Shown: one piece after another, positions 1 through 64,000 of the stretch
Position numbering within the stretch: the first letter of the stretch is position 1
Layout of the letters: the number at the start of each line of letters is the position of its first letter
Assembly: GCA_964443495.1 (NCBI GenBank)
Contig: CAYUCS010000001.1
Coordinates: forward strand, 213,496-277,495
Source: an uncultured Gammaproteobacteria bacterium
GTDB taxonomy: Bacteria > Patescibacteriota > Patescibacteriia > Patescibacteriales > GWE2-39-37
Direction: 5' to 3'
Length of the DNA stretch: 64,000 bases
Translations under genes and position numbers: made by a program
Notes under the pieces: model-generated
The model's input: only the letters and a program-made list of their open reading frames with translations
Database searches by the model: none
Told to the model about the DNA's origin: nothing

Positions 1-1
1 C

Positions 2-1042
2 GTCACGGAAACGGAGATTTTGTTTGTCTTTCCCCAAGTGGAAGAATACCTTTACGACTACGAGCTTCTGCTCGAGGATTTGCAAAAGAACGGCATCCAG
101 ATCATCGAGGACTCGGGAGGCTTTTTGGATTTCGAGCTGGACGAGAAGAAAAAGCAGAAAGTGGCCGAAATTACCGGCACCGCTAAAGATAAGAAGAAGT
201 TCGATATCTCCGAATTGTCGGCCGATTCGATCCAGATGTACCTGAAAGAGATCGGCAAGGTGCCGCTCTTGACCAACTCCGAGGAAATCGAACTGGCTAA
301 GCGCAAGGAAAAGGGCGACAAGGAGGCCGAACGCCGCTTGATCGAAGCCAACTTGCGTTTGGTCGTGTCCATCGCCAAGAAGTTCACCGGCGCCAAGGGC
401 TTGTCCTTGCTCGACCTGATCCAGGAGGGTAATATCGGCCTGTTCCGTGCCGTGGAAAAATTCGAATACCGCAAAGGCTACAAATTCTCGACTTACGCCA
501 CCTGGTGGATCCGCCAAGCCATCACCCGCGCTTTGGCAGACCAGTCGCGTACCATCCGCATTCCGGTGCACATGGTCGAGACCATCAACAAGTTCCAGCA
601 GATCCAGCGCCAGCTGATCCAGGATCTCGGGCGCGAACCGCTGCCCGAGGAGATCGCTTCGGAAATGGGCGAGGACATCGAGAAGGTCAGGCACGTCATC
701 AAGATTTCGCAGGACACCATCTCCCTTGAAACTTCCATCGGCGAGGACGAGGAGGATTCGACCCTGGAAGACTTCATCGAAGACGTCAAGAACGTCACCC
801 CTGATCGCGCGGCTGCGCTGCAGTTGCTCAAAGACTATGTCCGCGAAGTTATTTCCCACCTTAGCCCGCGCGAGCAGAAGATCCTGGAAATGCGTTTCGG
901 CTTAGTCGATGGCGTTGCCCACACCTTGGAAGAGGTCGGGCGCGAGTTCGACGTCACCCGCGAGCGCATCCGTCAGATCGAGGCCAAAGCTTTGGAGCGC
1001 ATCCAGAAGCATGAAGGCATCAAGAAGCTGCGGGATTACTAA
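2..1042 (+). CDS. rpoD: RNA polymerase sigma factor, sigma-70 (RpoD) family; 5' end probably truncated by the window edge
   Basis: The frame is open to the window start; the track ORF begins at TTG 20. Region 1.2 ([15 protein letters not shown]), region 2 ([53 protein letters not shown]), region 3 and region 4.2 ([24 protein letters not shown]) are all recognisable. Confidence 0.92.
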
Positions 1043-1065
1043 AAAGAATATTCTCTATACGAAAT

Positions 1066-1091
1066 AAGCCCCTCGTTGCCGAGGGGCTTTT
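1066..1091. terminator. Rho-independent terminator, bidirectional, between convergent rpoD and the 1093..2346 gene
   Basis: Perfect 10-bp stem aagcccctcg/cgaggggctt with a 4-nt loop ttgc. A T-run follows on the + strand and an A-rich stretch precedes it. Confidence 0.7.
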
Positions 1092-1092
1092 G

Positions 1093-2346
1093 TTATGCGA
1101 TATCGAAAGGGCGGTCGACTATTATCCGACGCGCCGTTTCGATAAGGCGGTCGGCGGTTGGCCGGTCATGGGCCGACTCTCGTGCCTGCTTCAGATAAAA
1201 GGCGGCTTGCCTGCCCTGAGCGTAGTAGGGCAGTATGGAAGCTTGGCCAAGGACGTGCATGGCCTGGCCAATTTTGGCGCTCAGCTCTTCGGCCGACAGG
1301 TGGACCTTGTCCAGGATTTTGAGCCTGTCCGCGGCTTCGTTCAGGGCGTCGTAGATGTTTGTCCGTTTGGCTTCGAGCGCTTGCTTGCGTCGAGCGATGA
1401 TCGGAATGATGCGATCCAGCTCTGCCAGGCGGTCGGCCAGGCGGTTGAGCAAGGCAGACGTGCGTGCGGCTTGGGCGCCAGGGTTGTGACGGCCCAACGA
1501 GTCAAGCGGTTCAGCCAGATGTTCAGCTTGGCGCCGTGCACCCAGCTTTTCCGGGTTGCGGCTGCGCGACAGCAGTCGAGCGATGCGGTCAGCCAGCTCT
1601 TTGATCTTGCCTAGTAGGGTTTCGGGGTCAAGCGCGAATTTCCATGAAAAGATGGCTTTGTGGATCTCTTCGGCTAGGGATTTGAGCTCGTCCAGGCGGT
1701 GCATCTCGCTCGCTGTCTTGCCAATCTCGTTGAAGTAGCCGTCAAGGATATGCTGCTGCATCCTGATGGCGGCGTTGAGGTCGGCGAGCTTGGACTGAAT
1801 CTTGCTTTCCTTGCTTTCTGTCCGGTCCGTCCGACTGACGGCAAGCACGCCGCGTTCGAGCAGCTTGATGCCGGCCTGGCGCAATGCTTCAAAGTGATTC
1901 CGTTCGGAGCGGTGAAGGTAGAAGAGCTCGCTTTCGCGGTAGGCGCTCTCCTTGGCGTCAGCGAGGAAAAGTTCGCGCTCAGCTTTGGCTGGACTAAGCT
2001 TTTGTTGGCGGGCGAGCATCTCGACCCTTCGTCGGTACGGCTTCGATTCTTCGAGTGCTTTCTTAACCTCGCGGACGACCAGAGGAAGGTTCTGGCGATC
2101 GGGTGGGTGGCGCTTGCCGTTCTTGTTTGAGAAAATGGCTTCGACCCTTTGCTTCAGGCGAGCGTAATCGTCTCTGGGCAATTTAAAGCTGGCCAGCTTC
2201 TTGCCCGGAGGGGCGGCGCTTTCCCGAGTTTCCTTGATCTGCCCGGCAGCTGTTTTGCTAAAGGTAATTTGAATCCAGTCGCAAACTGTTACGATTTCGG
2301 TTACGATGCCACTTTCCCGCTTGACGGTTTTAATCACGATTTCCAT
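1093..2346 (-). CDS. Hypothetical cytoplasmic protein, largely alpha-helical or coiled-coil, with no recognisable family
   Basis: 417-aa ORF with charged heptad-like stretches (AERELFLADAKESAYRESELFY, LADRLAELDRIIPIIARRKQALEAKR). Overlapping alternative-frame ORFs are shorter and compositionally odd. Confidence 0.6.
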   Translation of the reverse strand: MEIVIKTVKRESGIVTEIVTVCDWIQITFSKTAAGQIKETRESAAPPGKKLASFKLPRDDYARLKQRVEAIFSNKNGKRHPPDRQNLPLVVREVKKALEESKPYRRRVEMLARQQKLSPAKAERELFLADAKESAYRESELFYLHRSERNHFEALRQAGIKLLERGVLAVSRTDRTESKESKIQSKLADLNAAIRMQQHILDGYFNEIGKTASEMHRLDELKSLAEEIHKAIFSWKFALDPETLLGKIKELADRIARLLSRSRNPEKLGARRQAEHLAEPLDSLGRHNPGAQAARTSALLNRLADRLAELDRIIPIIARRKQALEAKRTNIYDALNEAADRLKILDKVHLSAEELSAKIGQAMHVLGQASILPYYAQGRQAAFYLKQARESAHDRPTADRLIETARRIIVDRPFDIA

Positions 2347-2531
2347 AACCAGCTCCTTTCAGATAGGGTATTGGGCATAAAATGAGCGAAATAGCCTTTA
2401 TTTTTACCATTATATAGCCGATTTGTCAAAGGTTTTTCGGCTAGTCCGGGACACTATTGACTAGGCTGGCCAAATATCATAAAATAGCTATACCTGCCTA
2501 AAGGGCAGCTTTTAGTTTGAAAATTTCATAT

Positions 2532-2603
2532 TCCCGGGTAGCGCAGCGGTAGCGCAGTTCGCTGTTAACGAATTGGTCGTCGGTTCGAATCCGACCCCGG
2601 GAG
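2532..2603 (+). tRNA. tRNA-Asn (anticodon GTT), CCA not encoded
   Basis: Manual cloverleaf fold: acceptor tcccggg/cccggga, D arm gcgc-agcggta-gcgc, anticodon arm gttcg-ctGTTaa-cgaat, variable tggtc, T arm gtcgg-ttcgaat-ccgac, discriminator g. Confidence 0.9.
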
Positions 2604-2606
2604 CAT

Positions 2607-2648
2607 AAAACAAAAACACGCCTAAACCCTTGGGTGTGTTTTTGTTTT
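2607..2648 (+). terminator. Hairpin downstream of tRNA-Asn, a probable terminator
   Basis: 13-bp perfect inverted repeat aaaacaaaaacac ... gtgtttttgtttt, with a T-rich 3' arm. Confidence 0.5.
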
Positions 2649-2768
2649 ATATTTTGAGAGTCGGCCGAGAAGTCTGCACCCTGGAGCGTTAACTGGAGGA
2701 TATCTAATTTTGCATTTAAATGACTAAAATATGGTAAAATGTAGGTAGTATACTTATAAATTTTTTTT

Positions 2769-5057
2769 ATGAAATATCAATGCCCAATGCATCCCGAGAT
2801 TATTTCCGATAAGCCGGGTAATTGTCCGAAATGCGGGATGAAAATGAACCAAATCGAAGCTGCCGGCCACGACCATCATGATCACAAACATCATGACCAT
2901 CAAGAAAATCGAGCCAGTCATGATAATCATGAAAGCCATGCACCATACGAACAAAAAACGGATAATGAGCATGCGCACCACATGATGGACTCGTCGAAAA
3001 TGGCCTGGTGGGACAGGTTCAAAATGAGCATGACCATGACCATGGGTATGGAGCACAAAGGCTTGGCCGGGCGGGAAATGGCCAGGCTCATGGAAGAAGA
3101 TATTAAGCGCAAGTTTTATTTCTCCTTAGTTTTCACTTTGCCGATTATCGCATATTCGCCGCTTGGGGAGAAGATTTTGGGATTCAATTTACCGGTACCG
3201 ATTCCAGTGGAATGGATCATGCTGATACTCACCACCCCGGTATTTTTTTATGCGGGGTGGATTTTTATCTATTCGAGCTACAAGGCTTTGCAAAAAAAGA
3301 TTCTGAATATGGCAGTCTTGATTGCTATCAGCATTACCGCTTCCTATTTGTTCAGTGTTATCTTGACTCTGATTGGCTCCAAAGATTCTTTTTACGAAGC
3401 GGCCGCTATGTTGACCACGTTCGTTTTATTCGGCCATTGGATGGAAATGAAATCCAGGCGCGGCACGACTGACGCTTTGGCCGCTTTATTCGCCCTCATT
3501 CCCACGCAAGCCAGAGTAGAAAGGAACGGCAAGGAAGAGTTGATTCCTACGGCTGAGGTGCAAGTCGGCGATATTTTGATTCTAAAGCCTGGCGACAAGA
3601 TAGCGGTCGATGGCGAAATCACAGAGGGCGAAACCACGATCGATGAGTCGCTTGTTACCGGCGAATCTCTGCCGGTGGCAAAGGCCAAGGGAAATCCAGT
3701 GATCGGCGGGTCAATCAATCAGACAGGCTCGGTTAAATACAGAGCAGTCAAGGTCGGGGGCGATACGGTCCTGTCGCAGATCGTGAAACTGGTCGAAACG
3801 GCACAGAATTCTAAGGCGCCGGGACAGAAATTGGCTGATCAGTTTTCGGTTTATCTGATTTTCTTGGCAGTTGGCGGAGGATTGCTGACTTTCATTATTT
3901 GGTATTTTGTTATGGGCGAGTCATTAATATTCGCTTTGACTTTCGCCATCTCGACCGTGGTTATCGCTTGCCCTGATGCCTTGGGATTGGCAACTCCGAC
4001 GGCTGTGGCAGTCGGTACAGGATTGGGGGCTAAGCATAATATTTTGATCAAAGACGCTCCGACTTTGGAGCAGGTTTCTAAAATCCAAGCAATCGTATTC
4101 GACAAGACCGGCACCTTGACTGAAGGCAAGCCGAAAGTGACTGATATAGACGTAGCTGAAGGCACGACTGAAGAAGAATTGATTAGGCTGGTGTCGTCCG
4201 CTGAAACCAAAGCAGGTCATCCTTTGAGCAAGGCTTTGCTTGATGAGGCGGAAAAAAGAAAAATAGGTCTGTCGGTTAATGTTCAAAAATTCAACGCAAT
4301 CTCCGGACATGGCGTAGAAGCTCAAGTTGACGGCAAGCTGATCTTGGCTGGGACGGTCAAACTGATGGAAGACAGAGGAGTCGATATTAATCCGTTAGCT
4401 CAACGAATTAACGTATTATTGAGTAAGGGCAAAACTTTGATAATCGTTGCTATTGATAACCGAATCGCCGGCGTGGTGGCGGTGGCCGATTCGCCGAGAG
4501 AAACGTCCAAGAAAGCGGTTGATAGGTTAAGGAAACTTGGCATCGAGGTGGCAATGCTAACCGGCGACAACAAGATGACGGCCCAATCGGTCGGAGCCCA
4601 ATTAGGCATTGATCGGATTTTCGCCGAAGTATTGCCGGAAGAAAAAGCGAATTATGTTAAAAGGTTGCAGGATGAGAAAAAGTTTACGGCCATGGTGGGG
4701 GACGGTATCAACGATGCGCCCGCCTTGGCTCAAGCCGATATCGGCATTGCGATCGGCGCAGGCACGGATGTAGCAGTGGAAACGGCCTCCGTGGTTTTGA
4801 TGAAGTCCGATCCTGCTGACGTGCTTCGCGCTATACGCCTAAGCAAGGCTACGGTCGTGAAAATGAAACAGAATTTATTCTGGGCTTCGATTTACAATAT
4901 CTTGGCAGTGCCCGTAGCGGCCGGAGTGCTATATCCGACCTATGGCATAATCTTGAGGCCGGAAATTGCAGCTTTGCTTATGAGCATATCCTCAATTATC
5001 GTAGCTACCAATGCCGTATTACTCAAAAGAGCGGAAAGGCAGTTAATAGAAATTTGA
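2769..5057 (+). CDS. P1B-type heavy-metal-translocating ATPase (CopB/CopA-like) with an N-terminal Cys4 metal-binding motif and a His-rich tract
   Basis: DKTGTLT phosphorylation motif, TGES actuator motif, GDGINDAP hinge and MLTGDN are present. The N-terminus has CPMHPEI..PGNCPKCGM plus HDHHDHKHHDHQ. The transmembrane metal site reads CPD (codons 3969-3977). Confidence 0.9.
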   Translation: MKYQCPMHPEIISDKPGNCPKCGMKMNQIEAAGHDHHDHKHHDHQENRASHDNHESHAPYEQKTDNEHAHHMMDSSKMAWWDRFKMSMTMTMGMEHKGLAGREMARLMEEDIKRKFYFSLVFTLPIIAYSPLGEKILGFNLPVPIPVEWIMLILTTPVFFYAGWIFIYSSYKALQKKILNMAVLIAISITASYLFSVILTLIGSKDSFYEAAAMLTTFVLFGHWMEMKSRRGTTDALAALFALIPTQARVERNGKEELIPTAEVQVGDILILKPGDKIAVDGEITEGETTIDESLVTGESLPVAKAKGNPVIGGSINQTGSVKYRAVKVGGDTVLSQIVKLVETAQNSKAPGQKLADQFSVYLIFLAVGGGLLTFIIWYFVMGESLIFALTFAISTVVIACPDALGLATPTAVAVGTGLGAKHNILIKDAPTLEQVSKIQAIVFDKTGTLTEGKPKVTDIDVAEGTTEEELIRLVSSAETKAGHPLSKALLDEAEKRKIGLSVNVQKFNAISGHGVEAQVDGKLILAGTVKLMEDRGVDINPLAQRINVLLSKGKTLIIVAIDNRIAGVVAVADSPRETSKKAVDRLRKLGIEVAMLTGDNKMTAQSVGAQLGIDRIFAEVLPEEKANYVKRLQDEKKFTAMVGDGINDAPALAQADIGIAIGAGTDVAVETASVVLMKSDPADVLRAIRLSKATVVKMKQNLFWASIYNILAVPVAAGVLYPTYGIILRPEIAALLMSISSIIVATNAVLLKRAERQLIEI

Positions 5058-5058
5058 T

Positions 5059-5847
5059 TCAATCAATACGAAGACGCAGATTCCGAAATTTTTTGTTGTT
5101 CAATTTTTTAAAAATATTTAATAGAGTACGTGCGTTTGCTGTCGGGTTGATGGTCGAGTTGTTGAAGAAGATAAAAAGCTTTTTAGGATTGAGACCGAGC
5201 AGGTCTCTTGCCCATTTTTCAAGCGCGTCTTCCGGGTAAAGGGATTCGAACAGGATGGGGCGGCCATGGAAGCGGACGTAGGCCCAGTCCGTGGTCATGA
5301 TCGTCTTGGTCGGCCACTCCGGCGAGTCGGAGATGCAGAAGGCGACTTTGTTTTTCCTGAGAAGCGAGTAGGTGTCGTCGTTAAGCCAGGAGTCTTGCCT
5401 GAATTCGATGGCGAACATGGGCTGGCGCTTGAAGATTTTGCGGGATGACGATATTAGACTTTTAAGGAAAATTTCCAGTCTTTCCCGGTTGTATTTGGCG
5501 CCGGGCGGCAGTTGGACGAGGATCGGGCCGAGCTTGCCGTCCAGGGCGGCCAGGTTTTCCAGATCATGCTCCAGGACTGGGAGGCTTTCCTCGTCGATTA
5601 TCAGCCTTTTGACATGCGTTATGTAACGGAACAGCTTGGCGGCGAAGAGGAAGTCCTTCGGCGCTTTTTTAATCCATTTTTCGTAGGTCGGCCCGAGCTT
5701 GAGGCGGTAGAATGAGGTGTTGATCTCGACGGTGGAAAAATGTTTCACGTAGTAGTCGAGCCAGTCTTTGCTAGGTAGGTCTTTGGGGTAGAAGACCTCC
5801 TTCATCTCTTCGTGCTGCCAGCCTGATGTGCCGATATATAGTTTCAT
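5059..5847 (-). CDS. DUF72 (UPF0759, YecE-like) family protein
   Basis: N-terminal signature YIGTSGW...FYP...LxYYxxxFxTVEINxSFY. Its ATG overlaps the ligD stop (ATGA). Confidence 0.8.
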   Translation of the reverse strand: MKLYIGTSGWQHEEMKEVFYPKDLPSKDWLDYYVKHFSTVEINTSFYRLKLGPTYEKWIKKAPKDFLFAAKLFRYITHVKRLIIDEESLPVLEHDLENLAALDGKLGPILVQLPPGAKYNRERLEIFLKSLISSSRKIFKRQPMFAIEFRQDSWLNDDTYSLLRKNKVAFCISDSPEWPTKTIMTTDWAYVRFHGRPILFESLYPEDALEKWARDLLGLNPKKLFIFFNNSTINPTANARTLLNIFKKLNNKKFRNLRLRID

Positions 5848-8294
5848 AATTTTTCGTAATCGCGTTGCAATTTATCAATTGCTTGAAGCAGGTCGATGCC
5901 TTCGCCCAGCACCCCTTCCCAAAGATCGCCTACCTTCTTCAGCCGCGAGAAGATATTTTTCATATGGTAGTCCCTAGGCTTGAGCCCGGGGCGGACTTCA
6001 GACCACTTGAGCGGGGTCGAAACGGGCGCTCCCGGCAACGGCTTGAGCGAATAGGGCGCAGCCAGTGTTTGTCCGCGCCGATTTTGGAGATAATCAAGAT
6101 AGACTTTGTTTTTCCTGGAGCCGGGCAGCCGCGCCAGGCTGGTTATCTCCGGTAGCCGCCGGTTGACCAATACGTTGATGAGATGCGCGAACTCCCGGGC
6201 CTGCTCGTAATCGTATTTGGCGCCCAACGGCACGCAGATGTGAAGTCCGGTCGCGCCCGAGGTCTTGGGGTAGGCGGTTATGCCAGACCGTTTCAAAATG
6301 TCGTTGGTGGCCAAGGCTACTTTAACCACATTGTCGAAGCTGATGCCTTGGGGGTCGAGATCGAGAATGAGGTAATCCGGATTATCCAGGCTGCCGATGC
6401 GTGAATTCCAGGGATTGATCTCGATGCATCCCAGGTTGGCCATGTAGAGCAATGCAGCTTTGTCTTGGCATAAAAGATAGTTCACGGTCTTGTTTTCCGC
6501 CTCCGAGTAGAGCGGGATGGTCCTTATTTCCGGGGGCGCATCAACCAGATTCTTCTGATAGAATTCCTCTCCATTGATGCCGTTGGGAAAGCGATGGAGC
6601 GATTCAGGCCGGTCAATCAGGTAGGGCAGGATCACGTCGGCGATCTTGTCATAGTACTCTACTAAGTCGCGTTTGGCGTAGCGATCTTTCGGCCAGAAGA
6701 TTTTGTTCGGATTGGAGATTGCGAGCCCAACCCCGGTTTTTCTGGCGGCAAATTTTTCCGTCTGGGCCGGCAGTTCGCGTGAAACTTCTTCTGGTTTTTT
6801 ATCGTCCCTTAATCCGATGAAGATCGGGTGGCGCATGAAGCCATCCTTAGTCCATCCGGAGAGCCTGACCTCGCATACCAGCTCCGGCTTGACCCAGGTG
6901 GCCGGGGCGTTGGTTTTTGGCTCGACCAAAAACGGAGAGCGGGCGACGCGCAAAGCATTCATTCTTTTTTTCAGAAGCTTGAGGCCGCTTTCATCAAAGC
7001 CGCTGCCGCAATGGCCGACATAGACGAGCTTTTTTTCTTGGTAGACGCCGAGTACTAAGGCGCCGAAATCGGTGCGTCCGCCCTGCGGTGCGGTGTAGCC
7101 GCCGATAACCGCTTCTTGGGTTTTGGTGATCTTGATCTTCAGCCAATCGTCGCTTCTTTTGCCTTCTTCATAGGTGCTCGATAGGTTCTTCGCAATGATG
7201 CCTTCGATGCCGGCCTGCTCGGCGCTGCGGAGCAACAGGATGCCTTCGGTCTCGACGTGTTCGACATACCTGACGTCAGGCAAGATCGGCAGGATCTTTT
7301 TCAGGATCTCTTTGCGTGAATGCAGGGGCAAGCCGGCCAGGCTGCGGCCGTAGTAGAGGATGTCGAAGACGTAGTAGATCGGGAAGCCGCGGCCAGTTTC
7401 GAGATATTCCCGCAGCAGTTGGAAATCTGGCCGCCCCTTGCGATCAAGCACGACGATCTCGCCGTCGAAGATGACGGGGGCAGGTATTTTGCCCAATGAT
7501 CTTATCAGGCCAGAGAAGCGTTCATTCAGCGAAAGATTGTTGCGTGAGCGGATGTCTATCCGGCTGTTATTCAGGAAAGCGACAGCACGATAGCCATCGA
7601 GCTTGAGTTCGAAGATCCAACCCTCCCGCTTGAACGGTTTCTCGATCAAGCGTGCCAGCATCGGCTTGATCGATTTCGGCATCACCGCCTTCGCTCCTTT
7701 GCCTATTTCCGGCAGGTCAGGCATAGCTCTTCCCGGTACGATCCGGCCGCTTTTGACCGAGCTGTCGTCGGCTATCTCCAGATTGGCGAACTCATCGTCA
7801 GCCTTCATGAGAAGCCAATTGTTCCCATCTTTCTTCATTCGCGCAAGAGTGAAGCGTCCCCTGATCTTCCGGCCCTCGAGCACGAAGGTGAAGTCGCCTT
7901 TGTCCAAGCCGTAGAGGATCGCTTTTTCCGCCTCGGCTTTTGAAAGCCCAGGGACTCGGTAGGTTCCGGAATCCCAGACTATGACGGAACCGGCGCCGTA
8001 GTTGCCTTCAGAGATGATGCCTTCGAAATCGGCATAGCCGAGCGGGTGGTCTTCGACCATGACCGCGAGCACCCTTTTTTTGGGGTCTGTCGATGGCCCT
8101 TTAGGCACGGCCCAACTTTTTAGGACCCCGCCCGCCTCGAGCCGCAAATCATAATGCAGCCTGCGGGCAGCGTGCTTTTGTATGACAAACTTGAGACCCT
8201 CGGCGCTACGTTTACCTGAAGCCGGTTCGCCGGAGCGCTTCAAGTCCCTTTTTGTCTTATAAGCGCTTAGTTTCTTATCTGTGTTTTTTGGCAT
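5844..8294 (-). CDS. ligD: Multidomain ATP-dependent DNA ligase D (phosphoesterase - ligase - polymerase/primase order), NHEJ
   Basis: PE domain FVIQKHAARRLHYDLRLE; adenylation motif ELKLDGYRA; C-terminal LigD polymerase-like region (FWPKDRYAKRDLVEYYDKIADVILPYL...). 816 aa. Its start overlaps the ku 3' end by 20 nt. Confidence 0.9.
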   Translation of the reverse strand: MPKNTDKKLSAYKTKRDLKRSGEPASGKRSAEGLKFVIQKHAARRLHYDLRLEAGGVLKSWAVPKGPSTDPKKRVLAVMVEDHPLGYADFEGIISEGNYGAGSVIVWDSGTYRVPGLSKAEAEKAILYGLDKGDFTFVLEGRKIRGRFTLARMKKDGNNWLLMKADDEFANLEIADDSSVKSGRIVPGRAMPDLPEIGKGAKAVMPKSIKPMLARLIEKPFKREGWIFELKLDGYRAVAFLNNSRIDIRSRNNLSLNERFSGLIRSLGKIPAPVIFDGEIVVLDRKGRPDFQLLREYLETGRGFPIYYVFDILYYGRSLAGLPLHSRKEILKKILPILPDVRYVEHVETEGILLLRSAEQAGIEGIIAKNLSSTYEEGKRSDDWLKIKITKTQEAVIGGYTAPQGGRTDFGALVLGVYQEKKLVYVGHCGSGFDESGLKLLKKRMNALRVARSPFLVEPKTNAPATWVKPELVCEVRLSGWTKDGFMRHPIFIGLRDDKKPEEVSRELPAQTEKFAARKTGVGLAISNPNKIFWPKDRYAKRDLVEYYDKIADVILPYLIDRPESLHRFPNGINGEEFYQKNLVDAPPEIRTIPLYSEAENKTVNYLLCQDKAALLYMANLGCIEINPWNSRIGSLDNPDYLILDLDPQGISFDNVVKVALATNDILKRSGITAYPKTSGATGLHICVPLGAKYDYEQAREFAHLINVLVNRRLPEITSLARLPGSRKNKVYLDYLQNRRGQTLAAPYSLKPLPGAPVSTPLKWSEVRPGLKPRDYHMKNIFSRLKKVGDLWEGVLGEGIDLLQAIDKLQRDYEKL

Positions 8295-9054
8295 GTTCCA
8301 AGCTTTCCTTAAGTTTGATCATGATATCCGGAATCAATGTCGGGACTGGCATCTCCTCGGCCTTGACGCGGATAGGGTGTCCTTTGATTTTCTTGTCGAT
8401 CATGGATTTCAGTTCCGATGAGTAGGTATCTTTGAATCTTTTCGGGTCGAACGGGGCGGCAAGCTCGTCGATGAGCATGGAAGCGATCGACAGTTCCTTA
8501 TGGGTAAATTCGTCCTTTTCGGGCAGATCGAGTTCGGCCGGGCTTTTCAATTGGTCGCTGAAGCGCAGCTGGTTAAGCATCAGTAGGTCGTTATCGACGC
8601 TGATTGCCACGAAGTATTCCCGAGTATGCATGACGAACTTGGCCAGACCGGCTTTTTTTGTTTTGCGCAGTGTTTCCCTCAGCAGGGCATAAGTCTTTTT
8701 CGCCCCCTTGTCCGGTTCGATATAATACGGCTTTTCGATGTATTTCCAGTCGATGTCGCCTTTATCGACGAACTCGATAACTTCGATCGTCTGGCTTCTC
8801 TTGACGGCTACCTTCTTAAGATCGTCTTCGTCGATGACGACGAAGCGGCCCTTCTTGAATTGCAGACCGCGGACAATCTCCTTGTAAGGCACTTCCTCGC
8901 CGGTCGTCTCGCAGACCCGCTTATACCTTATCGGGCACATGTCCTTCCGGCTCAGGTAATGAAAATCGAAGCTCTTCTCCTGGCTAGCGCTATAGAGTTT
9001 TATCGGGATGTTGATCAGGCCGAAGCTGATCATTCCTTTCCAGATAGGGTGCAT
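8275..9054 (-). CDS. ku: Ku DNA end-binding protein (NHEJ)
   Basis: Canonical bacterial Ku N-terminus WKGxISFGLxNIPIKLYSA. 259 aa, immediately upstream of ligD. Confidence 0.9.
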   Translation of the reverse strand: MHPIWKGMISFGLINIPIKLYSASQEKSFDFHYLSRKDMCPIRYKRVCETTGEEVPYKEIVRGLQFKKGRFVVIDEDDLKKVAVKRSQTIEVIEFVDKGDIDWKYIEKPYYIEPDKGAKKTYALLRETLRKTKKAGLAKFVMHTREYFVAISVDNDLLMLNQLRFSDQLKSPAELDLPEKDEFTHKELSIASMLIDELAAPFDPKRFKDTYSSELKSMIDKKIKGHPIRVKAEEMPVPTLIPDIMIKLKESLEHAKKHR

Positions 9055-9528
9055 ATCGTTGATTTAAATATTTAGCGTCATTATCAAGGTACAAAAAAAA
9101 GATTAACCCCTCATTAAGGACCGGCCGGCGGCGCATCCGTAGTCGTCCAATGCACTGGATGTAAAAACCTCAACTTTCTGTCCTTAAAAAAGTTTCAGCT
9201 CAATTTGGCCGAGTAGACCAATCAAAACACCAACGACCCACTGCCGCGAGACTTGTTCCCGTGGCCTCTTTTTTAATCGGTCAAATTAAAAGAAAAAGAA
9301 AGAATCAAGATGGATAAATTTCCTTGGAGGGGTAATAAATACGCATCCTTAGAATTGAGTTACCGACTTAATGCTCAAAAAAATTCACCACTTTCAGTAA
9401 GTTAGGTTTGTGGCAAAATAATATAGTTTTAATTAAAATAAGTTTATATCTACTTAAGAACTCGTGACTAATATTTGAAATAATACTAGTATTAGCGTTA
9501 TTTTTTATTTAAGGCTTTATGATTACTA

Positions 9529-9556
9529 TTGACAAAAATGGCAAAATGTGTAAAAT
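9529..9556 (+). promoter_or_regulatory. Sigma-70-type promoter candidate for the 9701..11884 gene set
   Basis: TTGACA (9529-9534), 16-nt spacer, TAAAAT (9551-9556), inside a strongly AT-rich region. Confidence 0.45.
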
Positions 9557-9700
9557 AATAAATTGGTCTTTGACAATTGCGTTGATGCAAAATAAAACTG
9601 AAAGGAGGTGAATTAACCGATTAAAAGGTTAAAAGCATCATAAATAAAATCTAGGAGGTACAGCAAGAATTAAAGAAAGTTTGGAGAGGAGGTTCGCAGA

Positions 9701-9937
9701 GTGGAAAAAGAAGATTTGCCCCAAAAAGGAGTAGTGAGGGCGATCAAGAGCGGCCATAACGGCCCTTATTTTTTGGCCGAATGCAAAATTGGGATGGTTT
9801 CCGTTTCTTTAAAAAAACCCGTTTGGCAAGAAGATGATATGCCAGAGGGCGGGAGCGGAGTGATCATCTCTGACATTCGCTGGAAGACTAAGGGTTGGCG
9901 TGGCCATAGCGCCAGATTTTTAAGGCCAGGAGATTGA
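9701..9937 (+). CDS. Small hypothetical protein (78 aa, GTG start)
   Basis: A strong SD (GGAGAGGAGG) lies 7 nt upstream of the GTG. No recognisable domain. Confidence 0.45.
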   Translation: MEKEDLPQKGVVRAIKSGHNGPYFLAECKIGMVSVSLKKPVWQEDDMPEGGSGVIISDIRWKTKGWRGHSARFLRPGD

Positions 9938-9969
9938 AATAAATCAACTGAACGAGAGGAGAATAAGGG

Positions 9970-10680
9970 ATGATGGAAAACATGAGTCCTGAACAAAAAC
10001 GGGACAGGCTGAGCACGATAGTGAAGTGGATTATTGCCATATTGGCGACTGCGCTTATTTCGCCGATCATCTTCCTTTCCATAAAGGGAATGGTCGGCCT
10101 GGCTATTGCGTTCGTAGTTGGCCAGGTAGTAATCCAGCTTGCTCCCGTAGCATCCTTGAAGCTGGCAAACTGGAAGATGAAGCTGCTCATTGCCGAGGTA
10201 AAGGCAAATCCGATTGAAACGATGAAAAACCTCTGGGTGGAAAAAGATGCCGAGCTGAAGGCGGCGGACGAGAGAATTGTCGATTTCGAAACCGAGGTCG
10301 GCGCTTTTGCCGATCATGTCACTGACTTTAGCCAGCAGTATCCCGAAGAATCTGAACAGTACAAGCTGCTGCTTGAAAAGATGCGCAGCTCACTTGAAGG
10401 CATGAAAACGGAGCAATCCAATGCCCGAGGAGAGTTGAAAGCATTCAAGGAGAAGATAACGAGAGCGGAAGCGATCTACTCGATGAGCCTTGCGGCCCAG
10501 AACGTGGTAAAGCTTTCCGGTTCAGCCGAAGCGGCCGTGTTTGCCGAAATAAAAGAGAAGGTCGCATTCGACTCGGTGCGCAATCAGCTTAACAGGGCTT
10601 TCGCGAATCTCAATCTCGCGCTTGAACGTCGTCAGGATGCAGTAAGGCTGGCGACCCCGAAAGCGATACCGGCACAATAA
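9970..10680 (+). CDS. Membrane protein with two N-terminal TM helices and a long coiled-coil C-terminal domain
   Basis: SD GAGGAG upstream. Hydrophobic segments WIIAILATALISPIIFL and GLAIAFVVGQVVIQLAPV are followed by a heptad-rich charged region. Confidence 0.65.
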   Translation: MMENMSPEQKRDRLSTIVKWIIAILATALISPIIFLSIKGMVGLAIAFVVGQVVIQLAPVASLKLANWKMKLLIAEVKANPIETMKNLWVEKDAELKAADERIVDFETEVGAFADHVTDFSQQYPEESEQYKLLLEKMRSSLEGMKTEQSNARGELKAFKEKITRAEAIYSMSLAAQNVVKLSGSAEAAVFAEIKEKVAFDSVRNQLNRAFANLNLALERRQDAVRLATPKAIPAQ

Positions 10681-10700
10681 AAAGCCAACAGGAGGCCTAC

Positions 10701-10865
10701 ATGAAGTTTAGGATTATCGCGTCAATTTTGCTTGTTGTCGTTCTGGCAGCCGCTTTTTATTTTACGGGCGGCTATGATGAGTTTGTCGGCGGTCAGGCAA
10801 CCGAAGGTCTGCCGGCAGCTGCGCCGAGCAATCAACCAGCAAATACTCCAAGCTACTATCGTTAA
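10701..10865 (+). CDS. Small (54 aa) signal-anchored or secreted peptide, absent from the ORF track because it is below the length cutoff
   Basis: AGGAGG lies 6 nt upstream of ATG 10701. My translation is MKFRIIASILLVVVLAAAFYFTGGYDEFVGGQATEGLPAAAPSNQPANTPSYYR*. Confidence 0.5.
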   Translation: MKFRIIASILLVVVLAAAFYFTGGYDEFVGGQATEGLPAAAPSNQPANTPSYYR

Positions 10866-10897
10866 CATTCTTTACCACCACACAAAAGGAGAAAAGC

Positions 10898-11884
10898 ATG
10901 AAGAAACAGTTCAGTTTTATCTGGATGGTATTTGTAATCGCCCTGTTGTGCGCAACCTCGGTTAGCGCTGAAATGGACCAGAAGTTGTTTCCCGGATGCA
11001 CCGATGAAAAGATAGTCATCGGCACCGGCCTGCCCACGGCGCCATATTCTCAGATGATCAAGACAGCCATCAAGGCCAACCCGAACATCTGCGAATATAT
11101 CGGCTCTACCGGAGGCGAGGATAATATTCAGGCCATGATCGACAGACTGATCGACGCTGGAATCGCACAGGCAGACGTGGTGGACTTTTTGAGCCGAACC
11201 GATCCGATGGTCAAGAAGAAGATCCGTTCACTCGTCGGCCTTCACACCAACTACGTTCACATATTCACCCTGAAAAACGGGTTCAAGGTGAGCCAAGGGA
11301 GGTTCAAGTCTGACAAGATCGTTTATGTGCGCGACTTGCAACAATTGAAAGGCGTCAATGTGGCGGCTTTCGGCTCGGGGCCAATTACTGCAACTTTGAT
11401 CAGTGAGCGCCTTGGGCTGAACTTGCGTATTACCAAGGTTGACAAGAAGGATGAAGGTCTGGAGATGCTTAAGAATGGTAAGGTTTACGCTTTTATCGCC
11501 ATGGGCGGCAAACCGATTCCCTGGGTCAAGGATCTGGACAAAAATACCATCACCATGGTTAACGTCAGCCAAGACGATGTCAAAAGGCTTGGTGCCCCGT
11601 ATTACCCCGGTAAACTGACCTACAAGAACCTGGACATCACCGGTATTAACACCATTGGCGTCCGCAACGACTTGATGGTCTGGAACCTTGAAGGCGGCAA
11701 GGGGGCACAAAAGCTTCTGGGCTTGAGGGGATTCTTCTATAGCGACCTTAACGACATCAAGGATGTGCGTGGCGCCCACCCGGCCTGGCAAGAAATCGAG
11801 CGAAGTACGCTTGACGACGTCAGCTGGCTACGTTACGAGCCGGCAGGGACTGCCAAGGTTTCAGCCAAGAAGAAGAAAAAATAG
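10898..11884 (+). CDS. Secreted solute-binding protein, TAXI/NMT1-like periplasmic-binding fold
   Basis: Signal peptide MKKQFSFIWMVFVIALLCATSVSA. Pattern IGTG..Y..... STGGEDNIQAMIDRLIDAGIAQADV resembles TAXI receptors. Lys-rich C-terminus. Confidence 0.5.
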   Translation: MKKQFSFIWMVFVIALLCATSVSAEMDQKLFPGCTDEKIVIGTGLPTAPYSQMIKTAIKANPNICEYIGSTGGEDNIQAMIDRLIDAGIAQADVVDFLSRTDPMVKKKIRSLVGLHTNYVHIFTLKNGFKVSQGRFKSDKIVYVRDLQQLKGVNVAAFGSGPITATLISERLGLNLRITKVDKKDEGLEMLKNGKVYAFIAMGGKPIPWVKDLDKNTITMVNVSQDDVKRLGAPYYPGKLTYKNLDITGINTIGVRNDLMVWNLEGGKGAQKLLGLRGFFYSDLNDIKDVRGAHPAWQEIERSTLDDVSWLRYEPAGTAKVSAKKKKK

Positions 11885-12062
11885 CTCTTTGTAACGCAGA
11901 ACAAGGCCGTCGGGCATGAGTGAAAACTTATGTCAGGCGGCCTTTTAAAATTATAATAATCCAGGCCTTAAACGATTGCGCGACAAAACAGAAGGTTGCT
12001 TTTTACGAGAATTTTGTTAATATCTTAGTATCGTTTTTTATAATACTCGCAGGAGGTGTGTC

Positions 12063-12368
12063 ATGTCCAAGGATGATGATGGCGGATGGGTGGCTTTCGG
12101 TTTGATGCTGCTAACAGGCTACTGCATCTACAAGAAGTTGGAGCGGGAGGCAGAAACAAAGGCGAAATTGCCGACGTCTCAGCCGCGGAGTCAGCCAGCC
12201 GCAGCGAGCTATTCTTACTCATCGTCAAGAAGTTCTGTTGACGAGCGCGAAGAGTGTCCCGGTTGCCACAGGCGAGAGGTGCTGTTGTGGGATGACAATA
12301 TAGGGCGCCGAGCCTGCGTCGCGTGTGGCGGAGGCATGGGGAGCGATGATTGCGAAAGCTGCCCCTAA
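12063..12368 (+). CDS. Small membrane-anchored zinc-ribbon protein
   Basis: SD AGGAGG upstream; TM helix WVAFGLMLLTGYCIY; CPGC...CVAC...CESC cysteine pairs. Confidence 0.5.
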   Translation: MSKDDDGGWVAFGLMLLTGYCIYKKLEREAETKAKLPTSQPRSQPAAASYSYSSSRSSVDEREECPGCHRREVLLWDDNIGRRACVACGGGMGSDDCESCP

Positions 12369-12383
12369 CCATCGACACAAACC

Positions 12384-12411
12384 GGCCGCCTTGTTCTCAA
12401 GGCGGCTTTTT
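12384..12411 (+). terminator. Rho-independent terminator
   Basis: gccgcc/ggcggc stem followed by TTTTT. Confidence 0.55.
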
Positions 12412-12441
12412 GATACATTGAACGTGAAGATAATAATTGTT

Positions 12442-12615
12442 ATGGATGACAAAAAAGCGGCGGCCATCTTGCTGGCTATGCTTGATAAATATCAATTAAG
12501 CGATGAGGAGAAGGAGGCAGTAAAGAATGCTGTCGGTATTTTGGGTTGGACTTCTTTGGCGCAGAGCAGGCTGAAGGTAATGAAGGAAAAGCGGGACAAG
12601 AAAGCTTTGCAATAG
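12442..12615 (+). CDS. Small hypothetical protein (57 aa)
   Basis: This ATG lies downstream of the 12384-12411 terminator, so the longer track ORF from 12325 is unlikely. The ORF is followed by its own terminator. No clear SD. Confidence 0.4.
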   Translation: MDDKKAAAILLAMLDKYQLSDEEKEAVKNAVGILGWTSLAQSRLKVMKEKRDKKALQ

Positions 12616-12635
12616 CCCGTTTATGCGAAAAATTG

Positions 12636-12665
12636 GCCGCTGGTCATGCTGATCGGCGGCTTTTT
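12636..12665 (+). terminator. Rho-independent terminator
   Basis: 10-bp stem gccgctggtc/gatcggcggc (two G-U pairs), 5-nt loop, TTTTT. Confidence 0.65.
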
Positions 12666-12727
12666 GCGTTTTAACGTCAGCTTAATCATGCGGCTGTAAA
12701 TTAACTTCATGGAATAAGGCCGCGCGT

Positions 12728-12952
12728 ATGAAAAAATTAATTTTCATATTAGTCCTCTCTGCCTTGGTTGGCGATCCGTTGGATTCGGGCTTTTTCGAAG
12801 CCCCAACCGGCGAACGTGTTTGGTGGAAATGGTTCGGCGCCTCGTTAGGCGTAATGGACGATAGGGGGCAGTGCTTTTGGAATGAGGGCGAGCCCAGGCC
12901 TTGCAGCTTCGCCGAGTTCAGCATAATGCTCAGCAGCGCGCCGCAGCTCTGA
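12728..12952 (+). CDS. Small putative secreted protein (74 aa)
   Basis: The N-terminus MKKLIFILVLSALVG is signal-like. There is no family match by eye. Confidence 0.3.
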   Translation: MKKLIFILVLSALVGDPLDSGFFEAPTGERVWWKWFGASLGVMDDRGQCFWNEGEPRPCSFAEFSIMLSSAPQL

Positions 12953-13046
12953 TTCGAAGCGAAGGCTGGGTTAATGATAATTTAATCAGGATCGTATTTA
13001 ATGATATGATAAGGCAAAAATAGCATATTACAACTAAGCTAAATAT

Positions 13047-13946
13047 ATGAAAAACATGAAAAACCAAAAGATAACCACGCATCTGTGGTATGACAAGGAG
13101 GCCAAAGAGGCGGCTGAATTCTATGTTTCCATTTTTGATGGTTCGAAAGTTAAAAATATCACAACGATCCACGACACCCCTTCCGGCGATGCCGACATCG
13201 TCGATATCGAGCTTGCCGGCGAAAGTTTTACCCTGATCAGTGCTGGACCGTATTTCAAGTTCACGCCGGCGGTTTCGTTCCTGGTCGCTTGCGACACCCC
13301 TGAGGAGGTAAATCTGTTGTGGGATAGGCTGTTCGAAGGCGGTTCGGCCTTGATGGAGCTCGGCAAGTACCCGTTCAGCGAGCGGTACGGCTGGCTGCAA
13401 GACAAGTACGGCCTTTCGTGGCAGATCATGCTCATGGGCGAGATGAGGGCGGCCCGCAAGATAACTCCGACAATGATGTTCGTGGGCGATGTAGCCGGCA
13501 AGGCAGAAGAAGCGATTAATTTCTACGTTTCAGTCTTTCGTGACTCGAAAATCGGAGACATTATGCGTTACGGAAAAGGCGAGGCGCCGGACAAGGAGGG
13601 AACGATAAAGCATGGGACGTTCGCTCTCGAAGGACTAGAATTTGCCGCCATGGACAGCGCATATAAGCATGATTTCGCGTTCAACGAGGCGATTTCGTTC
13701 ATGGTCCATTGCGACACCCAGGCAGAGATAGATTATTATTGGGACAAGCTTTCGGCGGTGCCGGAGGCGGAGCAGTGCGGCTGGCTCAAGGACAAATACG
13801 GCTTTTCGTGGCAGATCGTGCCGACGGCCATGGAGGAGATGATGAGCAGCGGCGACAGCGAAAAGATGGCACGAGTGACAGAAGCGTTCCTGAAGATGAA
13901 GAAATTCGACATTGCTGAATTGCAGAAAGCATATGAAGGCAGATAG
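13047..13946 (+). CDS. Tandem-domain VOC-superfamily protein (PhnB / 3-demethylubiquinone-9 3-methyltransferase-like domain x2)
   Basis: Two copies of the pattern ...FYVSxF.....I.......G.....F.L.G..F.......F.FN.A.SF.V.C....E.D..W..L......CGWLKDKYG(L/F)SWQI. Confidence 0.8.
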
Positions 13947-14047
13947 CGGATGGCCGCGCGGGGCAGAGTCAGTGTATTTAAGAGCTCTTAATCATCGGTT
14001 AATCTGCCAGGTTTAAGATTTAATCATTAATAAATTAAACGAAACAT

Positions 14048-14416
14048 ATGGCAAAGTATGTCGATGGTTATGTCATTCCGATATCGAAGAAGAATCTTCC
14101 GGCTTATCTCCGCATGGCTAAGGAGGGGGCCAAAATCTGGAAAAAATACGGGGCTCTCGAATATTTCGAGTGCGTCGGTGACGACCTTAACCCGAAGTGG
14201 CCGGGGGTCAAGTTCCCGCGCCTAGTCGGAGCCAAGCCGAGCGAGACGGTCGTGTTTTCATTTGTCGTCTTCAAATCTCGGGCCGATCGTGATCGCATCA
14301 ACGCCAAGGTGATGAGCGACCCGGCCATGGATGACCCGAAATACAAGGATAAGCTGATGCCTTTCGATGAAAAGCGCATGGCTTACGGCGGCTTCAAGAG
14401 CATCGTTGACGCTTAA
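14048..14416 (+). CDS. DUF1428 family protein
   Basis: MAKYVDGYVIPISKKNL.AY...A......W.KYGAL.Y.EC.GDDL is typical of DUF1428. Confidence 0.75.
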   Translation: MAKYVDGYVIPISKKNLPAYLRMAKEGAKIWKKYGALEYFECVGDDLNPKWPGVKFPRLVGAKPSETVVFSFVVFKSRADRDRINAKVMSDPAMDDPKYKDKLMPFDEKRMAYGGFKSIVDA

Positions 14417-14527
14417 TGCGTAATCCGCTGGAAATCACAATCTCGTGAGGAGAGTTGGTCGGACTGGCTTGTCATGAAGTGCTGATCGAAATGATCCGGC
14501 TGAGATGCTATAATAAAATAAAGCCGT

Positions 14528-14830
14528 ATGAAAGGAATTACTTATACGATCAAGATGAAGGTTTGGCTGCATGACGGCCCCGCGGCCTGGCATTTCGTGA
14601 CACTGCCCAAGAAAGAATCTGATGAGATCCGGGAGCTTTTTGGCGGAATGAGCCGTGGCTGGGGTTCGCTTCCGGTCCGCGCAACGTTAGGAATGACGAC
14701 TTGGGAAACCTCGATCTTTCCTGACAAGGAATCGGAAGCCTATATTTTGCCGCTCAAAGTCCAAGTCAGAAAAACGGAAGGAATCGGTGCGGGCAGCGTC
14801 GTGCAGCTGGTGCTTGAAATATTGATCTGA
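14528..14830 (+). CDS. DUF1905 domain protein
   Basis: WHFVTLPKKESDEI...GWGSLPVRATLG.T.WETSIFP.....YILPLK matches the DUF1905 pattern. Confidence 0.75.
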   Translation: MKGITYTIKMKVWLHDGPAAWHFVTLPKKESDEIRELFGGMSRGWGSLPVRATLGMTTWETSIFPDKESEAYILPLKVQVRKTEGIGAGSVVQLVLEILI

Positions 14831-14852
14831 ATTTAATCATTCAAGCGATATT

Positions 14853-15248
14853 ATGCAAAACTATGATTGGTATCAGCAGCTGGCAAAGCCATCTTGGGCG
14901 CCGCCAGCTTGGCTTTTCGGTCCGGTTTGGACGGTTCTTTATGCCGTTATCGCTGTTTCTTTCGGCAAGGTTTTCCTGATGGCTTGGCAGAAGCAGGTTC
15001 CGCCATCAGTGGCATTGCCTTTCGTCCTCAACCTGATTTTCAATTTGGCTTTTACGCCCATCCAGTTCGGTCTCAAGAATAATTTTTTGGCCAGCCTTGA
15101 TATCGCTTTGGTGCTGGGCACTTTGATTTGGGCGATGGCCGCGGTTTATCCTTACATTCGATGGATAGCGTATGCGCAGATTCCTTATCTGATTTGGGTC
15201 GCATTCGCTACGATCTTGCAGCTAACAGTGGCTTATTTAAATAGATAA
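14853..15248 (+). CDS. tspO: TspO/MBR (tryptophan-rich sensory protein) family, short form
   Basis: YQQLAKPSWAPPAWLFGPVWTVLYAVIAVSF signature. At 131 aa it is shorter than typical five-TM TspO proteins. Confidence 0.75.
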   Translation: MQNYDWYQQLAKPSWAPPAWLFGPVWTVLYAVIAVSFGKVFLMAWQKQVPPSVALPFVLNLIFNLAFTPIQFGLKNNFLASLDIALVLGTLIWAMAAVYPYIRWIAYAQIPYLIWVAFATILQLTVAYLNR

Positions 15249-15251
15249 GAC

Positions 15252-15290
15252 AAAAAAATAGCGGTGGCTAGAGTAGGCCACCGCTTTTTA
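15252..15290. terminator. Bidirectional rho-independent terminator between convergent tspO and ddh
   Basis: agcggtggc/gccaccgct stem flanked by A7 upstream and T5 downstream. Confidence 0.7.
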
Positions 15291-15305
15291 GTTATGAGGT
15301 GCGTG

Positions 15306-16313
15306 TCAGATCAATTTGAGGTAGTCGTTCGGTTCGCGCAAAAGGTATTTGATCGGTACGTCGAGCGCGGTGAAAGCGCCGGTGACTCCGCCTTCATTGA
15401 AGTGGACGGCGGCCCGGGCGAATGCTAGCAGGATGCCCGCCGTGCCGTCAGGATTGCTGAGCCAGTCATTGCGGAATTCCATCCAGCCGTGTTCGGCGGC
15501 GGCAATGACCATGCCGTTGTGCGGCATGCCGCTGTGTTTGGCGTCGAGTTCCTCCTGGGTAATGAAAGCAACGGTCGTTTGGAACGGTTGGAAGTAGTTG
15601 GGCATGTTTATGATTTGTTCCTTGATGAGTTGCTGATCAGCACCGTCTTCCGGAACCACGAAACATTCGCGCCAGTGCATTTGGCCTGGTTCAAGCGTCG
15701 GATTTGTGCCGGAACGCATCAGTTCGATGCTGCCTGGCATGGCGTGAGTGTATTGCCTGGCGTCCTTGACGCCAGGAATGGTGCGGAGGGCGTCGGAATG
15801 ACCCATGCTGAGGCCGCCATTTTCGGTCAGGCCGTAAAATCCTTCGGCCTTGGCTTCGCCGAGGCAGGCGGTGAAAAGCGCGCGCATCATCGAGAAAAGG
15901 CCTGGATCCCAGCCTTGGCAGACCATGGCAGTATGGTCGCTGCCCTTGGCAACCGAATCCATGATGTGGAAATAGCCGCGCTGTTCCTGGCCGGAGCCGT
16001 CAACATAATCATCGATATGGGCATGAGTATCGAAGCTGCAGACAGTGTTGAAATATTGCGCTACCACCGGCGCTTGTTCGGGCAGATCATTCTTCGAACC
16101 GCCGCAAAGGATGGCCACATCGGCCATGCACTCTTTCCAGTTGTCGTTGCCGAAGTCCATGATTATCAGGTCTTCGACTTCTTTGGAGACTCTCTCGGGG
16201 TTACGGGTTACGATGCCGATGCACTCGAAATCCGGAAAGTGTCTGAGAGCGCCAAGTACGCTCCGTCCGATGTTGCCGAAACCGACGATTAAAAGCCTGA
16301 ATTTTCTTTGCAT
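15306..16313 (-). CDS. ddh: meso-diaminopimelate D-dehydrogenase
   Basis: It aligns by eye along its full length with Corynebacterium Ddh: IVGFGNIGRSV (Rossmann), GWDPGLFSMMR, GLSMGHSDALRTIPGVKDARQYT, HSGMPHNGMVI. Confidence 0.85.
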   Translation of the reverse strand: MQRKFRLLIVGFGNIGRSVLGALRHFPDFECIGIVTRNPERVSKEVEDLIIMDFGNDNWKECMADVAILCGGSKNDLPEQAPVVAQYFNTVCSFDTHAHIDDYVDGSGQEQRGYFHIMDSVAKGSDHTAMVCQGWDPGLFSMMRALFTACLGEAKAEGFYGLTENGGLSMGHSDALRTIPGVKDARQYTHAMPGSIELMRSGTNPTLEPGQMHWRECFVVPEDGADQQLIKEQIINMPNYFQPFQTTVAFITQEELDAKHSGMPHNGMVIAAAEHGWMEFRNDWLSNPDGTAGILLAFARAAVHFNEGGVTGAFTALDVPIKYLLREPNDYLKLI

Positions 16314-16523
16314 CCTTCACCTCCGTGTGGGGTATTTCTGTCTTTGTGACAGAAGGGTTGATGAAATGAGCGACAATAAAAAAATCCTTTTGAGGATTTA
16401 TTTAATATTAGCAAAAAAATATTTATTGTCAAGGAGTTTGCGTAAAGAGGGTGATTAGTTTTGACAAAAAACGGTAATTGTGATATATTATTATGTTTTT
16501 TAAGTAACATTAGGCAAGTAGTG

Positions 16524-19391
16524 ATGAAGACATGGCAAAGCAAAGCGATCGTCATTTTAGCGGCTTCGTTTTTCGCCGTTAGCGTCGTTGTCCAGGCAAT
16601 TCTCAGCTTGGATAGTTTTTTCGCGTCCGAAAAAGAAGCTGGACCGGCGAAGGCGATCGATGCCGGGCAGGTGCCGATCATCTCGGTCGATTTTTCCAAG
16701 AATTCGGGCACGATCAGCGACAAGATTTTCGGCGAGGGCGTCGAGATGCCTTTTCTCGACAACATCTGGGATAAGAATGCCGGGTTCGATCAGAACACCC
16801 TGAACGTGGCCAAAGCTATCAAGTTCACCAATCTCCGTTTCGGCGGCGCCACTTGCCGCACCTACAACTGGAAGAACGAGGCTATGACCGGCTACCGCCC
16901 GTATCAGAAAGTCTATTGGGAAGGTATCGATCAGTGGTACCAATACGCCAAGCTGCTCGACTTGCCGGCGCCGACCATCTGCACCAACATCCATCTGACG
17001 CCGCAGGATTCTGCCGATTGGGTCAGGTACGCCAACATCGAGAAGAAATACGGCATTACCAACTGGGAGATGGGCAATGAGGAATATCTGGCCTACACCA
17101 GCGTCGATGATTACTTGCGCGATGCCAGGGCGCACTGCGCGGCGATGAAGGCGGTCGATGCCAGTGTCAGATGCGGCGTTGTCGGTGACGAGAAGGGGGT
17201 CAGTTGGACCAATGCCCAACTGCTGTCTAAGCTCAAGCCAGGGGAGTTCGATTTTTTCGTCGCTCACTTCTACGAGCCGGAGAGTTATTACAATTACTAT
17301 TCGCTGTACATGAACAGCGACAAATACGAAAAGAAGGTCAACTTGAAGCAGGGCAAGTACCGCTTCACTTTCTTCGCCATCGGCGACCAGGCGCCTGAAA
17401 ACTCCGACCCGGTGCCGACCATGCAGGTTTGCTTTGACAAGGATTGTTCCTGGACCGACGTTTCCAACACCGAGCGCGGCAAATGGGTCAAGTATTCGAC
17501 CAGGGAATATGAAGTGAAGGCCGGAGTCCACACCATCTCATTCAATCTGGCCGATGATTATTACGGTTGGACCAGCCGCCAGGACAAGAATATCTTTGCG
17601 GCCAACGTCACGTTGGTCAATAATTTTTCCGACGAAACCAAGCTTGATTTCGTCGATACCAAGGCCTGGACCTATTCTTTCCTTGCCTCCAACCTTTCGA
17701 CCGAGGATTCGATCAAGGGCATCAGGACCTTGATGGACAAGTACAAGGTCAGCATGCCGATCTTTATCACTGAATACGGCTGGAGCTACGGCGTCGAGGC
17801 GTATCCGAATTGGGGACAGCAATATGATTGGCGCTCGACTTTGTTCGACGTCTTGCATATCCAGTCGCTGATCAAAGAAGCCATCCCTCAGGCCAATATC
17901 TGGAAAGACCTTTCGACCGGCTATTGGAAATATTTTTCGGATGATATCAAGGGACAGAACTATTGGCCGATCTTTTCAGTCTTCAAGCTGCTTTCGGAAA
18001 AGACCGGAGACGTCTTGGTTGAAACCAAGATCGAGAACGTGCCGACGTATAACGCCCAGAAGTTCCAGACCGAAGCCCGAGAAAACATACCGTATTTATC
18101 GATAGTTTCCAGTAAGAATGGCACCAAGAACTATATCAATGTGGTCAACCGCAGCCAGGATAACGCAATCCTGGCCACGATCAGGACGAACATCGACTAT
18201 ACTTCGGTCAAAGTTTCCGAGGTCGCACCGTCATCGATGGAAGCCCATCCTTATCGCGATGACGGCTATAAAGAAAATATAACGACCCAGGACAAGACCT
18301 TGTCGGTGAGCGGAGATTTCAATTACAGTTTCAAGCCGTTCTCCGTGACGACTTTCGAATTCAATGTCACCGCCCCGCTGATTTCCGGCGGCTATCCGGC
18401 CAGCACCTTGCCCGCAACGACCGATCATGCGACTTTGCGGGTGAATACCGACAAACCAGCCAATTGCCGTTACAGCCTGAAGCCCAACGAAAGCTACGCT
18501 GCCATGGAGCAGCGTCCTTTCGTCACTGCCAACGGAGTCACGCATACCGTGACCGTGCCGGGGCTGAAGGCTGGAAAGTCATACGAATACTTCGTCAAGT
18601 GCCAGAATGGCGGCGGTGCTTCGAACCTTTCCGATTATCGCATCAGGTTCAGTGTCGCAGCCCCGGCTAATCCGACAACCTGCGTCCTGACCCCTGACGG
18701 CGGCAATCATTTCCGTGGTCGCAACGTCACGATAAATTGCGGACGTGATGTCGTCGAGGCCAGCTACCAATGGGACCAGGGGCCGGTGACGGAGTTCAGG
18801 AACAGCACTTCTACTTGGTTCGCTGCCGACAAGAAAAGAGTCTTGAATATAAAATATCGTTACAAGTCTGGCGCAAACGGCAAGCCGGCCGAGAAGACTG
18901 TGAAATTTTCCAAGACTTTCGACGCTAACCAGCGTTTCTGCAACATCTCGCCTGGCGGCGGCATCTTCAACCGCGACACCAATGTCTTTATCGAGTGCGG
19001 CAAGAATGTCAAACGGAGCACTTGGCGCTGGGGCAACGGCCAGGCTTACAATTTCAGTCCGTCAACCGACGTGAAATTCGTGGCTGACTTCTCTAAGAGC
19101 CTGAATATCTCCTTCGCTTACGATCAGGTCAACGGCAAAGGCGTCGAAGAGAAGGTAGTCAGGTTTTCTAAGAATTTCCAAGTGCCGCCATGCGTCGATT
19201 CAGATAACGGCATCAACCAATTCCAACGAGGCACGCTGCTCTACACCGGCCAGACGATCAAGCGTAATTATGCCGATGCTTGCAACGGCAGCTCGTTGAC
19301 CGAATACTACTGCGACAAGGGACTGATGGCTTATGCCATAATCAGGTGTGCCAATGGTTGCGCCAACGGCGCGTGCATTTCGAGAAGGTAG
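16524..19391 (+). CDS. Secreted clan GH-A-like glycoside hydrolase with a duplicated C-terminal beta-domain and a terminal Cys-rich module
   Basis: A signal peptide follows ATG 16524 (MKTWQSKAIVILAASFFAVSVVVQA). LRFGGATCRTYNWKNE, NWEMGNEEY (acid/base NE) and FITEYGWS (nucleophile E) fit a (beta/alpha)8 retaining hydrolase. There are two ~95-aa repeats (C.L/ISPxGG..F....V.I.CG..V....) and a terminal CVDSDNG...EYYC...C.NGC.NGAC module. Confidence 0.65.
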   Translation: MKTWQSKAIVILAASFFAVSVVVQAILSLDSFFASEKEAGPAKAIDAGQVPIISVDFSKNSGTISDKIFGEGVEMPFLDNIWDKNAGFDQNTLNVAKAIKFTNLRFGGATCRTYNWKNEAMTGYRPYQKVYWEGIDQWYQYAKLLDLPAPTICTNIHLTPQDSADWVRYANIEKKYGITNWEMGNEEYLAYTSVDDYLRDARAHCAAMKAVDASVRCGVVGDEKGVSWTNAQLLSKLKPGEFDFFVAHFYEPESYYNYYSLYMNSDKYEKKVNLKQGKYRFTFFAIGDQAPENSDPVPTMQVCFDKDCSWTDVSNTERGKWVKYSTREYEVKAGVHTISFNLADDYYGWTSRQDKNIFAANVTLVNNFSDETKLDFVDTKAWTYSFLASNLSTEDSIKGIRTLMDKYKVSMPIFITEYGWSYGVEAYPNWGQQYDWRSTLFDVLHIQSLIKEAIPQANIWKDLSTGYWKYFSDDIKGQNYWPIFSVFKLLSEKTGDVLVETKIENVPTYNAQKFQTEARENIPYLSIVSSKNGTKNYINVVNRSQDNAILATIRTNIDYTSVKVSEVAPSSMEAHPYRDDGYKENITTQDKTLSVSGDFNYSFKPFSVTTFEFNVTAPLISGGYPASTLPATTDHATLRVNTDKPANCRYSLKPNESYAAMEQRPFVTANGVTHTVTVPGLKAGKSYEYFVKCQNGGGASNLSDYRIRFSVAAPANPTTCVLTPDGGNHFRGRNVTINCGRDVVEASYQWDQGPVTEFRNSTSTWFAADKKRVLNIKYRYKSGANGKPAEKTVKFSKTFDANQRFCNISPGGGIFNRDTNVFIECGKNVKRSTWRWGNGQAYNFSPSTDVKFVADFSKSLNISFAYDQVNGKGVEEKVVRFSKNFQVPPCVDSDNGINQFQRGTLLYTGQTIKRNYADACNGSSLTEYYCDKGLMAYAIIRCANGCANGACISRR

Positions 19392-19401
19392 TTTTGATAT
19401 G

Positions 19402-19431
19402 AAAACAGCCCCTTATCGGGGCTGTTTTTTT
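19402..19431. terminator. Bidirectional rho-independent terminator (GH gene / greA)
   Basis: acagcccc/ggggctgt stem, loop ttatc, T7 run, A-run upstream. Confidence 0.75.
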
Positions 19432-19438
19432 GCGGCGA

Positions 19439-19939
19439 TTATTCGATGCGGATGATTTTATATTCGATCGTCCTGTTGGCGGTAACGACTCGTTTTATTT
19501 CGCCGATCTCGCCGCCGAGCAGGGCTCGTCCGACCGGCGAGTTGCGCGAGATGACATCTGAGAAGGGGTCGGTTTCGGAAGAGCCGAGTATCAGGAAAGT
19601 TTTTTGTTTGCCGTTGACTTCGACCGTCACCCTGCTGCCTAACTCAACCAAACCGGTTTTGGGGTTGGGCTTGATTATGATAGCTTGTTTCAAATGCTCC
19701 TCCATGTCCATGATGCGCTGGTTGATGCCGCGCAGCCGGCCCTTGGCTATGCCATAGGCGGCGTTCTCGGAAAAGTCACCCATCTCGGCCAAGCGTTTGA
19801 CTTCGGCCGCCGCTCGCGGCTGGCTGACCTTCTTGAGCCGCTCAAGCTTGGCTTTGAGCTCGTTGAACTTATCCTCGGTCATGTGGGGATCGGGTTTCAA
19901 ATGCGTGTATTTTCCAGGTTTTCTTATGGGTACTTGCAT
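19439..19939 (-). CDS. greA: Transcription elongation factor GreA
   Basis: GDFSENAAY motif in the coiled-coil domain and a C-terminal FKBP-like domain (SPVGRALLGGEIGE). Confidence 0.9.
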   Translation of the reverse strand: MQVPIRKPGKYTHLKPDPHMTEDKFNELKAKLERLKKVSQPRAAAEVKRLAEMGDFSENAAYGIAKGRLRGINQRIMDMEEHLKQAIIIKPNPKTGLVELGSRVTVEVNGKQKTFLILGSSETDPFSDVISRNSPVGRALLGGEIGEIKRVVTANRTIEYKIIRIE

Positions 19940-20071
19940 ATGCTTATTATATTACTCTGACCGGGAATGGCAAGGCAAAAGACAAATTGTTTGCATGGTT
20001 GGAAAATAAAAAAGGGAGAGGCAGAAACGTTGTTCGTTTCCGACTCTCCCTGCTATTTCGTGCAGTTGCTG

Positions 20072-21454
20072 TTAGCTGGCCATAATGGCCGATTTGATCC
20101 TTTCACCTCCTTCGGGCGTGAAGATTTCGAGGTTCATCATGGCGAAAAGCTCAGCCGGCATGTTGTTGATTATGACCATGTCGAGCGTGCCCTCCTCGCA
20201 ATGCTTGATGATGTGCTCTTCCAGTTGCCGGATGCGCTCCTCTTCGGTACCTTCCGTGATTTCGATCATGGCCGACCCCCAGCTTGAATCAGTCTTGGTC
20301 GGACTCATGCCGAGTGCTTCGCGAGCCCTCGAGGCCTTCTTGGCGGGGCAGGACGGCAGCTTGGCGCACTCAAAGCAGCCAGTAATATCCAATCCGCGGT
20401 ATTCGCCGTCATCTGCATTCATGGGGCTAAAAATGCTGGGGAGCGGACCGTCGAATCCAGGGAAATCGTCACCATCTTCGAAGCCAGGTATGATGTCACT
20501 GAGGCCGGGCTGATCTTCGAGCTCTCCGAAAACGTTGTCGAAGGCTCTTTCCAGGATATTGTGAAGCGCCACGGTGCTGATCAGGCGCCCGATCAGGTCG
20601 CCGATGGAACCGTCCCTCGAACCGCTGTCGGGATTTGCCAGCTTTTCAAGCTTGCTCCTGAGTCCGTGGCCCAGGTCGATTCCGGCTTCGGATATTCTCC
20701 GAAGAATTTGGCTGGCGACATGGCTGCCGCCGAGCTTGTGGGTGACGATGGCATCAGCAAATCTCATTGCCTGGATGCTGCTGGTCAGCTGGTTTTCATC
20801 AAGCCAGGCTGAGAGGAAGCGGTGGTGGGAGGGGATGAGCTGGAAATGCTCGGCGAAGTGGACCGCACCGTGAGGGTCGCCTTTGAGCTTGGCCACGGCC
20901 AGGCCGATGACCAGGTCCTCGGCAGCGCGCGAATCGTCCTGGTTGCGGGTGAAGTTCTCGATCCTCTCGGCTAGCAAGCCGATGCTGCCAATGCTGAGCG
21001 AAGGCCCGGTTTCGGCGGCCAGTTTCCGGCCATAGGTCGTGAGCAGGGCGCCGGTCGAGTAGCATTCGTTGGCTTCTTCGAAGTCCAGAGTGTCGTAATT
21101 GACTCCCTTGTTGAGGTTGTTGAGCAGCGTGATGATGTTCCCGAGGTCGCCGGTGCGTGCGCCATAAGCTTTGAACAAAGCGTTGCGGATGGCTGGCAGT
21201 TTGATGCCGTTCGACAGCGAGATGATGTCGTCGATGCCGGTAGCCAGTAGCAGGGCCTTGTTCACCAAGGCGTCGGTCAGCTTGCGCTGCCACAGCCGGG
21301 TGATTGACGGATGGAGCTCTCGGCTCTCGCTTAACAAGCCCTCAATCGCGCTCGGCGCGAATTTGAGGTCGCTGAAATGCGAATTGCTGATAGCTCTCTC
21401 GAAATTCCTGGTCTCCAGGTACAGCATGACGTACAACTTCAGTTTTTTTAGCAT
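20072..21454 (-). CDS. Hypothetical protein (461 aa from the SD-supported ATG), no recognisable family
   Basis: The track ORF extends to 21589, but AAAGGAGGAAGG sits immediately upstream of ATG 21454 (MLKKLKLYV...). No TM helix or signal peptide. Confidence 0.6.
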   Translation of the reverse strand: MLKKLKLYVMLYLETRNFERAISNSHFSDLKFAPSAIEGLLSESRELHPSITRLWQRKLTDALVNKALLLATGIDDIISLSNGIKLPAIRNALFKAYGARTGDLGNIITLLNNLNKGVNYDTLDFEEANECYSTGALLTTYGRKLAAETGPSLSIGSIGLLAERIENFTRNQDDSRAAEDLVIGLAVAKLKGDPHGAVHFAEHFQLIPSHHRFLSAWLDENQLTSSIQAMRFADAIVTHKLGGSHVASQILRRISEAGIDLGHGLRSKLEKLANPDSGSRDGSIGDLIGRLISTVALHNILERAFDNVFGELEDQPGLSDIIPGFEDGDDFPGFDGPLPSIFSPMNADDGEYRGLDITGCFECAKLPSCPAKKASRAREALGMSPTKTDSSWGSAMIEITEGTEEERIRQLEEHIIKHCEEGTLDMVIINNMPAELFAMMNLEIFTPEGGERIKSAIMAS

Positions 21455-21718
21455 GTCCTTCCTCCTTTGGTCTGGTTCTTGCGGTTGGGGTTGATGTCCA
21501 AGATGCAAAGCGTCAGGGTCTCGTTTGATGCGACTGCAGATTTTAAAAAAGCAATTATATAGATTGACATATTTTATACAATTTGTCAACGTTAATGGCT
21601 AGCATTCGCCAATATCGTAATCATTTTATCTAATATTAAGTAAAAAATTGGCCGTAACAAAGTCTGGCAGGGCTGGTAATATATAGGCAATGTCTAATTC
21701 TTAATTAGGGCAATTAAT

Positions 21719-23239
21719 ATGGAATATAAGTATTTTATCCGTAAAATTTACCAGCCTTCGCCCGAAGTGGTCGTCCTGGAGCTGGCCGACCAGCTTGGCC
21801 GGCCGGTTTTCGGGTACAAGCCGGGGCAATATGTCATGATCGCCTACGCCAATGAAAGGGGGTTGCTTGAACGCAAGCACGCCTTTTCATTGGCTAGTTC
21901 GCCAACCGAAACCGACCACATCAAGCTGGGCATCAAGATCGGCGGCAAATTTACGCAGGGTCTTTTGAAGCTGGAGCCAGGCAGCCAGGTTGTCGTCAAC
22001 GGGCCGTTCGGCAGCTTCGTTTTTGACGAGACCAAGCATCGGGATGCGGTTTTCTTGGCCGGCGGCATCGGCATCACGCCTTTTTACAGCGCCCTTAAGT
22101 ACGCGACTGAAAGGAATCTCGATAACAAGATGGCGCTTCTGTATAGCAATAAGACTTTGGATGGGACTTTATTTTACCGTGAAATCAAAGCGCTCGAGGA
22201 CAAGAATGAGAATTTGCGCGCGCTGTTTTCCGTGACTGACAAGAACGTCTTGCCGGTTGGCGCCAATGTGGTCAACAAGCGCCTCGATGGCGCAGTTATC
22301 AATGGATTCGTCGGCGGCCATGAGGGCAAGACCTTCTTTATCTGCGGTCCAGCCCCGTTCATGAAGGCGATGAGGTCTGATTTGCTCGGCCTGGGCGTCA
22401 AGCCGTCACAGATCGAAATGGAAGGTTTTTCTATGATGGCCGGCAGCGGCGTATTGGCCGGGACTAAGAACGTGGCTTATGCCATGGGTTTTTCCGGCGC
22501 TCTGATGCTGAGCTCGTTTTATCTGATCGCCAATCCTGGCAGCGCTCCGGCTGCGGGTAATCTAGAAAAGCTCGGCCTGGTCGATTCATTGCTGAACGAT
22601 TATTCGTCTATCGAGGCGCAGGCCGCCGGACCGCTGGCACTGTCGGAAGAATCAGGTTTTCCGGTCGCAGCCGTTTTGAATGCCGGCACAGATTCCAGCA
22701 CGGCGCCGGTTACGGAAACCGTAGCCTTGGCGTTAGCTCAGGGCAGTCAAAAAGCGGAAGCAGCAAGCGCCACCGCCCCAGTCTCGAATCAACGGCCCGC
22801 GACTGGCAAAGCGGCAGTCACCGCCGCTCCGGCACCGGTAACTCACGCATCTCCTGTCAAGGAGACGGCCGCCGCCGCGAAACCGACTGCTGCTGCGACG
22901 GCTGCAAGCAAAACTTCGACAACCGCGGCCCCGGCTCCGGTCACTTCCGCTTCAGCTCCGGCGCACACATCACCGACACCAGTGGCAACCGCTCCGACTA
23001 CCCAGGCGGCAGCCTCGGCCCCGGCTCCGGTCACTTCCGCTTCGGCTCCCGCTTCGTCCGTCACCACAGCTACCCCGAGCCAGCCAGCTGCCACAACGCC
23101 AAGCACGGCTCCGGCTCCGTCAACCTCGGCTTCGACTCCGGCTTCTGGAACAGGAACGTCCGTGTCGTCGGCCGCACCGACGACCGCCGCCCCTGCCACC
23201 GTCTCAAGGAATCGGCACGATGACGATGATGACGATTAA
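21719..23239 (+). CDS. FNR-like FAD/NAD(P)H oxidoreductase domain fused to a TM helix and a ~230-aa Ala/Pro/Thr/Ser-rich tail ending in D6
   Basis: FAD site KHAFSLAS (RxYS-type), GKFT, NAD(P) site FLAGGIGITPF, FICGPAPFM. TM segment VAYAMGFSGALMLSSFYLIA. Low-complexity tail ends ...SRNRHDDDDDD. Confidence 0.8.
   Translation: MEYKYFIRKIYQPSPEVVVLELADQLGRPVFGYKPGQYVMIAYANERGLLERKHAFSLASSPTETDHIKLGIKIGGKFTQGLLKLEPGSQVVVNGPFGSFVFDETKHRDAVFLAGGIGITPFYSALKYATERNLDNKMALLYSNKTLDGTLFYREIKALEDKNENLRALFSVTDKNVLPVGANVVNKRLDGAVINGFVGGHEGKTFFICGPAPFMKAMRSDLLGLGVKPSQIEMEGFSMMAGSGVLAGTKNVAYAMGFSGALMLSSFYLIANPGSAPAAGNLEKLGLVDSLLNDYSSIEAQAAGPLALSEESGFPVAAVLNAGTDSSTAPVTETVALALAQGSQKAEAASATAPVSNQRPATGKAAVTAAPAPVTHASPVKETAAAAKPTAAATAASKTSTTAAPAPVTSASAPAHTSPTPVATAPTTQAAASAPAPVTSASAPASSVTTATPSQPAATTPSTAPAPSTSASTPASGTGTSVSSAAPTTAAPATVSRNRHDDDDDD
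22927..23049 (+). repeat. Direct repeat (~33 bp, 90-bp period) inside the low-complexity tail
   Basis: ggccccggctccggtcacttccgcttc(a/g)gctcc occurs at 22927 and 23017 and encodes APAPVTSASAP twice. Confidence 0.7.
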
Positions 23240-23632
23240 ATGAATAAGCGTATGAAAAAAATATTCGATACACTGTTATTAGCCGTATTGATTGCCGTTT
23301 TCGGCGTCGGCGGCTATAAGCTAGGAGCCAAGAAAGAACGGGTCGAGGTAATTGCCGCCGCCCCTCTAGCAGCTTCGCCAAAGCAGGATGGCTTGCCCCA
23401 GGCTGAGCCTGCAAATCGGCAACCTGCCGCCTCAAGCACTCCAGCCGCTTCTCAAGAGGCGCCTTTCAAGCCTGCTCCTGCCGTTGCACCGAAGCCGGTC
23501 GCACAGGTGTTGGGCAATAAAGTGACTGCTAAGCCAGCATCTCCAAAGCCGGCGCCGGCCGCCCAACCATCAACCCCTGTCGTCGTGCCGCAACCTGCCG
23601 CTGAGCCGCAGCCAGCAACCAAGGTTTCCTGA
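23240..23632 (+). CDS. Membrane-anchored Pro/Ala-rich protein
   Basis: The ATG directly abuts the preceding TAA (TAAATG). N-terminal TM IFDTLLLAVLIAVFGVGGY followed by a PA-rich tail. Confidence 0.55.
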   Translation: MNKRMKKIFDTLLLAVLIAVFGVGGYKLGAKKERVEVIAAAPLAASPKQDGLPQAEPANRQPAASSTPAASQEAPFKPAPAVAPKPVAQVLGNKVTAKPASPKPAPAAQPSTPVVVPQPAAEPQPATKVS

Positions 23633-23692
23633 TGCGGTTCTTAATCAATTCCTAATTTTTCCGGGCGATAATCTGATAATCATGATATACGT

Positions 23693-24625
23693 ATGATTTG
23701 GAAAAAATTCAACGCTTTAGGAACGGAAATAGTCATCAGCGCTTCGTTGGAACCGGGGAGGGAGGACGTGCTTGATGCCGCAGAAAAGGAAATCAGCGAT
23801 TTCGAGAGGAAATTCAGCCGCTTCCTGGTCGGTAACGAGCTTTATAAGCTGAATAGCGCGCCTGGCGGCGAATTCGAGGCCAGTCCCGCCCTGGCCGACC
23901 TGTTGCGTGAAGCCAAGAAGCTGAACGCGGAAACAGGCGGGCTCTTCGACCCGACGATCATCAGCAGCTTGGAAGATGTCGGATACGATCGCAGTTTTTC
24001 CGAGGGCGCAGCTGATGAGAGTCCGATGCCGATCGACCTTGCCAGGATCAGCCAGCGTTTCGCAGAGCGCTCGAAGATGTCAGAATTGGCAATCGACGGT
24101 AATGTAATCAGTAAGCCTGCCGGATTCAGGGTCGATTTGGGCGGATTGGGAAAGGGCTATATCGTTGATCAGCTTGCCAATGGACTCTTTGCCGATGTCG
24201 AGGATTTCTGGATTTCGGCCGGAGGCGACTTGGTCATCAAGGGTAACGCCGAAGGCGGCAAGGGTTGGAAAGTCGGAGTGCAGAATCCCAACAAGCCGGA
24301 CAAGGAAATCTTTTCAGTTGTAACTAAGGGCGAAAAGGTTGGCATCGCCACCTCCGGTATTTTCAAGCGTCGAGGTGAGCGAGGCGGAGTCCAGTGGCAT
24401 CATCTGATCGATCCCCGGACCGGCTTGCCGGCCGACAATAACATCCAGGCAGTAACGGCCATTTCCAGCAGCGCGGCCAGGGCAGATGTCTTTGCTAAGA
24501 CGGTCCTGATCTTGGGAGAGGAGGAAGGGTTGCGTTTCATAGATAGCTTCCAAGATTCGGCCTGTATCATATTTTTCAAGGACCGGGGATTGAAATTCTC
24601 CGAAAGAGCATTTAATTATTTCTGA
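23693..24625 (+). CDS. apbE: FAD:protein FMN transferase (ApbE family), no obvious signal peptide
   Basis: GGLGKGYIVD, ISAGGDL, IATSG and HHLIDPRTGLPA motifs. Confidence 0.85.
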   Translation: MIWKKFNALGTEIVISASLEPGREDVLDAAEKEISDFERKFSRFLVGNELYKLNSAPGGEFEASPALADLLREAKKLNAETGGLFDPTIISSLEDVGYDRSFSEGAADESPMPIDLARISQRFAERSKMSELAIDGNVISKPAGFRVDLGGLGKGYIVDQLANGLFADVEDFWISAGGDLVIKGNAEGGKGWKVGVQNPNKPDKEIFSVVTKGEKVGIATSGIFKRRGERGGVQWHHLIDPRTGLPADNNIQAVTAISSSAARADVFAKTVLILGEEEGLRFIDSFQDSACIIFFKDRGLKFSERAFNYF

Positions 24626-24626
24626 T

Positions 24627-25364
24627 ATGTACAAGATATTCGCAACGATATTCTTCTTGATGCTAGTCGGTTCAGCCGGCTTCTTGTTCGGCTCCAAGAA
24701 CAGGGAAGTGGAGTATGTTATTCGCGGGGGCGCGGGAGCAGCCACCTCGACGGTCGTCATCAGTCAGACGAATGCGGGCGAGAGCCGCTTCTTCGGCCTG
24801 GTGCCGGCCGACAAGGTTTCCAGTATCCCGTGGTATGTTTCCCGATCGGCTGCTATCGTGGCCTACTTAGTGATGTTCCTAGTCGTCCTGTTGGGCACAG
24901 GCATGACCACCGGTTTCGCCTATCGTTTGCTTGACCCGGTAGTCGCTTGGAGTACGCATCAGTATCTGGCCATTTCCTTGGCCGTGACTTTGGCCATACA
25001 CATCATTTCCATCTATTTCGACGAATTCATCAACTTCACGGTCCGCGATTTGCTGGTGCCGTTCATATCGGACTACAAGACGGCCTACCTGTCTATGGGT
25101 ATCATCAGTTTCTATCTCCTGGTCGCAACCATATTGCTTTCGATATTCTTGAGGCTAAAGTCGCCGAAATTCTGGCGGGCTACCCACTTCCTGGTCTATC
25201 CGCTATTCGCGCTTTCATTGGCTCACGGCTTGTTTACGGGGAGCGATTCCGGCACCATCGCGATGCGCATGATTTACTGGGTGACCGGAGCCATCTTTGC
25301 CGCATTGCTGGTTTATCGCTTCGCCTTGTATCCGCTCAAGGCAAAAAACATGAGGCGCGCTTGA
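24627..25364 (+). CDS. Ferric-reductase-like transmembrane (bis-heme) domain protein
   Basis: Six predicted TM segments. There are two His pairs: H(x13)H in STHQYLAISLAVTLAIH and H(x12)H in THFLVYPLFALSLAH. The start lies 1 nt after the apbE stop. Confidence 0.75.
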   Translation: MYKIFATIFFLMLVGSAGFLFGSKNREVEYVIRGGAGAATSTVVISQTNAGESRFFGLVPADKVSSIPWYVSRSAAIVAYLVMFLVVLLGTGMTTGFAYRLLDPVVAWSTHQYLAISLAVTLAIHIISIYFDEFINFTVRDLLVPFISDYKTAYLSMGIISFYLLVATILLSIFLRLKSPKFWRATHFLVYPLFALSLAHGLFTGSDSGTIAMRMIYWVTGAIFAALLVYRFALYPLKAKNMRRA

Positions 25365-25526
25365 CATTTTGGTCAAAAAGTGCTAATTTATAAGACAATT
25401 TAGTCTTTCTTTTGGGAGGCTATTTTTGTTTTTTTGACAATCGAATGATCAATATCCTATAGGAAATCAACGCCAACCGAGACAGTTTTACCGACTGCTC
25501 ACAACCGCGAAAAGGAGGAAGCACCC

Positions 25527-27059
25527 ATGGAAGAGAGAAAAGATTTGAAGCTGCCAGTAGACGGTTTTTTTAGGCGCATCGAACGGTTCGGCTTAGCGCT
25601 GTCCTATGAAGATTTGCTGCTCAAGACCTGCTACACGGAAATAGAGCCGGCGGATGCCAAGTTGAACACCCTGTTTTCCCGCAATGTGCCGTTGAACATC
25701 CCCTTCGTGTCCTCGCCGATGGACACCGTAACCGAGTACCGTATGGCTATCACCATGGCCAAGCTCGGCGGTCTGGGCATCATCCATCGCAACCTACCGA
25801 TCAAGGAGCAAGCAGCTCATGTTGCCCGGGTCAAGTTCGAGCTTAACGGTTTCATCAGGAGACCGATTTGCTTTAAAGAGAACATGACGATGGGTGAGGT
25901 GCTTCAGACAATGAAAGATAAGGGGTACGATGAGCGATTCCACAGCTTCCCGATCATTAACGATGATGGCAGGCTGGTGGGGCTACTCACTCACAGCAAC
26001 TTCGAGTTCCACCCGGATCTCAGCCAGCGGGTCGCGACAGTGATGTCGCGCGAGCTGGTTACGGCCCCCTCCGGCACTTCGTTGACCGACCTGTTCAAAA
26101 TCATGTGCCAGGAGCGCAAGAAGGTCATCCCGATCATTGATGCCAGGGGTGACATGGAAGGCATGTACGTTTACAAGGATGTCGAACGGATCGTCACCGG
26201 CGAATCGCCGAGCTTCAATCTGGATGATAACGGCAACCTGCGAGTCGGCGCCGCTATCGGCACCGGCATTGACACTGATGAGCGCGTAGAAGCGCTGGTA
26301 GCCAAAGGCGTCGACGTGCTGGTAATCGATACTTCGCATGGCGACTGCAAAAAGGTCATTGAGACGCTCAGGCGGATCAAGGCCGTTTACCCGAAGATCG
26401 ACATCGTGGCCGGCAACATCGCCGAAGGCGAGTCGGCCAAGCGCTTGGTTGATGCCGGCGCTGACGGCGTCCGGGTCGGCATTGGTCCGGGCTCGATCTG
26501 CACCACTCGCATTGTCACCGGCGTCGGCAAGCCGCAGGTCTCGGCAGTTTATGACTGCGCTAAGGCCATTCGCGGTTCCGGCGTCCCAGTCTGCGCTGAC
26601 GGCGGCATCAAGTTTTCCGGACACGCTGCCATCGCTCTGGCCGCCGGCGCCCATACCGTCATGCTCGGCAATATGCTGGCCGGCACGGACGAGTCGCCAG
26701 GCGAAGTTACCACTATCGGCGGCCAGTCGTTCAAGCTGTACCGAGGCATGGGCTCACTCGGCGCGATGCAGGCTGGCAAGGGGGCGGGTGAACGCTATCA
26801 TCAAGGCAATGAAGAGCAAAAAGAGAAGCTGGTGCCGGAAGGTGTCGAAGGGAAGGTGCCGTATCGCGGCAATGTGCCCATGGTCATCTTTCAATTCATC
26901 GGCGGACTCCGCAGCGGCATGGCCCATCTCGGGTCGTCGACAATCGATGAGCTGCATCGGCAGGCGAACTTCTGCTGGCAGACCGCCGGCGGGGTCAAGG
27001 AATCGCACCCGCACAACTTGACTTTCATTGCGGAAGCACCCAACTATAAAGCGTCATAA
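25527..27059 (+). CDS. guaB: IMP dehydrogenase (with CBS pair)
   Basis: [20 protein letters not shown] catalytic loop and GGIKFSG motifs. SD GGAGGAAG upstream. Confidence 0.92.
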
Positions 27060-27084
27060 CGTCACGAACAAGAGGAGAGTATCG

Positions 27085-28584
27085 ATGAAAGAAAAATTGG
27101 ATAGATTATTGCGAGGCATTAACACGGCGGCAGTCATCTGCAGCCAATGGGGCGATACCGGCAAGGGCAAGATCGTCGATCTTCTGGCTGACTGGGCGGA
27201 CATTATCGCTCGCGGTACCGGCGCAGATAACGCCGGCCACACTATCTGGGTCAATGGCAAGAAGTACGTCATGCACCTCATCCCGTCGGGCATCTTGCGC
27301 GACGGCGAAGGCAAGACCAACATCATCGGCAGCGGCGTAGCGGTCAATCCGCGCGTCGTGCTCGAGGAGATGGCCATGCTCAGCGAGGCCGGGCTGTCCT
27401 ACGATCATCTGATGATCGCCCTGAACGCCAAGCTGATCCTGCCGCAGCACATCCTGCTCGACCGTTTGCGCGAAAGCAAGTCCGGCAAGATAGGCACTAC
27501 CGGCCGCGGCGTCGGTCCGGTCTATGCGGACCATTATGCCAGGCAGGGCCTGATCGTCAACGACATGCTTAATCCCGAGTCGTTCCGCAAGAAACTCGTG
27601 AGGAACCTCAAGGAAAAGATGGTGCTATTCAAGGAGTATGACGCTGCGGTAATTCAGGAATTGATGCACCATGAACACCTGGAAAAGGGGCAGTTCTTCT
27701 CGGACGGCATCGGCATTTTCGATGTCGACGCCATTGTCGAACGGTATGCCGAATACGGCCGCCTATTACGGGACCTGGTCAGTGATACTGACACTTTCAT
27801 AAAAAGGGTCGTTGGCACGAAGAAGATTCTGCTCGAAGGAGCCCAGGGATTGATGCTTTCGGTGGATTACGGAAGCTATCCGTATGTCACCTCCTCGGAC
27901 TGCTCTGATCAGGGGCTGGCCCATGGCGTCGGCCTGAAGGACGGCCACATCGACCTGGTGCTTAACATCGCCAAAGCGTTCTACATGACGCGTGTCGGCG
28001 GCGGACCTTTCCCGACGGAAATCGGCGGTCAGGCTTCAGCCGACTGGTGCGCTGAAGCCGGAGTGACCAAAGGCGTGGAGAAAGACAACTATCCTTTCGC
28101 TACCGTCAATTCGCAGCAGGGTTTTCTCCAGGGAATCGCCATCCGGATGGCAGGCGAAGAATACGGGGCCACCACTGGCCGTCCGCGGCGGACGGGCTGG
28201 CTCGATTTGCCGGTCATGCGTTATGCCACAAGGCAATGCGGCGAGAACGTGATCCTGACCAAATTGGATGTCCTTTCCGGCTGCGAGACGATCAAGATCT
28301 GCGGGTCTTACATGTATGTCGGTGAGCCTTACAACTACGGTGACGAAACTCTCGAGTCTGGCAACGTTTTGACGGTCGCGATTCCTTTCGCTGAGGTGAT
28401 GGATCATTGCGAGCCGGTATATGTCGAATATCCCGGCTGGTGCTGCGATATCAGCGGCATCAGGGAATATGATGATTTGCCTGAAGCTCTGAAGGAAATC
28501 ATCGCTTATATCGAGCAGATGGCCAAGGTTCATGTCAGGATAGTTTCGGTCGGAGCCGACCGGGATGCGACGATCATTCGATAA
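27085..28584 (+). CDS. purA: Adenylosuccinate synthetase
   Basis: QWGDTGKGKIVD P-loop, GTTGRGVGP, TTGRPRRTGWLD. I prefer ATG 27085 (SD AGAGGAGAG) to the track start at 27028, which overlaps guaB. Confidence 0.9.
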   Translation: MKEKLDRLLRGINTAAVICSQWGDTGKGKIVDLLADWADIIARGTGADNAGHTIWVNGKKYVMHLIPSGILRDGEGKTNIIGSGVAVNPRVVLEEMAMLSEAGLSYDHLMIALNAKLILPQHILLDRLRESKSGKIGTTGRGVGPVYADHYARQGLIVNDMLNPESFRKKLVRNLKEKMVLFKEYDAAVIQELMHHEHLEKGQFFSDGIGIFDVDAIVERYAEYGRLLRDLVSDTDTFIKRVVGTKKILLEGAQGLMLSVDYGSYPYVTSSDCSDQGLAHGVGLKDGHIDLVLNIAKAFYMTRVGGGPFPTEIGGQASADWCAEAGVTKGVEKDNYPFATVNSQQGFLQGIAIRMAGEEYGATTGRPRRTGWLDLPVMRYATRQCGENVILTKLDVLSGCETIKICGSYMYVGEPYNYGDETLESGNVLTVAIPFAEVMDHCEPVYVEYPGWCCDISGIREYDDLPEALKEIIAYIEQMAKVHVRIVSVGADRDATIIR

Positions 28585-28612
28585 GCTCTTTTATTCATAA
28601 GCAATTTGCAAT

Positions 28613-28641
28613 GCCGCTGGGTTTACCCGGCGGCTTTTTTT
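28613..28641 (+). terminator. Rho-independent terminator after purA
   Basis: gccgctggg/cccggcggc stem (one G-U pair) followed by T7. Confidence 0.7.
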
Positions 28642-28672
28642 ATGGCCAAAGGGCATAAACTGCCGACCATGC

Positions 28673-28703
28673 AAAAAGCCGCCCTGTAATCGGGCGGCTT
28701 TTT
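28673..28703 (-). terminator. Rho-independent terminator after the minus-strand MCO/Big_2 operon
   Basis: agccgccc/gggcggct stem flanked by A5 and T5. Confidence 0.7.
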
Positions 28704-28720
28704 GGCGAGATGCCTCGGCT

Positions 28721-31700
28721 TTAATAGTGAGCTACGGTCGCGGTATCGACATTGTTTATCTTCTTGCCGTGGTATTGGCGAAGTTCAATCAATGATCTTA
28801 TGTGCTGTTTCTTGCCGTTCTTGATCACGTAGATCCTATTGTCCGGTCCGCGGAAGAGGTCGCCGTTCCGGAGCTTGGCGAATTTGTGCTCATCATAGCT
28901 TGAGAGCGTGGCGGCATCGACACGAATGATGGGCTTGCCTCGATACAGGCTTAGTTCAGCCATGTTAACGATGCGTTCTTTTTCGCCGAACATTATGACG
29001 TAGATCCTGTTATCCGTGCCCCTGATGAGCGTTCCGTCGGGGTAAATCTTGATGCCAAGTACGCGTCGCCTGTCTTCGGCCTTCTGCCGCTCGTCTTCGG
29101 TTTTCTTGTCATCTTCGATTTTTTTGACGGGCTTGATTATGCTGGGCAGGCCCGGGGAGCGGAAGATACCGAACAGCGTCAGGTGGTTGATGCTGAAGGT
29201 AAAAGATTTGGCGCTGGAATTGAAGAGGGCTCCAGGCACGATCAGCCATTCAAGCCGGCCTTCATCGAAAGCGTAAACGCTCAAGTTGACGACGTCGCTC
29301 GGCAGTTCAACGCCGCTGACCGTGATGGTAATCGCTTTGGCGAAGTTGGTCACTGATTGTCCGGCTTCGTTGACGGCTGTCAAATTGAAGAGCGAATGCT
29401 CGATCGGGCGCAGCTTGTCGCTTTTTTCCGTCTCGGTGAGGTCGGTCAATTGCCCTCGTGTCACCCGGAAAGTGGTTTTGCTAGTAACTGCGCCCGCAGG
29501 GATGTTGACTACGACCTTGAGGCCGTCCTCAAGCGTCTGTTCGAGAATGCCGTTTTCTGTCGGCTGGATTGTCAGAGGTGCATTTGAGGTCGTTACGGTA
29601 GTCGGCAACGGGAAGCCTCCGCCTCCACCGCCACCTCCGCTCGGAGGAGGTGTCGGAACAGCCCCAACATTGATGGTAACGTTACGAAGCACGCCGGACG
29701 ACTGGCCGTCGCTTGCTTGGATGTCGAATGAGAATCGCCCAACCGCAGCCGGAGTCCAGCTTAACATGCCGGTCGAAGACCCGATTGATAATCCTGCCGG
29801 AGCGCCGATTAGGGAATAGGTTATCGGATCGCCGTTCGGGTCAGTTGCTAAGACTTGATAGGACATCGCTTGTCCTGCGGTGGCAGGAAGCTCAGGAATG
29901 GCTGTGATTTTAGGATGGAGATTTACCGTGTTGCCGGTCGTGAATGACCATGAGTATGGAGCTGAAAGCGGCGTTCCGCCGGCATCCTTCACTCCGGTTG
30001 TCACGAAAACGGTGTATGATGCATTGCGATTCATGTTCATGTGCGGCACCAGCATGAATTGTCCGCCGCCACGCGACATGTACATGACGTTGACAGTATT
30101 GCCTAATGCATCCCGGAGATAATAGGTGTTTGCGTTCACTGATGCCACATCCATCTTCTTGTTAAAAATTAGATGGATCATGCGGTCGATCGGGAAATCC
30201 GTGCCATTGGCTAGCGGATTGGTAAATTCGATCGTTGTGGTGGCAATCGTGCCCGTAGGTGCCGTGGAGAAACTCCAAGAATACGGCTGAGCCATTGCGA
30301 CTCCCGCCAAGTTTTTTATTCCGGTAGTCAGATTGACAGTGTAGGTTGTTGACGCTTGCAGCGGGACGGCCGGAACGAAGGTGGCAATCCTGTTGCAGCA
30401 ACCCGTCACCAAAGCGGCAGGGACGGGGTTGCCTTGATTGTCGGTCAAGGTGATATTCTGTGAGTTGAGCGTGGCAGTGTCGATATTATATTTGGTAAAG
30501 ACGATATAGATCGACCTGTCCAGATTTTGGCCGGTCATCAGGTTGGCAGGGTTGACGAAATCCACTAATGGAGCGGCATTGTCTATTGGGTTAGCCGGGG
30601 AAGCTATGGTGACGATAGTGTTGCCAGTCGTCGTGCCACTAGTCGCAACAACAGTCGTCGTGCCGACGGCCTGAGGAGTCATTAAGCCTGACGCGCTGAT
30701 CGTGGCCGCCGCCTGATTCGAGGAAGACCAGGTGAAGGCCGGCTGCGGGTTCATAGCTGCGCCGAATTGGTCAAATGCTGTCGCGCTGAACTGGGTGCTT
30801 GTACCCAAAGTCGCCGTTGAAGTGGCTGGGGTTACTGAAATCGAAGTTAAGACTTGGGGGATGATTGCCGCGGTAACGAGAGTGCTGCCGCTTACAGCGC
30901 CGGATGTAGCGCTGATGGTGGTCGTGCCGACGGCCATCGACATGACCAGGCCGTTAGCATCAACCATGGCCGCTGCAGGGTTCGTTGAGTTCCAGGTAAA
31001 TGCGGGCTGTGGCAGTAGGGTGTTGCCGTACTGGTCGAGGGCGTTAGCGCTGAATTGCAAGCTTGCGCCCACGATAATCGTGGATGTGGCCGGAGTGACG
31101 GAAATCGATGTCAGTACCGGTGGTGCCAAGGTCACGCCCAGTGAGGCAGTGCCTGATATGGCTCCGCTTAAAGCCGTTATCGAGGTCGTACCCACGGAGA
31201 TGCCGGTAGCTAGCCCTGAAATCGGGTCAATCGTGACTGATGCTTGGTTTGACGACGACCAGGCAAAGGCAGGTTGCGGATTCATGGCCGCACCGAATTG
31301 ATCAAGGGCCTGGGCGGCGAATTGCTGGGTCGTTCCCGTAAGTATTGACGTAGTGCTTGGCGTCACATTGATCGCGGTGAGGGCTTGAGCGACGGCTGTT
31401 AATAGCGCGGAGCCGCTGATTGGCCCGCTTGAAGCGGTGATAGTGCTGGTTCCAGCTGACAGGCCGGTCGCTAAGCCGGCTGCGGTAACTGTCGCTATCT
31501 GCTGGTTAGAGGAAGTCCAAGTAAAGGCCGGTTGCGGGTTCATCTGGTTGCCGATCTGATCAAAGGCGGTAGCAGTAAATTGCTGGATGCCTCCGGCTGC
31601 CGAAATTGTCGGGTTGGCCGGCGAAACCGTTATGGTCGTAACGACCGGCACTAAAGGGTTGACCGTGACGGTCGTCGTGCCTGATATCGGTCCGCTTACG

Positions 31701-32374
31701 GCAGAGATGGTCGAGGTGCCGGCAGCCATGGCCATGAACATGCCTGAGGCGTCAATGGTGCCGGCCATAGCGTTGCTTGTTTGCCAATTGACCGGAACAT
31801 TCATCGGGTTTCCCAGTTGGTCGCGCGGTGTCGCGGTGAACATCAGCATGCCGCCTTCGGTTACCGAAGGGTTAGCTGGCGCGACGCCTATGGTCGTCAG
31901 CACAGGAACGATTACCGGAATGATATTGAGATTGATCATGACTATGACTTCGCCGCCGTATGCGGTCGTTGTCGCGGTGCTGTCCGCGCCTTGTGTCGCG
32001 GTCACCTCGAGTTGGTCGCCGATCGCCACGCATAGCGAAGGGTCTAAGTTAGCCAGGTCAACCTGATATAATCCCCCCTGAGCTGTGACCGTCGAAAACG
32101 GCGCGAAGCCTTGGGTTATGTCCCTCAGGGTTACCGTGGCCCCATCCGTCGGCACGCCATTGACGCTGACGGTGCCTGCTACCGATCCTGGCAAGCAGCC
32201 TTGGGCAGCAAAGGCGCTTTTCTCCGGGTTCATTATGGGAGCTAACGATATCGTGGCCATCATCGCCATGATGGTGGCTCCGATTATAAACCTGTTCTTT
32301 GCTAGTCTTTTCATAGGTTTGTATTTAAGAATTAATTTTAAGCCTTGTCCTGCTACAAGCCAGCGACCTTTCAT
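28721..32374 (-). CDS. Large secreted multi-Ig surface protein (CarboxypepD_reg-like, 5x Big_2, 2x SbsA-type Ig, cadherin-like Ig, Gly8 linker, 2 C-terminal wall-binding-type repeats)
   Basis: Signal peptide MKRLAKNRFIIGATIMAMMATISLAPI. There are five ~85-aa repeats (ITVSPANPTI..G..QQFTATAFDQ.GN.MNPQPAFTWSSSN...ATV...GL.T....GT..ITA). It also has YSLIGAPAGLSIGSSTGMLSWTP, PPPSGGGGGGGGFP, and two copies of G.L.RG.DNRIYVI..G.K..I....EL..Y.GK.I. The start is either ATG 32374 (abutting the upstream TAA) or ATG 32314. Confidence 0.8.
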   Translation of the reverse strand: MKGRWLVAGQGLKLILKYKPMKRLAKNRFIIGATIMAMMATISLAPIMNPEKSAFAAQGCLPGSVAGTVSVNGVPTDGATVTLRDITQGFAPFSTVTAQGGLYQVDLANLDPSLCVAIGDQLEVTATQGADSTATTTAYGGEVIVMINLNIIPVIVPVLTTIGVAPANPSVTEGGMLMFTATPRDQLGNPMNVPVNWQTSNAMAGTIDASGMFMAMAAGTSTISAVSGPISGTTTVTVNPLVPVVTTITVSPANPTISAAGGIQQFTATAFDQIGNQMNPQPAFTWTSSNQQIATVTAAGLATGLSAGTSTITASSGPISGSALLTAVAQALTAINVTPSTTSILTGTTQQFAAQALDQFGAAMNPQPAFAWSSSNQASVTIDPISGLATGISVGTTSITALSGAISGTASLGVTLAPPVLTSISVTPATSTIIVGASLQFSANALDQYGNTLLPQPAFTWNSTNPAAAMVDANGLVMSMAVGTTTISATSGAVSGSTLVTAAIIPQVLTSISVTPATSTATLGTSTQFSATAFDQFGAAMNPQPAFTWSSSNQAAATISASGLMTPQAVGTTTVVATSGTTTGNTIVTIASPANPIDNAAPLVDFVNPANLMTGQNLDRSIYIVFTKYNIDTATLNSQNITLTDNQGNPVPAALVTGCCNRIATFVPAVPLQASTTYTVNLTTGIKNLAGVAMAQPYSWSFSTAPTGTIATTTIEFTNPLANGTDFPIDRMIHLIFNKKMDVASVNANTYYLRDALGNTVNVMYMSRGGGQFMLVPHMNMNRNASYTVFVTTGVKDAGGTPLSAPYSWSFTTGNTVNLHPKITAIPELPATAGQAMSYQVLATDPNGDPITYSLIGAPAGLSIGSSTGMLSWTPAAVGRFSFDIQASDGQSSGVLRNVTINVGAVPTPPPSGGGGGGGGFPLPTTVTTSNAPLTIQPTENGILEQTLEDGLKVVVNIPAGAVTSKTTFRVTRGQLTDLTETEKSDKLRPIEHSLFNLTAVNEAGQSVTNFAKAITITVSGVELPSDVVNLSVYAFDEGRLEWLIVPGALFNSSAKSFTFSINHLTLFGIFRSPGLPSIIKPVKKIEDDKKTEDERQKAEDRRRVLGIKIYPDGTLIRGTDNRIYVIMFGEKERIVNMAELSLYRGKPIIRVDAATLSSYDEHKFAKLRNGDLFRGPDNRIYVIKNGKKQHIRSLIELRQYHGKKINNVDTATVAHY
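30602..31900 (-). repeat. Five tandem Big_2-type coding repeats (~255-270 bp each)
   Basis: Protein residues ~159-591 of the 28721..32374 ORF. Repeats 2-5 are highly similar to one another, and antisense ORFs in the track mirror the periodicity. Confidence 0.75.
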
Positions 32375-35300
32375 TTATAGCTTGTGGACGAACACCCCAT
32401 CTCCCGGATTGATAATGAAATTATTAAGCGGGAAGTTTATGATATGGCTTATCCATTTTTGCAGCAGGCTGTCAAACTTGGCCACCAGGTCGGCGCCAGC
32501 GATTGTCAGGCCGAATGTTTCGGCAGTGGTAGTGCCCGCTCCTGACCAACCCAAGAGATTCCAGCCGGGCGAAGTGACGGGCGTAGTCTGGGGAATCGGC
32601 GTGCCCGTTATCGTGACGTTTGTGGTCGTTGCCATATGGACGAAGAATCCTGAATTGTCGAGATTGAAATTGTTCAGCGGGAAGCCGACGATATGGCTAT
32701 TGTATTGCTGATTGGCGCTCGACCATTTTGCCACGACATCGGCTCCTGTCAACGACCCGAAGCTTTCGGCCGAATAGGTCAGAGGCAAGCCGCCTTGATC
32801 TACGGGCTGTACTGGCAAAGAAATCAGATTCCAGCCGGTGTTCAGCGAGATGCTAACGGAACTCGTTCCTCCGCCTTGGGCGAAGGTCGGAGCTGATGAG
32901 TTGCCGCCCGATGCATTGTAAGCGGTGACGATGTAGCTATAGCTGGTTCCCGGAGCGGCAGTGCCGTCGGTGAAGCTCGTCTGATTGGCTAGGGCGGTGC
33001 CGATTTGGACGTAGGTGCCGGCCTGTCCGTTCGTGACGACGGCACGTTGTATCCGGTAGCCGATTTCATTAGCGGAGTTGCCGAGGGTGGCGGGATTGCC
33101 AGCCGGGGTGCCGTCAGTCCAAGTGATGACTCCGCTTTGTTCGGATGCGGTCGGAGCCTGCGGGAAGGCGGTGGACACGTTGAATTTTATCGGTCTCATC
33201 ATGTCCATCTCTTCGTGGCTTAAGATATGGCAATGCCACATGTATTCCCAGCCGAAGTTGGTCATCTGATTGGTCACCGTAATCGGGTTGCCTAGGGAAT
33301 CGACGTTCTTGAAACCGGCAGTCGAGCCGATCGGCATGGTCGGGTCGAGCGGCCGTACGCTTTCCGGGACGCCGAACGGCATTTTGGGGGCAGTCGGCCT
33401 CATGGCTACGATGATGTCTTCCAAAGGGTTCATCCTTACGGTTTCCTTCCAGCCAAGCTCGTTCGGTTCCGGCGGCTTGACCACCCCAGCCCAATCGACT
33501 CGGTTGACGACCTGGACGTTGAAGTGGTGGAAGTGGATCGGGTGCGTGTCCACGCCGTTATGGGTTATTTTCCATATCTGGGTGCCGTCGCCGATGCTGC
33601 CGATAGGCGTAATCGAGGTGTTAGTATCGTTGATTATTTCGGTAGTCGGATCCTGGTAATCGTAGAAGATAGTCGTTTGATTCATACCGTTGGTAAAAGG
33701 CACTTCTACGCCCAGGAAGCCGCTCATGCGTCCGTAAATGCTTTCAAACTCTTCCGCAATCGCCTTCGGCTTGAACTGGATGGTTACCGGTGCGGCGGCG
33801 CCTAAGGGGGTAAAAGTCAGCGAGGTGTCCTGGATGCGAGCGTAAGCCCGGTTGTTGCTAGGGAAATTGCCGTTGTATGCGGCGTTATAAGGGGCCTGCG
33901 GAACGATAATCGGATCTTGCGTGGCTGCGAAAGCGGCGGGCAAAGCCGTGTTTAACGGTGCTGGATTATAGGCTGTCGGAGTGCCGGTGGCAACCCTTAT
34001 CTGCATGATTGTCCTGATGTTCGGCCCGTAGCCCGGCAGGGTGCCCTTGACGCCGCCGGTCGAGGTCAGGTCCGGAGCGCCGGTGTAATAATCGAAGCGC
34101 GGGTCTCCTGCCGGCAGGGCTGCCGGCGCGTCATTGTAGAGGATCAGCGTCTTGCCGGCGAAGGCGGAAAAGTCGATAATCACATCCGCTCGTTCCGCTG
34201 GACCGATAAAAAGGTTGTGCTCCTTGATGTTCCCGACGGTCATGCTTTTGGGATCCATATCGTAGCCCATGGGGATGTTATTGTGAGTTACCGGTGCGGG
34301 CAGAAAGCCGCCTTCGGTGCCGATCTGAATCATGGAGGGCCCTCTGGTGTTCGGATCGGGAATGCCCCCGTCGCGGTTATCCGGAGTCGGATACCCGGCC
34401 GGCCAAGCTCCGCCGGTGACGAACGGCACCATTTTGACTTCCGTATCGGTTCTTCCGTCCGGAGCGGTGACTCCCGGGTCGGCCACGTATAGCTGCAAGT
34501 TCCAGAATCGGTCGTTGGCCGCGTTGAGAACGCGGAATCTATAAGCTTTGGGTTGGACGCCAAGGAAAGGGTAGGCTGTGCCGTTTATCATCGGGGTATC
34601 GTTGAAATTTTCCATGCCCATAGATATGTTCGGCACCCCGGGAACCTTGGTGCCATCGGGGTAGTTTATCGGACCGTTAGCGACCGGCCAGGGGGGCCAG
34701 AACCACGGACCGTAATCCCAGCGTCCGAGCGGGTTGACGCCTCCGATGTCGTTAGGATTCTGGTTTGGCATATAGACATGGGGAATCCATAAATCTCCGG
34801 TGTGCGGGATGCCTGGCGTCGAGCCCCAGTTCCAGGTCGGATCAGTGGCCATGATCGTGGTCGCATCCACGAAGGTCTTGTCCTGGATGATTAAAGGAAT
34901 CTGTTCGGCTGGGATTACGCCGGTATTGATCAAGTTTTGCTCGGTCGGGTCGCTCAGAAGGTAGCCAGCCGCTTCGCCGGAATAGACATTCAATCTGGTA
35001 ATGCCGAAGGCGTGGTCATGATAGAACATCAGTCGCGCGCTCTGTTGGTTGGTGTAGTAGAATGTCTGCGATCCTGGGCCAGGGTCAGCCATATCCGGGA
35101 CATTGGAAACGCTGACACCTTTAGGATACTGGGTGTTTTCTCCTGCCGGCGTGATCCATTGGTGGGCGGTGCCGTCACTGATCCAGGGGGTAAAGCCTCC
35201 ATGCAGATGTATGGTCGCTCTGTTTTCAGTGTAGTCTTCTTTCATGCCTGGCATGCCTGGCATATCGAGAGGACCCATGCCGGCTCCCATGACTGATTTG

Positions 35301-36562
35301 TCAACCGGGATAAAAAGCTTGCCTCCAGCACCCGTGGGAAGCTGGTTTGTGAATTTAATCCTAACAGGCCGGTCCTTTGTGGCGATTATCGTCGGGCCAA
35401 GGTAGTGTATGGGCGCAGGCGCGATGGTGTTATTGCCCAAAGCGTCAGTACCGTTATTGGTCTGCACGTATCCGCGCAAAGTGGTTGCCGGCAGGTCAGT
35501 GTGCAATTTTTCGGTATATTGCCGTAGAGAGATTTCGTAATAATCCGACCCCGGATAGGTTGTCGTGTCGGGCGTGGCGACCGAGAGGTATTGCCCAAGA
35601 TTGTTGGCTTTAGCAGCTCCTAAGCCAGCAAGCGAGTCCACGAATTTGCGGATGCCGCCTGCCAGATAGCCGTTTCCTCCGCTAGCCAAAGCCAGCGCGG
35701 TGACTGATCCGCTCACGACCGAGACTGCCGTCGCGCCTGTCCCGTCACCGGTTATGGTGATAGTCGGGGCCGAAGTGTAGCCAGCCCCAGGGTTGGTTAC
35801 GGTAATGCCGGAAATGGTACCGCCTGGCCCGATAGTGGTCGTGGCCACGGCTCCGATGCCCCCGCCGCCGGCAATGTCGACGGTGGCCGCGGTGTAGCCC
35901 GATCCGGCGTTAGTGACAATGATGCCGGAAACGATGTCCATGACGACGGTGGCTGTCGCCGAAGCGCCGGTACCATTGCCGACAAACGTTACCACGGGCG
36001 CCGACGTATATCCGGAACCTCCGTTAGTCAGGGTCAGGCCGGTTATCACGCCGTTGGTGGTCGAAGCGATCGCAGCAGCTCCTGTGCCCCCGCCGCCACT
36101 CAGGCTCACGAGCGGCGCCGAATCATTTGGCTGGGGGCTGAATGCCCAATTCGGCTCAGGGCCGAAGTAGTTCGGGGTGCCGCCCGGATTGGGAATATTT
36201 GCCAGCAGCGCAGAAGGGGCATTTGCTGCCTTGGCAACTCCCAGCTTGACAGACGGAGCCGGTTTTTTTGATGAAGCCTTGATTGGTCCTTGATCTTGCT
36301 TTTTTTTGCGCTCCGCAGCCGCGCGTTTGGCCGCGGCTTCACGCTGGGCTGGAGTGATGCGCTTATTCCTTTTCTGCTTTATGGCTGCAGCGTCGTGGCT
36401 TTTGATCCGTAGGTTAGTCGTGCTAGCGGAACCGGCCGGCACAACTAACAAGCTTGACACCATGGCCATGCCAAGAAAGATCGTCATGATCGTCCTGAAC
36501 GATTTGCGGACCAGGGCCTTGCTGCCTGCTGCGGAGGCGAAAGTCTTGGTTTGTGATTTCAT
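32375..36562 (-). CDS. Giant (1,395 aa) secreted multicopper oxidase with N-terminal Gly-rich repeats and C-terminal Fn3-like plus duplicated beta-domains
   Basis: All four MCO copper motifs are present: [36 protein letters not shown]-terminal signal-anchor [17 protein letters not shown]. There are four ~36-aa repeats (..ITVTN.G.GYTSAP.VT..G.GTGA.A...V) and two C-terminal repeats (GWNL(I/L)....AE(S/T)FG...GAD(V/L)VAK......Q.. SHI(V/I).FPLNNF....G.FVH). Confidence 0.85.
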
Positions 36563-36752
36563 AATTTTTTATTTAGTCTTATGTTATCGGTCTGAGCTTA
36601 ATAACGCGTGCGAATGGCAGTTTGGCCTGGAGTGATTTCAATGATATTTGCATGGGATTAAAGAATGATTAAGGTGCGCTAAAAGGTTGGCGTACATGGA
36701 ATCCAGCCTTGATTTATCCGGCTTTTCTTGGTATGGTTAGCTTTGATATTTT

Positions 36753-37982
36753 ATGAATAAGGCGATTTACAAATACGCGATTTTAGTCCTCTTGGCTTTG
36801 ATTTTCGCATTTGTCTTCTTTAATCTGCGCAGCAAGCGGGCGGCGCAGAATGGCGATGGCGCTAAAGTGGCAGTCGGCCAGGAGGCCAATGCCGAAGAGG
36901 CAAAAAAAGAGGAAAAGAGAACTGAGGCGGTCGTCGAGGACGGCGACGTCTTCAGCAAGATCGGTGCCAGGGGCGGCTTGGATGCGGCGACGTGTTACGC
37001 GATTTATGACGCCGTCAAGGAAGTTTATGACTTGGCCAAGCTGCGGGTCGGCAACAAGCTCTATTTTTACCCCGATGAGGCCGGCACGATTTACAAGCTG
37101 ATGTACGCTGTCGATAATGACCGTGAGCTATATATAGAAAAGGATGTCGCCGGGCGATGGGCGGCCAGGTTGGAAAATATAGTTTATGAGGTCAAGGAAA
37201 AGACCGTCGAAGGCACGATCGACTCGTCGCTTTATGAGTCCGCCTTGGCAGCCGGCGCTGATGAGCGGGCCGTGCTGCAGTTCGCTGAAGGTCTGGAATG
37301 GAGCATTGATTTTGCCAACGATCCGCGGGTCGGCGACCGATATAAGTTCGTTTACGAAGAGCGTTATCGTGACGGCAAGTTCGTCATGCCGGGCAAAGTC
37401 TTGGCCGGAGCGTATCAGAACGGCGATAAGCTGTATCAGACTTTCTATTTTGAAGAATCGGAAGACAACAAGGGCTATTTCGATGAGAACGGCAATTCTG
37501 TCCAGAAGATGTTCCTGAAGGCGCCGCTCGCCTTCAAGTACATTTCTTCTCCGTTTACCACCGGACGCCGCTACGTCGAAGCCTTCAGCGTTTCGACCAA
37601 GCACCGGGCTATCGATTATGCGGCTGCCCAGGGTACGCCGATCAGGGCGATCGGCGACGGCACGGTGACGCGAGCCGGCTGGGCGGCCGGTTACGGCAAC
37701 TTCACTTCGATCAGGCACAACGGCACATATTCGACTAACTACGGGCATCAGTCGAAGATCATCGTCAAGCGCGGCCAAAGGGTGCGGCAAGGCGAGGTGA
37801 TCGGTTATGTCGGCTCGACCGGCTTTTCCACCGGGCCGCATCTGCATTTCGAGATGGAAAAGGACGGCGTCCAAGTCAATCCGGCTAACGAGATCATGCC
37901 GCCAGGCAAGCCGATCGGCGAGTCGAGGAAAGCCGATTTCGTCAAAGCGATCGAACAACTGAAAGAGAAGATCAGGATTTGA
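36753..37982 (+). CDS. M23 family metalloendopeptidase (peptidoglycan hydrolase), membrane-anchored
   Basis: HRAIDYAA, GDG.V..AGW..GYGN...I.H, and GSTGFSTGPHLHFE (HxH) motifs. N-terminal TM YAILVLLALIFAFVFF. Confidence 0.88.
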   Translation: MNKAIYKYAILVLLALIFAFVFFNLRSKRAAQNGDGAKVAVGQEANAEEAKKEEKRTEAVVEDGDVFSKIGARGGLDAATCYAIYDAVKEVYDLAKLRVGNKLYFYPDEAGTIYKLMYAVDNDRELYIEKDVAGRWAARLENIVYEVKEKTVEGTIDSSLYESALAAGADERAVLQFAEGLEWSIDFANDPRVGDRYKFVYEERYRDGKFVMPGKVLAGAYQNGDKLYQTFYFEESEDNKGYFDENGNSVQKMFLKAPLAFKYISSPFTTGRRYVEAFSVSTKHRAIDYAAAQGTPIRAIGDGTVTRAGWAAGYGNFTSIRHNGTYSTNYGHQSKIIVKRGQRVRQGEVIGYVGSTGFSTGPHLHFEMEKDGVQVNPANEIMPPGKPIGESRKADFVKAIEQLKEKIRI

Positions 37983-37994
37983 TATACGAACGAT

Positions 37995-38018
37995 AAAACA
38001 GGCTCTTGGGCCTGTTTT
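37995..38018 (+). terminator. Rho-independent terminator after the M23 peptidase gene
   Basis: aaacaggc ... gcctgtttt hairpin with a T-run. Confidence 0.6.
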
Positions 38019-38485
38019 ATCGTTGGGGAAACTTTTTGTTCAAGCAGAGCCCAGTATTAATATTTGCTTAATGAGCAATGAATATGATGTATTCAACATG
38101 CTGCGACCTTGCGCAGCTATTGTCGAAACCGGACATGCGCGCGTTTCGGCAGGTGAAATAAATAAAACAATATTATGCACGCTATCGGTTATAAAAAAGA
38201 AGAAGAGACCGGATTTCATTCTTCGGCTCTGCGCGACGAATCCGAATATGACGCGGCGATGTTCGAATATTTCAAAGCCAAACGCGACCAGCCCGCCGCT
38301 CGCGGCGTAGTTGGCGATCATGCGGCGTCCGATGCCAGGGCCTGTTTTTCTTCATTCGTGTCATGGGTCAGGCGCCTGCTGGGCCTGACATGACTGGCTA
38401 GTTTTAATGATTATTTAATGTACCAAGATTAGAATAGAATTGATATAATGTGGATAAGGAGGCATTAATTATTAGATATAAGACT

Positions 38486-40141
38486 ATGAAGAGGCTTTTG
38501 AGCAAATTACTGCTAGTCGCCCTGATGCTCAATCTTGCCTTGCCGGTCAGCGTTATTGCCGCTCCACGTTTCAATTACAGCCGGTTTACAGTGGCTCAAA
38601 GCTGGGTCAATGGCAAGGATGAATATTGGCATATCGTGCCTGTCGGAGAAAAGACGGAATTCCGTCTCGGAGAAAAGGTCCAATTTTTCGCCCAGATCGG
38701 TCCGGTCGATTACGCTCATCAGTGGCGCCTCGTGCTTTACCGTGATGGGCGTCAGTATAAGGTGCAGAATAACCCTAAATTCAGCCCCGGCCAGTATAAT
38801 GGATGGAATTATTCCAACTTCGTGCCGTTTATGACAAATCTCCCGATCGGCGAATATCGGGCCAATTATCAGCTTGATTCAGGCAGCGGCTTCGAGACGT
38901 TAGCCAGTGTGAATTTCAGGGTTGTCAATGACAATTCATCTTCAGGCGGCTATGTCCTTGCCAAGGCCGTTGTCGCGTCTGGTTGGAGATACGGCTCAAG
39001 CGACTACTGGAATATCGAGGCGACGGGGCAGAAGACGACATTCAACCAAGGTGAAACGGTCTATCTCGTTTCCCAGTTAAAGAACATCACAGTCGATCAT
39101 CGCTACAAGCTCGAGCTGTATCGGACAGACGGCCGCCGAAACAGGGTTTTTGAGAATGTCACCCCCTGGAACCGTGTCGGCCAGGGCTGGACTTACAGCA
39201 ACTATCAGCCGTATTACAGCAACGCGGAAATAGGCAATTACCAATTCCGCCTGTCAATCGATACCGGCAGCGGCTGGACCAGCCTGGCAACCAAGACTTT
39301 CAGGGTTGTGAGCCAGCGAGACAATCCCCGTCGCCCTTATTATTACGACCGCACTACCGTCTCTAGGGGCTGGCAGAACGGCTCCGGCTCCGAATATTGG
39401 AACGTCCGCCCGGTGGATCCGCGCAACAGCTTCAATTACGGCGATGACGTATTCGCTGTATCGGTGGTTCGCAATATCATCGAGGACTACCAATGGAAAG
39501 CCGAGCTTTACCGCAACGGGCAATTGGTCTGGCAGGACGCCACGCCTTGGCGCAATGTCGGCATGGGCCATGCTTATGGCAGCTATTATCCGGAATATCA
39601 CAACGCCTTGCCTGGCAGTTATGAATGGCGCATTTACTTGAATACCGGCACCGGCTGGCAACTTCTGGACACCAAGAATTTCACAGTTTCGGATAATTGG
39701 GGAGGTCCGACCTGCAACAGCGGCAACAATTATTGCAATTATGACTGCCGCTATTACGGCAGCTGCTTCACGGACGCTAAATGGACTTATAACGGCGCGA
39801 CAGTGGCGGAAAATTGGAAGCCTTATGGCAACGATCAGCGCAATCTGCAGCCGGTCAACCCTCGAACCAATTTCAGTCGAGGCGCCACGGTCTATGTCGT
39901 GGCTCAGGCGCGGGATGTCAGGATCGATCACCGCTGGAGCGTCGAGGCTTATCGTAATAATGCCTTGCTTTGGACTTTTAAGACTCCATGGAACAGGGTC
40001 AATAATACGACTTGGCCTTATAGCAGCGTTGTGACCAGCAACTACAATTCCGATTACGGCAACTATGAGTTCAGGATATTCTTCGATGACGGCTCCGGTT
40101 TCAGGCAGGTCGATAGCAAATATTTTTACGTCAATTATTGA
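38486..40141 (+). CDS. Secreted protein built from four ~120-aa repeats of an unassigned Trp/Tyr-rich domain plus a Cys-rich linker
   Basis: TATAAT at 38444-38449 makes the track start at 38450 unlikely, so I use ATG 38486, which gives signal peptide MKRLLSKLLLVALMLNLALPVSVIAA. Repeat pattern: W.NG...YWN..P....F..GE.V......(N/D)....H..K.ELYR.G........PW..VG.GW.YSN..P.....IG.Y.....(L/I)D.GSG...L....F.V. Confidence 0.7.
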   Translation: MKRLLSKLLLVALMLNLALPVSVIAAPRFNYSRFTVAQSWVNGKDEYWHIVPVGEKTEFRLGEKVQFFAQIGPVDYAHQWRLVLYRDGRQYKVQNNPKFSPGQYNGWNYSNFVPFMTNLPIGEYRANYQLDSGSGFETLASVNFRVVNDNSSSGGYVLAKAVVASGWRYGSSDYWNIEATGQKTTFNQGETVYLVSQLKNITVDHRYKLELYRTDGRRNRVFENVTPWNRVGQGWTYSNYQPYYSNAEIGNYQFRLSIDTGSGWTSLATKTFRVVSQRDNPRRPYYYDRTTVSRGWQNGSGSEYWNVRPVDPRNSFNYGDDVFAVSVVRNIIEDYQWKAELYRNGQLVWQDATPWRNVGMGHAYGSYYPEYHNALPGSYEWRIYLNTGTGWQLLDTKNFTVSDNWGGPTCNSGNNYCNYDCRYYGSCFTDAKWTYNGATVAENWKPYGNDQRNLQPVNPRTNFSRGATVYVVAQARDVRIDHRWSVEAYRNNALLWTFKTPWNRVNNTTWPYSSVVTSNYNSDYGNYEFRIFFDDGSGFRQVDSKYFYVNY

Positions 40142-40152
40142 GCAGTTAAAAA

Positions 40153-40179
40153 ATAGAGCCCCTAGGGGCTCTATTTTTT
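40153..40179 (+). terminator. Rho-independent terminator
   Basis: atagagcccc/ggggctctat palindrome followed by T6. Confidence 0.7.
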
Positions 40180-40211
40180 GTTGTGCCATGTTTTTTTATT
40201 AAGGCCGATTG

Positions 40212-40220
40212 TGGTATAAT
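40212..40220 (+). promoter_or_regulatory. Extended -10 promoter element TGGTATAAT
   Basis: The same 9-mer also occurs at 45400-45408 and 57224-57232. It sits between a terminator and the next ORF. Confidence 0.5.
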
Positions 40221-40227
40221 AATAGTT

Positions 40228-42660
40228 GTGAATAACAAAACTCAAAAAACGTCCAAGGCAAAAAAAGCGCTAAAATCTCACGAGCCGGAACGCCATTCAT
40301 GGTTCAAAAAATTCAGCGTCGCCGGGGAGGATTTTACGATCAACTTCAGCATCAAGCAGAAGCCGGTCAGGGAGGCGAATAAGAGCTACTTGTTCAAGCA
40401 TCGCAAGGAGATTAAAGGCGGTCTTGCCTATGGCGCCCAGGCTTTTGTCGCCGTATTCTTGCTGACCGTGATTGTCAGCATGCTGTCTTGGTCGGCCTTG
40501 ATCTGGAACAAATCGGTGCAGGATCGGTATCGTCCGATTCAATTATTGCGTTCGACTTTGGGTAACTTCGGCCAATTGGCTATGGACACGATATCCGGGC
40601 AGAATCAGGCAGCGGCTTCATCGACCGCTCCTTCGATTTTTTCATTGATAAAAGAAGGCATTAAGAAAGAAATCGGCAACATCGCCTCGGGCGCCAAGAA
40701 GCTGGCCTCCAAGCCCAGCCCGGCGAAAAAACCGAACACGGCCAGTCCGCCGCCCGCCGCTTCAAGCGCTCCACCTGCCGTTACGACCAGCACTCCTAAG
40801 AACGCACCCGCGACCTCGACGACTCCGGTCGTGGCTAAGGCGACCACCACGCCGGCGAAGGCTACGACGACTCCGGTCGTGGCTAAGGCGACCACCACGC
40901 CGGCGAAGGCTACGACGACTCCGGTCGTGGCTAAGGAGACCACCACGCCGGCCACCACCACGCCCATAGCCAAGGCGCCAGAACCAGAAACAACGCCACA
41001 GACAATAGTTAGATACGTGGAAACACCGACCGTGGTTTACCCCAACACGACCATTACCGTCTCGCCACCAGCATTGACTAGTTCTACTGCTGCTTCTTTT
41101 GCTTACACCTCCGATAAGGCGGTCGTGATTTATGAATATAAGCTTGATAGCGGCTCGTGGACTTCGGCTGGCAGCAGCGTAACGCTGACCGGTCTGGCCG
41201 AGGGCAATCATGTCTTTATGGCTAGGAGTACGGATTCGGTCGGGCCGGATCCATCACCAGCCCAGTTCGATTGGCGCGTTGATTTGACGCCGCCAGTCGT
41301 CAATTTTGTCGCCGCGCCGGCCAGTTCGACCAATCAAACCTCTGCTGCGTTCGAATTCGGCGCTAATGAACTGGCAACATATCGCTATAAGATAGATTTA
41401 GGGGACTGGGTTACCAGCACCGCTGCCACGACTTCCTTTGCCGGATTAACCGAGGGGTATCACAAGCTTTATCTTTATGGCGTCGATTCTTTGGGCTTCG
41501 TCGGTTCGACGATCGAGTCGAATTGGCTGATCGACCTGCTGCCGCCATCCGCCTATCTCGATGAAGTGCCTCAAACGACGGCGCTCGAAGATTATGCGAC
41601 TAATGGCCTGACCGTGAGCTTCGGCGGCTCGGACCAGAACATGCCCAACGGCAGCGGTGTTTTCAGTTACGATGTCGAATATGCCGTCGATTCGGGTGCT
41701 TGGCAGCAATGGAACCAAGCCCTGGAGCAGAATTATGCCGTTTTCGGCCAGCAAATGAACGAGGGGCAGATCGTGGATTTCCGGGTGCGCGCCCGTGATG
41801 CCGCCGGCAACCTGGGCGATTGGGGAGAGGTCAGGCAGACCAGGTTCGCCAGCGTCCGCCCAGACCACATGGTACTGAGCGAGGTGCAGATCAGCGGCGA
41901 TAGCGCGACCGACGAGTTCATCGAATTGTATAATCCGACCGGTGACGCCATTACTTTGGCGACATCCGAATACGTTCTCAGCTTCAAGGATGCCGCCGGC
42001 AATGAAACCGTCTTGGTCGATGACTTCATGAATATGCAGATCGACTCGCACGGATATGTCCTTGTCGCCTCGGCTGACTACAGCGGCGGTGCGACCCCTG
42101 ACATAAGCTATCCGCCTACGAGCGAAGTGCCGTCGAACGCGACGGTCATCCTTAAGCGATCCGGCACGGTAATCGACAAGCTCGGTTTCGGCACGGCGCT
42201 AGAGTTCGAATTGGCGCAGTTTGCCGACAATCCTGGACCTTACGAGAGCTTGGAGCGCAAAGCTGCGGCAACTTCGTCGTCCGGAACCATGGTTGATGGC
42301 GCGGTGCATCATCTTTCCGGTAACGGTTATGATAGCAATAGCAACGCCGAGGATTTCGTTTTGAAGATACAGTCCGAGCCGCAGAATGTGGATAGCGGCA
42401 CGGAGTTAGCCTACGCTTCGATGATTGACCTGAGGTTGGCGGCTGCCAAAGCTGCTTCGCTTATCGGCGACGCCTGGTTCGCCTTGATCAAAGGCTGGAT
42501 CAATCCGGCCCGTCTTGATACGATCGATGTTTTTATCGATGAAGCAATCGGCAGCCTGGCTTCAGGAATGGCGGCTGTGCAGCTCGCGCTTGAAAGGTTC
42601 GAGGAGGATTGGCAATATTTTTCGACCAGATTGGTCAGTAGGATTATATCTAAAGCATAA
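40228..42660 (+). CDS. Membrane-anchored surface protein with a Thr/Pro-rich tandem repeat, Ig-like modules and a lamin-tail (LTD) domain
   Basis: The start is uncertain. GTG 40228 lies just after the -10 element (near-leaderless), while the track ORF opens at 40183. TM AQAFVAVFLLTVIVSMLSWSAL. LTD signature MVLSEVQISGDSATDEFIELYNPTGDAITL. Confidence 0.7.
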   Translation: MNNKTQKTSKAKKALKSHEPERHSWFKKFSVAGEDFTINFSIKQKPVREANKSYLFKHRKEIKGGLAYGAQAFVAVFLLTVIVSMLSWSALIWNKSVQDRYRPIQLLRSTLGNFGQLAMDTISGQNQAAASSTAPSIFSLIKEGIKKEIGNIASGAKKLASKPSPAKKPNTASPPPAASSAPPAVTTSTPKNAPATSTTPVVAKATTTPAKATTTPVVAKATTTPAKATTTPVVAKETTTPATTTPIAKAPEPETTPQTIVRYVETPTVVYPNTTITVSPPALTSSTAASFAYTSDKAVVIYEYKLDSGSWTSAGSSVTLTGLAEGNHVFMARSTDSVGPDPSPAQFDWRVDLTPPVVNFVAAPASSTNQTSAAFEFGANELATYRYKIDLGDWVTSTAATTSFAGLTEGYHKLYLYGVDSLGFVGSTIESNWLIDLLPPSAYLDEVPQTTALEDYATNGLTVSFGGSDQNMPNGSGVFSYDVEYAVDSGAWQQWNQALEQNYAVFGQQMNEGQIVDFRVRARDAAGNLGDWGEVRQTRFASVRPDHMVLSEVQISGDSATDEFIELYNPTGDAITLATSEYVLSFKDAAGNETVLVDDFMNMQIDSHGYVLVASADYSGGATPDISYPPTSEVPSNATVILKRSGTVIDKLGFGTALEFELAQFADNPGPYESLERKAAATSSSGTMVDGAVHHLSGNGYDSNSNAEDFVLKIQSEPQNVDSGTELAYASMIDLRLAAAKAASLIGDAWFALIKGWINPARLDTIDVFIDEAIGSLASGMAAVQLALERFEEDWQYFSTRLVSRIISKA
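40819..40953 (+). repeat. Perfect 48-bp tandem repeat, ~2.8 copies, in frame (TTPVVAKATTTPAKAT)
   Basis: 40819-40866 and 40867-40914 are identical by my reading. A third partial copy has a G->A change (gcg->gag). Confidence 0.85.
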
Positions 42661-42662
42661 TT

Positions 42663-43097
42663 ATGCACCACATAGATGATGAGATAATGATGTATATGGC
42701 TGAGAGCCATGCCGAGCTCGATCGGTTGATCGGACAAATCGGCGAGGCTGAAGAGAATGATGAACGTGCGGGGCTGTTCGGCGAATTCAAGTCCAAGCTT
42801 GAAAAGCACATGCTGACCGAGGAGCAGAGCATCTTCAGCCTTGATGACCTGGCCGGCGGACCCATAGTCGAGGTCGTCAGGAAGCTGTATAAGGATCATA
42901 ACAAAATGAAAAGCGAAATGACGGCGGTGGAGGCCGATATAAAAAATCGTCAAACTCCAAAATTGACCGGGTTCATTCAGCTGCTATTCGGCCATCATCA
43001 TCTCGAGGACGAAACGTTGTATCCATACCTTGATCATCACTTGCCGCCCGGTCAAAAAGACATTATTTTGCGTGAGATCAGATCGAATCTTGATTAG
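42663..43097 (+). CDS. Hemerythrin-like (HHE cation-binding) domain protein
   Basis: Spaced His/Glu pattern: H..E.......F......EKH...EE..(F/L) and HH.LEDE.LYP.LD. Confidence 0.45.
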   Translation: MHHIDDEIMMYMAESHAELDRLIGQIGEAEENDERAGLFGEFKSKLEKHMLTEEQSIFSLDDLAGGPIVEVVRKLYKDHNKMKSEMTAVEADIKNRQTPKLTGFIQLLFGHHHLEDETLYPYLDHHLPPGQKDIILREIRSNLD

Positions 43098-43111
43098 ATA
43101 AATCGCAACCC

Positions 43112-43720
43112 ATGCTTGTCAGAAAAAAATTCATAGCCATAGCGCCCGTTTTAGCCATTTTGGGCATGGTTTGCCCGCAATCCGTTTCCCTGGTATCGGC
43201 CGAGGATCTGTTTTCCGGTCAGGCTTTCCGTCAGAACGAGGCGGCCTTGTCCGGGGTCCAGGAAATAGCGCCGCTGGCGCCGGCGAACGAGGAGCGTGAT
43301 TATGTCCGAAGCGCCTCGCTCAGTATCGATTCGGAGCTGTCTTCGACGGTGGCTTTTGGCCAGACCGTGAGCGTCAAGCTGACCGTTACGCCGGGGGAGA
43401 CGGCTATTAATGTGGCCAAGGCCAGCCTGGCTTATTCCTCGGACACTTTGAAACTGGTGGCCGTCGATAGCGAGGGGTCGCCGTTTTCCATGATTTTCGA
43501 TGACCAAGCCGGGGCAGGGGAGGTGGCCGTGACGGCGATGCGGCCAGCGCCAGGCATTAGCGCCAAATCGCAAGTGGCGGAATTGTATTTTATCGCGGTA
43601 GCGGCCGGCGAGGCCAGGATAGATTTTCAGCCAGATTCAGTCGTCTTGGCCAATGATGGTCACGGATCAGATGTTCTGGCCTCGGCGCAAGGCCTGGTCT
43701 TCGGGATATCGGAGTACTAG
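43112..43720 (+). CDS. Secreted cohesin-like domain protein
   Basis: Signal peptide FIAIAPVLAILGMVCPQSVSLVSA. The pattern V.VKLTV.PG...INVAKASLAYSSDTLKLVAV...GSPFS...D....GEV.V is reminiscent of cohesin modules. Confidence 0.45.
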   Translation: MLVRKKFIAIAPVLAILGMVCPQSVSLVSAEDLFSGQAFRQNEAALSGVQEIAPLAPANEERDYVRSASLSIDSELSSTVAFGQTVSVKLTVTPGETAINVAKASLAYSSDTLKLVAVDSEGSPFSMIFDDQAGAGEVAVTAMRPAPGISAKSQVAELYFIAVAAGEARIDFQPDSVVLANDGHGSDVLASAQGLVFGISEY

Positions 43721-43737
43721 GAGCTCATTATCTGCTT

Positions 43738-43761
43738 CGCCCGTAGTGGGGCGCTTTTTTT
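43738..43761 (+). terminator. Rho-independent terminator
   Basis: Short GC stem cgccc/gggcg followed by T7. Confidence 0.55.
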
Positions 43762-43832
43762 GTTTTTGGGCTAGTATGGACAAAAGAGCGGAAATCTGTT
43801 ATTCTTTGGTGGTATTTAAATAAATTTTTCAT

Positions 43833-45284
43833 ATGGCAGAAGAAGTAGTATTGAGGTTTGACGAAGTCAGCTTCGAATATGTCCACAAAAAGCCGACCTT
43901 AGACGAGGCCAGCTTCAGCGTTCGCAAAGGCTCGAAAATTACCTTGATGGGCCAGAATGGAGCCGGCAAGAGCACATTGTTCGGCCTGATCAAGGGCGAA
44001 CTTAAGCCTAAAGAAGGCAAAATTTCTATCCAGAACGGGGCGACCATCGGTACCGCCAAGCAAACGGTGGCGCGGGAAGATTTGGATTTGTCGGTCAAGG
44101 AGTATTTTGAAAAAGCCTTCGAGGTGGTGCCGGGGAATATCGGCTCCAAGATCGCCAAGGCGATGGATGCGGTCAATCTGACGGTGCCGACCGACCGCCG
44201 AGTCGGCGACATGTCCGGCGGACAGCAGGCCCGCCTGCTTTTAGCGTTCGCCTTGATCCAAGACCCGGACATCCTGCTTTTGGACGAGCCGACCAATAAT
44301 TTGGACAAAGAGGGCATCGATCACTTGGTAACCTTCCTGATAATGTATGAAAAGACGGTCATCGTCATTTCGCATGACGCTGATTTTTTGAATTGCTTCA
44401 CCGAGGGAGTTATTTATCTGGATATCCATACGCACAAGATCGAGGCTTATGTCGGCGATTATTTCACCGTGGTGGAGGAGATCGGCAAGAGGATCGAGCG
44501 TGAAAAGATGAAGAATGCCCAGCTCCTGAAGCAGATTCAAGACCGCAAAGAGAAGGTCAATTTTTTCGCCAACAAGGGCGGTAAGATGCGCAAATTGGCA
44601 TCCAAGATGAAAGATGAGATCGAGGAGGCAGAGGAAAACATGGTGGATGTCCGCAAAGAGGACCGCACCATCCGCAAGTTCACGATTCCGGTACAAGACG
44701 TCAGCGGCGAGATCGTTAAGATCGAGTCGGTCAAGGTCATCAGCAACCATGAGCCGGTCGTCAAGCCGGTCGATATCGTCCTGCGCAAGCGCAGCCGCCT
44801 TTTGGTTTCCGGGCCGAACGGCATCGGCAAGAGCACTTTTTTGCGCAACTTGGTATCGCATACCCACGAGGGTGCCAAGATTATGGAGGGCATCCGGGTC
44901 GGCTATTACAGTCAAGATTTTGCCACTTTGGATTTCAGCCACACCGTGTTCGAGTCGCTGCGCGAGGCGGCGGCCGATGGAATCGACGACCAGGAGATGA
45001 TGACCGTAGCTGGCGGCTTCATGGTGGCCGGCAGCCTTTTGGGGCAATCCGTCGGCGCCTTGTCGGAAGGGCAGAAGGGCTTGCTGTCTTTCGCCCGGCT
45101 GGTCTTGATGAGACCGGCCATCATCATCCTGGATGAGCCGACCAACCATATCAATTTTCGCCACATCCCGGTCATCGCCGAGGCGGTCAACGACTTCGAG
45201 GGGGCGATTATCATGATCAGTCACATGCCGGAGTTCGTTAGGGAAATCAAGTTTACGGACGAGCTGGATCTTGGCAAGCTATAA
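43833..45284 (+). CDS. ABC-F family ATPase (two ABC domains, no TM domain)
   Basis: Walker A GQNGAGKST and GPNGIGKST; signatures MSGGQQARL and LSEGQKGLL; Walker B LLLDEPTNNLD and IILDEPTNHI; charged interdomain linker. Confidence 0.88.
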   Translation: MAEEVVLRFDEVSFEYVHKKPTLDEASFSVRKGSKITLMGQNGAGKSTLFGLIKGELKPKEGKISIQNGATIGTAKQTVAREDLDLSVKEYFEKAFEVVPGNIGSKIAKAMDAVNLTVPTDRRVGDMSGGQQARLLLAFALIQDPDILLLDEPTNNLDKEGIDHLVTFLIMYEKTVIVISHDADFLNCFTEGVIYLDIHTHKIEAYVGDYFTVVEEIGKRIEREKMKNAQLLKQIQDRKEKVNFFANKGGKMRKLASKMKDEIEEAEENMVDVRKEDRTIRKFTIPVQDVSGEIVKIESVKVISNHEPVVKPVDIVLRKRSRLLVSGPNGIGKSTFLRNLVSHTHEGAKIMEGIRVGYYSQDFATLDFSHTVFESLREAAADGIDDQEMMTVAGGFMVAGSLLGQSVGALSEGQKGLLSFARLVLMRPAIIILDEPTNHINFRHIPVIAEAVNDFEGAIIMISHMPEFVREIKFTDELDLGKL

Positions 45285-45304
45285 ATTTATCATCATCATA
45301 TAAT

Positions 45305-45340
45305 AAGACACCCTGCCTGCGGGCAGGGTGTCTTATTATT
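45305..45340 (+). terminator. Rho-independent terminator after the ABC-F gene
   Basis: 13-bp perfect stem aagacaccctgcc/ggcagggtgtctt, loop tgcg, T-rich tail. Confidence 0.8.
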
Positions 45341-45378
45341 TTCTTAAATCTAGAACTTTCCGATCGTATTTATTTCTC

Positions 45379-45408
45379 TTGCACCGTTTTGGTGCATTGT
45401 GGTATAAT
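45379..45408 (+). promoter_or_regulatory. Promoter of the giant-protein operon (TTGCAC - 18 nt - TGGTATAAT)
   Basis: -35 element at 45379-45384 and extended -10 at 45400-45408. The inverted repeat gcacc-gtttt-ggtgc (45381-45395) overlaps the -35 and spacer. Confidence 0.6.
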
Positions 45409-45416
45409 ATCCACAT

Positions 45417-45464
45417 AATCTCGAGGGTCGAGAAAATCCGTTTTTAAAATCTCGAGGGTCGAGA
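45417..45464 (+). promoter_or_regulatory. Two identical 17-bp operator-like sites, each containing the palindrome TCTCGA-GGG-TCGAGA
   Basis: aatctcgagggtcgaga occurs at 45417-45433 and 45448-45464, a 31-bp centre-to-centre spacing. The sites begin 9 nt after the -10 element and lie upstream of the HTH gene. Confidence 0.6.
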
Positions 45465-45486
45465 TTTAAATAAAATTAGCAAAAAT

Positions 45487-45906
45487 ATGTCAGGACAGGA
45501 AAACTTCATCAGTTTGAAGGAGGCGTCGAAGATTTCCGGCTACAGCCCGGATTATATCGGGCAGCTGATCCGTTCCGGCAAGATATCCGGCAAGCAGGTT
45601 TATACCAATGTTTCCTGGGTGACCACGCCTGAAGCCGTGCTGGCCTATAAGCAGGGCAAGGAGCAGCAGAAAAGCGATAAGGTTAGCCTGAAAGAGTATC
45701 TGGTAACCAGGCAGCGCAAGATGAGGATGGAGCTCGACATACTCCTGCTATTTTTCAAGACTTTCAAGTCTATTTTGCCGATATTAGCGATACTTATCTT
45801 CAGTTTTTTCTTTTTGATCCTGACGGTCATGAACTATTTTTCCGATAAGCGTTCGTTGGGCAATGACCCGGTTTTTAATTCAAATCTAAGCGAATTCTCA
45901 TTCTGA
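45487..45906 (+). CDS. HTH (excisionase/MerR-like) DNA-binding domain protein with a C-terminal TM helix
   Basis: ISLKEASKISGYSPDYIGQLIRSGKISGKQ is a helix-turn-helix pattern. TM ILPILAILIFSFFFLILTVM. Confidence 0.65.
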   Translation: MSGQENFISLKEASKISGYSPDYIGQLIRSGKISGKQVYTNVSWVTTPEAVLAYKQGKEQQKSDKVSLKEYLVTRQRKMRMELDILLLFFKTFKSILPILAILIFSFFFLILTVMNYFSDKRSLGNDPVFNSNLSEFSF

Positions 45907-45928
45907 TCTGATCCCTTAACCTTTCCCC

Positions 45929-48900
45929 ATGCCAAAGAAGGTTAAAACAATCATCAGCAAATTCAAGCGATTTTTTGCTACGAACCAGCAAGAAGTTCGC
46001 CGTTCCCGGCCAGTCGTCCGCGTCATGCAGGACATCGTGCCGCCGAGCGTCCTCAGGATCTCGAATGAGGTTTTGGGCATTAAAGAATACGGTTCGAATA
46101 ATCTGAAAATTTTCGGCAGAGCCTGGCGCGGAGCGGTCGGGCTTTTCTTTTTGCTATGGACGGTTACCGGACTCGGTCCGGTCGATGTCATCCGGAAATC
46201 GGTGGCCGCTTTGGCTGGCGAAGACATCCAGACGGTCAATCTTTATGCTACGGACTGTTCCATCGAGACCGCCGCTTCCAGTAGCTGGCAGCACCTTGAA
46301 AAGATCAGCGGCGCTCCTGATTTGGCAGCCGACGCTACGAGCTCGGATTTTACGGAAGGCAACTCAGCTTCATATCTGGGCGGCAGCGGTAATGTTACGT
46401 GCACTGGCTTCAGGCAAGCTGCCCCGGCCGTCGAAATAAAGACGGAGGAGGATGCCCCGTCGGTTGTAGGAGTTGAGCCGGCCAAGGAGGCGGTCGAAAT
46501 CAAGGAAGAGCCGATTGCGGAAGATATCGCGGTCGTGAAAGAAGATGGCGAACAAGCTTCCAGCTCGACCATTGTTGAAGAAGAGAAAGCAGAAGCAACC
46601 ATTGAGGAACCGATAGTCGTCATTGAAGATGCCGCAACAAGCGGGCAGCCAAGCATTGGCATTAAAACAGAGGAGGGTGAATCGTCCAACGACACTCCCG
46701 CTTCGGAGCCGTCTGAATTGCAAACTACCGAACCGACCCCTGAAGCCGTTGAGCCGAGCGTGTTGCAGGAGACGGCCGACCTTATCATTGAGACGGTCGA
46801 GGAGGTGGCGGATATTGTAGAGAACCTGATTGACGAAATCGTGCTGATGGCTGGTGCCAAGCAGGGCGAGGATAGTCTTAAGAATTTGGGAAGGCTGAAG
46901 GGGGCGAAAATCAATCTGTCATTGTCCCAGAATTTCGCGACCTCAACCGAAAAGGAAAAGGCTGATGCCGCCGAAGTTGCCACTAGTACGTCTTTTGTCG
47001 GGGTGAAAATCCTATATTCCACCGACGCTCCAGGCGAGGACTCGCCCGACAGCAAGATCTGGCACGAGCTTGTCGAATTGCCTGAAACCGACCTGTCAGC
47101 TTGCGTCGAGGCCACCTCGAGCGACTGCCTCATTTTCAGGCTGGCTGAGTATGCCCAGGCCGGTTACCTGTCCTTCGCTGCCCCGGAGATCGAATCTTGG
47201 GAAGATGTCGAGAATATCCAGGTCAAACTAGAGGGCGGCCATAACGGCGCAGCGGACTATCGGCTGTCGCTGGACAGCGTTTGGGTCGAGGCGTCTTATG
47301 ACGATAATCGCGAAGAGTTGGATCAGGATGACGGTTATGAATCTTTTGACAAGATATTTGTCGATGGCAAGGAGATAAATTTCGAATTTACGGATGATAA
47401 TAGCGATGAGAATCTGATCATCAGGTCGAATCGCAAGGATTACTACGGCGTGACCGACGCTGTGGTCTATTTCAGCGTCACGAACGCCTCGGCGAAGCGC
47501 GAGGCGGTCAACCTCCAGGTGCACTTCCCGGAAGACAAGGGCGGCGTGGCCAAGCTGGAGCAGCTGCGCAAAGATATTTGGACCGAGACTGAGCTGGACG
47601 GCGGGGAACTGCCTTCGCCCAACGTCTTCAAGCAGGTCTTCGGCCAGGAAATCAAGCGCAAGCACGTGCCAGAAACGATGCGCCCCAAGAATAGCACTAG
47701 AGGCGGCGGCCACCTTATCGGCCCAGGCAAAACGCAGTACTACAAGATGCGTATCACTTATCCGGCCGGCACCAGGGGCGAGTTCTTCATCGAAGCGGTG
47801 GGCGACGGCCAGGGCTACGGCCTTTTGGATCCGTGGTGGAACGGCTCATGGCCGTATAAGCTGCCGATCACTATCGATAATACCGCCAATACCTCAGCAT
47901 TGACCGACTACCAGGTGCTGGTGGAAATCGATTCGACGACCGCCGGTTTCTGGGATAATGTCAACGCCGACGGTTCGGATATCCGTTTCTTGAATAGCGC
48001 CCAAGATACGCAGCTCAATCATTGGACGCAATATTTTGACAAGACCGGTTCAAGTACGCAGATTTGGGTCCAGGTCGATTCCATTCCGGCGGCCTCAACC
48101 AGCCAGATTTATCTGTATTATGGCAACGGCGCGGCGGCCTCAACCAGCGATATGTACACGACCTTCAGTTACGCTACGATGCAGGATCTGTATTACGTGG
48201 TCAGGGGCAGCTTGACCAATGCCACGGTCACGGTCGTGAGCTTGATCGATAATAATCAAGTCCAGCTCGATAACGGGACGGCCACCAATCTGAATCGCCA
48301 GCAGATTGCTAAATTGGTGCCGGTCACGCAGACTTCCGTGCTTCGCGCAAAGGGTCCGGTGCAGGCAAGCATAACCGGCGTGGCGGCCGGAGCGACCCTC
48401 GTTCCGATTTCTTATGCCGGTACGGCTTTCGTTATGCCGCTGAACTCCGGCACGACCGAGTCCTGGTCGCGCTATGCTCCGTTCGTCCGGGCGACCACTA
48501 CGATCTATAATGGTAATACCCTTGGCAATACTACGGCCATCAACGCCGGAGCGGCGGCGACGACGGCCTATAATATCACCACGACCGGCCGCCTGCTGTC
48601 GACCAACCCGATCCTGGCTGCTTGGTACGCCACCGCTACCACTTATTCAGCTGCCGTTTATCCGGCGACGACGCGCGACCTTTACGGCATCCGCTCCGGC
48701 ACGAACAACATCGGCTTTACCGGCAACACCGATTTTTCAATCTATTGTTCGAGCGGCGCTTCGCTCAATGTCACGGGTCGGACTACGGCCGCTCTGTATG
48801 CCAACACCACTTGCGCCACCGTGACTGAGGGTGGCGGCAATGCCGTCCGCCTGACCGGCCAGACCAATCCGATCGGCGGCGTTGTTTATAACGATTCTGA

Positions 48901-51900
48901 TGGAACCTCGATGACCTACATGCTTCCTGATATCGAGCTTTCAGCCGAGTATATGGTGCCACGCAACGCTGCCTATATCGCCGTCGCCTGCGTGCCGAAG
49001 CATGGCACGACCTCATTGAGCATTTATGATCCGAGCAATGTCTTTGTAACCAGCGCTACTTGTACTTCAACGACAAATAATCCAGGTAAGGTCAAATTTG
49101 GCGGCACCGATACCGTTACTTATGCGGCCGGCTCGCGCATCGTCTCGACCAACGGCAAGCCGTTCTATGCTTATTATGAAGATGTCGAACAGGTGGCGGT
49201 GACCGGCACGGGCGGCGACGAGAGCAATTTCCTTGGCGCTACGCAGGCCAGGAAGCAAGCTTCGACTTCTCCGATCATCACTTTGGGTACCGAGCAATCG
49301 AGCAAGATCACGGTTTCGGGCAAGGTTTACAGCGACCAGGGAGCGACGCCGCTCCTGACCCGGCCAGTCGTCCATCTGGTTGTCGGCGGAACCCTCATCT
49401 CATCTACCACTGCCTCCTCGACTGATGGCAGCTTCGTTTTCAATAATGTCACGATGCCGGAAACAGGCTCGAGTACCATCGTCTTTCTGGCCAGCTCGAC
49501 CGTTTCCGGTGTGACTTATGACCGCTATGCTGGTGCGGATAATATTACGGGGCTGGATATTTATCAGAATCACGTAATTGTTCGCAGTGACGCCGCCGGT
49601 TCGATCAGTAACGCTACGGTCGATCGCTACGATGCGGATCAGGACGCCTTCATTAAGGTCGCGGTGATTTCTGACAACCTGTCCGCTTCTTCGACTCAGC
49701 GGCTTTTCGTCTGGCCAGGCAGCACTTATCAGCCCGGAGGGGCGGTGACGCTGCCAGCGGGTGGCGGCGGAATCGGCGGCAGCCTCTATATCGCTACCTC
49801 CTCGATCATGAATGCCGAGGGCAATACGCTTTCGATCGGCGCTGGTTGGACCAATTTGGGCGAGTTCCAGAAGACCGCCGTCCAGTCCACCGTATTTACC
49901 GCCACTTCGACCGGTTTCGTCATCGATAACGCCACTTCGACCTTCAATCACGTCACCTTCAGTGCCAATGGCAGCTGGTCGCTGGCAACTTCGACGACTC
50001 TCGACGGCAACTTGTCCATGGCGACCGGCACCTTGTCGAGCCTTTATGATTTGACGGTCAAGGGCGGTACAGCTTCGGGCACCGGCATCGTCAGCCTGTC
50101 CGGCGGCACCTTTACGCTTCAGGGTTCGGGTGACTTCGGCGGCGCTAACGCCTGGACTTTCTATGATTTGGCTTTCGGCGACGGCGCGACCCCAGCCACG
50201 ACCACCAAGGCTGGCTTCGGTACGACCACTATCGCTAACCAGCTGGTAATCAATGCGAGCCACGTCTTGGATGCCGGCACGTCTGCTTGGATCGTAGGCG
50301 GCTCCGGCACGGCCCTGTCGGGCAGCGGCAGTCTCATCCCCTCATCTTCGCTATTCAGATTCACTGCGACGAGCAGCGTCAGCCTCGCGCCCAAGGATTT
50401 TTACCGCCTCGAGCTCGTGCCGGGGGCTGCGGGTTCGCCGAATTACGCCTTGGGAGCCGGAAGCCTATCGACGGCCGACTACTTGATAATCGGCGACGGC
50501 ACGAATCCGATCACGGTCTCGGCCAGCAATACGGCCCTAGATATAAACGGCGATTTCACCATCAATGCTTCGGCCACTTTTGCTGCGCCGACTTCTTCGA
50601 GCTTCACGGTCGCTGGCAATTGGGAAAATAACGGGACTTTCGATCATTCCGGCGGCACCGTCACGTTCGACGCTGGCAGTGCTGGGAAAATCGTCAACGT
50701 TGGCGGCTCGTCTTTCAGTACGGTGATTTTCAATAACCAGGCCGGCGACTGGACGATCGGCGAAAGCGCTACCTCGACCAGCGACTGGACGTTGGCGGCC
50801 GGAACCTTCATCGCTTCTTCTTCGATTACGATCGAAGTCGATGGGCTGTTCAGCAATCTGATCGGCGGCGCTTCGACCACCTGGGCAGGCACGACGCTCT
50901 ATCTTACGGGCGGAGCCCAGACGATCAGCGCCAGCACGACACCAGCAGAAACCTATGGCTCTTTGATTGTCGGGGCCAATACCGATGTCCGGATGTGGAA
51001 TTCTTCAGCTGCGTCATATTCCGTCGACCCGACTGGCTCGCTTTATTCGATGGATCATGGCAATGCTGACGGCGCTTTGGATATCTGGGGAGATTTCCAT
51101 ATTTCAGCCGGGACGGACGAATGGAGCTATCAGACCGATTTTGATGGCAGCGACCTCGCCGGTTCGCCCAGACAGGTCAACGTGGCCATAATTTCCGGCG
51201 GCACGGTTTCGGTCGATGGCGGCAACTTGAATATGATCGGTTCGTCAAGCCTGCCGACGACTATCGCCAACCAAGGAAGCGGCACTTATGCTTTCAATAT
51301 CAGTTCCGGTACTTTCAATGCTGATTATTACCAAGTCAGCAACGCCGATACTAACGGCCTGAATTTCTCAGGTTCGCCAGCCATCACCTCGTTGAATAAC
51401 GGCGATTTCCAGCTGGCTGGCTCGACCGGACGGGCGATTTCGCTGACGGCCAGCGCGGTTAATGCTAATCCGGGCAAGGTCATCTACGGTTGTAATTTCG
51501 CCACCACCACTGCCATCAGTTCGGCTTTTAACGTCTTTCTCGCGGCCGCGGCCGCCAGCAATTGGACCTTCGCCAACCACACCGGTACTTTCGCTGGCGA
51601 AACTTACGACAGCGATCCGGGCGATCCGACCGGCTATCTCGTCTGGGATGACAGCCCGGTCTATTCGCCGAAGGCCCGCAAATGGCGCTGGTATGACGAC
51701 ACGAACGCGGAAACTCCGGTCGTCCCGTCAGCCAACGAGGGCGTGATGCCGCAGAATATCGTCAACGGCGCCGATTTCAAGCTGCGGCAGTCGATCGATG
51801 CCACGAACATGACAGGGAATAACGTCAAGATGCGCTTGCAATATTCGACCTCGCCGACTTTCGCGAGCGATGTCAATTTCGTCGGGGAAATCGGTTCGAC

Positions 51901-54900
51901 GACGGTCGATTGGACCTATGCCAATGGCGCTGATGCTGACAATGCGGCCGTTTCGACGCTACTCTTATCCGATTCAGCCGCTGCCGCCACCCACAACGAA
52001 TCCGGCACATCGGCCTCGACCTATACCCATACCTTGAACACCGTAGCCGAGTGGGAGTTCACTCTCTTGGCGGCCAGCACCACTCCGGGAACGACCTATT
52101 ATTTCCGGCCGTATTTCAGCAATAAGCCGGTGACACTCGAAGACACGGAGACCCGACCGAGTATCTATGTCGCTGATAACATTTCCGTTTCTGGCACGGT
52201 CTATAGCGATGCTGGCTCGAACCAGCTCTTGAGCGGTCCGGTCGTCGGCTTGGCGATCGGCAATCAGCTGGTCGCGACCACGACCGCCTCGACGATCGAT
52301 GGCAGCTTCATCTTTAATAATATCACCCAGTTCTCGAGCGGCGCCTCGACAGCGATTTTCCTTGATAATTCCGAACTCGAGGCCTCGGGCGGCATCACTT
52401 ATTTCAATTCCACCTCGACCCCGGCCGATAACGGTTCCAGCGCTACCAACCCGACTGTCGTGACCCCTCCGACCAATATGCGAGACGGCGACTTGGTAAT
52501 CCTTGAAGCGGCCCATGGAGCCGGTACCGGCACCTTGTCCATTTCTAGCACTGGCGGCCAAGCCTGGACCGCCTTGACCCAGAGGGTTAATGCCACCAGG
52601 ACGGTTAACTTGTTCTGGGCGCGCTTCAACGGAACTTGGAGCGCCAACCCGAGCGTCAACATGGTCTCGGCGGTCAACAACATCGTCGTGATGCACGTCT
52701 TCCGTCCGGGCTATTCGGGCAGCACTTGGGAGATAGATGTGCCGGAAACGAGCAATACCTATGCCGCCGCTTCACCGGTCACGATTACAGGGATATCTAC
52801 CCAGACTGACGGAGCCCTGGTTTTTGCCGCCTGGACTAGTGCCGATGACAATACTTGGGGTGCGGCAACGGCCGGCTGGTCAACTCCTGGCACTGCCCAA
52901 TATCGCAACACTTCCGGTACGGCCGATCAGTCTATAACTTCCGCGTATCGTGTCATGGCCACGGCCGGACCGACTGGCAATGTTAGTAAGACGCAGACGG
53001 CATTAGGTCCTGATGCCGGCACTCGATACATCATCGCTTTCAAAGAGGTCAAGCCGACCTCGGTCTATGGTGTCGCTTTCAACCGCTATGCCGGTTCGAG
53101 TGATATGGCTAATTATGATATCTACCAAGACCGGGTCATCGTCCGCAACGACGATGCCGGTCCGATCACTAATGCTGACATCAATAATTACGATGCCGAC
53201 CAGAATTCGCAGATCAAAGCCGGCGTCGCTTCAGCGAATCTGACCGTGCCATCAACCCAGATGCTCTACATCTGGCAGAATAGTACTTTCCGGCCAGCTG
53301 GCCAAATCGCGCTCCAATCAGGTGCCGCACCCGCATCGATAGGCGGAGATTTGATAATCAATACCGGCTCTATCTTTAATGCAGAATCGAATGCCGTTTC
53401 CATAGGCGGCGATTGGACCAATCTAGGATCGTTCCAGTCGAATGCTGGCCAGACGGTCTCGTTCACCTCGACTTCGACCGGCTACAGCATCGTTACCGGC
53501 GGTTCCGGCTTCATGAATGTGGCCTTTTCAGGTGTCGGCGGCGGTTGGTCTTTCACCGACCCCGCGACCATCAACGGCGACCTGGATATGGCTACCGGCA
53601 CCTTGTCAGGCACGAATTCCATCTCGGTCAAAGGCGGCGGCGCCACCGGCAACGGCACCATCGATCTGACCGGCGGCACTTTTACGATCGATGGCACCGG
53701 CGATTTCGGCGGCTTCATCGATTGGAATTTTTACGGCCTGGAAATCGGCGACGGCGTCTGGACCGATGCCACCTCCAAGGTCGGCACTAACAATATCCTG
53801 GTCAACGGACCGATGACGATAAACGCCGGCCAAACCTTGAATGCCAGTAGCAGCACCTGGACGCTGGCGGCTAGCGGTACGCCGTTGGCTGTGAGCGGCA
53901 TCCTTAATCCGGAACAATCGACCTTCAGATTCGTTTCAACCGATGACATTAATCTGACTCCGGCAACTTTTTACAATCTTGAATTATCGCCGAACGGTGC
54001 CGGTTCGCCGAGTTACGGTTTCTATGGCGGCACCCTGGCAACTAATAACCTCACTATCGGCGACGGTACGAACCCTGTGACGGTCGCCGCCAACGTCGAT
54101 AACCCGGTCGTCGATGTCAATGGCGACTTCCTGATCCGCAGCAGCGCCATTTTCGTCGCCTCGGCTTTCAGCCCCTTCTACGCCGGCGGCAGCTGGCAGA
54201 ATGACGGCACGTTCTCGAGCAACAACGGCACAGTCGTCTTCGATGCCGGCACGACCGGCAAGACGATCGCTCCGGGCGGCTCGTCTTTTCATGGGGTCGA
54301 ATTCAACGGAGCAGCCGGTGGTTGGACTCTGGGTGCCAACGCCACTTCAACGGACAGCTTCAGCTTGGTGGCCGGCCAGTCCTTCACGCTCTCGTCCGGT
54401 TCGACCTTGGCGATCCTCAACGGCTTCAGCAACGCCTTCAACCAGGCTTCGACCACTTGGACCGGTTCGACCATCCACTTCGCCGGCAGCTCGCGCACGA
54501 TCAACGGCAAGGCCAGCAGCTCTGACGCGTACGGCACCATCAAGGTCGGCGCCAACACCGATATCAGGCTTTGGAACTCCTCGGCCACTTCGTACGACAT
54601 CGACTCAACCGGTTCATTCTATTCGATGGATCATGGCAATATCGACGGCTCGCTCTTCATTTGGGGCGATTATCACGTCGGAGCAGGGCAGACCGAGTAC
54701 TGGAATTGGCAGATCGATTTCGACGGCGCTTCGCTTGCCGGCTCGGAGCGCCAAGCCAACATACGCTTGGCTTCGAGCACGAACGTGACCGTCGATGGCG
54801 GCACGCTGCAGATCTTGGGCACCACGACGGCCAGTTCGACGGTCGATAGCCAGGGTTCAGGCTACTTCGGCTTGGCGGTCAGCAGCGGCACCCTGAATGC

Positions 54901-56281
54901 TGGTTATTATAAGATCAGCAATACCGACACCAACGGCCTCTCACTCTCGAATGCCTCGACCATCACCTCGATCGATAACGGGGAGTATGTTTTGGGAGTC
55001 AACGGCGGTTCCTCGATTACGGTCACGCCGAGCCTTATGGCTGCCAACCCGGCCAAGACGATCAGCGGCTGCAGCTTCGCTTCTTCGACCGGCGTGTTCG
55101 GCTACAACGTCAAGCTGGCCAGCGCGGCAGCGACCGAGTGGACTTTTGTTGGCCTAGCCGGCAACCTGGCTGGCGAGGATTTCGATAGCGATGTCGGCGA
55201 TCCGCGCGGCTATATCATCTGGGATAACAGTCCGACCTATGTGCCTTTATCGCAGAAATGGCAATGGTTCCATGATGAGGACCAGGAGACGCCGCTGGCT
55301 CCGGCTGGCGGGGAAGAGGTGGCACCGTCGGGCATTCCGCGGGGCAACGTCCTCAAGCTGCGGCTCTCGATCAAGGCGACGAACGGTCTGGCAGGAAGCA
55401 ACGTCAAGATGAGGCTGCAGTATTCGACCTTTTCCGATTTTTCCAATAACGTCAATTTCGTGGGCGAAATCGGCTCCTCAACTTCAATCTGGAATTATGG
55501 CGACGGCATCGACGCTGATAATGCGCCGGCCAGTTCGTACTTCCTGTCTGACTCCGATGCCACCTCGACGCATAACGAATCCGGCATCTCGGCCTCGACC
55601 TATGCCCATGGCGCCGATGCGGTCGCCGAGTGGGAATTTACCGTCGCCAATAACGGCGCCGAAGCAGGCACGACCTACTTCTTCCGCGCCTATACTGATC
55701 AGTACGGCGTCCAAGGCGTTGAGCCGAATCTGGGCAATTTTTATCCGAGCCTGACCGCCGGCGATGAGGCATTGGGCACGACCTTGTCCGGACTGCCGAG
55801 CGGTACGGCGACCGAAGGAGTAGTTACTAATATCAATACTGACCAAGTGACGGTACCGTTCGGCAATCTGCCGTTCGGCAGTTCGGTAACCGGCGCTCAT
55901 CGTCTGCTGATCTCGACCAATGGCGAGAGCGGATATCAGCTGTTCGTCAAGCAGAGCCAGGACCTGACTAATGGCCATGGCGTGACGATCAATGCCGTCA
56001 CGGCTGACAACGCCAATCCTCAGGCTTGGCCGATGACGCCTGATCCGGCTGCTTTCGGCTATCACACGAGCGACGACACCCTGTCCGGCGCTTCGCCGTC
56101 GCGTTTCGCTCCGAATAACAGCTACGCCAAGTTCGAGACAGGCATCCAAGAGGTCGGCTACAGTCCGATTCCTGTCTCCAACGATCCGATCGACCTGATC
56201 TATCGCATCGAGGTTTCGGATCAGCAGCAGCCGGGCGACTATGTAACCCAAGTCGAATATATCTTAGTGCCGACATATTGA
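45929..56281 (+). CDS. Giant (3,450 aa) signal-anchored surface protein: acidic spacer, DUF2341-like module, two ~1-kaa super-repeats, C-terminal WxL-like domain
   Basis: Uninterrupted 10,353-nt ORF. TM AVGLFFLLWTVTGLGPV. E/P/A-rich region at ~aa 170-300. DUF2341-type segment WWNGSWPYKLPITIDN...DIRF...IYLYYGN at ~47830-48135. The last 170 aa are homologous to the C-terminus of the 57413..58435 product. Confidence 0.85.
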   Translation: MPKKVKTIISKFKRFFATNQQEVRRSRPVVRVMQDIVPPSVLRISNEVLGIKEYGSNNLKIFGRAWRGAVGLFFLLWTVTGLGPVDVIRKSVAALAGEDIQTVNLYATDCSIETAASSSWQHLEKISGAPDLAADATSSDFTEGNSASYLGGSGNVTCTGFRQAAPAVEIKTEEDAPSVVGVEPAKEAVEIKEEPIAEDIAVVKEDGEQASSSTIVEEEKAEATIEEPIVVIEDAATSGQPSIGIKTEEGESSNDTPASEPSELQTTEPTPEAVEPSVLQETADLIIETVEEVADIVENLIDEIVLMAGAKQGEDSLKNLGRLKGAKINLSLSQNFATSTEKEKADAAEVATSTSFVGVKILYSTDAPGEDSPDSKIWHELVELPETDLSACVEATSSDCLIFRLAEYAQAGYLSFAAPEIESWEDVENIQVKLEGGHNGAADYRLSLDSVWVEASYDDNREELDQDDGYESFDKIFVDGKEINFEFTDDNSDENLIIRSNRKDYYGVTDAVVYFSVTNASAKREAVNLQVHFPEDKGGVAKLEQLRKDIWTETELDGGELPSPNVFKQVFGQEIKRKHVPETMRPKNSTRGGGHLIGPGKTQYYKMRITYPAGTRGEFFIEAVGDGQGYGLLDPWWNGSWPYKLPITIDNTANTSALTDYQVLVEIDSTTAGFWDNVNADGSDIRFLNSAQDTQLNHWTQYFDKTGSSTQIWVQVDSIPAASTSQIYLYYGNGAAASTSDMYTTFSYATMQDLYYVVRGSLTNATVTVVSLIDNNQVQLDNGTATNLNRQQIAKLVPVTQTSVLRAKGPVQASITGVAAGATLVPISYAGTAFVMPLNSGTTESWSRYAPFVRATTTIYNGNTLGNTTAINAGAAATTAYNITTTGRLLSTNPILAAWYATATTYSAAVYPATTRDLYGIRSGTNNIGFTGNTDFSIYCSSGASLNVTGRTTAALYANTTCATVTEGGGNAVRLTGQTNPIGGVVYNDSDGTSMTYMLPDIELSAEYMVPRNAAYIAVACVPKHGTTSLSIYDPSNVFVTSATCTSTTNNPGKVKFGGTDTVTYAAGSRIVSTNGKPFYAYYEDVEQVAVTGTGGDESNFLGATQARKQASTSPIITLGTEQSSKITVSGKVYSDQGATPLLTRPVVHLVVGGTLISSTTASSTDGSFVFNNVTMPETGSSTIVFLASSTVSGVTYDRYAGADNITGLDIYQNHVIVRSDAAGSISNATVDRYDADQDAFIKVAVISDNLSASSTQRLFVWPGSTYQPGGAVTLPAGGGGIGGSLYIATSSIMNAEGNTLSIGAGWTNLGEFQKTAVQSTVFTATSTGFVIDNATSTFNHVTFSANGSWSLATSTTLDGNLSMATGTLSSLYDLTVKGGTASGTGIVSLSGGTFTLQGSGDFGGANAWTFYDLAFGDGATPATTTKAGFGTTTIANQLVINASHVLDAGTSAWIVGGSGTALSGSGSLIPSSSLFRFTATSSVSLAPKDFYRLELVPGAAGSPNYALGAGSLSTADYLIIGDGTNPITVSASNTALDINGDFTINASATFAAPTSSSFTVAGNWENNGTFDHSGGTVTFDAGSAGKIVNVGGSSFSTVIFNNQAGDWTIGESATSTSDWTLAAGTFIASSSITIEVDGLFSNLIGGASTTWAGTTLYLTGGAQTISASTTPAETYGSLIVGANTDVRMWNSSAASYSVDPTGSLYSMDHGNADGALDIWGDFHISAGTDEWSYQTDFDGSDLAGSPRQVNVAIISGGTVSVDGGNLNMIGSSSLPTTIANQGSGTYAFNISSGTFNADYYQVSNADTNGLNFSGSPAITSLNNGDFQLAGSTGRAISLTASAVNANPGKVIYGCNFATTTAISSAFNVFLAAAAASNWTFANHTGTFAGETYDSDPGDPTGYLVWDDSPVYSPKARKWRWYDDTNAETPVVPSANEGVMPQNIVNGADFKLRQSIDATNMTGNNVKMRLQYSTSPTFASDVNFVGEIGSTTVDWTYANGADADNAAVSTLLLSDSAAAATHNESGTSASTYTHTLNTVAEWEFTLLAASTTPGTTYYFRPYFSNKPVTLEDTETRPSIYVADNISVSGTVYSDAGSNQLLSGPVVGLAIGNQLVATTTASTIDGSFIFNNITQFSSGASTAIFLDNSELEASGGITYFNSTSTPADNGSSATNPTVVTPPTNMRDGDLVILEAAHGAGTGTLSISSTGGQAWTALTQRVNATRTVNLFWARFNGTWSANPSVNMVSAVNNIVVMHVFRPGYSGSTWEIDVPETSNTYAAASPVTITGISTQTDGALVFAAWTSADDNTWGAATAGWSTPGTAQYRNTSGTADQSITSAYRVMATAGPTGNVSKTQTALGPDAGTRYIIAFKEVKPTSVYGVAFNRYAGSSDMANYDIYQDRVIVRNDDAGPITNADINNYDADQNSQIKAGVASANLTVPSTQMLYIWQNSTFRPAGQIALQSGAAPASIGGDLIINTGSIFNAESNAVSIGGDWTNLGSFQSNAGQTVSFTSTSTGYSIVTGGSGFMNVAFSGVGGGWSFTDPATINGDLDMATGTLSGTNSISVKGGGATGNGTIDLTGGTFTIDGTGDFGGFIDWNFYGLEIGDGVWTDATSKVGTNNILVNGPMTINAGQTLNASSSTWTLAASGTPLAVSGILNPEQSTFRFVSTDDINLTPATFYNLELSPNGAGSPSYGFYGGTLATNNLTIGDGTNPVTVAANVDNPVVDVNGDFLIRSSAIFVASAFSPFYAGGSWQNDGTFSSNNGTVVFDAGTTGKTIAPGGSSFHGVEFNGAAGGWTLGANATSTDSFSLVAGQSFTLSSGSTLAILNGFSNAFNQASTTWTGSTIHFAGSSRTINGKASSSDAYGTIKVGANTDIRLWNSSATSYDIDSTGSFYSMDHGNIDGSLFIWGDYHVGAGQTEYWNWQIDFDGASLAGSERQANIRLASSTNVTVDGGTLQILGTTTASSTVDSQGSGYFGLAVSSGTLNAGYYKISNTDTNGLSLSNASTITSIDNGEYVLGVNGGSSITVTPSLMAANPAKTISGCSFASSTGVFGYNVKLASAAATEWTFVGLAGNLAGEDFDSDVGDPRGYIIWDNSPTYVPLSQKWQWFHDEDQETPLAPAGGEEVAPSGIPRGNVLKLRLSIKATNGLAGSNVKMRLQYSTFSDFSNNVNFVGEIGSSTSIWNYGDGIDADNAPASSYFLSDSDATSTHNESGISASTYAHGADAVAEWEFTVANNGAEAGTTYFFRAYTDQYGVQGVEPNLGNFYPSLTAGDEALGTTLSGLPSGTATEGVVTNINTDQVTVPFGNLPFGSSVTGAHRLLISTNGESGYQLFVKQSQDLTNGHGVTINAVTADNANPQAWPMTPDPAAFGYHTSDDTLSGASPSRFAPNNSYAKFETGIQEVGYSPIPVSNDPIDLIYRIEVSDQQQPGDYVTQVEYILVPTY
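49305..52176 (+). repeat. Super-repeat copy A of the giant gene (~957 aa)
   Basis: It begins ITVSGKVYSDQGATPLL.. and ends ..TTYYFRPYFSNKPVTLEDTETRPSIYVADN. It is colinear with copy B: YDRYAGADNITGLDIYQNHVIVR / FNRYAGSSDMANYDIYQDRVIVR, and WRWYDD..NVKMRLQYSTS / WQWFHD..NVKMRLQYSTF. Confidence 0.8.
52180..55765 (+). repeat. Super-repeat copy B of the giant gene (~1,195 aa) carrying a ~230-aa insertion (~52380-53060)
   Basis: It begins ISVSGTVYSDAGSNQLL... The insertion (..PPTNMRDGDLVILEAAHGAGTGTLSISSTGGQAWTAL..ALVFAAWTSADDNTW..) has no counterpart in copy A. Confidence 0.8.
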
Positions 56282-57039
56282 TGAAATTTTCAATTTTCAA
56301 TTTTCAATTTTCAATTGGCCAAGGGTTATTGTTGATGTTTTTAGGTATGGTTTTGTCCGGTTGCCAGCTGCCGTTTGCTGACAAGACGCCGGAGCGCCCT
56401 GAGGTGCTGATTGCGCAGGAGTGCGGTATGGACGGCCTCAAATGCTGCTTGACCGAACCGGCTTGTTCTTACGGCCAGAAATGCTGTACCGATCCGGCTG
56501 ATCCGAGCCGCAACCGCTGCGCTGACGAGTGCGGCTGTGGCGGCCAGGAAGAGTTCTGCTGCGTTGACGGGCCCAAGTGCAAGGCCGGGCTGTCGTGTCA
56601 GTCGGGCAATTGCCAGCTGTGCGGCATCGAGGGCAAGGCTTGCTGCACCGGCGATGACGGTAATGTCCTGGCCGACGGTTTGGCTGGCTACAACCCGGCT
56701 TGCCCGGGCAAGGCGGCCAGCTCGACCGCTTTGGCCTGTCAGAATGACACTTGCGTCGCCTGCGGCCTGCCGGGCAATCCTTGCTGCATTGTCGGAGACA
56801 AGTGCATGAGTCCGGCGACAGGCTTGGCCGAGTGCCTGGCTGGCACTTGCCGCCTGTGCGGCGTCAACGGCGAACCGGCCTGCCAAACCGAGCCGCGCTG
56901 CCAGTCAGGCCACTTGCTTAACAACGACGCTTGCCTGCCGTGCGGCCAGGCTAACCAGCCGTGCTGCCAGGATCAGCAAGGCCAGCAAATCTGCGATAGT
57001 AAAAAGAATCTGGTCTGCGAGTTGGGGTTTTGCAAGTAG
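56281..57039 (+). CDS. Cysteine-rich lipoprotein (~37 Cys in 252 aa) with six CxxCGxxGxxCC-type modules
   Basis: The ATG overlaps the giant gene's TGA (TGATG). Signal peptide MKFSIFNFQFSIGQGLLLMFLGMVLSG|C with lipobox LSGC. Modules: ECGMDGLKCC, ECGCGGQEEFCC, CQLCGIEGKACC, CVACGLPGNPCC, CRLCGVNGEPAC, CLPCGQANQPCC. Confidence 0.75.
   Translation: MKFSIFNFQFSIGQGLLLMFLGMVLSGCQLPFADKTPERPEVLIAQECGMDGLKCCLTEPACSYGQKCCTDPADPSRNRCADECGCGGQEEFCCVDGPKCKAGLSCQSGNCQLCGIEGKACCTGDDGNVLADGLAGYNPACPGKAASSTALACQNDTCVACGLPGNPCCIVGDKCMSPATGLAECLAGTCRLCGVNGEPACQTEPRCQSGHLLNNDACLPCGQANQPCCQDQQGQQICDSKKNLVCELGFCK
56285..56316 (+). repeat. Heptanucleotide tandem repeat (AATTTTC)x4.6 inside the lipoprotein signal-peptide codons
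   Basis: Units at 56285-91, 56292-98, 56299-305 and 56306-312, plus a partial aatt. The unit length is not divisible by 3. Confidence 0.85.
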
Positions 57040-57223
57040 ACCTCCGGATGGCTCGCACTGTGGATAACGAACCGCAGATTTGCCAAAGCACGAGTCGCGT
57101 TGCCTGACATGTCGGCGTGCAAAGAGTGGAATAAATAAATAAAAAGCTAATATTAAAATAAATTTCAGAGGTTAAGAAAAATCAGTTTAATGATTGCTTA
57201 ATCTCACTGAAAAAGAAAAATTA

Positions 57224-57232
57224 TGGTATAAT
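57224..57232 (+). promoter_or_regulatory. Extended -10 element TGGTATAAT upstream of the 57413 gene (implies a ~180-nt leader)
   Basis: Same 9-mer as at 40212 and 45400, in AT-rich surroundings. Confidence 0.45.
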
Positions 57233-57412
57233 AAATTTAATAACTATATTTTCATTCCCAATTCGCCGAAGTCGGAATAATTAATCTTAACATTTGTCGC
57301 GTTTGCCCCAGGTCCAATGGGGTTAAGGTCGAAAAACCCGGTAAATGTTATACGGACAAGGGCGAAGACGGAAAAAAGCACACGCTTATTAAACAATAAA
57401 AATATCATCCCC

Positions 57413-58435
57413 ATGCAAAAATTAAGAAAAATCGTAGCCTTCATGGCCATCGTCTCGTTGGTGGCTGTCAACGGCTTCGTTTCAACGGCAAATGCCGCAT
57501 CAATAACAAACGCCAGTGATCGCTTAAGCGATTCTGATGTTAGTGTTTCCGCAACGCATACCATTACATTTACAACAACGGTTCCTACTCCGACCAATGG
57601 ATATTTTCAGGTTGTGATTCCGGCTGCTTTTGGCAACATGGTTTCCCCAACTTGTCCTGGTGGCATGACTGCCTCAGTTATTGACACTGAAACGTCAAGA
57701 TGTATTTCTACCGCAGGCACAGCCTCGGGAACGTACACCATAGTGCTCACTGGTATTGCTAACCCAGCATCAGTTGGTAGTCAGATTATAAACTTAACCA
57801 ACAAGGATAATAGTAATAATCTGTTAGAATCTGCTACAATGATGGTTGCTATAGTTGATAATATTGACGTATCCGCCACCGTTGCCGCCACTTTGACTTT
57901 TGAAATCCGCCCTCTGGCTACTACGACCCCGATCAACGGCGCCACCACTACCGCTGCTTCGGCCACGACTTCGTTGGCCTTCGGCACGCTGCAGGTCGGC
58001 ACCTCGTCGATCATGGGCCAGGAACTTCGCGTAACTACCAACGCCGATAGCGGTTACACGGTGACCGTCGAACAGGATTCCAACCTGACCAGCGCTGGCG
58101 GCTCCGATATTGACGCTTTCGCCAACGGCGCCACCTCCACTCCTGCCGCTTGGGCAGCTCCGGCCGGTACCCTTGATTCAGAGGCTACCTATGGCCACTT
58201 CGGTTTGACGACCGATGATGCTACTGGCGGCGGCACCCAGGACTTTACCTCAAGCAAGTGGCGCGGTCTCGATAATAACGTCCCAGTGGCCGTGATGTAC
58301 CACAACGGCCCGGCTGACGGCTCGACCCAGGACAAGGGTATGGCCAAGGTCGCTTACCGCATCCAGATCTCGGCACTGCAAGAAGCCGGTGATTACACCA
58401 GTGTTCTGACCTACATCGCCACCCCAGTTTACTAA
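57413..58435 (+). CDS. Secreted protein: N-terminal Ig-like domain plus a C-terminal WxL-like domain (Tyr replaces Trp)
   Basis: ATG 57413 gives signal peptide MQKLRKIVAFMAIVSLVAVNGFVSTANA; the track start at 57317 has no support. The C-terminal ~190 aa align with the giant's C-terminus: FG.L..G.S, TN..SGY...V.Q, FG..T.DD, YRI..S..Q.GDY.....YI..P.Y. Confidence 0.8.
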   Translation: MQKLRKIVAFMAIVSLVAVNGFVSTANAASITNASDRLSDSDVSVSATHTITFTTTVPTPTNGYFQVVIPAAFGNMVSPTCPGGMTASVIDTETSRCISTAGTASGTYTIVLTGIANPASVGSQIINLTNKDNSNNLLESATMMVAIVDNIDVSATVAATLTFEIRPLATTTPINGATTTAASATTSLAFGTLQVGTSSIMGQELRVTTNADSGYTVTVEQDSNLTSAGGSDIDAFANGATSTPAAWAAPAGTLDSEATYGHFGLTTDDATGGGTQDFTSSKWRGLDNNVPVAVMYHNGPADGSTQDKGMAKVAYRIQISALQEAGDYTSVLTYIATPVY

Positions 58436-58458
58436 ACGAAAACAGTCCGTACATAAAA

Positions 58459-58487
58459 AGAGGCGCCTAGCATGGGGCGCCTCTTTT
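58459..58487 (+). terminator. Rho-independent terminator after the WxL-like gene
   Basis: agaggcgcc/ggcgcctct 9-bp stem, 8-nt loop, TTTT. Confidence 0.8.
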
Positions 58488-58534
58488 GTTTGTGATGACG
58501 CCAATAATAAGGGAAAAATCTCTCGGATTTTCCT

Positions 58535-58563
58535 TTGTCAAAGGACGTAAAAATTGCTATAAT
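58535..58563 (+). promoter_or_regulatory. Promoter of the three-paralog operon (TTGTCA - 17 nt - TGCTATAAT)
   Basis: -35 at 58535-58540 and extended -10 at 58555-58563. Confidence 0.65.
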
Positions 58564-58647
58564 TTTATCAAATAGGCAGCTATTATTTTTATAATTGGCC
58601 GCCCCACATCAAGGAGTTTTTTATTCAATATTGGCAGAAATTTTTTT

Positions 58648-59772
58648 ATGAAGAAAACGAGCATTCTTGGCCGCTTGGCCGGCCTGATATCATTGGCGTC
58701 ATTGGTCATCATGACTATGGCCATGCCGCAGAAAACTTTGGCGGCCGAAGCCATTATGTTGAGCCCGTCGCGGGTGGAAGAATTGGTTTCGCCAGGGCAG
58801 GTGATAACCAAGACCATCAAGGTGACTAACAATTCGGAGTCACCGAAGAAAATCTACGCCTATCTGCGTGATTTCACCGCCGAGGGCGAGGAGGGCAAGC
58901 CTCGCTTGATCGTCCCGGGTACGGAACAGGGTTCATTCTTGTCATCTTGGATCGCGATCACTTCCGAGGGTGTGGATATTTCCGCGGGAGGCGATGCGGA
59001 GTTCGCTTACACCGTGACCGTGCCGCAGAATGCCGGCCCGGGCGGCTATTACGGCGCCATCATATTCGGCACCCGGGCGCCTGACGTCAAGATCGACTCG
59101 GTTGAAAAAGGCGCGGCTATCGGCGTGGCCCAGCAGGCCGGCTCACTGATTCTCTTGCAGATTCCTGGCGATGCCAACGAGACCGCGTCAATTCGCGATT
59201 TCATCACCGACAAGGAGTTTTACAGTACGCCCTTCAACGTCAATTTTACAGCCAGGATTCAGAACCAGGGCAATGTCCACATCAAGCCGCGCGGCACGAT
59301 TGAAATCACCAACATGCTTGGCAACAAAGTCGCTAACGTCCGGGTCAACGATACCGGTTCGAACATTCTGCCTAACAGTACTCGACGCTACGAGATGCCA
59401 TGGAGCGGTGATTTCGGCTTCGGCAAGTACAAGGCCCAGCTAGCCTTGACCTATGGCACATCGGCTGAGCAGGGAGGTAACGGCATGCAATCGCTGACCT
59501 CGATCAAATATTTCTGGATTTTCCCGTGGAAGATTATCGGCATCGTCGTTTCGAGTATCGCTTTCGTCATCGCCGCCATCTTTGTCTTCCTGAAGATTTA
59601 CAAGAACAAGGCGATCGAGAGCGCCATGAGTGAGATGGGGGTCGGCAGCGAATACTACGTCAAGAAGACTCAAGGCGGCTCGCCGGCTTTGCATCTTGGG
59701 CTGACCCTGGCGATACTTTTGGCGGTCGTCTTCCTGCTGGCAGCCGTGACTTATTTCCTGTTCTTCGCCTAA
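58648..59772 (+). CDS. DUF916/DUF3324-like cell-surface protein, paralog 1 (signal peptide, two beta-sandwich domains, C-terminal TM anchors)
   Basis: PGQVITKTIKVTNNSESPKKIYAYLRDF...SWIAI.....ISAGG.AEF.YTV.VPQNAGPGGYYGAIIF, then ...IQNQGNVHIKPRGTIEITN..G..V.....N..G..ILPNSTRRYE..W....GFGKYKA.L.L.YG, then FWIFPW + TM + KIYKNK. Confidence 0.75.
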   Translation: MKKTSILGRLAGLISLASLVIMTMAMPQKTLAAEAIMLSPSRVEELVSPGQVITKTIKVTNNSESPKKIYAYLRDFTAEGEEGKPRLIVPGTEQGSFLSSWIAITSEGVDISAGGDAEFAYTVTVPQNAGPGGYYGAIIFGTRAPDVKIDSVEKGAAIGVAQQAGSLILLQIPGDANETASIRDFITDKEFYSTPFNVNFTARIQNQGNVHIKPRGTIEITNMLGNKVANVRVNDTGSNILPNSTRRYEMPWSGDFGFGKYKAQLALTYGTSAEQGGNGMQSLTSIKYFWIFPWKIIGIVVSSIAFVIAAIFVFLKIYKNKAIESAMSEMGVGSEYYVKKTQGGSPALHLGLTLAILLAVVFLLAAVTYFLFFA

Positions 59773-59793
59773 TCAAAAAAGCAAACGGTAATA

Positions 59794-60777
59794 ATGAAAA
59801 ATTCCGGAAAAATATCCTTGTCTTTAGCGCTGGCCCTGATGATCGGCTGGCATGGCATCGGCACTGCCCAGGCGCAGACCATAGCCGCCGACGTGACGAT
59901 AACGCCGAGCATCATCGATGAGCAGGCGGAGGCCAAGGAAATCATCGAACGCACAGTCAAATTGAAGAATAATACCGCCGCCAAACTCGAACTCTATCCC
60001 ACGGTCAATGACGTCAAGCAGGACGAGGGTAAACAGGAGTTCGTCGATCCGAGCAACCTGGATCGCGCCACTTCGCTGGCCCGTTGGATCGAGATCCGGC
60101 GCGGAGTCGTCGAACTGAATCCTGGACAGGAAGTAGAGCTGCCGCTGAAGATCACTGTCAATATGAACGCCACGCCGGGCAAGTATTTCGCCGCCATCAC
60201 CTTTCCCAACGGTTCCAATCGTTCCGAGGCCGAAGCGCAAGGCGGCCAGCCGCAGATGATGATCAGTATCGAGGTGAGGGAGCATGCGGTCGAGAAAGCG
60301 GAAAATTTCGTCTTTTCGACGGAGAAATCGGTGAATTTCAACAATCAGGTCAAGTTCCTGATCGGGTTGAAGAATATCGGCAACAAGGAGATTTACCCCA
60401 AGGGATCGGTCATCATCTATGATCGGCGAGAGCGGGAGGTCGAGGTCATTGACGTGAATTATAACCAGCAGATCGTCAAGCCGGGCGAGAACCCGCAGTT
60501 CGAGCCGACCTGGTCGGCCGGCAAGCGGATGGGCAAGTTCAAAGCCAAGCTGGAGGTCGAATACGGCAAGTCAGGCGACCGCAACATCCAGGACACTATC
60601 TATTTCTGGATCCTGCCTTGGTGGCTCCTGGCCATGATCTGCCTCTTGGTCCTGCTGCTGATCACAAGCGTTTGGCTCCTTTACGCCCGCATCAAGCACC
60701 ACAGCCGCATCATCCAGTCAGCCCAGGAAGAAGCGAAATCACCGATAATAAATTTAAAAAATAGGCCAAGGCATTAA
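59794..60777 (+). CDS. DUF916/DUF3324-like cell-surface protein, paralog 2
   Basis: Same architecture: KLKNNTAAKLELYP, ARWIEI, TPGKYFAAITF, LKNIGNKEIYPKGSVIIYD, KPGENPQFEPTWS, MGKFKAKLEVEYG, FWILPWW + TM + RIKHH. Confidence 0.75.
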   Translation: MKNSGKISLSLALALMIGWHGIGTAQAQTIAADVTITPSIIDEQAEAKEIIERTVKLKNNTAAKLELYPTVNDVKQDEGKQEFVDPSNLDRATSLARWIEIRRGVVELNPGQEVELPLKITVNMNATPGKYFAAITFPNGSNRSEAEAQGGQPQMMISIEVREHAVEKAENFVFSTEKSVNFNNQVKFLIGLKNIGNKEIYPKGSVIIYDRREREVEVIDVNYNQQIVKPGENPQFEPTWSAGKRMGKFKAKLEVEYGKSGDRNIQDTIYFWILPWWLLAMICLLVLLLITSVWLLYARIKHHSRIIQSAQEEAKSPIINLKNRPRH

Positions 60778-60782
60778 TAATT

Positions 60783-62519
60783 ATGAAACCCAGTCCTAAG
60801 ACAAAAATAATCGTTTCACTGGCTTTGGCCGCGATTTTCAGCGGCTTTTTAGGCGGTCAGGCGTCTGCCCAGCAGGACAGCTCGATGATACTTTCCATCA
60901 CGCCGCCGCTCTTCAAGGTGAATATGAAGCCGGGCGAGACTTGGTCCAGCGTGGTCAAAGTCGTGAATAATAACGCTTATCCCGTTACCGTCTATACGCA
61001 GGTGGCTGATTTCAAGTCCGGTGAGGCTGGCGGAGTGGAGTTCGTCAAGAGCGAACCGGACGCCGCCGGCAAGGGCTACACCTTGAGCCAGTGGCTGGAA
61101 ATAACTTCCGAGCCGGTAGAAATCAGCGCTTTTGGCAGCAAGGATGTGCCTTTCAAGGTCATGCTGCCGCAGACCGCCGATCCGGGAGGACATTATGCCG
61201 CCATCTTGGTCGGCAACAAGCCGATCGACAACACCACGGGCAGCGTGGTCAAGATATCTTCCAAGCTGGCTTCGCTGCTTTTGGTGCGAGTGGCTGGCGA
61301 AGTGGTGGAAAAAGGCGACGTACGCGAATTCTCGACCAGCAAGGACTTCGCCAAGAAGACCGAGGCTGATTTCACGGTCCGTTTCGTCAACAAGGGCAAT
61401 GTTCATCTGCGGCCAGAGGGCGAGGTCAAGATTACCAACATGTTCGGCCAGACCCGCGGCGTGATTTCGATCAACAAGAAATCTGAATTCGGCAATGTCC
61501 TGCCAGAAAGCGAGAAGAAATGGGAGTTCAACTGGAAGGGTGAGAGTAGCATCTGGGACGCCGGGCGCATGCAGGCCGAACTTTTCTTGAGCTACGGCGA
61601 AGAAGGCAAGCAATCCGAAGTCCGGAAAATAAATTTCTGGGTGGTCAATCTCAAGCCGACCTTGATCGTCCTTGGCAGCCTGCTGCTTGTCGTTTTACTG
61701 TTCATTTTCTTCGTCAGGCGCTTCATCAAGAAGAGCATCAGCAAGGCTAGGATGGAGGCTGATGCATTGGCCGGGCGATTGGGGCGCACGGCGCCGGCCG
61801 TCGAGCGGCCAACTGCGTCCGTCAAGGCGCCGGCCGGCAAGATGGATGGCGTGGTCGTCAATCTGCGTGATGCTGGTTCTAATTCTAATAATTTAAATAA
61901 TAAAACAACCAAACTTATGAACTGGAGTTTCTTAAAGAATGTTCTGCTCTTTATCGTCGTCGCCTTAATCGTGGTAGCCGGCGCCTTCTTCTACAGTCAG
62001 TACAAGAAGAACTCGTCAGGCAGCGCCACTGAGGACAATGCGCCCAAGAGCACTGGCGTGACAGTGATCAATAACGGCGCCACTTCATCCGCCCAGGCCG
62101 TCGAGACGGTCGATGAGACAGCTACGACGACCGCCACTTCGACCGAGGCTGTCGCCACTTCTACGGATGCTATGGCCACTTCGACCGAGGCTGTCGCCAC
62201 TTCGACTGCCACTACCACGGCTGAGGCTTTGCCTAATGCTTTAGACAAAAAGGATGTCAAGCTTAACATACTGAACGGCAGCGGCGTGACCGGGGTGAGC
62301 GGCAAGGCCGCCAAGATCATTGAGGATGCCGGCTATGTCGTGGCCTCGAAGGGTAATGCGGCTAACTTCAACTTCGCTGTGACTGAAATTACTTACGGTC
62401 CGGATGTTGCAGACAATGCGCTGGCCATCGACCAGCTTGTTGGCGGCGATAGCAAATTGACCGAAGACCCGGCTGCTAGCGGCAAGATAACCGTCACTCT
62501 GGGTAAGAATTTCAAATAA
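60783..62519 (+). CDS. DUF916/DUF3324-like cell-surface protein, paralog 3, extended by a second TM, a Thr/Ala/Ser-rich linker and a C-terminal LytR_C-like domain
   Basis: PGETWSSVVKVVNNNAYPVTVYTQVADF, SQWLEI, DPGGHYAAILVG, FVNKGNVHLRPEGEVKITN, LPESEKKWEFNW, FWVVNL + TM. The C-terminus VKLNILNGSGVTGVSGKAAKIIEDAGYVV...ITVTLGKNF matches the LytR_C pattern. Confidence 0.75.
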   Translation: MKPSPKTKIIVSLALAAIFSGFLGGQASAQQDSSMILSITPPLFKVNMKPGETWSSVVKVVNNNAYPVTVYTQVADFKSGEAGGVEFVKSEPDAAGKGYTLSQWLEITSEPVEISAFGSKDVPFKVMLPQTADPGGHYAAILVGNKPIDNTTGSVVKISSKLASLLLVRVAGEVVEKGDVREFSTSKDFAKKTEADFTVRFVNKGNVHLRPEGEVKITNMFGQTRGVISINKKSEFGNVLPESEKKWEFNWKGESSIWDAGRMQAELFLSYGEEGKQSEVRKINFWVVNLKPTLIVLGSLLLVVLLFIFFVRRFIKKSISKARMEADALAGRLGRTAPAVERPTASVKAPAGKMDGVVVNLRDAGSNSNNLNNKTTKLMNWSFLKNVLLFIVVALIVVAGAFFYSQYKKNSSGSATEDNAPKSTGVTVINNGATSSAQAVETVDETATTTATSTEAVATSTDAMATSTEAVATSTATTTAEALPNALDKKDVKLNILNGSGVTGVSGKAAKIIEDAGYVVASKGNAANFNFAVTEITYGPDVADNALAIDQLVGGDSKLTEDPAASGKITVTLGKNFK

Positions 62520-62560
62520 GCCGTCTTCTGTGATCGTAGGATATTAATCTCCGACCACGC

Positions 62561-62579
62561 AAAAAGCCTAGGCTTTTTT
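62561..62579 (+). terminator. Short palindromic terminator (aaaaagcc-ta-ggcttttt)
   Basis: Perfect palindrome with flanking A/T runs after the paralog-3 stop. Confidence 0.5.
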
Positions 62580-62602
62580 AATCGGCCTGCGGGCCCAGGT
62601 CT

Positions 62603-63451
62603 ATGGACCGGACAATCAACTTAAAATCGAAGCAGCGTTCGTCCTGGCTAGGCACCAGGGAGATTGTCGTGGTCATCTCGTCGATAGTCTTGACCACTGT
62701 GGGCATCAAAGCGGCTGATAATTTCATGAATACCGGCGGCGAACAGGGAAGCGGTGCCTGTCCTGCGGACATGGTCCAGGTCTTGTCATCCGGCGGCAGT
62801 TTCTGCATCGATAAGTACGAGTCATCAGCCGGTCCGGATTGCCCTCACGCCAGCCCAACGACCCAAGCCGAGACCAGAAATAATTTGGATAACGTCAATT
62901 GCCGGGCGGTGTCGGCCAAGGGCGCCTTGCCTTGGCGCAATATTTCCCAGAACCAAGCCGCTTCGGCCTGCGCCAAAGCGGGCAAGCGCCTGCCGACCAA
63001 CAAGGAGTGGTTCCAGGCCGCCATGGGCACGCCTGATCCGGAGACCGGCTGGGGGGCTGACGATTGCAATGTCAGCAAAAATTGGGGCAGCCAGCCCGGA
63101 CAGACCGGCTCGGGCGGCAAGTGCGTTTCAGCGGCCGGTGCCAGCGATATGGTCGGCAATGTCTGGGAGTGGGTCCAGGGCACTATCTATAACGGCGAAT
63201 ACGAGAACAGGGCTCTGCCTAAACAGGGCTATGTCGCCGCCATGGATGAGAATTCTTTGCCGAGCGAAACGGCCGAGTCGGCCGACCCGAATTATGATGA
63301 GGATTATCTTTATATCAAGAACAGCGGCACGCGTGGCATCGCTCGCGGCGGCTACTGGGACAACAAGATGGAAGCGGGCGTCAATTCCGCTTATATGGTC
63401 TCTTCACCTTCGTTCGCCGGCGATGGCATCGGCTTCCGTTGCGTGAAGTGA
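62603..63451 (+). CDS. Membrane-anchored FGE-sulfatase (SUMF1/formylglycine-generating-enzyme-like) domain protein
   Basis: TM IVVVISSIVLTTVGI. Motifs FCIDKYE, ALPWRNISQNQAASACAKAGKRLPTNKEW, DMVGNVWEWV, RGGYW, GIGFRCV. Confidence 0.8.
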   Translation: MDRTINLKSKQRSSWLGTREIVVVISSIVLTTVGIKAADNFMNTGGEQGSGACPADMVQVLSSGGSFCIDKYESSAGPDCPHASPTTQAETRNNLDNVNCRAVSAKGALPWRNISQNQAASACAKAGKRLPTNKEWFQAAMGTPDPETGWGADDCNVSKNWGSQPGQTGSGGKCVSAAGASDMVGNVWEWVQGTIYNGEYENRALPKQGYVAAMDENSLPSETAESADPNYDEDYLYIKNSGTRGIARGGYWDNKMEAGVNSAYMVSSPSFAGDGIGFRCVK

Positions 63452-63470
63452 CCGGTTTAATCAAGGAGGA

Positions 63471-63872
63471 ATGATGGATTTCGAGCATTCGACAATCGAA
63501 CGGGCGATCCTGCCCGGCCGGGCGCCCAGAAGAGTGCAAATCGGTCTTTTAGGCTTGTTTTGCGCTGCCGTCTTGGCCAGCTGCCCGATATTTCCAGGTA
63601 CGGCAGGCGCCGTCACCAATGTTTCGATGAGCGTCGAGGAGAATCCTTATAACAAAGTAGCGGCTCAGCTGCAGCAGAAGGAGAAGGATATTTCTGAACG
63701 GGAGAGCTTGCTGAACAAGTATGAAAAAGAGCTTCAACGGAGCAATATGACTCTGGCGCTTTTTGTCTTGATCCTGTTCTTACTGATTATGCTCAATTAT
63801 TATCTGGATTATCACCGCAAGAAGCTGGATGAAGAGAAGCGTCCTGATAATGTCAGGTATTTAAAGCTGTGA
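63471..63872 (+). CDS. Small bitopic membrane protein with a coiled-coil segment
   Basis: SD AAGGAGGA upstream. Hydrophobic segments IGLLGLFCAAVLASCPIF and LALFVLILFLLIMLNYY flank QLQQKEKDISERESLLNKYEKELQ. Confidence 0.55.
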   Translation: MMDFEHSTIERAILPGRAPRRVQIGLLGLFCAAVLASCPIFPGTAGAVTNVSMSVEENPYNKVAAQLQQKEKDISERESLLNKYEKELQRSNMTLALFVLILFLLIMLNYYLDYHRKKLDEEKRPDNVRYLKL

Positions 63873-63874
63873 GT

Positions 63875-64000
63875 ATGCGCAAGTTCGACATAACCGTATT
63901 CTTGGGCAAGGCCGCTTTGCTGGCCGTGCTTTTTTTTCTGTTTATTACCGCTTATTCGGCTGATGCCTCGCGCTTAGCATATGTCAGCGACAAGATCAGC
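63875..64000 (+). CDS. 5' part of a further secreted-protein gene (truncated by the window end)
   Basis: The ATG lies 2 nt after the previous stop. My translation is MRKFDITVFLGKAALLAVLFFLFITAYSADASRLAYVSDKIS..., i.e. a signal peptide followed by a motif resembling the mature N-terminus of the 57413 product (ASDRLSDSDVS). Confidence 0.4.
   Translation, partial: MRKFDITVFLGKAALLAVLFFLFITAYSADASRLAYVSDKIS

Follow-up and report, generated by a model that had tools for sequence, protein, structure and literature searches.

The window analyzed here (the whole stretch of DNA, 64,000 nucleotides) contains four co-directional genes, g1 to g4, between positions 21719 and 25364 of the + strand, and all four open reading frames (ORFs) are present at the coordinates collected in Table 1. 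A preliminary description of the locus had presented the four genes as tightly packed. This is true of g1 and g2, which are joined by TAAATG (0-nt gap), and of g3 and g4 (TGA-T-ATG, 1-nt gap), but not of g2 and g3, which are separated by a 60-nt spacer. The likely end of the operon is a hairpin followed by a T-run downstream of g4. Beyond it comes IMPDH (25527), an unrelated gene that is not linked to the cluster in two of the other loci (L002 and L004).

Table 1. Genes and features of the locus, in window coordinates.
Feature	Position	Strand	Remarks
g1	21719-23239	+	FNR-type NAD(P)H dehydrogenase, one TM helix, long disordered tail
g1 FNR-type FAD/NAD(P)H module	21719..22438	+	residues 1-240; Pfam, motifs; cytoplasmic
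g1 TM helix	22472..22540	+	VAYAMGFSGALMLSSFYLIANPG; hydropathy; matches TM1 position of FNR-TM-FRD fusions
g1 tail	22541..23239	+	A/T/S/P-rich, disordered, 231 residues; predicted extracytoplasmic
g1-tail motif PVTHAS	22835-22852	+	PxPxTx[AV]S match
g1-tail motif PVTSAS	22937-22954	+	PxPxTx[AV]S match
g1-tail motif PVTSAS	23027-23044	+	PxPxTx[AV]S match
g1-tail motif PSTSAS	23117-23134	+	PxPxTx[AV]S match
g1 poly-Asp	23219-23236	+	C-terminal end RNRH-DDDDDD; sequence
g2	23240-23632	+	small Pro/Ala-rich protein, TM-anchored
g2 TM	23261-23329	+	single-pass
g2 TKVS	23618-23629	+	extreme C-terminus
g3	23693-24625	+	ApbE without signal peptide
g4	24627-25364	+	six-TM ferric-reductase-domain protein
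g4 His111	24957-24959	+	assigned to inner heme
g4 His125	24999-25001	+	assigned to outer heme
g4 His187	25185-25187	+	assigned to inner heme
g4 His200	25224-25226	+	assigned to outer heme
Terminator-like hairpin + T-run	25401..25432	+	37 nt 3' of g4 stop codon; consensus scan only

The g4 product had been read as a six-transmembrane (TM) ferric-reductase-domain (FRD) protein with two His pairs spaced by 14 and 13 residues. This agrees with a Pfam Ferric_reduct match lying at threshold (28.1 bits against a cut-off of 28) and with the pairs His111/His125 and His187/His200, all four of which are invariant in 74 homologues. The AlphaFold model, of medium confidence (pLDDT 66), has six helices, and the pairs fall in those spanning residues 104-131 and 180-205, the predicted TM3 and TM5, so their location in the membrane stands. 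The positive-inside rule gives a NOX topology: positive charge places loop D (RLKSPKFWR) and the C-terminus (KAKNMRR) in the cytoplasm, loops C and E have an acidic or neutral character, and loop A lies outside, since type-A relatives have a cleavable-looking signal peptide as well as Ca-binding TSP3 repeats in that loop. An invariant outer-loop motif, HG...G[ST]D[ST], follows His200. The best Foldseek matches are SpNOX (top), STEAP1/2, DUOX1, NOX5 and Dcytb, all of them weak (probability 0.87-0.98, E at least 0.2), and a profile search of g4 against solved NOX structures yielded no detectable sequence similarity. The MsrQ/STEAP type, with one heme plus a flavin (PMC12525009), is ruled out for g4 by the four invariant His, which assign it to the two-heme NOX/FRE type. 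There is thus strong support for g4 being a six-TM, two-heme-b FRD protein with NOX topology.

The N-terminal module of g1 matches FAD_binding_6 (E 3.6e-8) and NAD_binding_1 (E 1.3e-11) within residues 14-219, has HAFSL as FAD motif and GIGITP as NAD(P)H motif, and passes the NOX dehydrogenase motif filters of PMC5676040; every NCBIfam match of the FNR module lies under its equivalog cut-off. The helix that follows (about residues 252-274) is moderately hydrophobic (Kyte-Doolittle maximum 1.53, residues 252-270), and that of the orthologues, at the same place, is more so. The domains, motifs and hydropathy bear out the earlier view of an FNR-like module followed by a TM helix and a disordered tail. 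The N-terminus has no signal peptide. In close relatives FNR and FRD are fused in both orders, FRD-FNR and FNR-TM-FRD (the latter in proteins P0164, P0180 and P0214), and these fusions place FNR N-terminal to TM1 or C-terminal to TM6, on the cytoplasmic face. Both observations argue against an extracytoplasmic FNR-like domain. There is strong support for g1 being an FAD/NAD(P)H dehydrogenase of the cytoplasm that is anchored to the membrane through a single TM helix.

About 20 separate CPR loci have the order FNR-(small)-ApbE-FRD, with differing, unrelated flanking genes, and are distributed over six lineages (Falkowbacteria, Paceibacterota, Saccharibacteria, Peregrinibacteria, Gracilibacteria and Peribacteria), so that the cluster is indeed conserved and the co-occurrence of its genes across CPR lineages is strongly supported. 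The ApbE gene is always directly upstream of the FRD gene, often overlapping it, and it is kept in Anaerolineales operons from which FNR is absent. Conserved acidic accessories also belong to the family, among them poly-Asp ends (kept at the end of g1 in type-B orthologues), AEDDD... secreted proteins and TSP3 repeats.

The identity of g3 as ApbE is clear from its Pfam match (E 2.3e-56). The preliminary description had remarked on the lack of a recognisable signal peptide and of a canonical flavinylation motif nearby, and both are family-wide features rather than annotation noise. The start codon of g3 is the first one to follow a stop, and residue 10 of the product is already matched to position 2 in the Pfam profile, which leaves no room for a signal peptide; none is found in any of more than 180 family ApbEs, whose N-terminal extensions are hydrophilic or absent. 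The catalytic residues are kept in g3 (Ser221 in ATSG, His237 and Asp265, by alignment to 6nxi, 7esa and 5mgy) and in the family (Ser in 62/62, His in 61/62, Asp in 62/62 as D/E). Sequence comparison thus gives strong support for g3 being an ApbE FMN transferase with an intact active site and no export signal. Lys269 replaces the Thr of Vc residue 289, as Lys does in 58 of 62 family ApbEs; if this Thr is a Mg ligand of ApbE, the chemistry may be different.

Canonical D..[ST]GA[ST] is absent from all four proteins g1-g4. A giant protein elsewhere in the window carries one canonical D..SGAS, which is within chance (about 0.2 expected, an estimate). The g2 product, for which no Pfam family was matched, is TM-anchored and Pro/Ala-rich, as had been described, and ends in ...PQPATKVS-COOH; no other ORF in the window that is 100 aa or longer has a T..S end. 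A TM-tethered disordered tail ending in T-x-x-S-COOH lies directly upstream of ApbE in every system. It sits on g2 in CPR type B, forms the C-terminus of the FNR-TM-linker protein in type A, and is a separate peptide in the fused FRD-FNR loci L100 and L101. Positional g2 equivalents in CPR end in PTTKVS, PTTNVS, PTTKAS or PQTNVS, the FNR protein of other CPR ends in T[TR]VS, and in a large sister clade from Anaerolineales, in loci without FNR, the equivalents end in T[GS]GS (F[RSTK]T[GS]GS). Among 1232 unique ORFs, 54 end in T..S, and 52 of them are this tether element; the T-x-x-S peptide is missing from L098, the sole locus that has an FNR-TM-FRD fusion but not ApbE. The g1 tail contains four PxPxTx[AV]S motifs against 0.18 expected, a number reached in none of 5000 composition shuffles. 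Six orthologous tails are likewise enriched over shuffles, the repeats of g1 are not a DNA tandem repeat, and such repeats are still present in CPR loci that lack g2 (L005/L017, L021).

These repeats resemble the ApbE motif [S/T]GA[S/T], and it is plausible, judging from sequence, that the T-x-x-S tail on g2 and in g1 is a degenerate counterpart of the "missing" flavinylation site, with g2 as a candidate minimal ApbE substrate. Compared with D-x-x-[S/T]-G-A-[S/T], the CPR tail motif lacks the Asp at -6, has K, N, T, R or S at the Gly position and often Val for Ala. It has been reported that D to A has a minor effect on flavinylation and that G to A or A to V leaves about 50%, that Ser is a known flavin acceptor, and that flavinylation tags of 7 residues are most effective at the ends of proteins (PMC12052999); FMN_red proteins, too, are flavinylated on unstructured C-terminal extensions (PMC11334425).

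The preliminary proposal of a disassembled NOX/MsrQ-Fre-like conduit, taking electrons from NAD(P)H to an acceptor or flavoprotein outside the cytoplasm, is supported by the TM location of the His pairs, the conserved cluster and the cytoplasmic FNR. In our reading, to which we give a probability of about 0.5, g1-g4 form one conserved operon for a transmembrane NAD(P)H oxidoreductase of NOX type, split into separate proteins, and for the flavinylation module that belongs to it. Electrons would run from NAD(P)H to the FAD of g1, then through the inner heme (His111/His187) and the outer heme (His125/His200) to FMN, probably carried on floppy membrane-tethered peptide tails and not on a folded flavoprotein. 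ApbE would link FMN through a phosphoester to the Ser that closes each short T-x-[A/V]-S motif on these disordered, extracytoplasmic tails, one at the TKVS-COOH end of g2 and four more at the PxPxTxAS repeats of the g1 tail, and the tethered flavins would pass electrons to an external acceptor, which might be Fe(III), O2 or a redox protein of a partner or of the host surface. The sites are predicted to be extracytoplasmic although ApbE has no signal peptide, so this model needs either modification before export or another export route for ApbE, and we know of no precedent for either. More speculatively, because the substrates would be unfolded peptides and not folded FMN_bind domains, flavinylation in the cytoplasm might come first, followed by export of the modified tail.

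The same split conduit could also operate with T-x-x-S tails that are not ApbE substrates, which we hold to be rather unlikely. The ApbE target would then be encoded elsewhere in the genome, or not exist; the P/T/S-rich tails could serve as linkers that span the wall, as peptides for docking or sorting, or as sites of other modifications such as O-glycosylation; and the outer heme would act directly on O2, giving superoxide, or on Fe(III) bound by acidic modules. The exposed heme of SpNOX does reduce O2 and cytochrome c directly (PMC5676040), the acidic accessories could bind cations, and the degeneracy of the tail motif and the canonical motif of the giant protein fit this explanation, though the latter does not exceed chance. 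It leaves unexplained, however, why ApbE always directly precedes FRD and why the tether tracks ApbE through four architectures and two phyla; moreover, T-G-G-S of Anaerolineales is close to [S/T]GA[S/T].

A purely cytoplasmic ApbE, flavinylating a cytoplasmic site of g1 or g4 or loading the dehydrogenase in the role of FAD pyrophosphatase or flavin chaperone, seems improbable to us. Family-wide absence of signal peptides would normally imply a cytosolic target, and Lys in place of the presumed Mg ligand hints at altered chemistry. Cytosolic ApbEs exist, for example in Klebsiella (PMC12052999), and flavins on the cytoplasmic side alone would be comparable to the inner-site flavins of MsrQ (cytosolic FMN) and STEAP (FAD) (PMC12525009). 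Nevertheless, the four invariant His make the inner site of g4 a heme site, the cytoplasmic loops B and D and the C-terminus of FRD lack family-conserved Ser/Thr (the conserved ones sit in TM helices or outer loops), Anaerolineales operons keep ApbE without any FNR, and the type-A T-x-x-S end, one TM helix of ~22 residues away from the cytoplasmic FNR, lies on the opposite side. A chance neighbourhood of four genes whose products have no joint function is scarcely credible, given an order kept among unrelated flanking genes, genes that overlap or abut, and Rosetta-stone fusions.

The split NOX-type system with tethered tails is a variant of the known "MsrQ-like" flavinylation-associated system, Ferric_reduct + ApbE + NAD-binding, described by Meheust et al. 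2021, eLife (PMC8238504; see also Huang et al. 2024, PMC11334425). Both have a PF01794 six-TM two-heme protein beside apbE, an NAD-binding FNR module as cytosolic electron input and a proposed flow that starts from NAD(P)H, crosses the membrane and ends at an extracytosolic acceptor with covalently bound flavin. In the described system, however, the NAD-binding domain is usually on the FRD C-terminus, a signal peptide or lipobox on ApbE or partners belongs to the operational definition, there is typically a protein with an FMN_bind domain, and the distribution is mainly actinobacterial, with CPR strikingly under-represented as reported; here the module stands alone as a protein that has a TM helix and a tail of its own, ApbE lacks a signal, FMN_bind is absent and there are only short T-x-x-S motifs, and the system is widespread in CPR. 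With SpNOX and the NOX family (Hajjar et al. 2017, PMC5676040; PMC11031084) it shares six TM helices and the 14/13 bis-His pairs in TM3/TM5, and SpNOX is the top Foldseek match, but NOX enzymes have the dehydrogenase fused to the FRD C-terminus, produce superoxide and lack ApbE and tethered tails. E. coli MsrQ-Fre (two-component, NOX-like; PMC12525009 and references therein) likewise has its FRD membrane protein and FNR-like NAD(P)H reductase on separate polypeptides, whereas MsrQ, missing one His ligand, binds one heme and a non-covalent cytosolic FMN, Fre is a soluble protein, electrons go to periplasmic MsrP and no ApbE takes part. Listeria extracellular electron transfer (Ndh2, EetA/B, PplA, FmnB; PMC8238504, PMC9973259) is also a monoderm redox sink bringing NADH electrons to ApbE-flavinylated extracytosolic sites, although via quinones and EetA/B instead of a heme FRD, with folded FMN_bind domains in PplA, a secreted lipoprotein (FmnB) as ApbE and FAD supplied by an ECF transporter. 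FMN_red extensions and engineered "flavin-tags" (PMC11334425; PMC12052999) resemble the tails in having a short motif on an unstructured terminal segment, with Ser as possible acceptor; theirs is the canonical [S/T]GA[S/T], with the flavin entering a pre-existing flavin pocket or the system being artificial, in contrast to the degenerate candidate motif that forms the very C-terminal end of a membrane tether.

The novel point is the T-x-x-S tail as a candidate flavinylation site. The operon, with its NADPH oxidase-like but split two-heme conduit, is common in the ultra-small CPR/Patescibacteria, and, if the proposal is true, it would provide a sink for NAD(P)H in organisms without quinones or respiratory chains.

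The electron-transfer cluster comprises four consecutive plus-strand genes, encoding an FNR-type dehydrogenase (FAD/NAD(P)H module) followed by a transmembrane (TM) helix and a disordered tail (g1), a small TM-anchored Pro/Ala-rich protein (g2), ApbE (g3) and a six-TM cytochrome of the ferric-reductase-domain (FRD) type (g4). All four ORFs of the preliminary description are present and its observation stands as a whole, with one amendment on the packing of the genes: g1 and g2 abut in TAAATG and g4 starts 1 nt past the stop codon of g3 (TGA-T-ATG), but a gap of 60 nt separates g2 from g3. A terminator-like hairpin lies 3′ of g4, and the gene upstream of g1 is on the opposite strand. This divergent ORF of 505 aa matches no Pfam family; an ORF of 439 aa occupies the same position in the homologous locus L001 and is absent there in L002 and L004.

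Coordinates of the cluster and of associated features, in the window or in the homologous locus named
Feature	Sequence	Positions	Strand	Size
Large predicted surface protein, Cys-rich C-terminus	window	16461-19391	+	955-976 aa
Divergent upstream ORF	window	20072-21589	-	505 aa
Whole cluster	window	21719-25364	+	
g1, FNR-TM-tail protein	window	21719-23239	+	506 aa
Poly-Asp end of g1	window	23219-23236		
g2, small TM protein	window	23240-23632	+	130 aa
g3, ApbE	window	23693-24625	+	310 aa
Lys269 codon of g3	window	24497-24499		
g4, FRD cytochrome	window	24627-25364	+	245 aa
Terminator-like hairpin	window	25401-25422		
Large predicted surface protein, Big_2/Big_5	window	28721-32374	-	1217 aa
Cu-oxidase_2 protein	window	32375-36562	-	1395 aa
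DUF2341 protein	window	45929-56281	+	3450 aa
Acidic module	L004	6267-7013		
Coiled-coil protein with poly-D/E/H tail	L032	3-473		
Combined acidic, coiled-coil, TSP3-like protein	L100	264-1034		
Anaerolineales FRD with loop-A stretch	L051	4839-5606		
Giant multicopper-oxidase-like ORF	L058	6081-10526		
Paired T-G-G-S peptides	L086	636-923, 1551-1979		
Paired T-G-G-S peptides	L087	258-536, 1143-1532		

The closest relative is a Candidatus Falkowbacteria MAG (80% identity). The preliminary description had made its reading depend on conservation of the cluster, and the FNR-(small ORF)-ApbE-FRD order is indeed kept across CPR lineages with differing flanking genes. It recurs in L001-L004, in 12 loci of GTDB species genomes spanning Paceibacterota, Falkowbacteria, Saccharibacteria, Peregrinibacteria, Gracilibacteria and Peribacteria, and in 15 CPR-type metagenome loci. 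Homologues of the g3 clade, Azambacteria and Wolfebacteria included, fall into at least 120 clusters when grouped at 90% identity, and are 38-100% identical to g3. Three truncated entries measure 222-265 aa and all others 298-338 aa. With the FRD alignment as query, an exhaustive profile search retrieved 4189 cluster representatives at E ≤1e-3, 116 of them at ≤1e-30. A sister clade is assigned to Anaerolineales (1740 matches).

The membrane protein g4 scores 28.1 bits with Pfam Ferric_reduct (PF01794; cut-off 28), and hydropathy gives it the six TM helices of NOX enzymes. An AlphaFold model of medium confidence, built on a 9-sequence alignment (pLDDT 66, pTM 0.58), has helices at residues 2-24, 67-95, 104-131, 150-178, 180-205 and 211-244, with His111 and His125 within the third and His187 and His200 within the fifth. 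The claimed spacing of 14 and 13 residues is thus exact, and both hydropathy and the model locate the pairs in predicted TM3 and TM5, as in the two bis-histidyl motifs of NOX. All four His residues are invariant in alignments of 9, 20 and 74 homologues. The best Foldseek matches in the PDB are SpNOX, STEAP2, STEAP1, DUOX1, the CsNOX5 TM domain, Dcytb and NOX5; the top nine are all of FRD or cytochrome b561 type, with probabilities of 0.72-0.98 but E-values of 0.2-0.9, and a PDB sequence-profile search with the FRD alignment gave no match at E ≤1. Positive charge is found in loop D (RLKSPKFWR) and in the C-terminal KAKNMRR, and loop C is acidic, a distribution that predicts the NOX topology, with loop D and the C-terminus inside and loops C and E outside. 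From this charge-based topology and the established NOX structure, the inner haem would be held by His111/His187 and the outer haem by His125/His200. In MsrQ and STEAP one His ligand is missing and a flavin takes the place of the inner haem (PMC12525009), a substitution not seen in g4; since all four ligands are invariant, g4 is predicted to be of the two-haem NOX/FRE type and not of the MsrQ type.

The g1 protein carries FAD_binding_6 and NAD_binding_1 in tandem (residues 14-219), which places it in the FNR-like superfamily, and its HAFSL and GIGITP motifs pass both NOX dehydrogenase motif filters of PMC5676040. All NCBIfam matches of the FNR module and of ApbE are sub-threshold and, as every equivalog for g1 falls below its cut-off, no specific orthology can be assigned. 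Among close homologues of g4, natural fusions exist in both orders: SP-TSP3-FRD-FAD_binding_6-NAD_binding_1 (proteins P0142, P0148, P0152 and P0165) and FAD_binding_6-NAD_binding_1-TM-FRD (P0164, P0180 and P0214). Because FNR and FRD are joined in these relatives, Rosetta-stone evidence points to g1 as the cognate electron donor of g4. The same fusions put FNR on the side of the N-terminus of TM1 and the C-terminus of TM6, that is, in the cytoplasm, and g1 has no signal peptide; the extracytoplasmic location regarded at the outset as fatal to the proposal is therefore not what is predicted. By its position, the one helix of g1 (residues 252-274, hydropathy 1.53) corresponds to TM1 in the FNR-TM-FRD fusions, so that the trailing 231-residue tail must lie outside the cell.

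In NOX the dehydrogenase follows the TM domain C-terminally within one polypeptide (PMC5676040), whereas here FNR and FRD are separate proteins with two genes between them, and the fused arrangement is that of the relatives P0142, P0148, P0152 and P0165. The six TM helices, the bis-His pairs in TM3/TM5 and the dehydrogenase motifs are shared with NOX, although the last reside on a separate protein, g1. As in MsrQ-like systems, the flavinylation-associated FRD systems of PMC8238504, PF01794 lies within five genes of ApbE or FMN-bind. In contrast, the signal peptide or lipidation that characterizes the ApbE, FMN_bind, DUF3570 or DUF2271 proteins of those systems is lacking: the last three domains are absent from the cluster, including the typical though non-obligatory FMN_bind substrate, and the ApbE has no signal peptide. 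The system would work like NOX and is best filed with the MsrQ-like flavinylation systems.

The transferase g3 matches Pfam ApbE (PF02424) with E 2.3e-56. Ser221 of its ATSG motif, His237 and Asp265 align with the catalytic residues of V. cholerae ApbE (6nxi; Ser241, His257 and Asp285), Listeria FmnB (7esa) and P. stutzeri ApbE (5mgy). These positions are conserved in 62 family sequences, many with Glu for Asp, and by its active-site residues g3 is predicted to be a catalytically competent FMN transferase. The Thr of the D-x-x-x-T motif of PF02424 (V. cholerae Thr289), which we take to be a Mg ligand, is replaced by Lys269 in g3 and by Lys in 58 of the 62 family ApbEs; together with Glu for Asp, this could alter metal dependence. 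Covariation of Lys269 with the C-terminal acceptor motif was considered and rejected, given that four Thr-keeping ApbEs adjoin peptides ending in TKTS or TQSSR. Signal peptides were judged from ORF limits, Pfam alignment start and hydropathy. The g3 ORF begins at the first start codon past a stop and residue 10 already aligns to Pfam position 2, leaving no room for a signal peptide; no hydrophobic N-terminus was found among the family ApbEs, and longer N-termini examined as signal peptides turned out to be hydrophilic extensions or over-extended ORFs. The missing signal peptide, first remarked for g3, therefore extends to the whole family, where it appears to be a conserved property and not a gene-calling error.

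The other oddity originally reported also persists: the canonical D-x-x-[S/T]-G-A-[S/T] motif was not found in g1, g2 or g4. In addition, g2 belongs to no Pfam family and FMN_bind (PF04205) is not matched in g1-g4. A T-x-[A/V]-S element, degenerate compared with the canonical motif, occurs at the C-terminus of g2 and four times in the g1 tail (PVTHAS, PVTSAS, PVTSAS and PSTSAS, about 30 residues apart). Only 0.18 such tail motifs would be expected, and 0 of 5000 shuffles reach the observed four; six orthologous tails show a similar excess of PxPxTx[AV]S over shuffles. Recent tandem duplication of the DNA was rejected as their origin, the DNA not being a tandem repeat. T..S ends are found in 54 of the 1232 distinct ORFs (≥80 aa) of all loci collected, about 5 (~0.4%) being expected by chance in our estimate, and 52 of the 54 are the ApbE-adjoining tether element; in the window, g2 alone has such an end among ORFs of 100 aa or more.

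The element recurs in different settings. In one CPR architecture (type A), the FNR-TM-linker protein itself ends P[RT]T[TR][VLT]S-COOH, the product of the following gene combines a signal peptide with an acidic stretch (AEDDD...) and a TSP3-like motif, and the FRD bears TSP3 Ca-binding repeats in loop A. In type B, to which the window belongs, the FNR tail holds 2-5 PxPxTx[AV]S repeats with an R-x-R-x-poly-Asp end, and the separate g2 protein ends P-x-T-[KN]-[VA]-S-COOH; CPR loci without g2 (L005/L017 and L021) retain the internal repeats. Loci with FNR fused behind FRD have a separate upstream peptide ending in PRTILS (L101) or PRTTVS (L100), while L098, the one FNR-TM-FRD fusion locus without ApbE, has no T-x-x-S peptide. 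The Anaerolineales operons consist of a Q-rich coiled-coil TM protein, a TM peptide of 86-104 aa ending F[RSTK]T[GS]GS-COOH, an ApbE without signal peptide and the FRD, with no FNR nearby. L086 and L087 each have two T-G-G-S-ending TM peptides upstream of ApbE, and among these paired peptides one has a Gly/Ser-rich linker, GSGSGGGSGGGALTTGGS.

T-x-[A/V/G]-S can be aligned to [S/T]-G-A-[S/T], so that the final residue would be the FMN acceptor. A 7-residue flavinylation tag is sufficient and works best at protein termini; its D to A change has a small effect, G to A and A to V each leave about 50% flavinylation, and Ser acceptors are known for ApbE (PMC12052999). Likewise, FMN_red proteins are flavinylated on unstructured C-terminal extensions (PMC11334425). 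On the grounds of this literature and of the tether motif pattern, g2 and the g1 tail are candidate ApbE substrates, a model to which we give even odds. Three other stretches were discarded as sites: FSLAS of g1 is the ordinary RxYS-type FAD motif of FNR, GGAGAATS in loop A of g4 is unconserved among type B orthologues, and GTGMTTG at the inner end of TM2, considered as a cytoplasmic site, has Lys, Ala or Ile elsewhere. The only canonical ApbE motif of the window, DTLSGAS at residue ~3386 of the DUF2341 protein, may be meaningless, with ~0.2 matches expected by chance. Separately, Anaerolineales FRDs (L051 and about 50 other loci) have a conserved flavinylation-like, [GA]G[AS]S-like stretch in loop A directly past TM1 (e.g., SQSFGGASFAQK, LQTPAGSSVSQA and AVSGASFAQK); absent from CPR members, it could be a second candidate ApbE site within the cytochrome.

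The proposed split NOX/MsrQ-Fre-like conduit from NAD(P)H to the outside is thus supported and sharpened. Most likely, electrons would pass from NAD(P)H to the FAD of g1, to the inner and outer haems of g4, and on to tethered FMN(s) and an external acceptor. CPR generally lack quinones, which fits the recruitment of FNR by their operons and not by those of Anaerolineales.

This path contains a paradox, in that the candidate sites are predicted to be extracytoplasmic while the ApbE has no export signal. In type A, one TM helix separates the site from the cytoplasmic FNR, and the Anaerolineales peptide is predicted to be N-in because its N-terminus is strongly positive. One possible solution is that FMN is added to the still unfolded tail in the cytoplasm, before its export; the peptide nature of the substrate and its position at the very C-terminus would then make sense. 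Alternatively, ApbE might reach the outside by a route not yet recognised, or the tails might not be its substrate at all, a possibility to be set against the association of T..S ends with ApbE.

Attachment before export is the core of a more speculative reading, a 'flavin on a string' system, to which as a whole we assign a probability of roughly one in four. Cytoplasmic ApbE would place FMN on the C-terminal Ser of the disordered, membrane-anchored g2 and on the FNR-tail repeats, before the unfolded tail is exported, so that neither a FAD exporter nor a folded FMN_bind domain would be needed. The flavins would then serve as swinging-arm shuttles, taking electrons from the outer haem of the split NOX-type cytochrome across the cell wall and delivering them to acceptors outside or on the host surface. 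In many quinone-less CPR/Patescibacteria, such a device might serve as the principal outlet for NAD(P)H, with a perhaps quinol-fed counterpart in Anaerolineales.

Acidic modules occur in every version of the system at differing places: the poly-Asp end of g1, the secreted AEDDD... proteins, which carry a DSDGDG..HPGEDDFAY..NG.ADDLE motif, the TSP3 repeats, and the poly-D/E/H tail of a coiled-coil protein in L032. In L100, acidic, Q-rich coiled-coil and TSP3-like parts are united in a single protein. These modules are conserved accessories, perhaps binding cations or Fe(III). A Cu-oxidase_2 protein (E 7e-8) encoded some 7 kb 3′ of the cluster could be an extracellular electron acceptor, although the link is weak and not conserved in L001; a giant multicopper-oxidase-like ORF adjoins ApbE-FRD in 4 Anaerolineales loci, L058 among them. 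Two large predicted surface proteins of the window, one with five Big_2 and two Big_5 domains and the other without Pfam match, are of the sort that cell-surface repertoires of CPR typically contain.

CPR/Patescibacteria are generally regarded as fermentative epibionts that lack respiratory chains. Extracytosolic flavinylation has been reported as nearly absent from them (PMC8238504), probably as a consequence of the signal-peptide filter applied in that work to ApbE, FMN-binding, DUF3570 and DUF2271 genes. Our literature search found no paper on ApbE and Patescibacteria beyond PMC8238504, and none describing this CPR system. If the tails are flavinylated, they would replace the folded FMN_bind protein of MsrQ-like systems (PMC8238504), the natural substrate range of ApbE would grow to minimal C-terminal peptide tags, and the place of flavinylation would become a new question. 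The family, with NOX modules split, in FRD-FNR and in FNR-FRD order, is useful for studying NOX evolution, and the operon, widespread in CPR with 120 or more ApbE clusters, would offer these organisms a concrete electron route from NAD(P)H to the outside.

Follow-up and report, generated by a model that had tools for sequence, protein, structure and literature searches.

Attachment to other microbes is believed to be the way of life of Patescibacteria, with giant surface proteins being prime candidates for mediating this attachment; to our knowledge, there is scarcely any information on the construction of such proteins. Giant Patescibacteria proteins with a DUF2341 domain, variable domain order and a proposed role in adhesion have already been described (PMC11809585). 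In that study, giant DUF2341/FhaB surface proteins (>3-5 kaa) are discussed, for instance, for Patescibacterium danicum, of the class ABY1, and proteins above 4,000 aa are counted.

The protein considered here, encoded in the window (the whole 64,000-nucleotide stretch of DNA that was analysed), resembles those giants in its patescibacterial origin, its very large size, its DUF2341 domain and its repeated modules in variable order, and likewise has no full-length homologues beyond close relatives. It differs in size (3,450 aa, below the >4,000 aa covered there), in that no FhaB/haemagglutinin domain of the kind reported there was detected, and in having two defined units plus a nested domain, an arrangement kept in one orthologous pair only. 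For both, a role in adhesion or host interaction is proposed.

Organization of the giant protein

The PurA protein of the window shares 86% identity with a Ca. Falkowbacteria protein, and the next named matches come from Liptonbacteria, Sungbacteria, Zambryskibacteria and 'Patescibacteria group'. Judged by this marker, the genome is close to Ca. Falkowbacteria (Patescibacteria, CPR). An identical copy of the giant protein is present in the public collection, on an NCBI contig of 772 kb. No outer membrane is expected in such a host. The giant protein is encoded by a single ORF, the N-terminal part of which comprises the following elements.

45929-56281, + strand: whole giant protein, single ORF of 3,450 aa plus stop
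45929-46192, + strand: basic head followed by a putative signal-anchor or long signal peptide (Kyte-Doolittle scan, composition)
46424-46918, + strand: acidic spacer, aa 166-330
47834-48169, + strand: DUF2341 module, with the motif WWNGSWPYKLPITIDN at aa 636 and a Pfam match at aa 681-747
48170-49297, + strand: beta-rich T/A/G/S region, aa 748-1123, C-terminal to DUF2341

A signal-anchor helix, an acidic spacer and a DUF2341-type module had all been predicted upstream of the repeat, and matching features were recovered, the anchor as a putative one. By composition, residues 1-65 form a basic head with a net charge of +10, directly followed by the sole strongly hydrophobic segment that a Kyte-Doolittle scan found in the 3,450-aa protein (aa 69-88, or aa ~66-88 with wider limits), a putative signal-anchor or long signal peptide. 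The acidic spacer (20% Glu, net charge -31) belongs to the N-terminal 660 aa, where conservation is lowest (35% identity with the ortholog P0121). PF10102 (DUF2341) matched at aa 681-747 with E=8.7e-17 (61.8 bits against a cut-off of 23.4) and was the sole family found when protein segments were compared with Pfam and NCBIfam. For the beta-rich region behind it (aa 748-1123), no Pfam family exceeded the threshold, with Lipoprotein_15 as the only weak match (E=0.0035). Residues 661-1123 are 74% identical to P0121 and 48-55% identical to relatives carrying a single unit (see below). A sequence search of the PDB returned no match.

Two colinear units of three modules

The remainder of the protein is dominated by two units, A (aa 1124-2062) and B (aa 2082-3255), which are colinear at ~50% identity and are each made up of three modules: a ~75-aa N-terminal sandwich, a ~710-aa solenoid-like region and a ~155-aa C-terminal sandwich.

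49304-49528, + strand: unit A module 1, ~75-aa N-terminal beta-sandwich (ITVSGKVYSD...), uninterrupted, six strands in the AF2 model
49529-51658, + strand: unit A module 2, ~710-aa repetitive all-beta, solenoid-like region, aa 1201-1910 (AF2, periodicity)
51659-52123, + strand: unit A module 3, ~155-aa C-terminal sandwich, aa 1911-2065 (phmmer against B, 1.1e-49)
52178-52390, + strand: unit B module 1, first five strands, aa 2084-2154 (51% identity to A aa 1126-1197)
53051-53089, + strand: unit B module 1, last strand (…TSVYGVAFNRYAG), past the insert, aligning with ...SGVTYDRYAG of A
53090-55234, + strand: unit B module 2, solenoid-like, aa 2388-3102 (phmmer against A module 2)
55238-55696, + strand: unit B module 3, C-terminal sandwich, aa 3104-3256 (phmmer 1.1e-49)

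BLASTP of aa 1101-2083 against aa 2084-3450 aligned the units with 447/897 identities (50%; 829 bits, E=0), and the first 75 residues of the two units were matched separately at 38/75 identities (51%, E=8e-17). A tiled self-comparison, the dot-plot type of check, gave one unbroken off-diagonal (A 1124-2062 against B 2082-3255), save for B aa ~2159-2360. The segmental duplication of about 1,000 aa, colinear over ~950 aa, that had been proposed from the sequence is thus confirmed, and all motifs quoted in its support were found in the protein.

Module 1 of unit A was modelled by AF2 with six strands at pLDDT >90 and has its counterpart in B aa 2085-2158. The two copies of module 2 matched each other over their full length (phmmer, 3.5e-204), and the tiled self-comparison revealed an older repeat inside the copy of unit A, where residues 1300-1378 match 1558-1636. 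Module 3 is marked by the motifs W.W..D ... NVKMRLQYS ... TTYYFR.Y; its two copies are 55-62% identical in tiles of the self-comparison, and up to 13 copies occur in other giant proteins (P0212). AF2 confidence was low for this module in unit A. Across the unit alignment, near-invariant residues are few (G596, F613, D614).

The Gly/Thr/Ser-rich stretches had been described as beta-helix-like. In an AF2 model of unit A, built from an input alignment of 35 sequences, residues 1-780 reached a pLDDT >90 and folded almost entirely into short beta-strands, which recur with a periodicity of 7/21 residues between positions 110 and 530, as would fit a solenoid with three strands per coil. A Foldseek search of the model against the PDB gave no significant beta-helix, with beta-helix proteins appearing only at E>=0.09. 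A solenoid-like rod is consequently supported for module 2, but not proven.

A domain nested in the second unit

The gap in the self-comparison corresponds to an extra block that had been noticed in copy B alone, at about 52380-53060. Homology to free-standing proteins allowed its limits to be set more precisely:

52391-53050, + strand: inserted all-beta domain of an undescribed family, aa 2155-2374 (~220 aa)

Within the N-terminal sandwich of unit B (module 1), the insert occupies the loop that leads into the final strand. Its presence in one copy only was upheld: neither unit A nor any of the single-unit relatives P0151, P0152 and P0157 contains it. A word-indexed search, which did not recover the window protein or P0121 themselves, identified 194 homologues, the best with 62% identity at 100% coverage; free-standing proteins with full-length homology measure 225-354 aa and are 45-62% identical. 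The AF2 model of the insert reached a pLDDT of 95.4 and a pTM of 0.92, and this model describes a complete domain able to fold on its own, nested between strands of its host sandwich on both sides. The insert is also the segment most conserved with respect to P0121 (80% identity, compared with 51-59% for the units). A word-indexed search with unit A gave only 12 weak matches, low-complexity words prevailing among the candidates, whereas an exhaustive search of representative proteins yielded ~340 strong homologues (E<=1e-30). Among 151 giant relatives scanned, which were drawn from the exhaustive search, the window protein and P0121 are the only carriers.

When searched alone, the inserted block matched nothing in Pfam, NCBIfam or, at E<=0.1, PHROG. 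By sequence, it thus falls outside the phage protein families of PHROG, and any likeness to phage proteins is at the level of the fold. Foldseek of the model identified no significant analogue in the PDB; against BFVD, it produced 54 matches at E<1e-3 with TM scores of 0.6-0.72, mycobacteriophage minor tail proteins included.

In other proteins, members of the insert family directly follow signal peptides or pilin-like helices and are combined with DUF6701, Calx-beta, Laminin_G_3, Big_1 or T9SS sorting tails; one DUF6701 carrier is a Methylophilaceae protein (L014). Members were found inside MSHA/T2SS-type pilus clusters, as well as at the N-terminus of another Parcubacteria giant. For the DUF6701 proteins carrying the domain, NCBIfam provided no naming; based on gene context, we take those of MSHA-type pilus clusters to be comparable to MshQ. 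In a domain tree, CPR copies group in a single clade (192/200), to which the N-terminal copy of L003 also belongs.

The insert DNA occurs only once within the window, and no donor was found there. Strain differences fall mostly on third codon positions. The variable patch of the insert, at aa 2157-2260, was considered as a target of a diversity-generating retroelement (DGR), a possibility we rejected given the lack of a template repeat and the mostly synonymous-type changes.

C-terminal tail and downstream genes

Behind unit B, the protein ends in a domain that recurs in a neighbouring gene.

55715-56278, + strand: C-terminal tail domain, aa 3263-3450 (…GDYVTQVEYILVPTY), with a counterpart in the downstream 372-aa protein
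57317-58435, + strand: 372-aa secreted protein, its C-terminal domain homologous to the tail of the giant (BLASTP, phmmer)
58648-62519, + strand: three consecutive WxLIP-like (DUF916-type) genes of 374, 327 and 578 aa (WxLIP_PGBD matches)

The tail aligned with the product of ORF 57317-58435 in BLASTP (E=2e-13) and phmmer (1.7e-12), and is kept in the single-unit relatives at 47-56% identity. It may serve attachment to a cell surface complex. Assignment of the tail as a WxL domain (PF13731) was rejected: it had no Pfam match at E<=10, WxL included, and W-x-L motifs are absent from its sequence. The 374-aa (58648-59772) and 327-aa (59794-60777) proteins possess a C-terminal TM segment, and their WxLIP_PGBD/HBD matches are below threshold. 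The 578-aa protein (60783-62519) matched WxLIP_PGBD with E=2.9e-7 (31 bits against a cut-off of 27.3) and has TM segments ahead of a LytR_C domain at its C-terminus. The order of the downstream WxLIP-like genes is conserved beside P0121. Genes for an M23 peptidase and FGE-sulfatase-like proteins are likewise located near the giant ORF.

Origin of the two-unit architecture

The duplication is ancient. Over 931 aligned codons, units A and B share 58% nucleotide identity (44% at third positions), synonymous sites between them are near saturation, and the longest exact word common to both is 21 nt; with such divergence, read collapse or expansion does not explain the repeat. Giant repetitive genes are generally prone to misassembly, yet specific support for a collapsed or expanded repeat, or for a chimeric contig, was not found: 42% of nucleotide positions differ between the copies, a separate assembly from a separate sequencing run yielded a protein of equal length and order (P0273; 3,450 aa, 92.9% identity, no indels), and the ortholog P0121 (3,406 aa), recovered on two contigs from two samples, displays the identical architecture with both units and the insert. 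These three lines of evidence rule out an assembly artefact, leaving it practically no probability, and bear out the original prediction of an old duplication. Moreover, a neighbor-joining (NJ) tree groups unit A with unit A of P0121 and unit B with unit B of P0121, which places the duplication before the split of the two organisms. Among the relatives, P0151, P0152 and P0157 (the latter a 'DUF2341 domain-containing protein' in NCBI naming) correspond to the giant in the N-terminus, the DUF2341 region, a single unit and the C-terminal tail, and the ancestral protein would likewise have had one unit, a state kept by these three. Whole-unit duplication would then have roughly doubled the length of the rod, before the complete ~220-aa all-beta domain was, as we picture it, spliced into a surface loop of the second unit's N-terminal sandwich. 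Insertion after duplication, as had been proposed, is the parsimonious order given the absence of the domain from unit A and from the single-unit relatives.

Two other histories of this architecture were weighed. The ~220-aa block might be ancestral to the unit and have been deleted from copy A and every single-unit relative; nested domains are easily deleted and parsimony alone is insufficient to dismiss this scenario. We nevertheless deem it very improbable, as at least four independent and precise losses (unit A, P0151, P0152, P0157) would be needed, none of the other 149 relatives contains the domain, and it is a free N-terminal module in every other lineage, a pattern that, like the single clade of CPR copies, fits a mobile module. 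Alternatively, unit B, possibly already bearing the insert, could have been captured through recombination with a paralogous or foreign giant-protein gene. In line with such module shuffling, the NJ tree is star-like (all pairs at 44-51% identity; A-B at 51%, A or B against the single-unit relatives at 44-50%), does not resolve A and B as sisters relative to the single-unit relatives, and shows the two about as distant from each other as from the units of P0151 and P0152 (46-49%). Furthermore, relatives vary widely in module order and copy number, the gene is a recombination mosaic between strains, and domain reshuffling has been proposed for such proteins (PMC11809585). On the other hand, module 3 of unit A leads via ~20 aa into module 1 of unit B at a seamless junction, in tandem order and register, unit modules occur in none of the other genes within the window, and GC and GC3 are alike across the protein segments. 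We thus regard capture as unlikely, and duplication of the whole unit, followed by insertion, as the preferred account, with an in-situ tandem origin as a candidate mechanism that is not proven.

Proposed function

As a whole, the giant would be a modular cell-envelope protein consisting of a single hydrophobic anchor, an acidic spacer, the DUF2341 module, the two units and a ~190-aa C-terminal domain, probably best explained as an adhesive fibre anchored in the membrane, in which duplication first increased the length and a binding module was acquired afterwards. We infer that the protein forms an extended surface fibre, with the nested domain as its putative ligand- or host-binding module. 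In attaching the giant to the envelope, the downstream WxLIP-like proteins would act along with the N-terminal anchor, the C-terminal domain or both. A chiefly enzymatic protein, such as a polysaccharide lyase or hydrolase with a beta-helix that targets polymers of a host's or its own envelope, appears improbable: right-handed beta-helices are frequent among pectate lyases and tailspikes, both of which are among the non-significant Foldseek matches, and the nearby peptidase and sulfatase-like genes would suit such a role, but neither Pfam nor NCBIfam revealed a catalytic family, Foldseek against the PDB gave no significant structural match to a lyase or hydrolase, and the unit alignment offers few near-invariant residues.

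Going beyond the preferred reading of an adhesive fibre, the nested domain could represent a new, widespread receptor-binding module, here serving as the host-recognition head on a duplication-lengthened rod in a Falkowbacteria-like episymbiont; we put this forward as a speculative idea that is rather doubtful at present. Such a module would be common to MSHA-type pilus-associated proteins, T9SS cargo, CPR giants and, at the level of the fold, phage minor tail proteins. If true, strain-level mosaicism inside the nested domain would reflect selection on host range.

Duplication and domain insertion in a giant modular surface protein are, as a phenomenon, ordinary. The locus nonetheless provides a clean, datable two-step case of whole-unit lengthening and subsequent gain of a nested domain, with the ortholog and the single-unit relatives as controls. 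In addition, it exposes an undescribed all-beta family with neither a Pfam entry nor a solved analogue, which resides at the exposed ends of secreted and pilus-associated proteins in several phyla and constitutes a concrete target for binding studies.

Comparison with known systems

Among long repetitive adhesins and rods, beta-helix proteins such as the Ag43 and EspP passengers and phage tailspikes share with the units a G/T/S/N-rich, all-beta make-up of about three short strands per ~21 residues, and lengthening through internal duplication. The giant protein differs from them in the lack of a significant sequence or Foldseek match and of an autotransporter beta-barrel.

The gene neighbourhood is reminiscent of the WxL/Csc loci of Gram-positive bacteria, which likewise encode a large secreted protein followed by a small one with the same C-terminal domain, adjacent to WxLIP-type proteins; here, three of the latter carry TM segments, two of them being C-terminally anchored. 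Unlike in those loci, the shared tail is not a WxL domain, no LPXTG protein was seen and the host is a CPR bacterium.

For the nested domain, the closest fold-level counterparts are Caudovirales 'minor tail protein' and uncharacterised tail-associated models in BFVD (E down to 5e-8, ~230 aligned columns at the above TM scores), with sequence identities of only 12-21% and with predicted models, rather than solved structures, on the phage side. Full-length sequence homology, in contrast, connects the insert to the N-terminal heads of DUF6701 proteins from MSHA-type clusters and of pilin-like proteins from Deltaproteobacteria, the Betaproteobacterial copies being 47-55% and the Deltaproteobacterial copies 55-62% identical to it. 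In those proteins, whose roles are putative, the domain is terminal and follows a signal peptide or pilin helix, whereas here it is nested in the middle of a 3,450-aa protein.

A doubled unit in a giant protein

The original prediction, made from the sequence alone, had described an old segmental duplication of ~1,000 aa with a ~230-aa domain in only one copy.

Features of the giant gene
45929..56281, + strand: uninterrupted giant ORF of 3,450 aa
52391–53050, + strand: inserted domain, aa ~2155 (GITYFNSTSTPADNG…) to ~2374 (…GTRYIIAFKEVK), limits from homology with an extended query

Tiled self-comparison of the whole protein, the dot-plot-type check suggested with that prediction, gave a single, continuous off-diagonal pairing unit A (aa 1124–2062) with unit B (aa 2082–3255), unbroken except for a block in B without counterpart in A. 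BLASTP of aa 1101–2083 against aa 2084–3450 returned 447 identities in 897 columns (50%, 829 bits, E=0), and a second alignment joined the starts of the two units (75 residues, 51%, E=8e-17). Over 931 aligned codons, the units share 58% DNA identity, their longest common exact word measuring 21 nt. Third positions are 44% identical overall and 49% identical where both units have the same four-fold-degenerate residue; synonymous sites are therefore near saturation, and the duplication of this ~950-aa unit is ancient. Protein identity and synonymous divergence bear out the age originally proposed.

Relatives and independent assemblies

Public sequences include the exact window protein, encoded on a 772-kb NCBI contig, and a 3,450-aa version from an unrelated sequencing run (P0273) is 92.9% identical, with no indels. 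With unit A as query, an exhaustive HMMER search of 1.8 billion representatives brought up 1,215 relatives, most of them 2–7.7 kaa in size. The best match, the 3,406-aa ortholog P0121 (found on two contigs, from two samples), is identical in architecture to the window protein, down to the extra block and its position. Identity between the two amounts to 35% in the N-terminus, 74% in the DUF2341 region, 59% in unit A, 51% in unit B and 52% in the C tail; at 80%, the insert is the best-kept segment. An assembly artefact is ruled out by the 58% nucleotide identity between units, the equal length of P0273 and the shared architecture of P0121.

When the window protein was compared with the 150 best representatives, the combination of two units with the insert proved limited to it and P0121. 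In the remaining relatives, between one and three rod modules occur in differing orders; module shuffling is the rule in this superfamily. Three proteins with one unit and no insert, P0151 (2,239 aa), P0157 (2,315 aa) and P0152 (2,493 aa), have the N-terminus, DUF2341 region and C tail in common with the window protein. P0152 has an additional copy of the small C-terminal sandwich module (‘W.W..D … YYCFR’; aa 1161–1345) ahead of its unit, a further case of modules being rearranged in this family. In an NJ tree, unit A of the window protein groups with unit A of P0121 and unit B with unit B, the duplication therefore being older than the window/P0121 speciation. All pairs of units A, B and the single-unit proteins are 44–51% identical, and their tree is star-like.

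Anatomy of a unit

Module limits were drawn from search-match boundaries together with an AlphaFold2 model of unit A (35-row alignment; mean pLDDT 86, >90 for residues 1–780). Module 1 (~75 aa) is modelled as a six-stranded sandwich, module 2 (~710 aa) as a region consisting nearly entirely of 3–5-residue strands, and module 3 (~155 aa; W.W..D … NVKMRLQYS … TTYYFR.Y), at low confidence, as another sandwich. Over residues 110–530 of the model, the strand pattern shows autocorrelation at 7 and 21 residues, the periodicity that a three-strand-per-coil solenoid would give. A Foldseek comparison of the model with the PDB yielded no significant match (best E 0.09), beta-helix passengers, pectate lyases and tailspikes being listed at noise level only. 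The earlier description of the Gly/Thr/Ser-rich parts as beta-helix-like thus agrees with the predicted structure, though no known family anchors it.

Each unit (window 49304–55696) also contains an older internal repeat, detected by tiled self-comparison, with a period of ~260 aa and 25–42% identity (aa 1300–1378/1558–1636 in A; aa 2471–2570/2730–2832 in B). The rod region has therefore been enlarged by duplication more than once.

A complete domain nested in unit B

Mapped onto the unit A model, the insertion point lies between strand 5 (STAIFL) and strand 6 (GVAFNRY) of module 1; the small sandwich thus hosts the insert as a nested domain in one of its loops. As predicted, it is confined to copy B: a complete domain, missing from A and from P0151, P0152 and P0157. 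Its AlphaFold2 model (99-sequence alignment) is all-beta, with a pLDDT of 95.4 and a pTM of 0.92.

Searched alone, as had also been proposed, aa 2159–2360 returned 194 homologues (best 62% identical across 100% of the query), all of 225–354 aa and without Pfam domain; no profile in PHROG, Pfam or NCBIfam matched the insert. Foldseek against the PDB retrieved nothing significant (best E 0.012, TM ~0.2), and against the predicted viral structures of BFVD 54 matches at E<1e-3 (TM up to 0.72). Several of the viral matches are mycobacteriophage ‘minor tail proteins’; the others are Caudovirales proteins, likewise predicted and uncharacterised.

Among GTDB species representatives, the domain was located at 62 loci; ORFs were reconstructed and example proteins domain-scanned, revealing five architectures.

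Architectures bearing the inserted domain
Small secreted proteins: signal peptide and domain alone; tandem ~250-aa paralogues in Sediminibacterium
Pilin-like proteins: pilin-like N-terminal hydrophobic helix and domain; Deltaproteobacteria/Thermodesulfobacteriota and one Nitrospirae genome
DUF6701 proteins: signal peptide, domain, Calx-beta/Laminin_G_3/Big_1, DUF6701; Betaproteobacteria
T9SS cargo: signal peptide, domain, more modules, T9SS sorting tail; Chitinophagaceae
Another CPR giant: domain at the N-terminus; L003 9758–20678, Ca. Parcubacteria MAG CAWHBO010000001.1

One of the pilin-like proteins, P0021, has small pilin-like genes on one side and genes for PilM/N, a secretin and an MshE-type ATPase on the other. 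At L065 (5146–17062), a 353-aa pilin-like protein bearing the domain adjoins PilM/N and a secretin. On a Methylophilaceae chromosome (OZ248406.1; L014 5277–19731), the domain forms the N-terminus of a 948-aa Calx-beta and DUF6701 protein, whose gene neighbours encode MshEN/T2SSE (MshE-type ATPase), T2SSF, six N-methyl pilins and a secretin. The occurrence in MSHA/T2SS-type type IV pilus clusters of Proteobacteria suggests an uncharacterised pilus-associated module.

The L003 protein (at least 3,613 aa, continuing beyond the locus) opens with a signal-anchor and, directly behind it, the domain (65% identity), which is therefore a head module that CPR giants reuse. Fn3-like repeats and repetitive sequence of beta-helix type were recognised by eye in the part that comes after. 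This confidently folding, widely distributed, still undescribed all-beta family with its adhesin-type contexts is the most valuable by-product of the analysis.

Recombination and alternative histories

At strain level, the window gene (45929–56281) forms a mosaic with its counterpart in L068 (5146–15498). Nucleotide identity is 80–90% over aa 1–1800, 100% over aa 1841–1990 and ~100% from aa 2400 onwards, and two divergent patches stand out, a sharp one within the insert (aa 2157–2260; as many as 27 differences in 90 nt) and one at aa 2351–2379. This pattern points to recombination tracts. DGR-type mutagenesis of the insert patch was rejected, as the differences fall mostly at third codon positions and a template repeat is absent from the window.

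The star-like unit tree and a demonstrably recombinogenic gene would also suit a unit B captured from another giant gene rather than duplicated in situ, a history that we consider unlikely. As to the insert, the domain is terminal and exposed at all loci examined other than those of the window protein and its ortholog; an ancestral insert would require several precise losses and is unparsimonious. In the domain NJ tree, the CPR copies (window, P0273, P0121, L003) form one clade (192/200 bootstraps), sister to the Deltaproteobacterial pilin-linked copies (176/200). The window itself holds no donor copy, and the simplest history would derive the nested copy from a terminal one already circulating among CPR giant proteins. 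The original interpretation is supported in all essentials, and its finding is real: a rod-like unit was doubled long ago, and the second unit holds a whole foreign domain in one of its loops.

Remaining regions and gene neighborhood

Modular and all-beta, the window protein is of extracytoplasmic type and has one putative N-terminal hydrophobic anchor: its sole strongly hydrophobic stretch (aa 69–88) lies behind a 65-aa basic head. An acidic spacer occupies aa 166–330 (20% Glu, net charge −31), and DUF2341 is the only Pfam family over threshold. Over its last ~190 aa, the window protein shows homology to the C-terminal domain of a protein encoded downstream (BLASTP E=2e-13; phmmer 1.7e-12).

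Genes around the giant ORF
28721–36562 (−) and 40183–42660 (+): large surface-type genes
56278–57039, + strand: 253-aa ORF, TTG start, overlapping the giant’s stop, no Pfam match
57317–58435, + strand: 372-aa secreted protein, next substantial ORF, C-terminal domain in common with the giant
57317–63451: conserved downstream cluster (372-aa protein, three WxLIP/DUF916-like TM proteins, FGE-sulfatase-like protein)

Downstream gene order is the same beside P0121 (L001). All three WxLIP/DUF916-like genes encode TM segments, the first two products being C-terminally anchored; one passes the WxLIP_PGBD threshold and also matches LytR_C, the other two match WxLIP weakly. The N-terminus of the 253-aa ORF is lipoprotein-like (…LSGC), and its body is repetitive and very rich in Cys (C..C…CC patterns); the ORF is apparently missing beside P0121, where two small reverse-strand genes occupy the equivalent position.

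The stretch around 28721–42660 is dense in envelope proteins: one of 1,217 aa with five Big_2 and two Big_5 domains, one of 1,395 aa with a multicopper-oxidase-like domain, and one of 825 aa with a sub-threshold lamin-tail-domain (LTD) match (32.3 bits vs. a cut-off of 34.3). The window’s PurA shows 86% identity with a protein of Ca. Falkowbacteria; its remaining named matches are to Patescibacteria.

Proposed function and known counterparts

The window protein may form an extended surface fibre, the doubled unit providing a longer rod. A role as an enzymatic beta-helix is unlikely, and nothing speaks for it. As a surface fibre, the protein could present the nested domain from the rod’s side as a ligand- or host-binding module; pilus-associated, T9SS-secreted and phage tail proteins display its relatives at their ends. 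The C-terminal domain may dock onto the WxLIP-like membrane proteins encoded downstream.

That cluster resembles Gram-positive WxL/Csc surface-complex loci and has the look of a CPR counterpart. Unlike in such loci, the giant’s shared C-terminal domain has no match to the WxL family, and the locus was therefore not classed as WxL/Csc. According to a paper on Patescibacterium danicum of class ABY1 (PMC11809585), many of the largest proteins of Patescibacteria carry DUF2341 and/or FhaB at variable positions, have no full-length homologues, and are suspected adhesins with domain reshuffling as a shaping force. With its DUF2341 region and its repeated, shuffled modules, the window protein is a new member of this known kind.

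Follow-up and report, generated by a model that had tools for sequence, protein, structure and literature searches.

The Pam system of CPR bacteria comprises the pilins PamA/B, the TM-anchored chaperones PamC/D, the tip protein PamT and the anchor PamR, and the description of its operon holds no lipoprotein or cysteine-rich component (bioRxiv 10.64898/2026.03.03.709456). The WxL/Csc clusters of Firmicutes encode small and large WxL proteins, DUF916/DUF3324 WxLIP proteins and the small LPXTG protein CscD (PMC10599100). Large cysteine-rich extracellular proteins, for which a role in rigidity or attachment was proposed, have been described from Peregrinibacteria, which also belong to the CPR; with a mean length of ~1650 aa and a weak likeness to myxococcal Cys repeats, they are not lipoproteins (PMC4736985). 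Among venom peptides, the conotoxins of framework XXXII (Mo3964 from Conus monile, PDB 2MW7; Lv32.1, Qc32.1 and others) carry the cysteine pattern C-x6-CC-xn-C-xn-C-xn-C, and the disulfides of Mo3964 join Cys 1-3, 2-5 and 4-6 (PMC9741281).

We examined a 64-kb stretch of DNA (hereafter the window) from an ultra-small bacterium of Candidatus Falkowbacteria (CPR/Patescibacteria), in which the initial annotation had pointed to a gene for a lipoprotein of about 15% cysteine, with an L-S-G-C lipobox and some 36 further Cys, translationally coupled to the gene of a giant adhesin-like protein. These particulars held up: the product has 252 aa plus a stop, its 37 Cys (14.7%) are Cys28 and 36 in the mature part, and the giant gene's TGA (56279-56281) overlaps the ATG of the lipoprotein gene (56281-56283). 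The features of the locus are collected in Table 1.

Table 1. Features of the cysteine-rich lipoprotein gene and its operon (window positions; aa numbers refer to the lipoprotein)
Feature	Position	Strand	Basis
Gene for 3450-aa secreted giant protein	45929..56281	+	DUF2341 domain, PF10102 E=8.7e-17
TGATG, giant-gene stop overlapping lipoprotein start (ATGA)	56279..56283	+	direct sequence reading
Cys-rich lipoprotein CDS	56281..57039	+	ORF listing, translation, homologues with invariant Cys
Predicted lipoprotein signal peptide, aa 1-28	56281..56364	+	translation, homologues
Heptanucleotide repeat (AATTTTC) x4.6, codons 2-12	56285..56316	+	TRF score 64, 100% matches
Lipobox L-S-G-C, aa 25-28	56353..56364	+	Cys28 predicted lipidated residue
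Flexible tether, aa 29-47, ending EVL-x-AQ-E	56365..56421	+	pLDDT 48-64, homologues
Module 1, aa 48-84, 8 Cys (canonical module plus extra Cys pair)	56422..56532	+	module HMM
Module 2, aa 86-111, canonical C-x6-CC-x5-C-x5-C-x4-C	56536..56613	+	top module-HMM match, 22.6 bits
Module 3, aa 114-158, 6 Cys	56620..56754	+	module HMM, model
Module 4, aa 161-190, 6 Cys	56761..56850	+	module HMM, 17.7 bits
Module 5, aa 193-218, 4-Cys variant lacking Cys2 and Cys5	56857..56934	+	module HMM, alignment
Module 6, aa 221-251, 6 Cys	56941..57033	+	pLDDT 89-95, homologues, module HMM
Pilin-like gene, 372-aa ORF	57317..58435	+	NF058581 E=1.9e-6 (below curated cut-off), positions 3-148 of 148
Intrinsic-terminator-like hairpin, 13 bp, 7 GC	58456..58487	+	consensus scan only
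Promoter-like site TTGTCA-17-TATAAT with TG, preceding the chaperone-like genes	58535..58563	+	11/12 matches, consensus scan only
Three paralogous chaperone-like genes (374, 327, 578 aa)	58648..62519	+	WxLIP_PGBD/HBD and LytR_C matches, paralogy
FGE-sulfatase-like gene	62603..63451	+	PF03781 E=1.5e-16

The giant protein had been placed in a DUF2341/WxL-like setting. The DUF2341 domain is indeed present, but judging from sequence comparison the neighbourhood fits a Pam-type (CPR donor-strand-exchange) pilus operon, ordered giant tip protein, lipoprotein, pilin and membrane-anchored chaperone-like genes, better than it fits a DUF2341/WxL adhesin cluster. The pilin-like protein, whose true start is probably Met33 at 57413, has two Ig-like beta-sandwich domains linked by a conserved strand, VAIVDNIDVSATVA; its AF2 model (pLDDT 89) retrieved two-domain Ig-like adhesins and chaperone-usher tip subunits with Foldseek. 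By BLASTP and alignment, the C-terminal ~165 aa of the giant protein are homologous to the C-terminal domain of the pilin, and the pilin linker strand is missing from the giant protein. We infer that the giant protein is the pilus tip adhesin, carrying the acceptor domain only, at its C-terminus, in the manner of a Pam system. Its C-terminus matched NF058581 (CPR_Pam_pilin_C) with E=4e-6; the scores of the pilin and the giant protein, 28 and 27 bits, lie under the curated cut-off of 55. The Pam likeness extends to the NF058581-type domain and conserved linker strand of the pilin and to the chaperone-like proteins, which have two beta-domains apiece and fit the published description of PamC/PamD (bioRxiv 10.64898/2026.03.03.709456); C-terminal TM helices are visible in the translations of the 374- and 327-aa proteins, and the 578-aa protein has an extra mucin-like linker and a LytR_C domain. 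The locus differs from Pam systems in its lineage (Falkowbacteria, not Saccharimonadia or Microgenomatia), in NCBIfam scores below the curated cut-off and in the length of its tip protein. The FGE-sulfatase-like gene at the operon end is kept in four related loci (L003, L004, L005 and L012).

The WxL/Csc clusters offer a parallel order, namely a large surface protein, a small anchored protein, a small "pilin-like" protein and DUF916-type proteins with a C-terminal TM segment, and the 578-aa ORF clears the Pfam WxLIP_PGBD cut-off. The lipoprotein presumably takes the position that the small wall-anchored CscD has in those clusters, a correspondence that we take as a lead only. Neither the pilin nor the C-terminus of the giant protein matched the Pfam WxL domain, and the small protein of the window has a lipid anchor in place of LPXTG; CscD, moreover, is not Cys-rich. 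The consensus scan placed no terminator-like site between the giant and lipoprotein genes, and the terminator-like hairpin behind the pilin gene may close a giant-lipoprotein-pilin transcription unit.

The lipoprotein gene itself is real, and its conservation goes well past what chance would give. A public gene call (P0001) begins at Met19, on a contig that terminates within the 5' heptanucleotide repeat; we favour the start at 56281 because the signal peptides of homologues are 17-30 aa long. An n-region with K and a hydrophobic h-region precede the lipobox, the lipidation Cys is kept in 40 of 43 aligned homologues, and lipoboxes are present in nearly all family loci. For the whole family, lipidation, disulfide bonding and exposure at the surface are predicted properties. 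Gain or loss of one or two AATTTTC units cuts the ORF down to 15-35 aa, an independent assembly is interrupted inside the repeat, and a close relative (P0173) lacks it; the repeat is a possible slipped-strand on/off switch. Since the mature protein contains only five aromatic residues and no Trp, nothing specific points to a lectin-like binding role.

The family consists of ~230-aa lipoproteins of Candidatus Falkowbacteria/Parcubacteria, with 23 homologues in a search of 5.8 billion proteins and ~47 homologue clusters among 1.84 billion representatives. As the initial annotation had stated, the protein could not be assigned to a known Cys-rich family: NCBIfam gave no real match and the PDB sequence search none. 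Six modules of a CxxCGxxGxxCC type had been proposed; an HMM whose training set excluded the window sequence and all CPR proteins recovered all six (aa 46-68, 84-112, 111-125 plus 141-160, 158-191, 190-211 and 218-251), but the full CxxCG..CC string occurs in only three. The module, of ~30 aa and pattern C-x6-CC-x4-5-C-x5-6-C-x4-C, is without any Pfam or NCBIfam model, and 601 of 612 extracted copies have 6 Cys. The 44 aligned members of the lipoprotein family show no variation in 30 of 37 Cys columns, among them all eight of module 1. Module 3 has a ~16-aa low-confidence insert (aa 126-140) and is missing from some homologues, module 5 bears a conserved HLLNN motif, and module 6, the most confident in the model, has the conserved ending L-x-C-E-L-G-F-C. 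Knottins/ICK, hevein (CBM18), fungal CBM1, EGF and TIGR02232 are likewise small six-to-eight-Cys beta-hairpin extracellular modules; none gave a profile match at E<=10. This agrees with the original view that the repeat is not of hevein, EGF or myxococcal type, there being no Pfam match to any of these three at that threshold.

The cysteines are lost in pairs. C86 and C94 of module 2 are both present in 26 members and both absent from 18, C114 and C122 of module 3 are both present in 37 and both absent from 2, and in neither case is one found singly; superfamily-wide, Cys2 and Cys5 were lost jointly 19 times and Cys1 and Cys3 ~35 times, against 3-4 single losses. The AF2 model (pLDDT 79) has one hairpin in each module, and its best local Foldseek match is Mo3964 (2mw7; probability 0.90, TM 0.65 and rmsd 1.5 A across 34 aa), the only solved relative of the module. 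The module profile also matched Mo3964 (E=5.9e-4); the six Cys all align, and the flanking CG..(Q/E)PCC motif is shared. The pairwise losses and this match indirectly indicate disulfides 1-3, 2-5 and 4-6 in the module, the connectivity determined for Mo3964 (PMC9741281) and unlike that of a knottin, as Cys1-Cys3 pairing would exclude the knot topology 1-4, 2-5, 3-6. Another framework XXXII peptide, Lv32.1, has a differing connectivity (1-3, 2-6, 4-5). Mo3964 is secreted into animal venom as one peptide of 37 aa that acts on ion channels, and the window protein consists of six such modules in tandem on a bacterial lipid anchor. Extracellular disulfides are plausible in this bacterium because the pilin, too, keeps a pair of Cys that is nearly invariant; a scan of ORFs in the window turned up no DsbA/VKOR oxidative-folding gene.

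Metal binding, which the initial annotation had raised, fares poorly against these data. The CxxCG motifs, which sit at module junctions in a protein of 15% Cys, could be read as rubredoxin- or zinc-ribbon-like knuckles or as a metallothionein-like Cu/Zn sink, and copper-handling genes (Cu-ATPase, multicopper-oxidase-like) lie at 2769..5057 and 32375..36562. Those genes are, however, >20 kb away in separate transcription units. The lost pairs are 1-3 and 2-5, not CxxC; the Cys ahead of a lost Cys1 is retained in the lipoprotein family, and 245 modules of other proteins do without it. Every module has an even number of Cys (8 in module 1, 4 in module 5, 6 in each other; sum 36), Mo3964 is fully disulfide-bonded, and the lipoprotein is exported and has a single His in its mature part. 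Because of the paired losses, even counts, single His and export, a metal-binding or redox role appears unlikely, to the point that we give it hardly any credence.

The likeness to Mo3964, which may reflect either homology or convergence, and a resemblance to knottin-type inhibitors also invite the reading that the lipoprotein is a toxin- or inhibitor-like effector array directed against surface proteins of a host cell (channels, proteases) where epibiont and host meet. An epibiotic life is typical of CPR bacteria, the gene appears to be co-expressed with attachment organelles, and local Foldseek matches at low probability extend to spider ICK toxins. We nevertheless regard such a role as very improbable. 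The lipid anchor would tether the protein to its producer; the module is apparently not a cystine knot, and there was no diversifying-selection signal, the conserved non-Cys positions being mostly Gly, Pro, Leu and Asn. Furthermore, the 400 module matches at E<1e-3 (1.84 billion representatives) include fusions to S8 protease, VWA and RCC1 domains and long tandem arrays in secreted proteins of Myxococcota, DPANN and algae (Polyangiaceae, Micrarchaeia and Ulva are among the sources), and such arrays beside enzymes and VWA/RCC1 in free-living bacteria and algae are typical of structural repeats.

The link between the lipoprotein and the giant gene is, by comparison of loci, lineage-specific. In nine distinct loci, forming one clade, the order is giant, lipoprotein, pilin; in ten other distinct loci the lipoprotein neighbours two membrane proteins, of 75 and ~550 aa, and the giant gene is absent. 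In an NJ tree without support values, the giant-linked clade is nested within a grade of the latter loci. The lipoprotein follows only ~5-6 of ~21 distinct homologous giant genes and is absent from all three sampled pilin loci, and the pilin family is far larger (>347 homologue clusters against 23). For these reasons the lipoprotein is, on the present comparisons, an optional passenger of the pilus operon and not an obligatory partner. Start/stop coupling is tight in three of the first seven giant-linked loci (gaps of -1, 3 and 15 nt) and absent in the other four (~40, 84, 161 and 313 nt). Conservation beside the giant gene, on which the earlier functional proposal depended, thus proved to be partial: nine loci keep it, but only ~5-6 of ~21 giant loci have the lipoprotein, and ten loci of the family have no giant gene.

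The proposal in question was a membrane-proximal receptor or platform, for which the gene order in the nine loci speaks; a dedicated receptor role for the giant adhesin is weakly supported. A more explicit form is a dedicated anchor that would hold the giant tip adhesin, or the Pam-type pilus by its base, at the membrane, for instance by donating its conserved N-terminal strand (EVLIAQ) to the groove left open in a pilin-type C-terminal domain, as an analogue of the terminators PamR and PapH. The Pam model does require a membrane-tethered terminator (bioRxiv 10.64898/2026.03.03.709456), the gene lies immediately behind the giant gene in 9/9 loci of the clade, with start and stop 3 or 15 nt apart or overlapping as ATGA in three, the consensus scan suggests co-transcription with tip adhesin and pilin, and a conserved hydrophobic-alternating motif stands in the disordered tether straight after the lipid anchor. 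We judge this role unlikely all the same. Of 21 operons with a homologous giant gene, about 15 lack the lipoprotein or any analogous Cys-rich lipoprotein in that position, and in 10 of 21 family loci the pilus genes are not adjacent. The EVL-x-AQ motif is equally conserved there and spans only ~6 residues, unlike the pilin linker strand VAIVDNVDVSATVA, and the operon already holds three TM-anchored chaperone/PamR-like proteins. The placement directly behind the giant gene in all nine loci could still mark a specific functional pairing within that clade.

On another reading, drawn from the second gene context, the family's ancestral and main role would be with the 75-aa two-TM and ~550-aa multipass membrane proteins encoded beside it in most lineages, where it might serve a transporter-like complex as extracytoplasmic sensor, plug or stabiliser; the pilus location in the giant-linked clade would then be incidental. 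The order lipoprotein, 75-aa protein, ~550-aa protein is kept in ten loci from diverse Parcubacteria/Falkowbacteria MAGs, which form the basal grade of the unsupported NJ tree. Neither partner, however, has a recognisable family or occurs in the 64-kb window, and gaps of 0.1-0.8 kb, at times with an extra gene, separate the three genes; we give this reading roughly one chance in a handful.

The account that we lean towards, by a modest measure, is that the protein is an autonomous, lipid-tethered, disulfide-rigidified surface rod recruited into a Pam-type pilus operon. It would be exported by Sec as a bacterial lipoprotein and, to judge from the lipobox, cleaved and lipidated at Cys28, and the ~19-aa tether would carry the six-module chain on the outer face of the cytoplasmic membrane. 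Each canonical module would form a beta-hairpin unit stapled by Cys1-3, Cys2-5 and Cys4-6, and 18 disulfides overall would yield a protease- and denaturation-resistant, roughly rod-like stalk, perhaps long enough to span the cell wall. Like the Peregrinibacteria proteins it is an exported, Cys-rich CPR protein, but it differs from them in being a lipoprotein, in its length of 252 aa and in the defined module from which it is built. Its gene would have been inserted between those of the giant tip adhesin and the major pilin and co-transcribed with both; from this insertion and co-transcription it follows that the lipoprotein most likely works alongside the pilus at the cell surface, in an accessory surface or attachment role, and is not a core pilus part or an obligatory receptor of the giant protein. 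More broadly, the module belongs to an unannotated repeat family, arrayed elsewhere in secreted multidomain proteins, and its tandem arrays there suggest that it may serve as an extracellular spacer or binding unit.

The gene for the cysteine-rich lipoprotein overlaps that for the 3450-aa giant protein upstream by a single base: the TGA of the giant gene occupies 56279-56281 and the ATG of the lipoprotein gene 56281-56283, with the A in common, as the initial annotation had stated. The product is 252 aa long and contains 37 Cys (14.7%; 16.4% in the mature part). Lipoproteins are recognized by [LVI][ASTVI][GAS]C at the close of a signal peptide that has a basic n-region and a hydrophobic h-region. 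Here the N-terminus, MKFSIFNFQFSIGQGLLLMFLGMVLSGC, consists of a basic n-region and a long hydrophobic core followed by L-S-G-C, an arrangement (MK-FSIFNFQFSIGQGLLLMFLGMV-LSGC) that matches this pattern and makes Cys28 the predicted lipidated residue. The lipobox named in the initial annotation is upheld by the homologues as well, 40 of 43 of which keep its Cys in the alignment, with lipobox variants at nearly every locus. Neither lgt nor lspA was seen among the scanned ORFs of the 64-kb window. A public gene call for this protein (P0001) begins at Met19, which leaves a signal peptide of only 9 residues. Because that call derives from a contig terminating within the heptamer repeat at the 5' end of the gene, and because the signal peptides of the homologues are normal (17-30 residues), we retained the start at 56281.

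A search of 5.8 billion proteins returned 23 homologue clusters, each of 202-265 aa, which are named only as "hypothetical protein" and come in the majority from Candidatus Falkowbacteria; the 90%-identity cluster of the lipoprotein itself contains a Candidatus Falkowbacteria entry. When 1.84 billion representatives were searched exhaustively with a profile, approximately 47 clusters with the same architecture were identified, and 30 of the 37 Cys columns show no variation among 44 aligned members. By these comparisons the gene is real and conserved. We found no literature on the family. Several family-bearing MAGs are titled "uncultured Gammaproteobacteria" and one protein is titled Elusimicrobiales (L013, L015 and L018); the gene content around these loci is CPR-like, and therefore the records are probably mis-binned or mislabelled.

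The initial annotation described six cysteine modules and about 36 Cys in the mature part. To avoid circularity, we built a module HMM from proteins of other phyla alone, and it recovered all six modules in the lipoprotein; the 36 Cys outside Cys28 are spread over these six (see table), of which module 5 naturally has neither Cys2 nor Cys5. Together with the coupling and the lipobox, these results confirm the earlier description of the protein in every particular.

Coordinates of the genes, modules and signals discussed in the text
Feature	Position	Details
Giant gene	45929..56281 (+)	3450 aa
Lipoprotein gene	56281..57039 (+)	252 aa
Heptanucleotide repeat	56285..56316	perfect (AATTTTC) x4.6; codons 2-12 of the lipoprotein gene
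Pilin gene	57317..58435 (+)	372 aa
Terminator-like hairpin	58456..58487	strong; consensus scan
Predicted promoter	58535..58563	near-consensus extended -10; consensus scan; just after the hairpin
Chaperone-like genes	58648..62519 (+)	three paralogues (374, 327 and 578 aa)
21-bp tandem repeat	62132..62206	3.6 copies, 81% matches
FGE-like gene	62603..63451	
Module 1	aa 48-84	8 Cys
Module 2	aa 86-111	6 Cys
Module 3	aa 114-158	6 Cys and an insert
Module 4	aa 161-190	6 Cys
Module 5	aa 193-218	4 Cys
Module 6	aa 221-251	6 Cys
MerR-like ORF, L039	8059..8283	
MerR-like ORF, L044	7440..7664	
MerR-like ORF, L053	2778..2987	
MerR-like ORF, L057	8624..8833	
MerR-like ORF, L058	3445..3693	

Searches of Pfam-A (E<=10), NCBIfam and PDB sequences with the whole lipoprotein gave no usable match. 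The impression recorded in the initial annotation, that the spacing is not that of hevein, EGF or the myxococcal repeat, agrees with these Pfam-A and NCBIfam results: Hevein/CBM18, CBM1, EGF, the Myxococcus Cys-rich repeat, Dickkopf and other named Cys-rich families had no profile match. A lectin or carbohydrate-binding-module reading (hevein, CBM1), suggested by the CG..G..C motif, was set aside on the same absence of a profile match and because the protein has no Trp and only five aromatic residues. The exhaustive profile search yielded 400 proteins at E<1e-3. Those outside the lipoprotein family are long secreted proteins with 5-19 tandem module copies, from sources that include Polyangiaceae/Myxococcales MAGs, one Micrarchaeia archaeon and the green alga Ulva mutabilis, and fusions to subtilase, VWA or RCC1 domains exist for some copies. 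Exactly six Cys are present in 601 of 612 extracted modules, with a dominant spacing of C-x6-CC-x4-5-C-x5-6-C-x4-C and the consensus CxxCGxxGxxCCxGxxCxxGxxCxxGxC. Pfam-A at E<=10 assigned zero families to the lipoprotein and to seven to eight long-array relatives, NCBIfam matched neither of the two long-array relatives tested, and a 197-aa myxobacterial array used as a query against the 5.8-billion-protein database matched only proteins called "hypothetical protein". Because the long-array proteins have no real Pfam or NCBIfam match, the module, as far as profile searches define it, is an unannotated repeat family.

An AlphaFold2 model based on the family alignment (pLDDT 79) consists of the signal-peptide helix, a tether modelled at low confidence (aa 29-47) and a single beta-hairpin in each module, with modules 1, 5 and 6 the best conserved and the best modelled. 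Foldseek found no significant global match for the whole model in the PDB, and matches to EGF-like/Pvs25, VWF and uromodulin structures (TM 0.1-0.16) were meaningless. The best local match was Mo3964 (PDB 2MW7), a stretch of 34 residues with 32% identity, probability 0.90, TM(target) 0.65 and rmsd 1.5 A, albeit at E=0.85 over this short length. Mo3964 was also the only significant match when the module profile was compared with 177,635 PDB sequences (E=5.9e-4), and the alignment pairs all six Cys. It is a 37-aa conotoxin, the founding structure of Cys framework XXXII, with disulfides 1-3, 2-5 and 4-6 (PMC9741281). Conotoxins of this framework share with the module the pattern C-CC-C-C-C and loops of comparable length (6, 0, 4-5, 5-6 and 4 in the module), and might conceivably be single-copy relatives of this ancient, cross-kingdom repeat; the likeness may also be convergent. 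A toxin- or inhibitor-like role for the lipoprotein, which has the fold resemblance as the one point in its favor, we regard as very improbable.

The pattern of cysteine loss indirectly supports the same connectivity in the lipoprotein modules. In module 2, 26 members have both C86 and C94 (Cys1 and Cys3), 18 have neither and none has just one; for C114 and C122, the same pair in module 3, the counts are 37, 2 and 0. Across the superfamily, Cys2 and Cys5 have been lost jointly 19 times and Cys1 and Cys3 approximately 35 times, against 3-4 single losses. Co-loss thus backs the pairs 1-3 and 2-5, and hence 4-6, in agreement with Mo3964, and 18 disulfides would be expected from the 36 mature-part Cys. 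Knottins (inhibitor cystine knots) are instead connected 1-4, 2-5 and 3-6, forming the knot; this topology was ruled out, since the co-loss of Cys1 and Cys3 is incompatible with both 1-4 and 3-6.

The initial annotation had also offered metal binding as a role. In metallothioneins and Cys4 knuckle proteins the Cys are metal ligands, CxxC pairs are conserved as units and His often contributes. A zinc-knuckle reading of CxxCG was rejected because joint loss follows 1-3 and 2-5 rather than CxxC pairs; the Cys ahead of a lost Cys1 stays, and 245 modules elsewhere have no preceding Cys, which likewise disfavors CxxC metal knuckles. With the even Cys counts, a single His in the mature lipoprotein and the predicted export added to this pattern, metal binding is hardly credible. 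No DsbA/VKOR-type gene was found among approximately 30 scanned ORFs of the window. Extracellular disulfides are to be expected in the organism, given the nearly invariant Cys pair of the pilin encoded next to the lipoprotein.

The neighboring genes were interpreted by comparison with the Pam system, which became known in 2026 through cryo-EM of filaments from Candidatus Mycosynbacter amalyticus and in which pilins have two domains joined by a donated linker strand, PamC/D are TM-anchored PapD-like chaperones, PamT is a tip subunit without the linker strand and PamR is a TM-anchored terminator (bioRxiv 10.64898/2026.03.03.709456). The last ~165 aa of the giant protein share homology with the C-terminal domain of the pilin, whose gene is next but one. 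Both align to nearly the whole of NF058581 (CPR_Pam_pilin_C) at scores under its curated cut-off of 55 bits: the pilin over positions 3-148 of 148 (E=1.9e-6, 28 bits) and the giant C-terminus over positions 4-148 (E=4e-6, 27 bits). An assignment of the two to the WxL domain was dropped, as Pfam WxL matched neither at E<=10. The pilin model has two Ig-like sandwiches (pLDDT 89) and, in a PDB copy without a Pam entry, its Foldseek matches were generic Ig-like/MSCRAMM-type adhesins and the chaperone-usher tip subunits CfaE and CsuE. Its conserved linker, VAIVDNIDVSATVA, is absent from the giant protein. Given this absence and the pilin-type C-terminal domain, the most plausible role for the giant, whose N-terminal 3285 aa include DUF2341, is that of an acceptor-only subunit and tip adhesin resembling the Pam tip subunit.

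Downstream, the three paralogous chaperone-like proteins have two beta-domains each, with weak-to-significant similarity to WxLIP_PGBD/HBD, and those of 374 and 327 aa carry C-terminal TM helices; there is no usher-like gene within the operon. Two-domain chaperones with a C-terminal TM and no usher are also what the Pam system has, and 45929..62519 has the appearance of a pilus operon of the Pam type (CPR donor-strand exchange), here carried by a Falkowbacteria genome. Neither the Falkowbacteria lineage nor a tip of 3450 aa is among the Pam systems described in the 2026 preprint, which also makes no mention of a lipoprotein or Cys-rich component (bioRxiv 10.64898/2026.03.03.709456). Consensus scans found no terminator between the giant, lipoprotein and pilin genes, and 3' of the pilin gene a strong hairpin is followed by a strong predicted promoter, which suggests that these three form one transcription unit; the hairpin and predicted promoter (58456..58563) part it from the chaperone-like genes.

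Several further features of the region were noted. The match of the three chaperone-like paralogues to WxLIP_PGBD/HBD (DUF916/DUF3324, of Firmicute WxL clusters), in which the 578-aa ORF scores over the gathering cut-off, suggests that those clusters are related to the Pam pili of CPR bacteria, a link that is not drawn in the preprint. The 21-bp tandem repeat lies in the Thr/Ala-rich linker of this 578-aa LytR_C protein. The giant exceeds its full-length orthologues, of 2367 and 2493 aa, by 950-1450 aa (two more are cut by contig ends), and by BLAST its residues ~1174-2062 and ~2359-3250 align to one and the same orthologue region, an internal duplication. The FGE-sulfatase (formylglycine-generating-enzyme-like) gene keeps its position at the operon end in L003, L004, L005 and L012, and modification of pilus proteins by this enzyme is possible. 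Elsewhere in the window, the contents of 2769..9054 and 28721..36562 include a Cu-type P-ATPase, LigD and Ku (NHEJ), a Big_2/Big_5 protein of 1217 aa and one of 1395 aa with a multicopper-oxidase-like domain, which add to the large surface proteins of a small CPR genome.

The initial annotation had suggested that the lipoprotein could be a membrane-proximal receptor or platform for the giant adhesin. To see whether the two genes are tied to each other, we compared loci from both sides. Lipoprotein loci were collected by looking up eight homologues and by scanning both GTDB species genomes and metagenomes. Nine distinct loci including this one show the order giant, lipoprotein, 1-2 pilins, 2-3 chaperone-like genes and FGE-like gene (context A). 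In ten others the lipoprotein precedes a 75-aa two-TM protein and a ~550-aa multipass membrane protein (context B, among them L001 at 11046..13729, L007, L014, L016, L017 and L019-L022), neither of which has a Pfam family, and two family loci match neither context. A neighbor-joining tree without support values places context A as a single clade within a context-B grade. Across the first seven loci of context A, the giant stop and the lipoprotein start are -1, 3, 15, ~40, 84, 161 and 313 nt apart, so the codon-level coupling is not conserved.

With the giant C-terminus as the query, the metagenome scan gave 23 loci (~21 distinct), of which 5-6 have the lipoprotein. The rest run from the giant gene, often through a 68-71-aa MerR-like ORF, to pilins and chaperones, and at none of these did a substitute Cys-rich lipoprotein take its place. 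That small ORF is conserved, lies just 5' of the pilin gene in operons without the lipoprotein and has a MerR-like HTH (…KKYRLKDI…DRDKTT.IRWE.EG.IP…). The lipoprotein was present at 0 of 3 sampled pilin loci, and in the same database the pilin family numbers more than 347 clusters against 23. On the evidence of the context-B loci and of these giant and pilin loci, the lipoprotein is by gene content a lineage-specific operon accessory rather than a conserved component, neither a core pilus part nor the obligatory partner of the giant. Co-occurrence with the giant is real in context A, where the gene order is kept, but it fails behind most homologous giants, and the receptor reading of the initial annotation is borne out only in part. 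A dedicated pilus anchor or platform confined to the context-A clade is unlikely, in view of the survey from the giant side and of an N-terminal motif that context-B proteins have too. Partnership with the two context-B membrane proteins, to which gene order and nothing further points, has a fairly small chance of being correct.

The 5' end of the gene contains a perfect heptanucleotide repeat. A change of 1-2 units in either direction would cut the ORF to 15-35 aa, and a change of 3 units would keep the frame. An independent Logan assembly of the same organism (L032) ends exactly inside the repeat, and P0173, the closest relative and a member of the same 90%-identity cluster, differs at the N-terminus and does not have the repeat. 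The repeat is a possible contingency (slipped-strand phase-variation) switch, its four to five copies being modest, and makes the gene a candidate for phase variation at the surface of a CPR cell. A bolder reading, in which a lipid-anchored, disulfide-rigid base or platform donates its conserved N-terminal strand to a pilin-type domain and so tethers the giant-tipped pilus, with 7-bp slippage as the switch, is quite improbable; if it were true, the lipoprotein would represent a novel class of pilus component within this clade of Falkowbacteria.

The explanation toward which we lean, if only slightly, is that of a disulfide-stapled surface lipoprotein serving as an autonomous accessory beside the pilus. 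Its structural part is very probable, whereas autonomy as an accessory is a little less than an even prospect. Directly seen are a lipobox-bearing, predicted exported protein, six modules of the six-Cys type and paired conservation of their Cys, in a gene co-oriented with the tip-adhesin and pilin genes and probably co-transcribed with them. Cys28 would be lipidated and oxidative folding would form the 18 disulfides, giving an elongated, rigid, protease-resistant stalk on a ~19-aa tether at the outer side of the membrane in a monoderm-type CPR cell. Such a stalk could be long enough to cross the cell wall, and the protein might act as a surface spacer or as a binding module alongside the pilus. 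We infer the stalk or spacer from the tandem module arrays in secreted multidomain proteins of other organisms, from the conservation and modelling of modules 1, 5 and 6 and from the pilin Cys pair.

These results are advances at the level of annotation and do not overturn current views. The ~30-aa module with its three predicted disulfides (1-3, 2-5, 4-6) is now defined as a compact, testable domain that no domain database covers despite hundreds of occurrences in bacteria, DPANN archaea and algae, and PDB 2MW7 is its sole structural handle. Exported Cys-rich surface proteins were already known from CPR bacteria (PMC4736985). The present lipoprotein is another such protein, drawn from an unannotated cross-kingdom repeat and carried as an optional passenger of its operon. 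A large part of bacterial diversity belongs to the CPR, whose members live attached to other cells, and to our knowledge their surface proteins are almost entirely unannotated. The Pam-type operon, reported from Saccharimonadia in 2026, would now extend to Falkowbacteria, where it has accessories particular to the lineage and a tip protein of 3450 aa, and its pili may be connected with the WxL clusters of Firmicutes.
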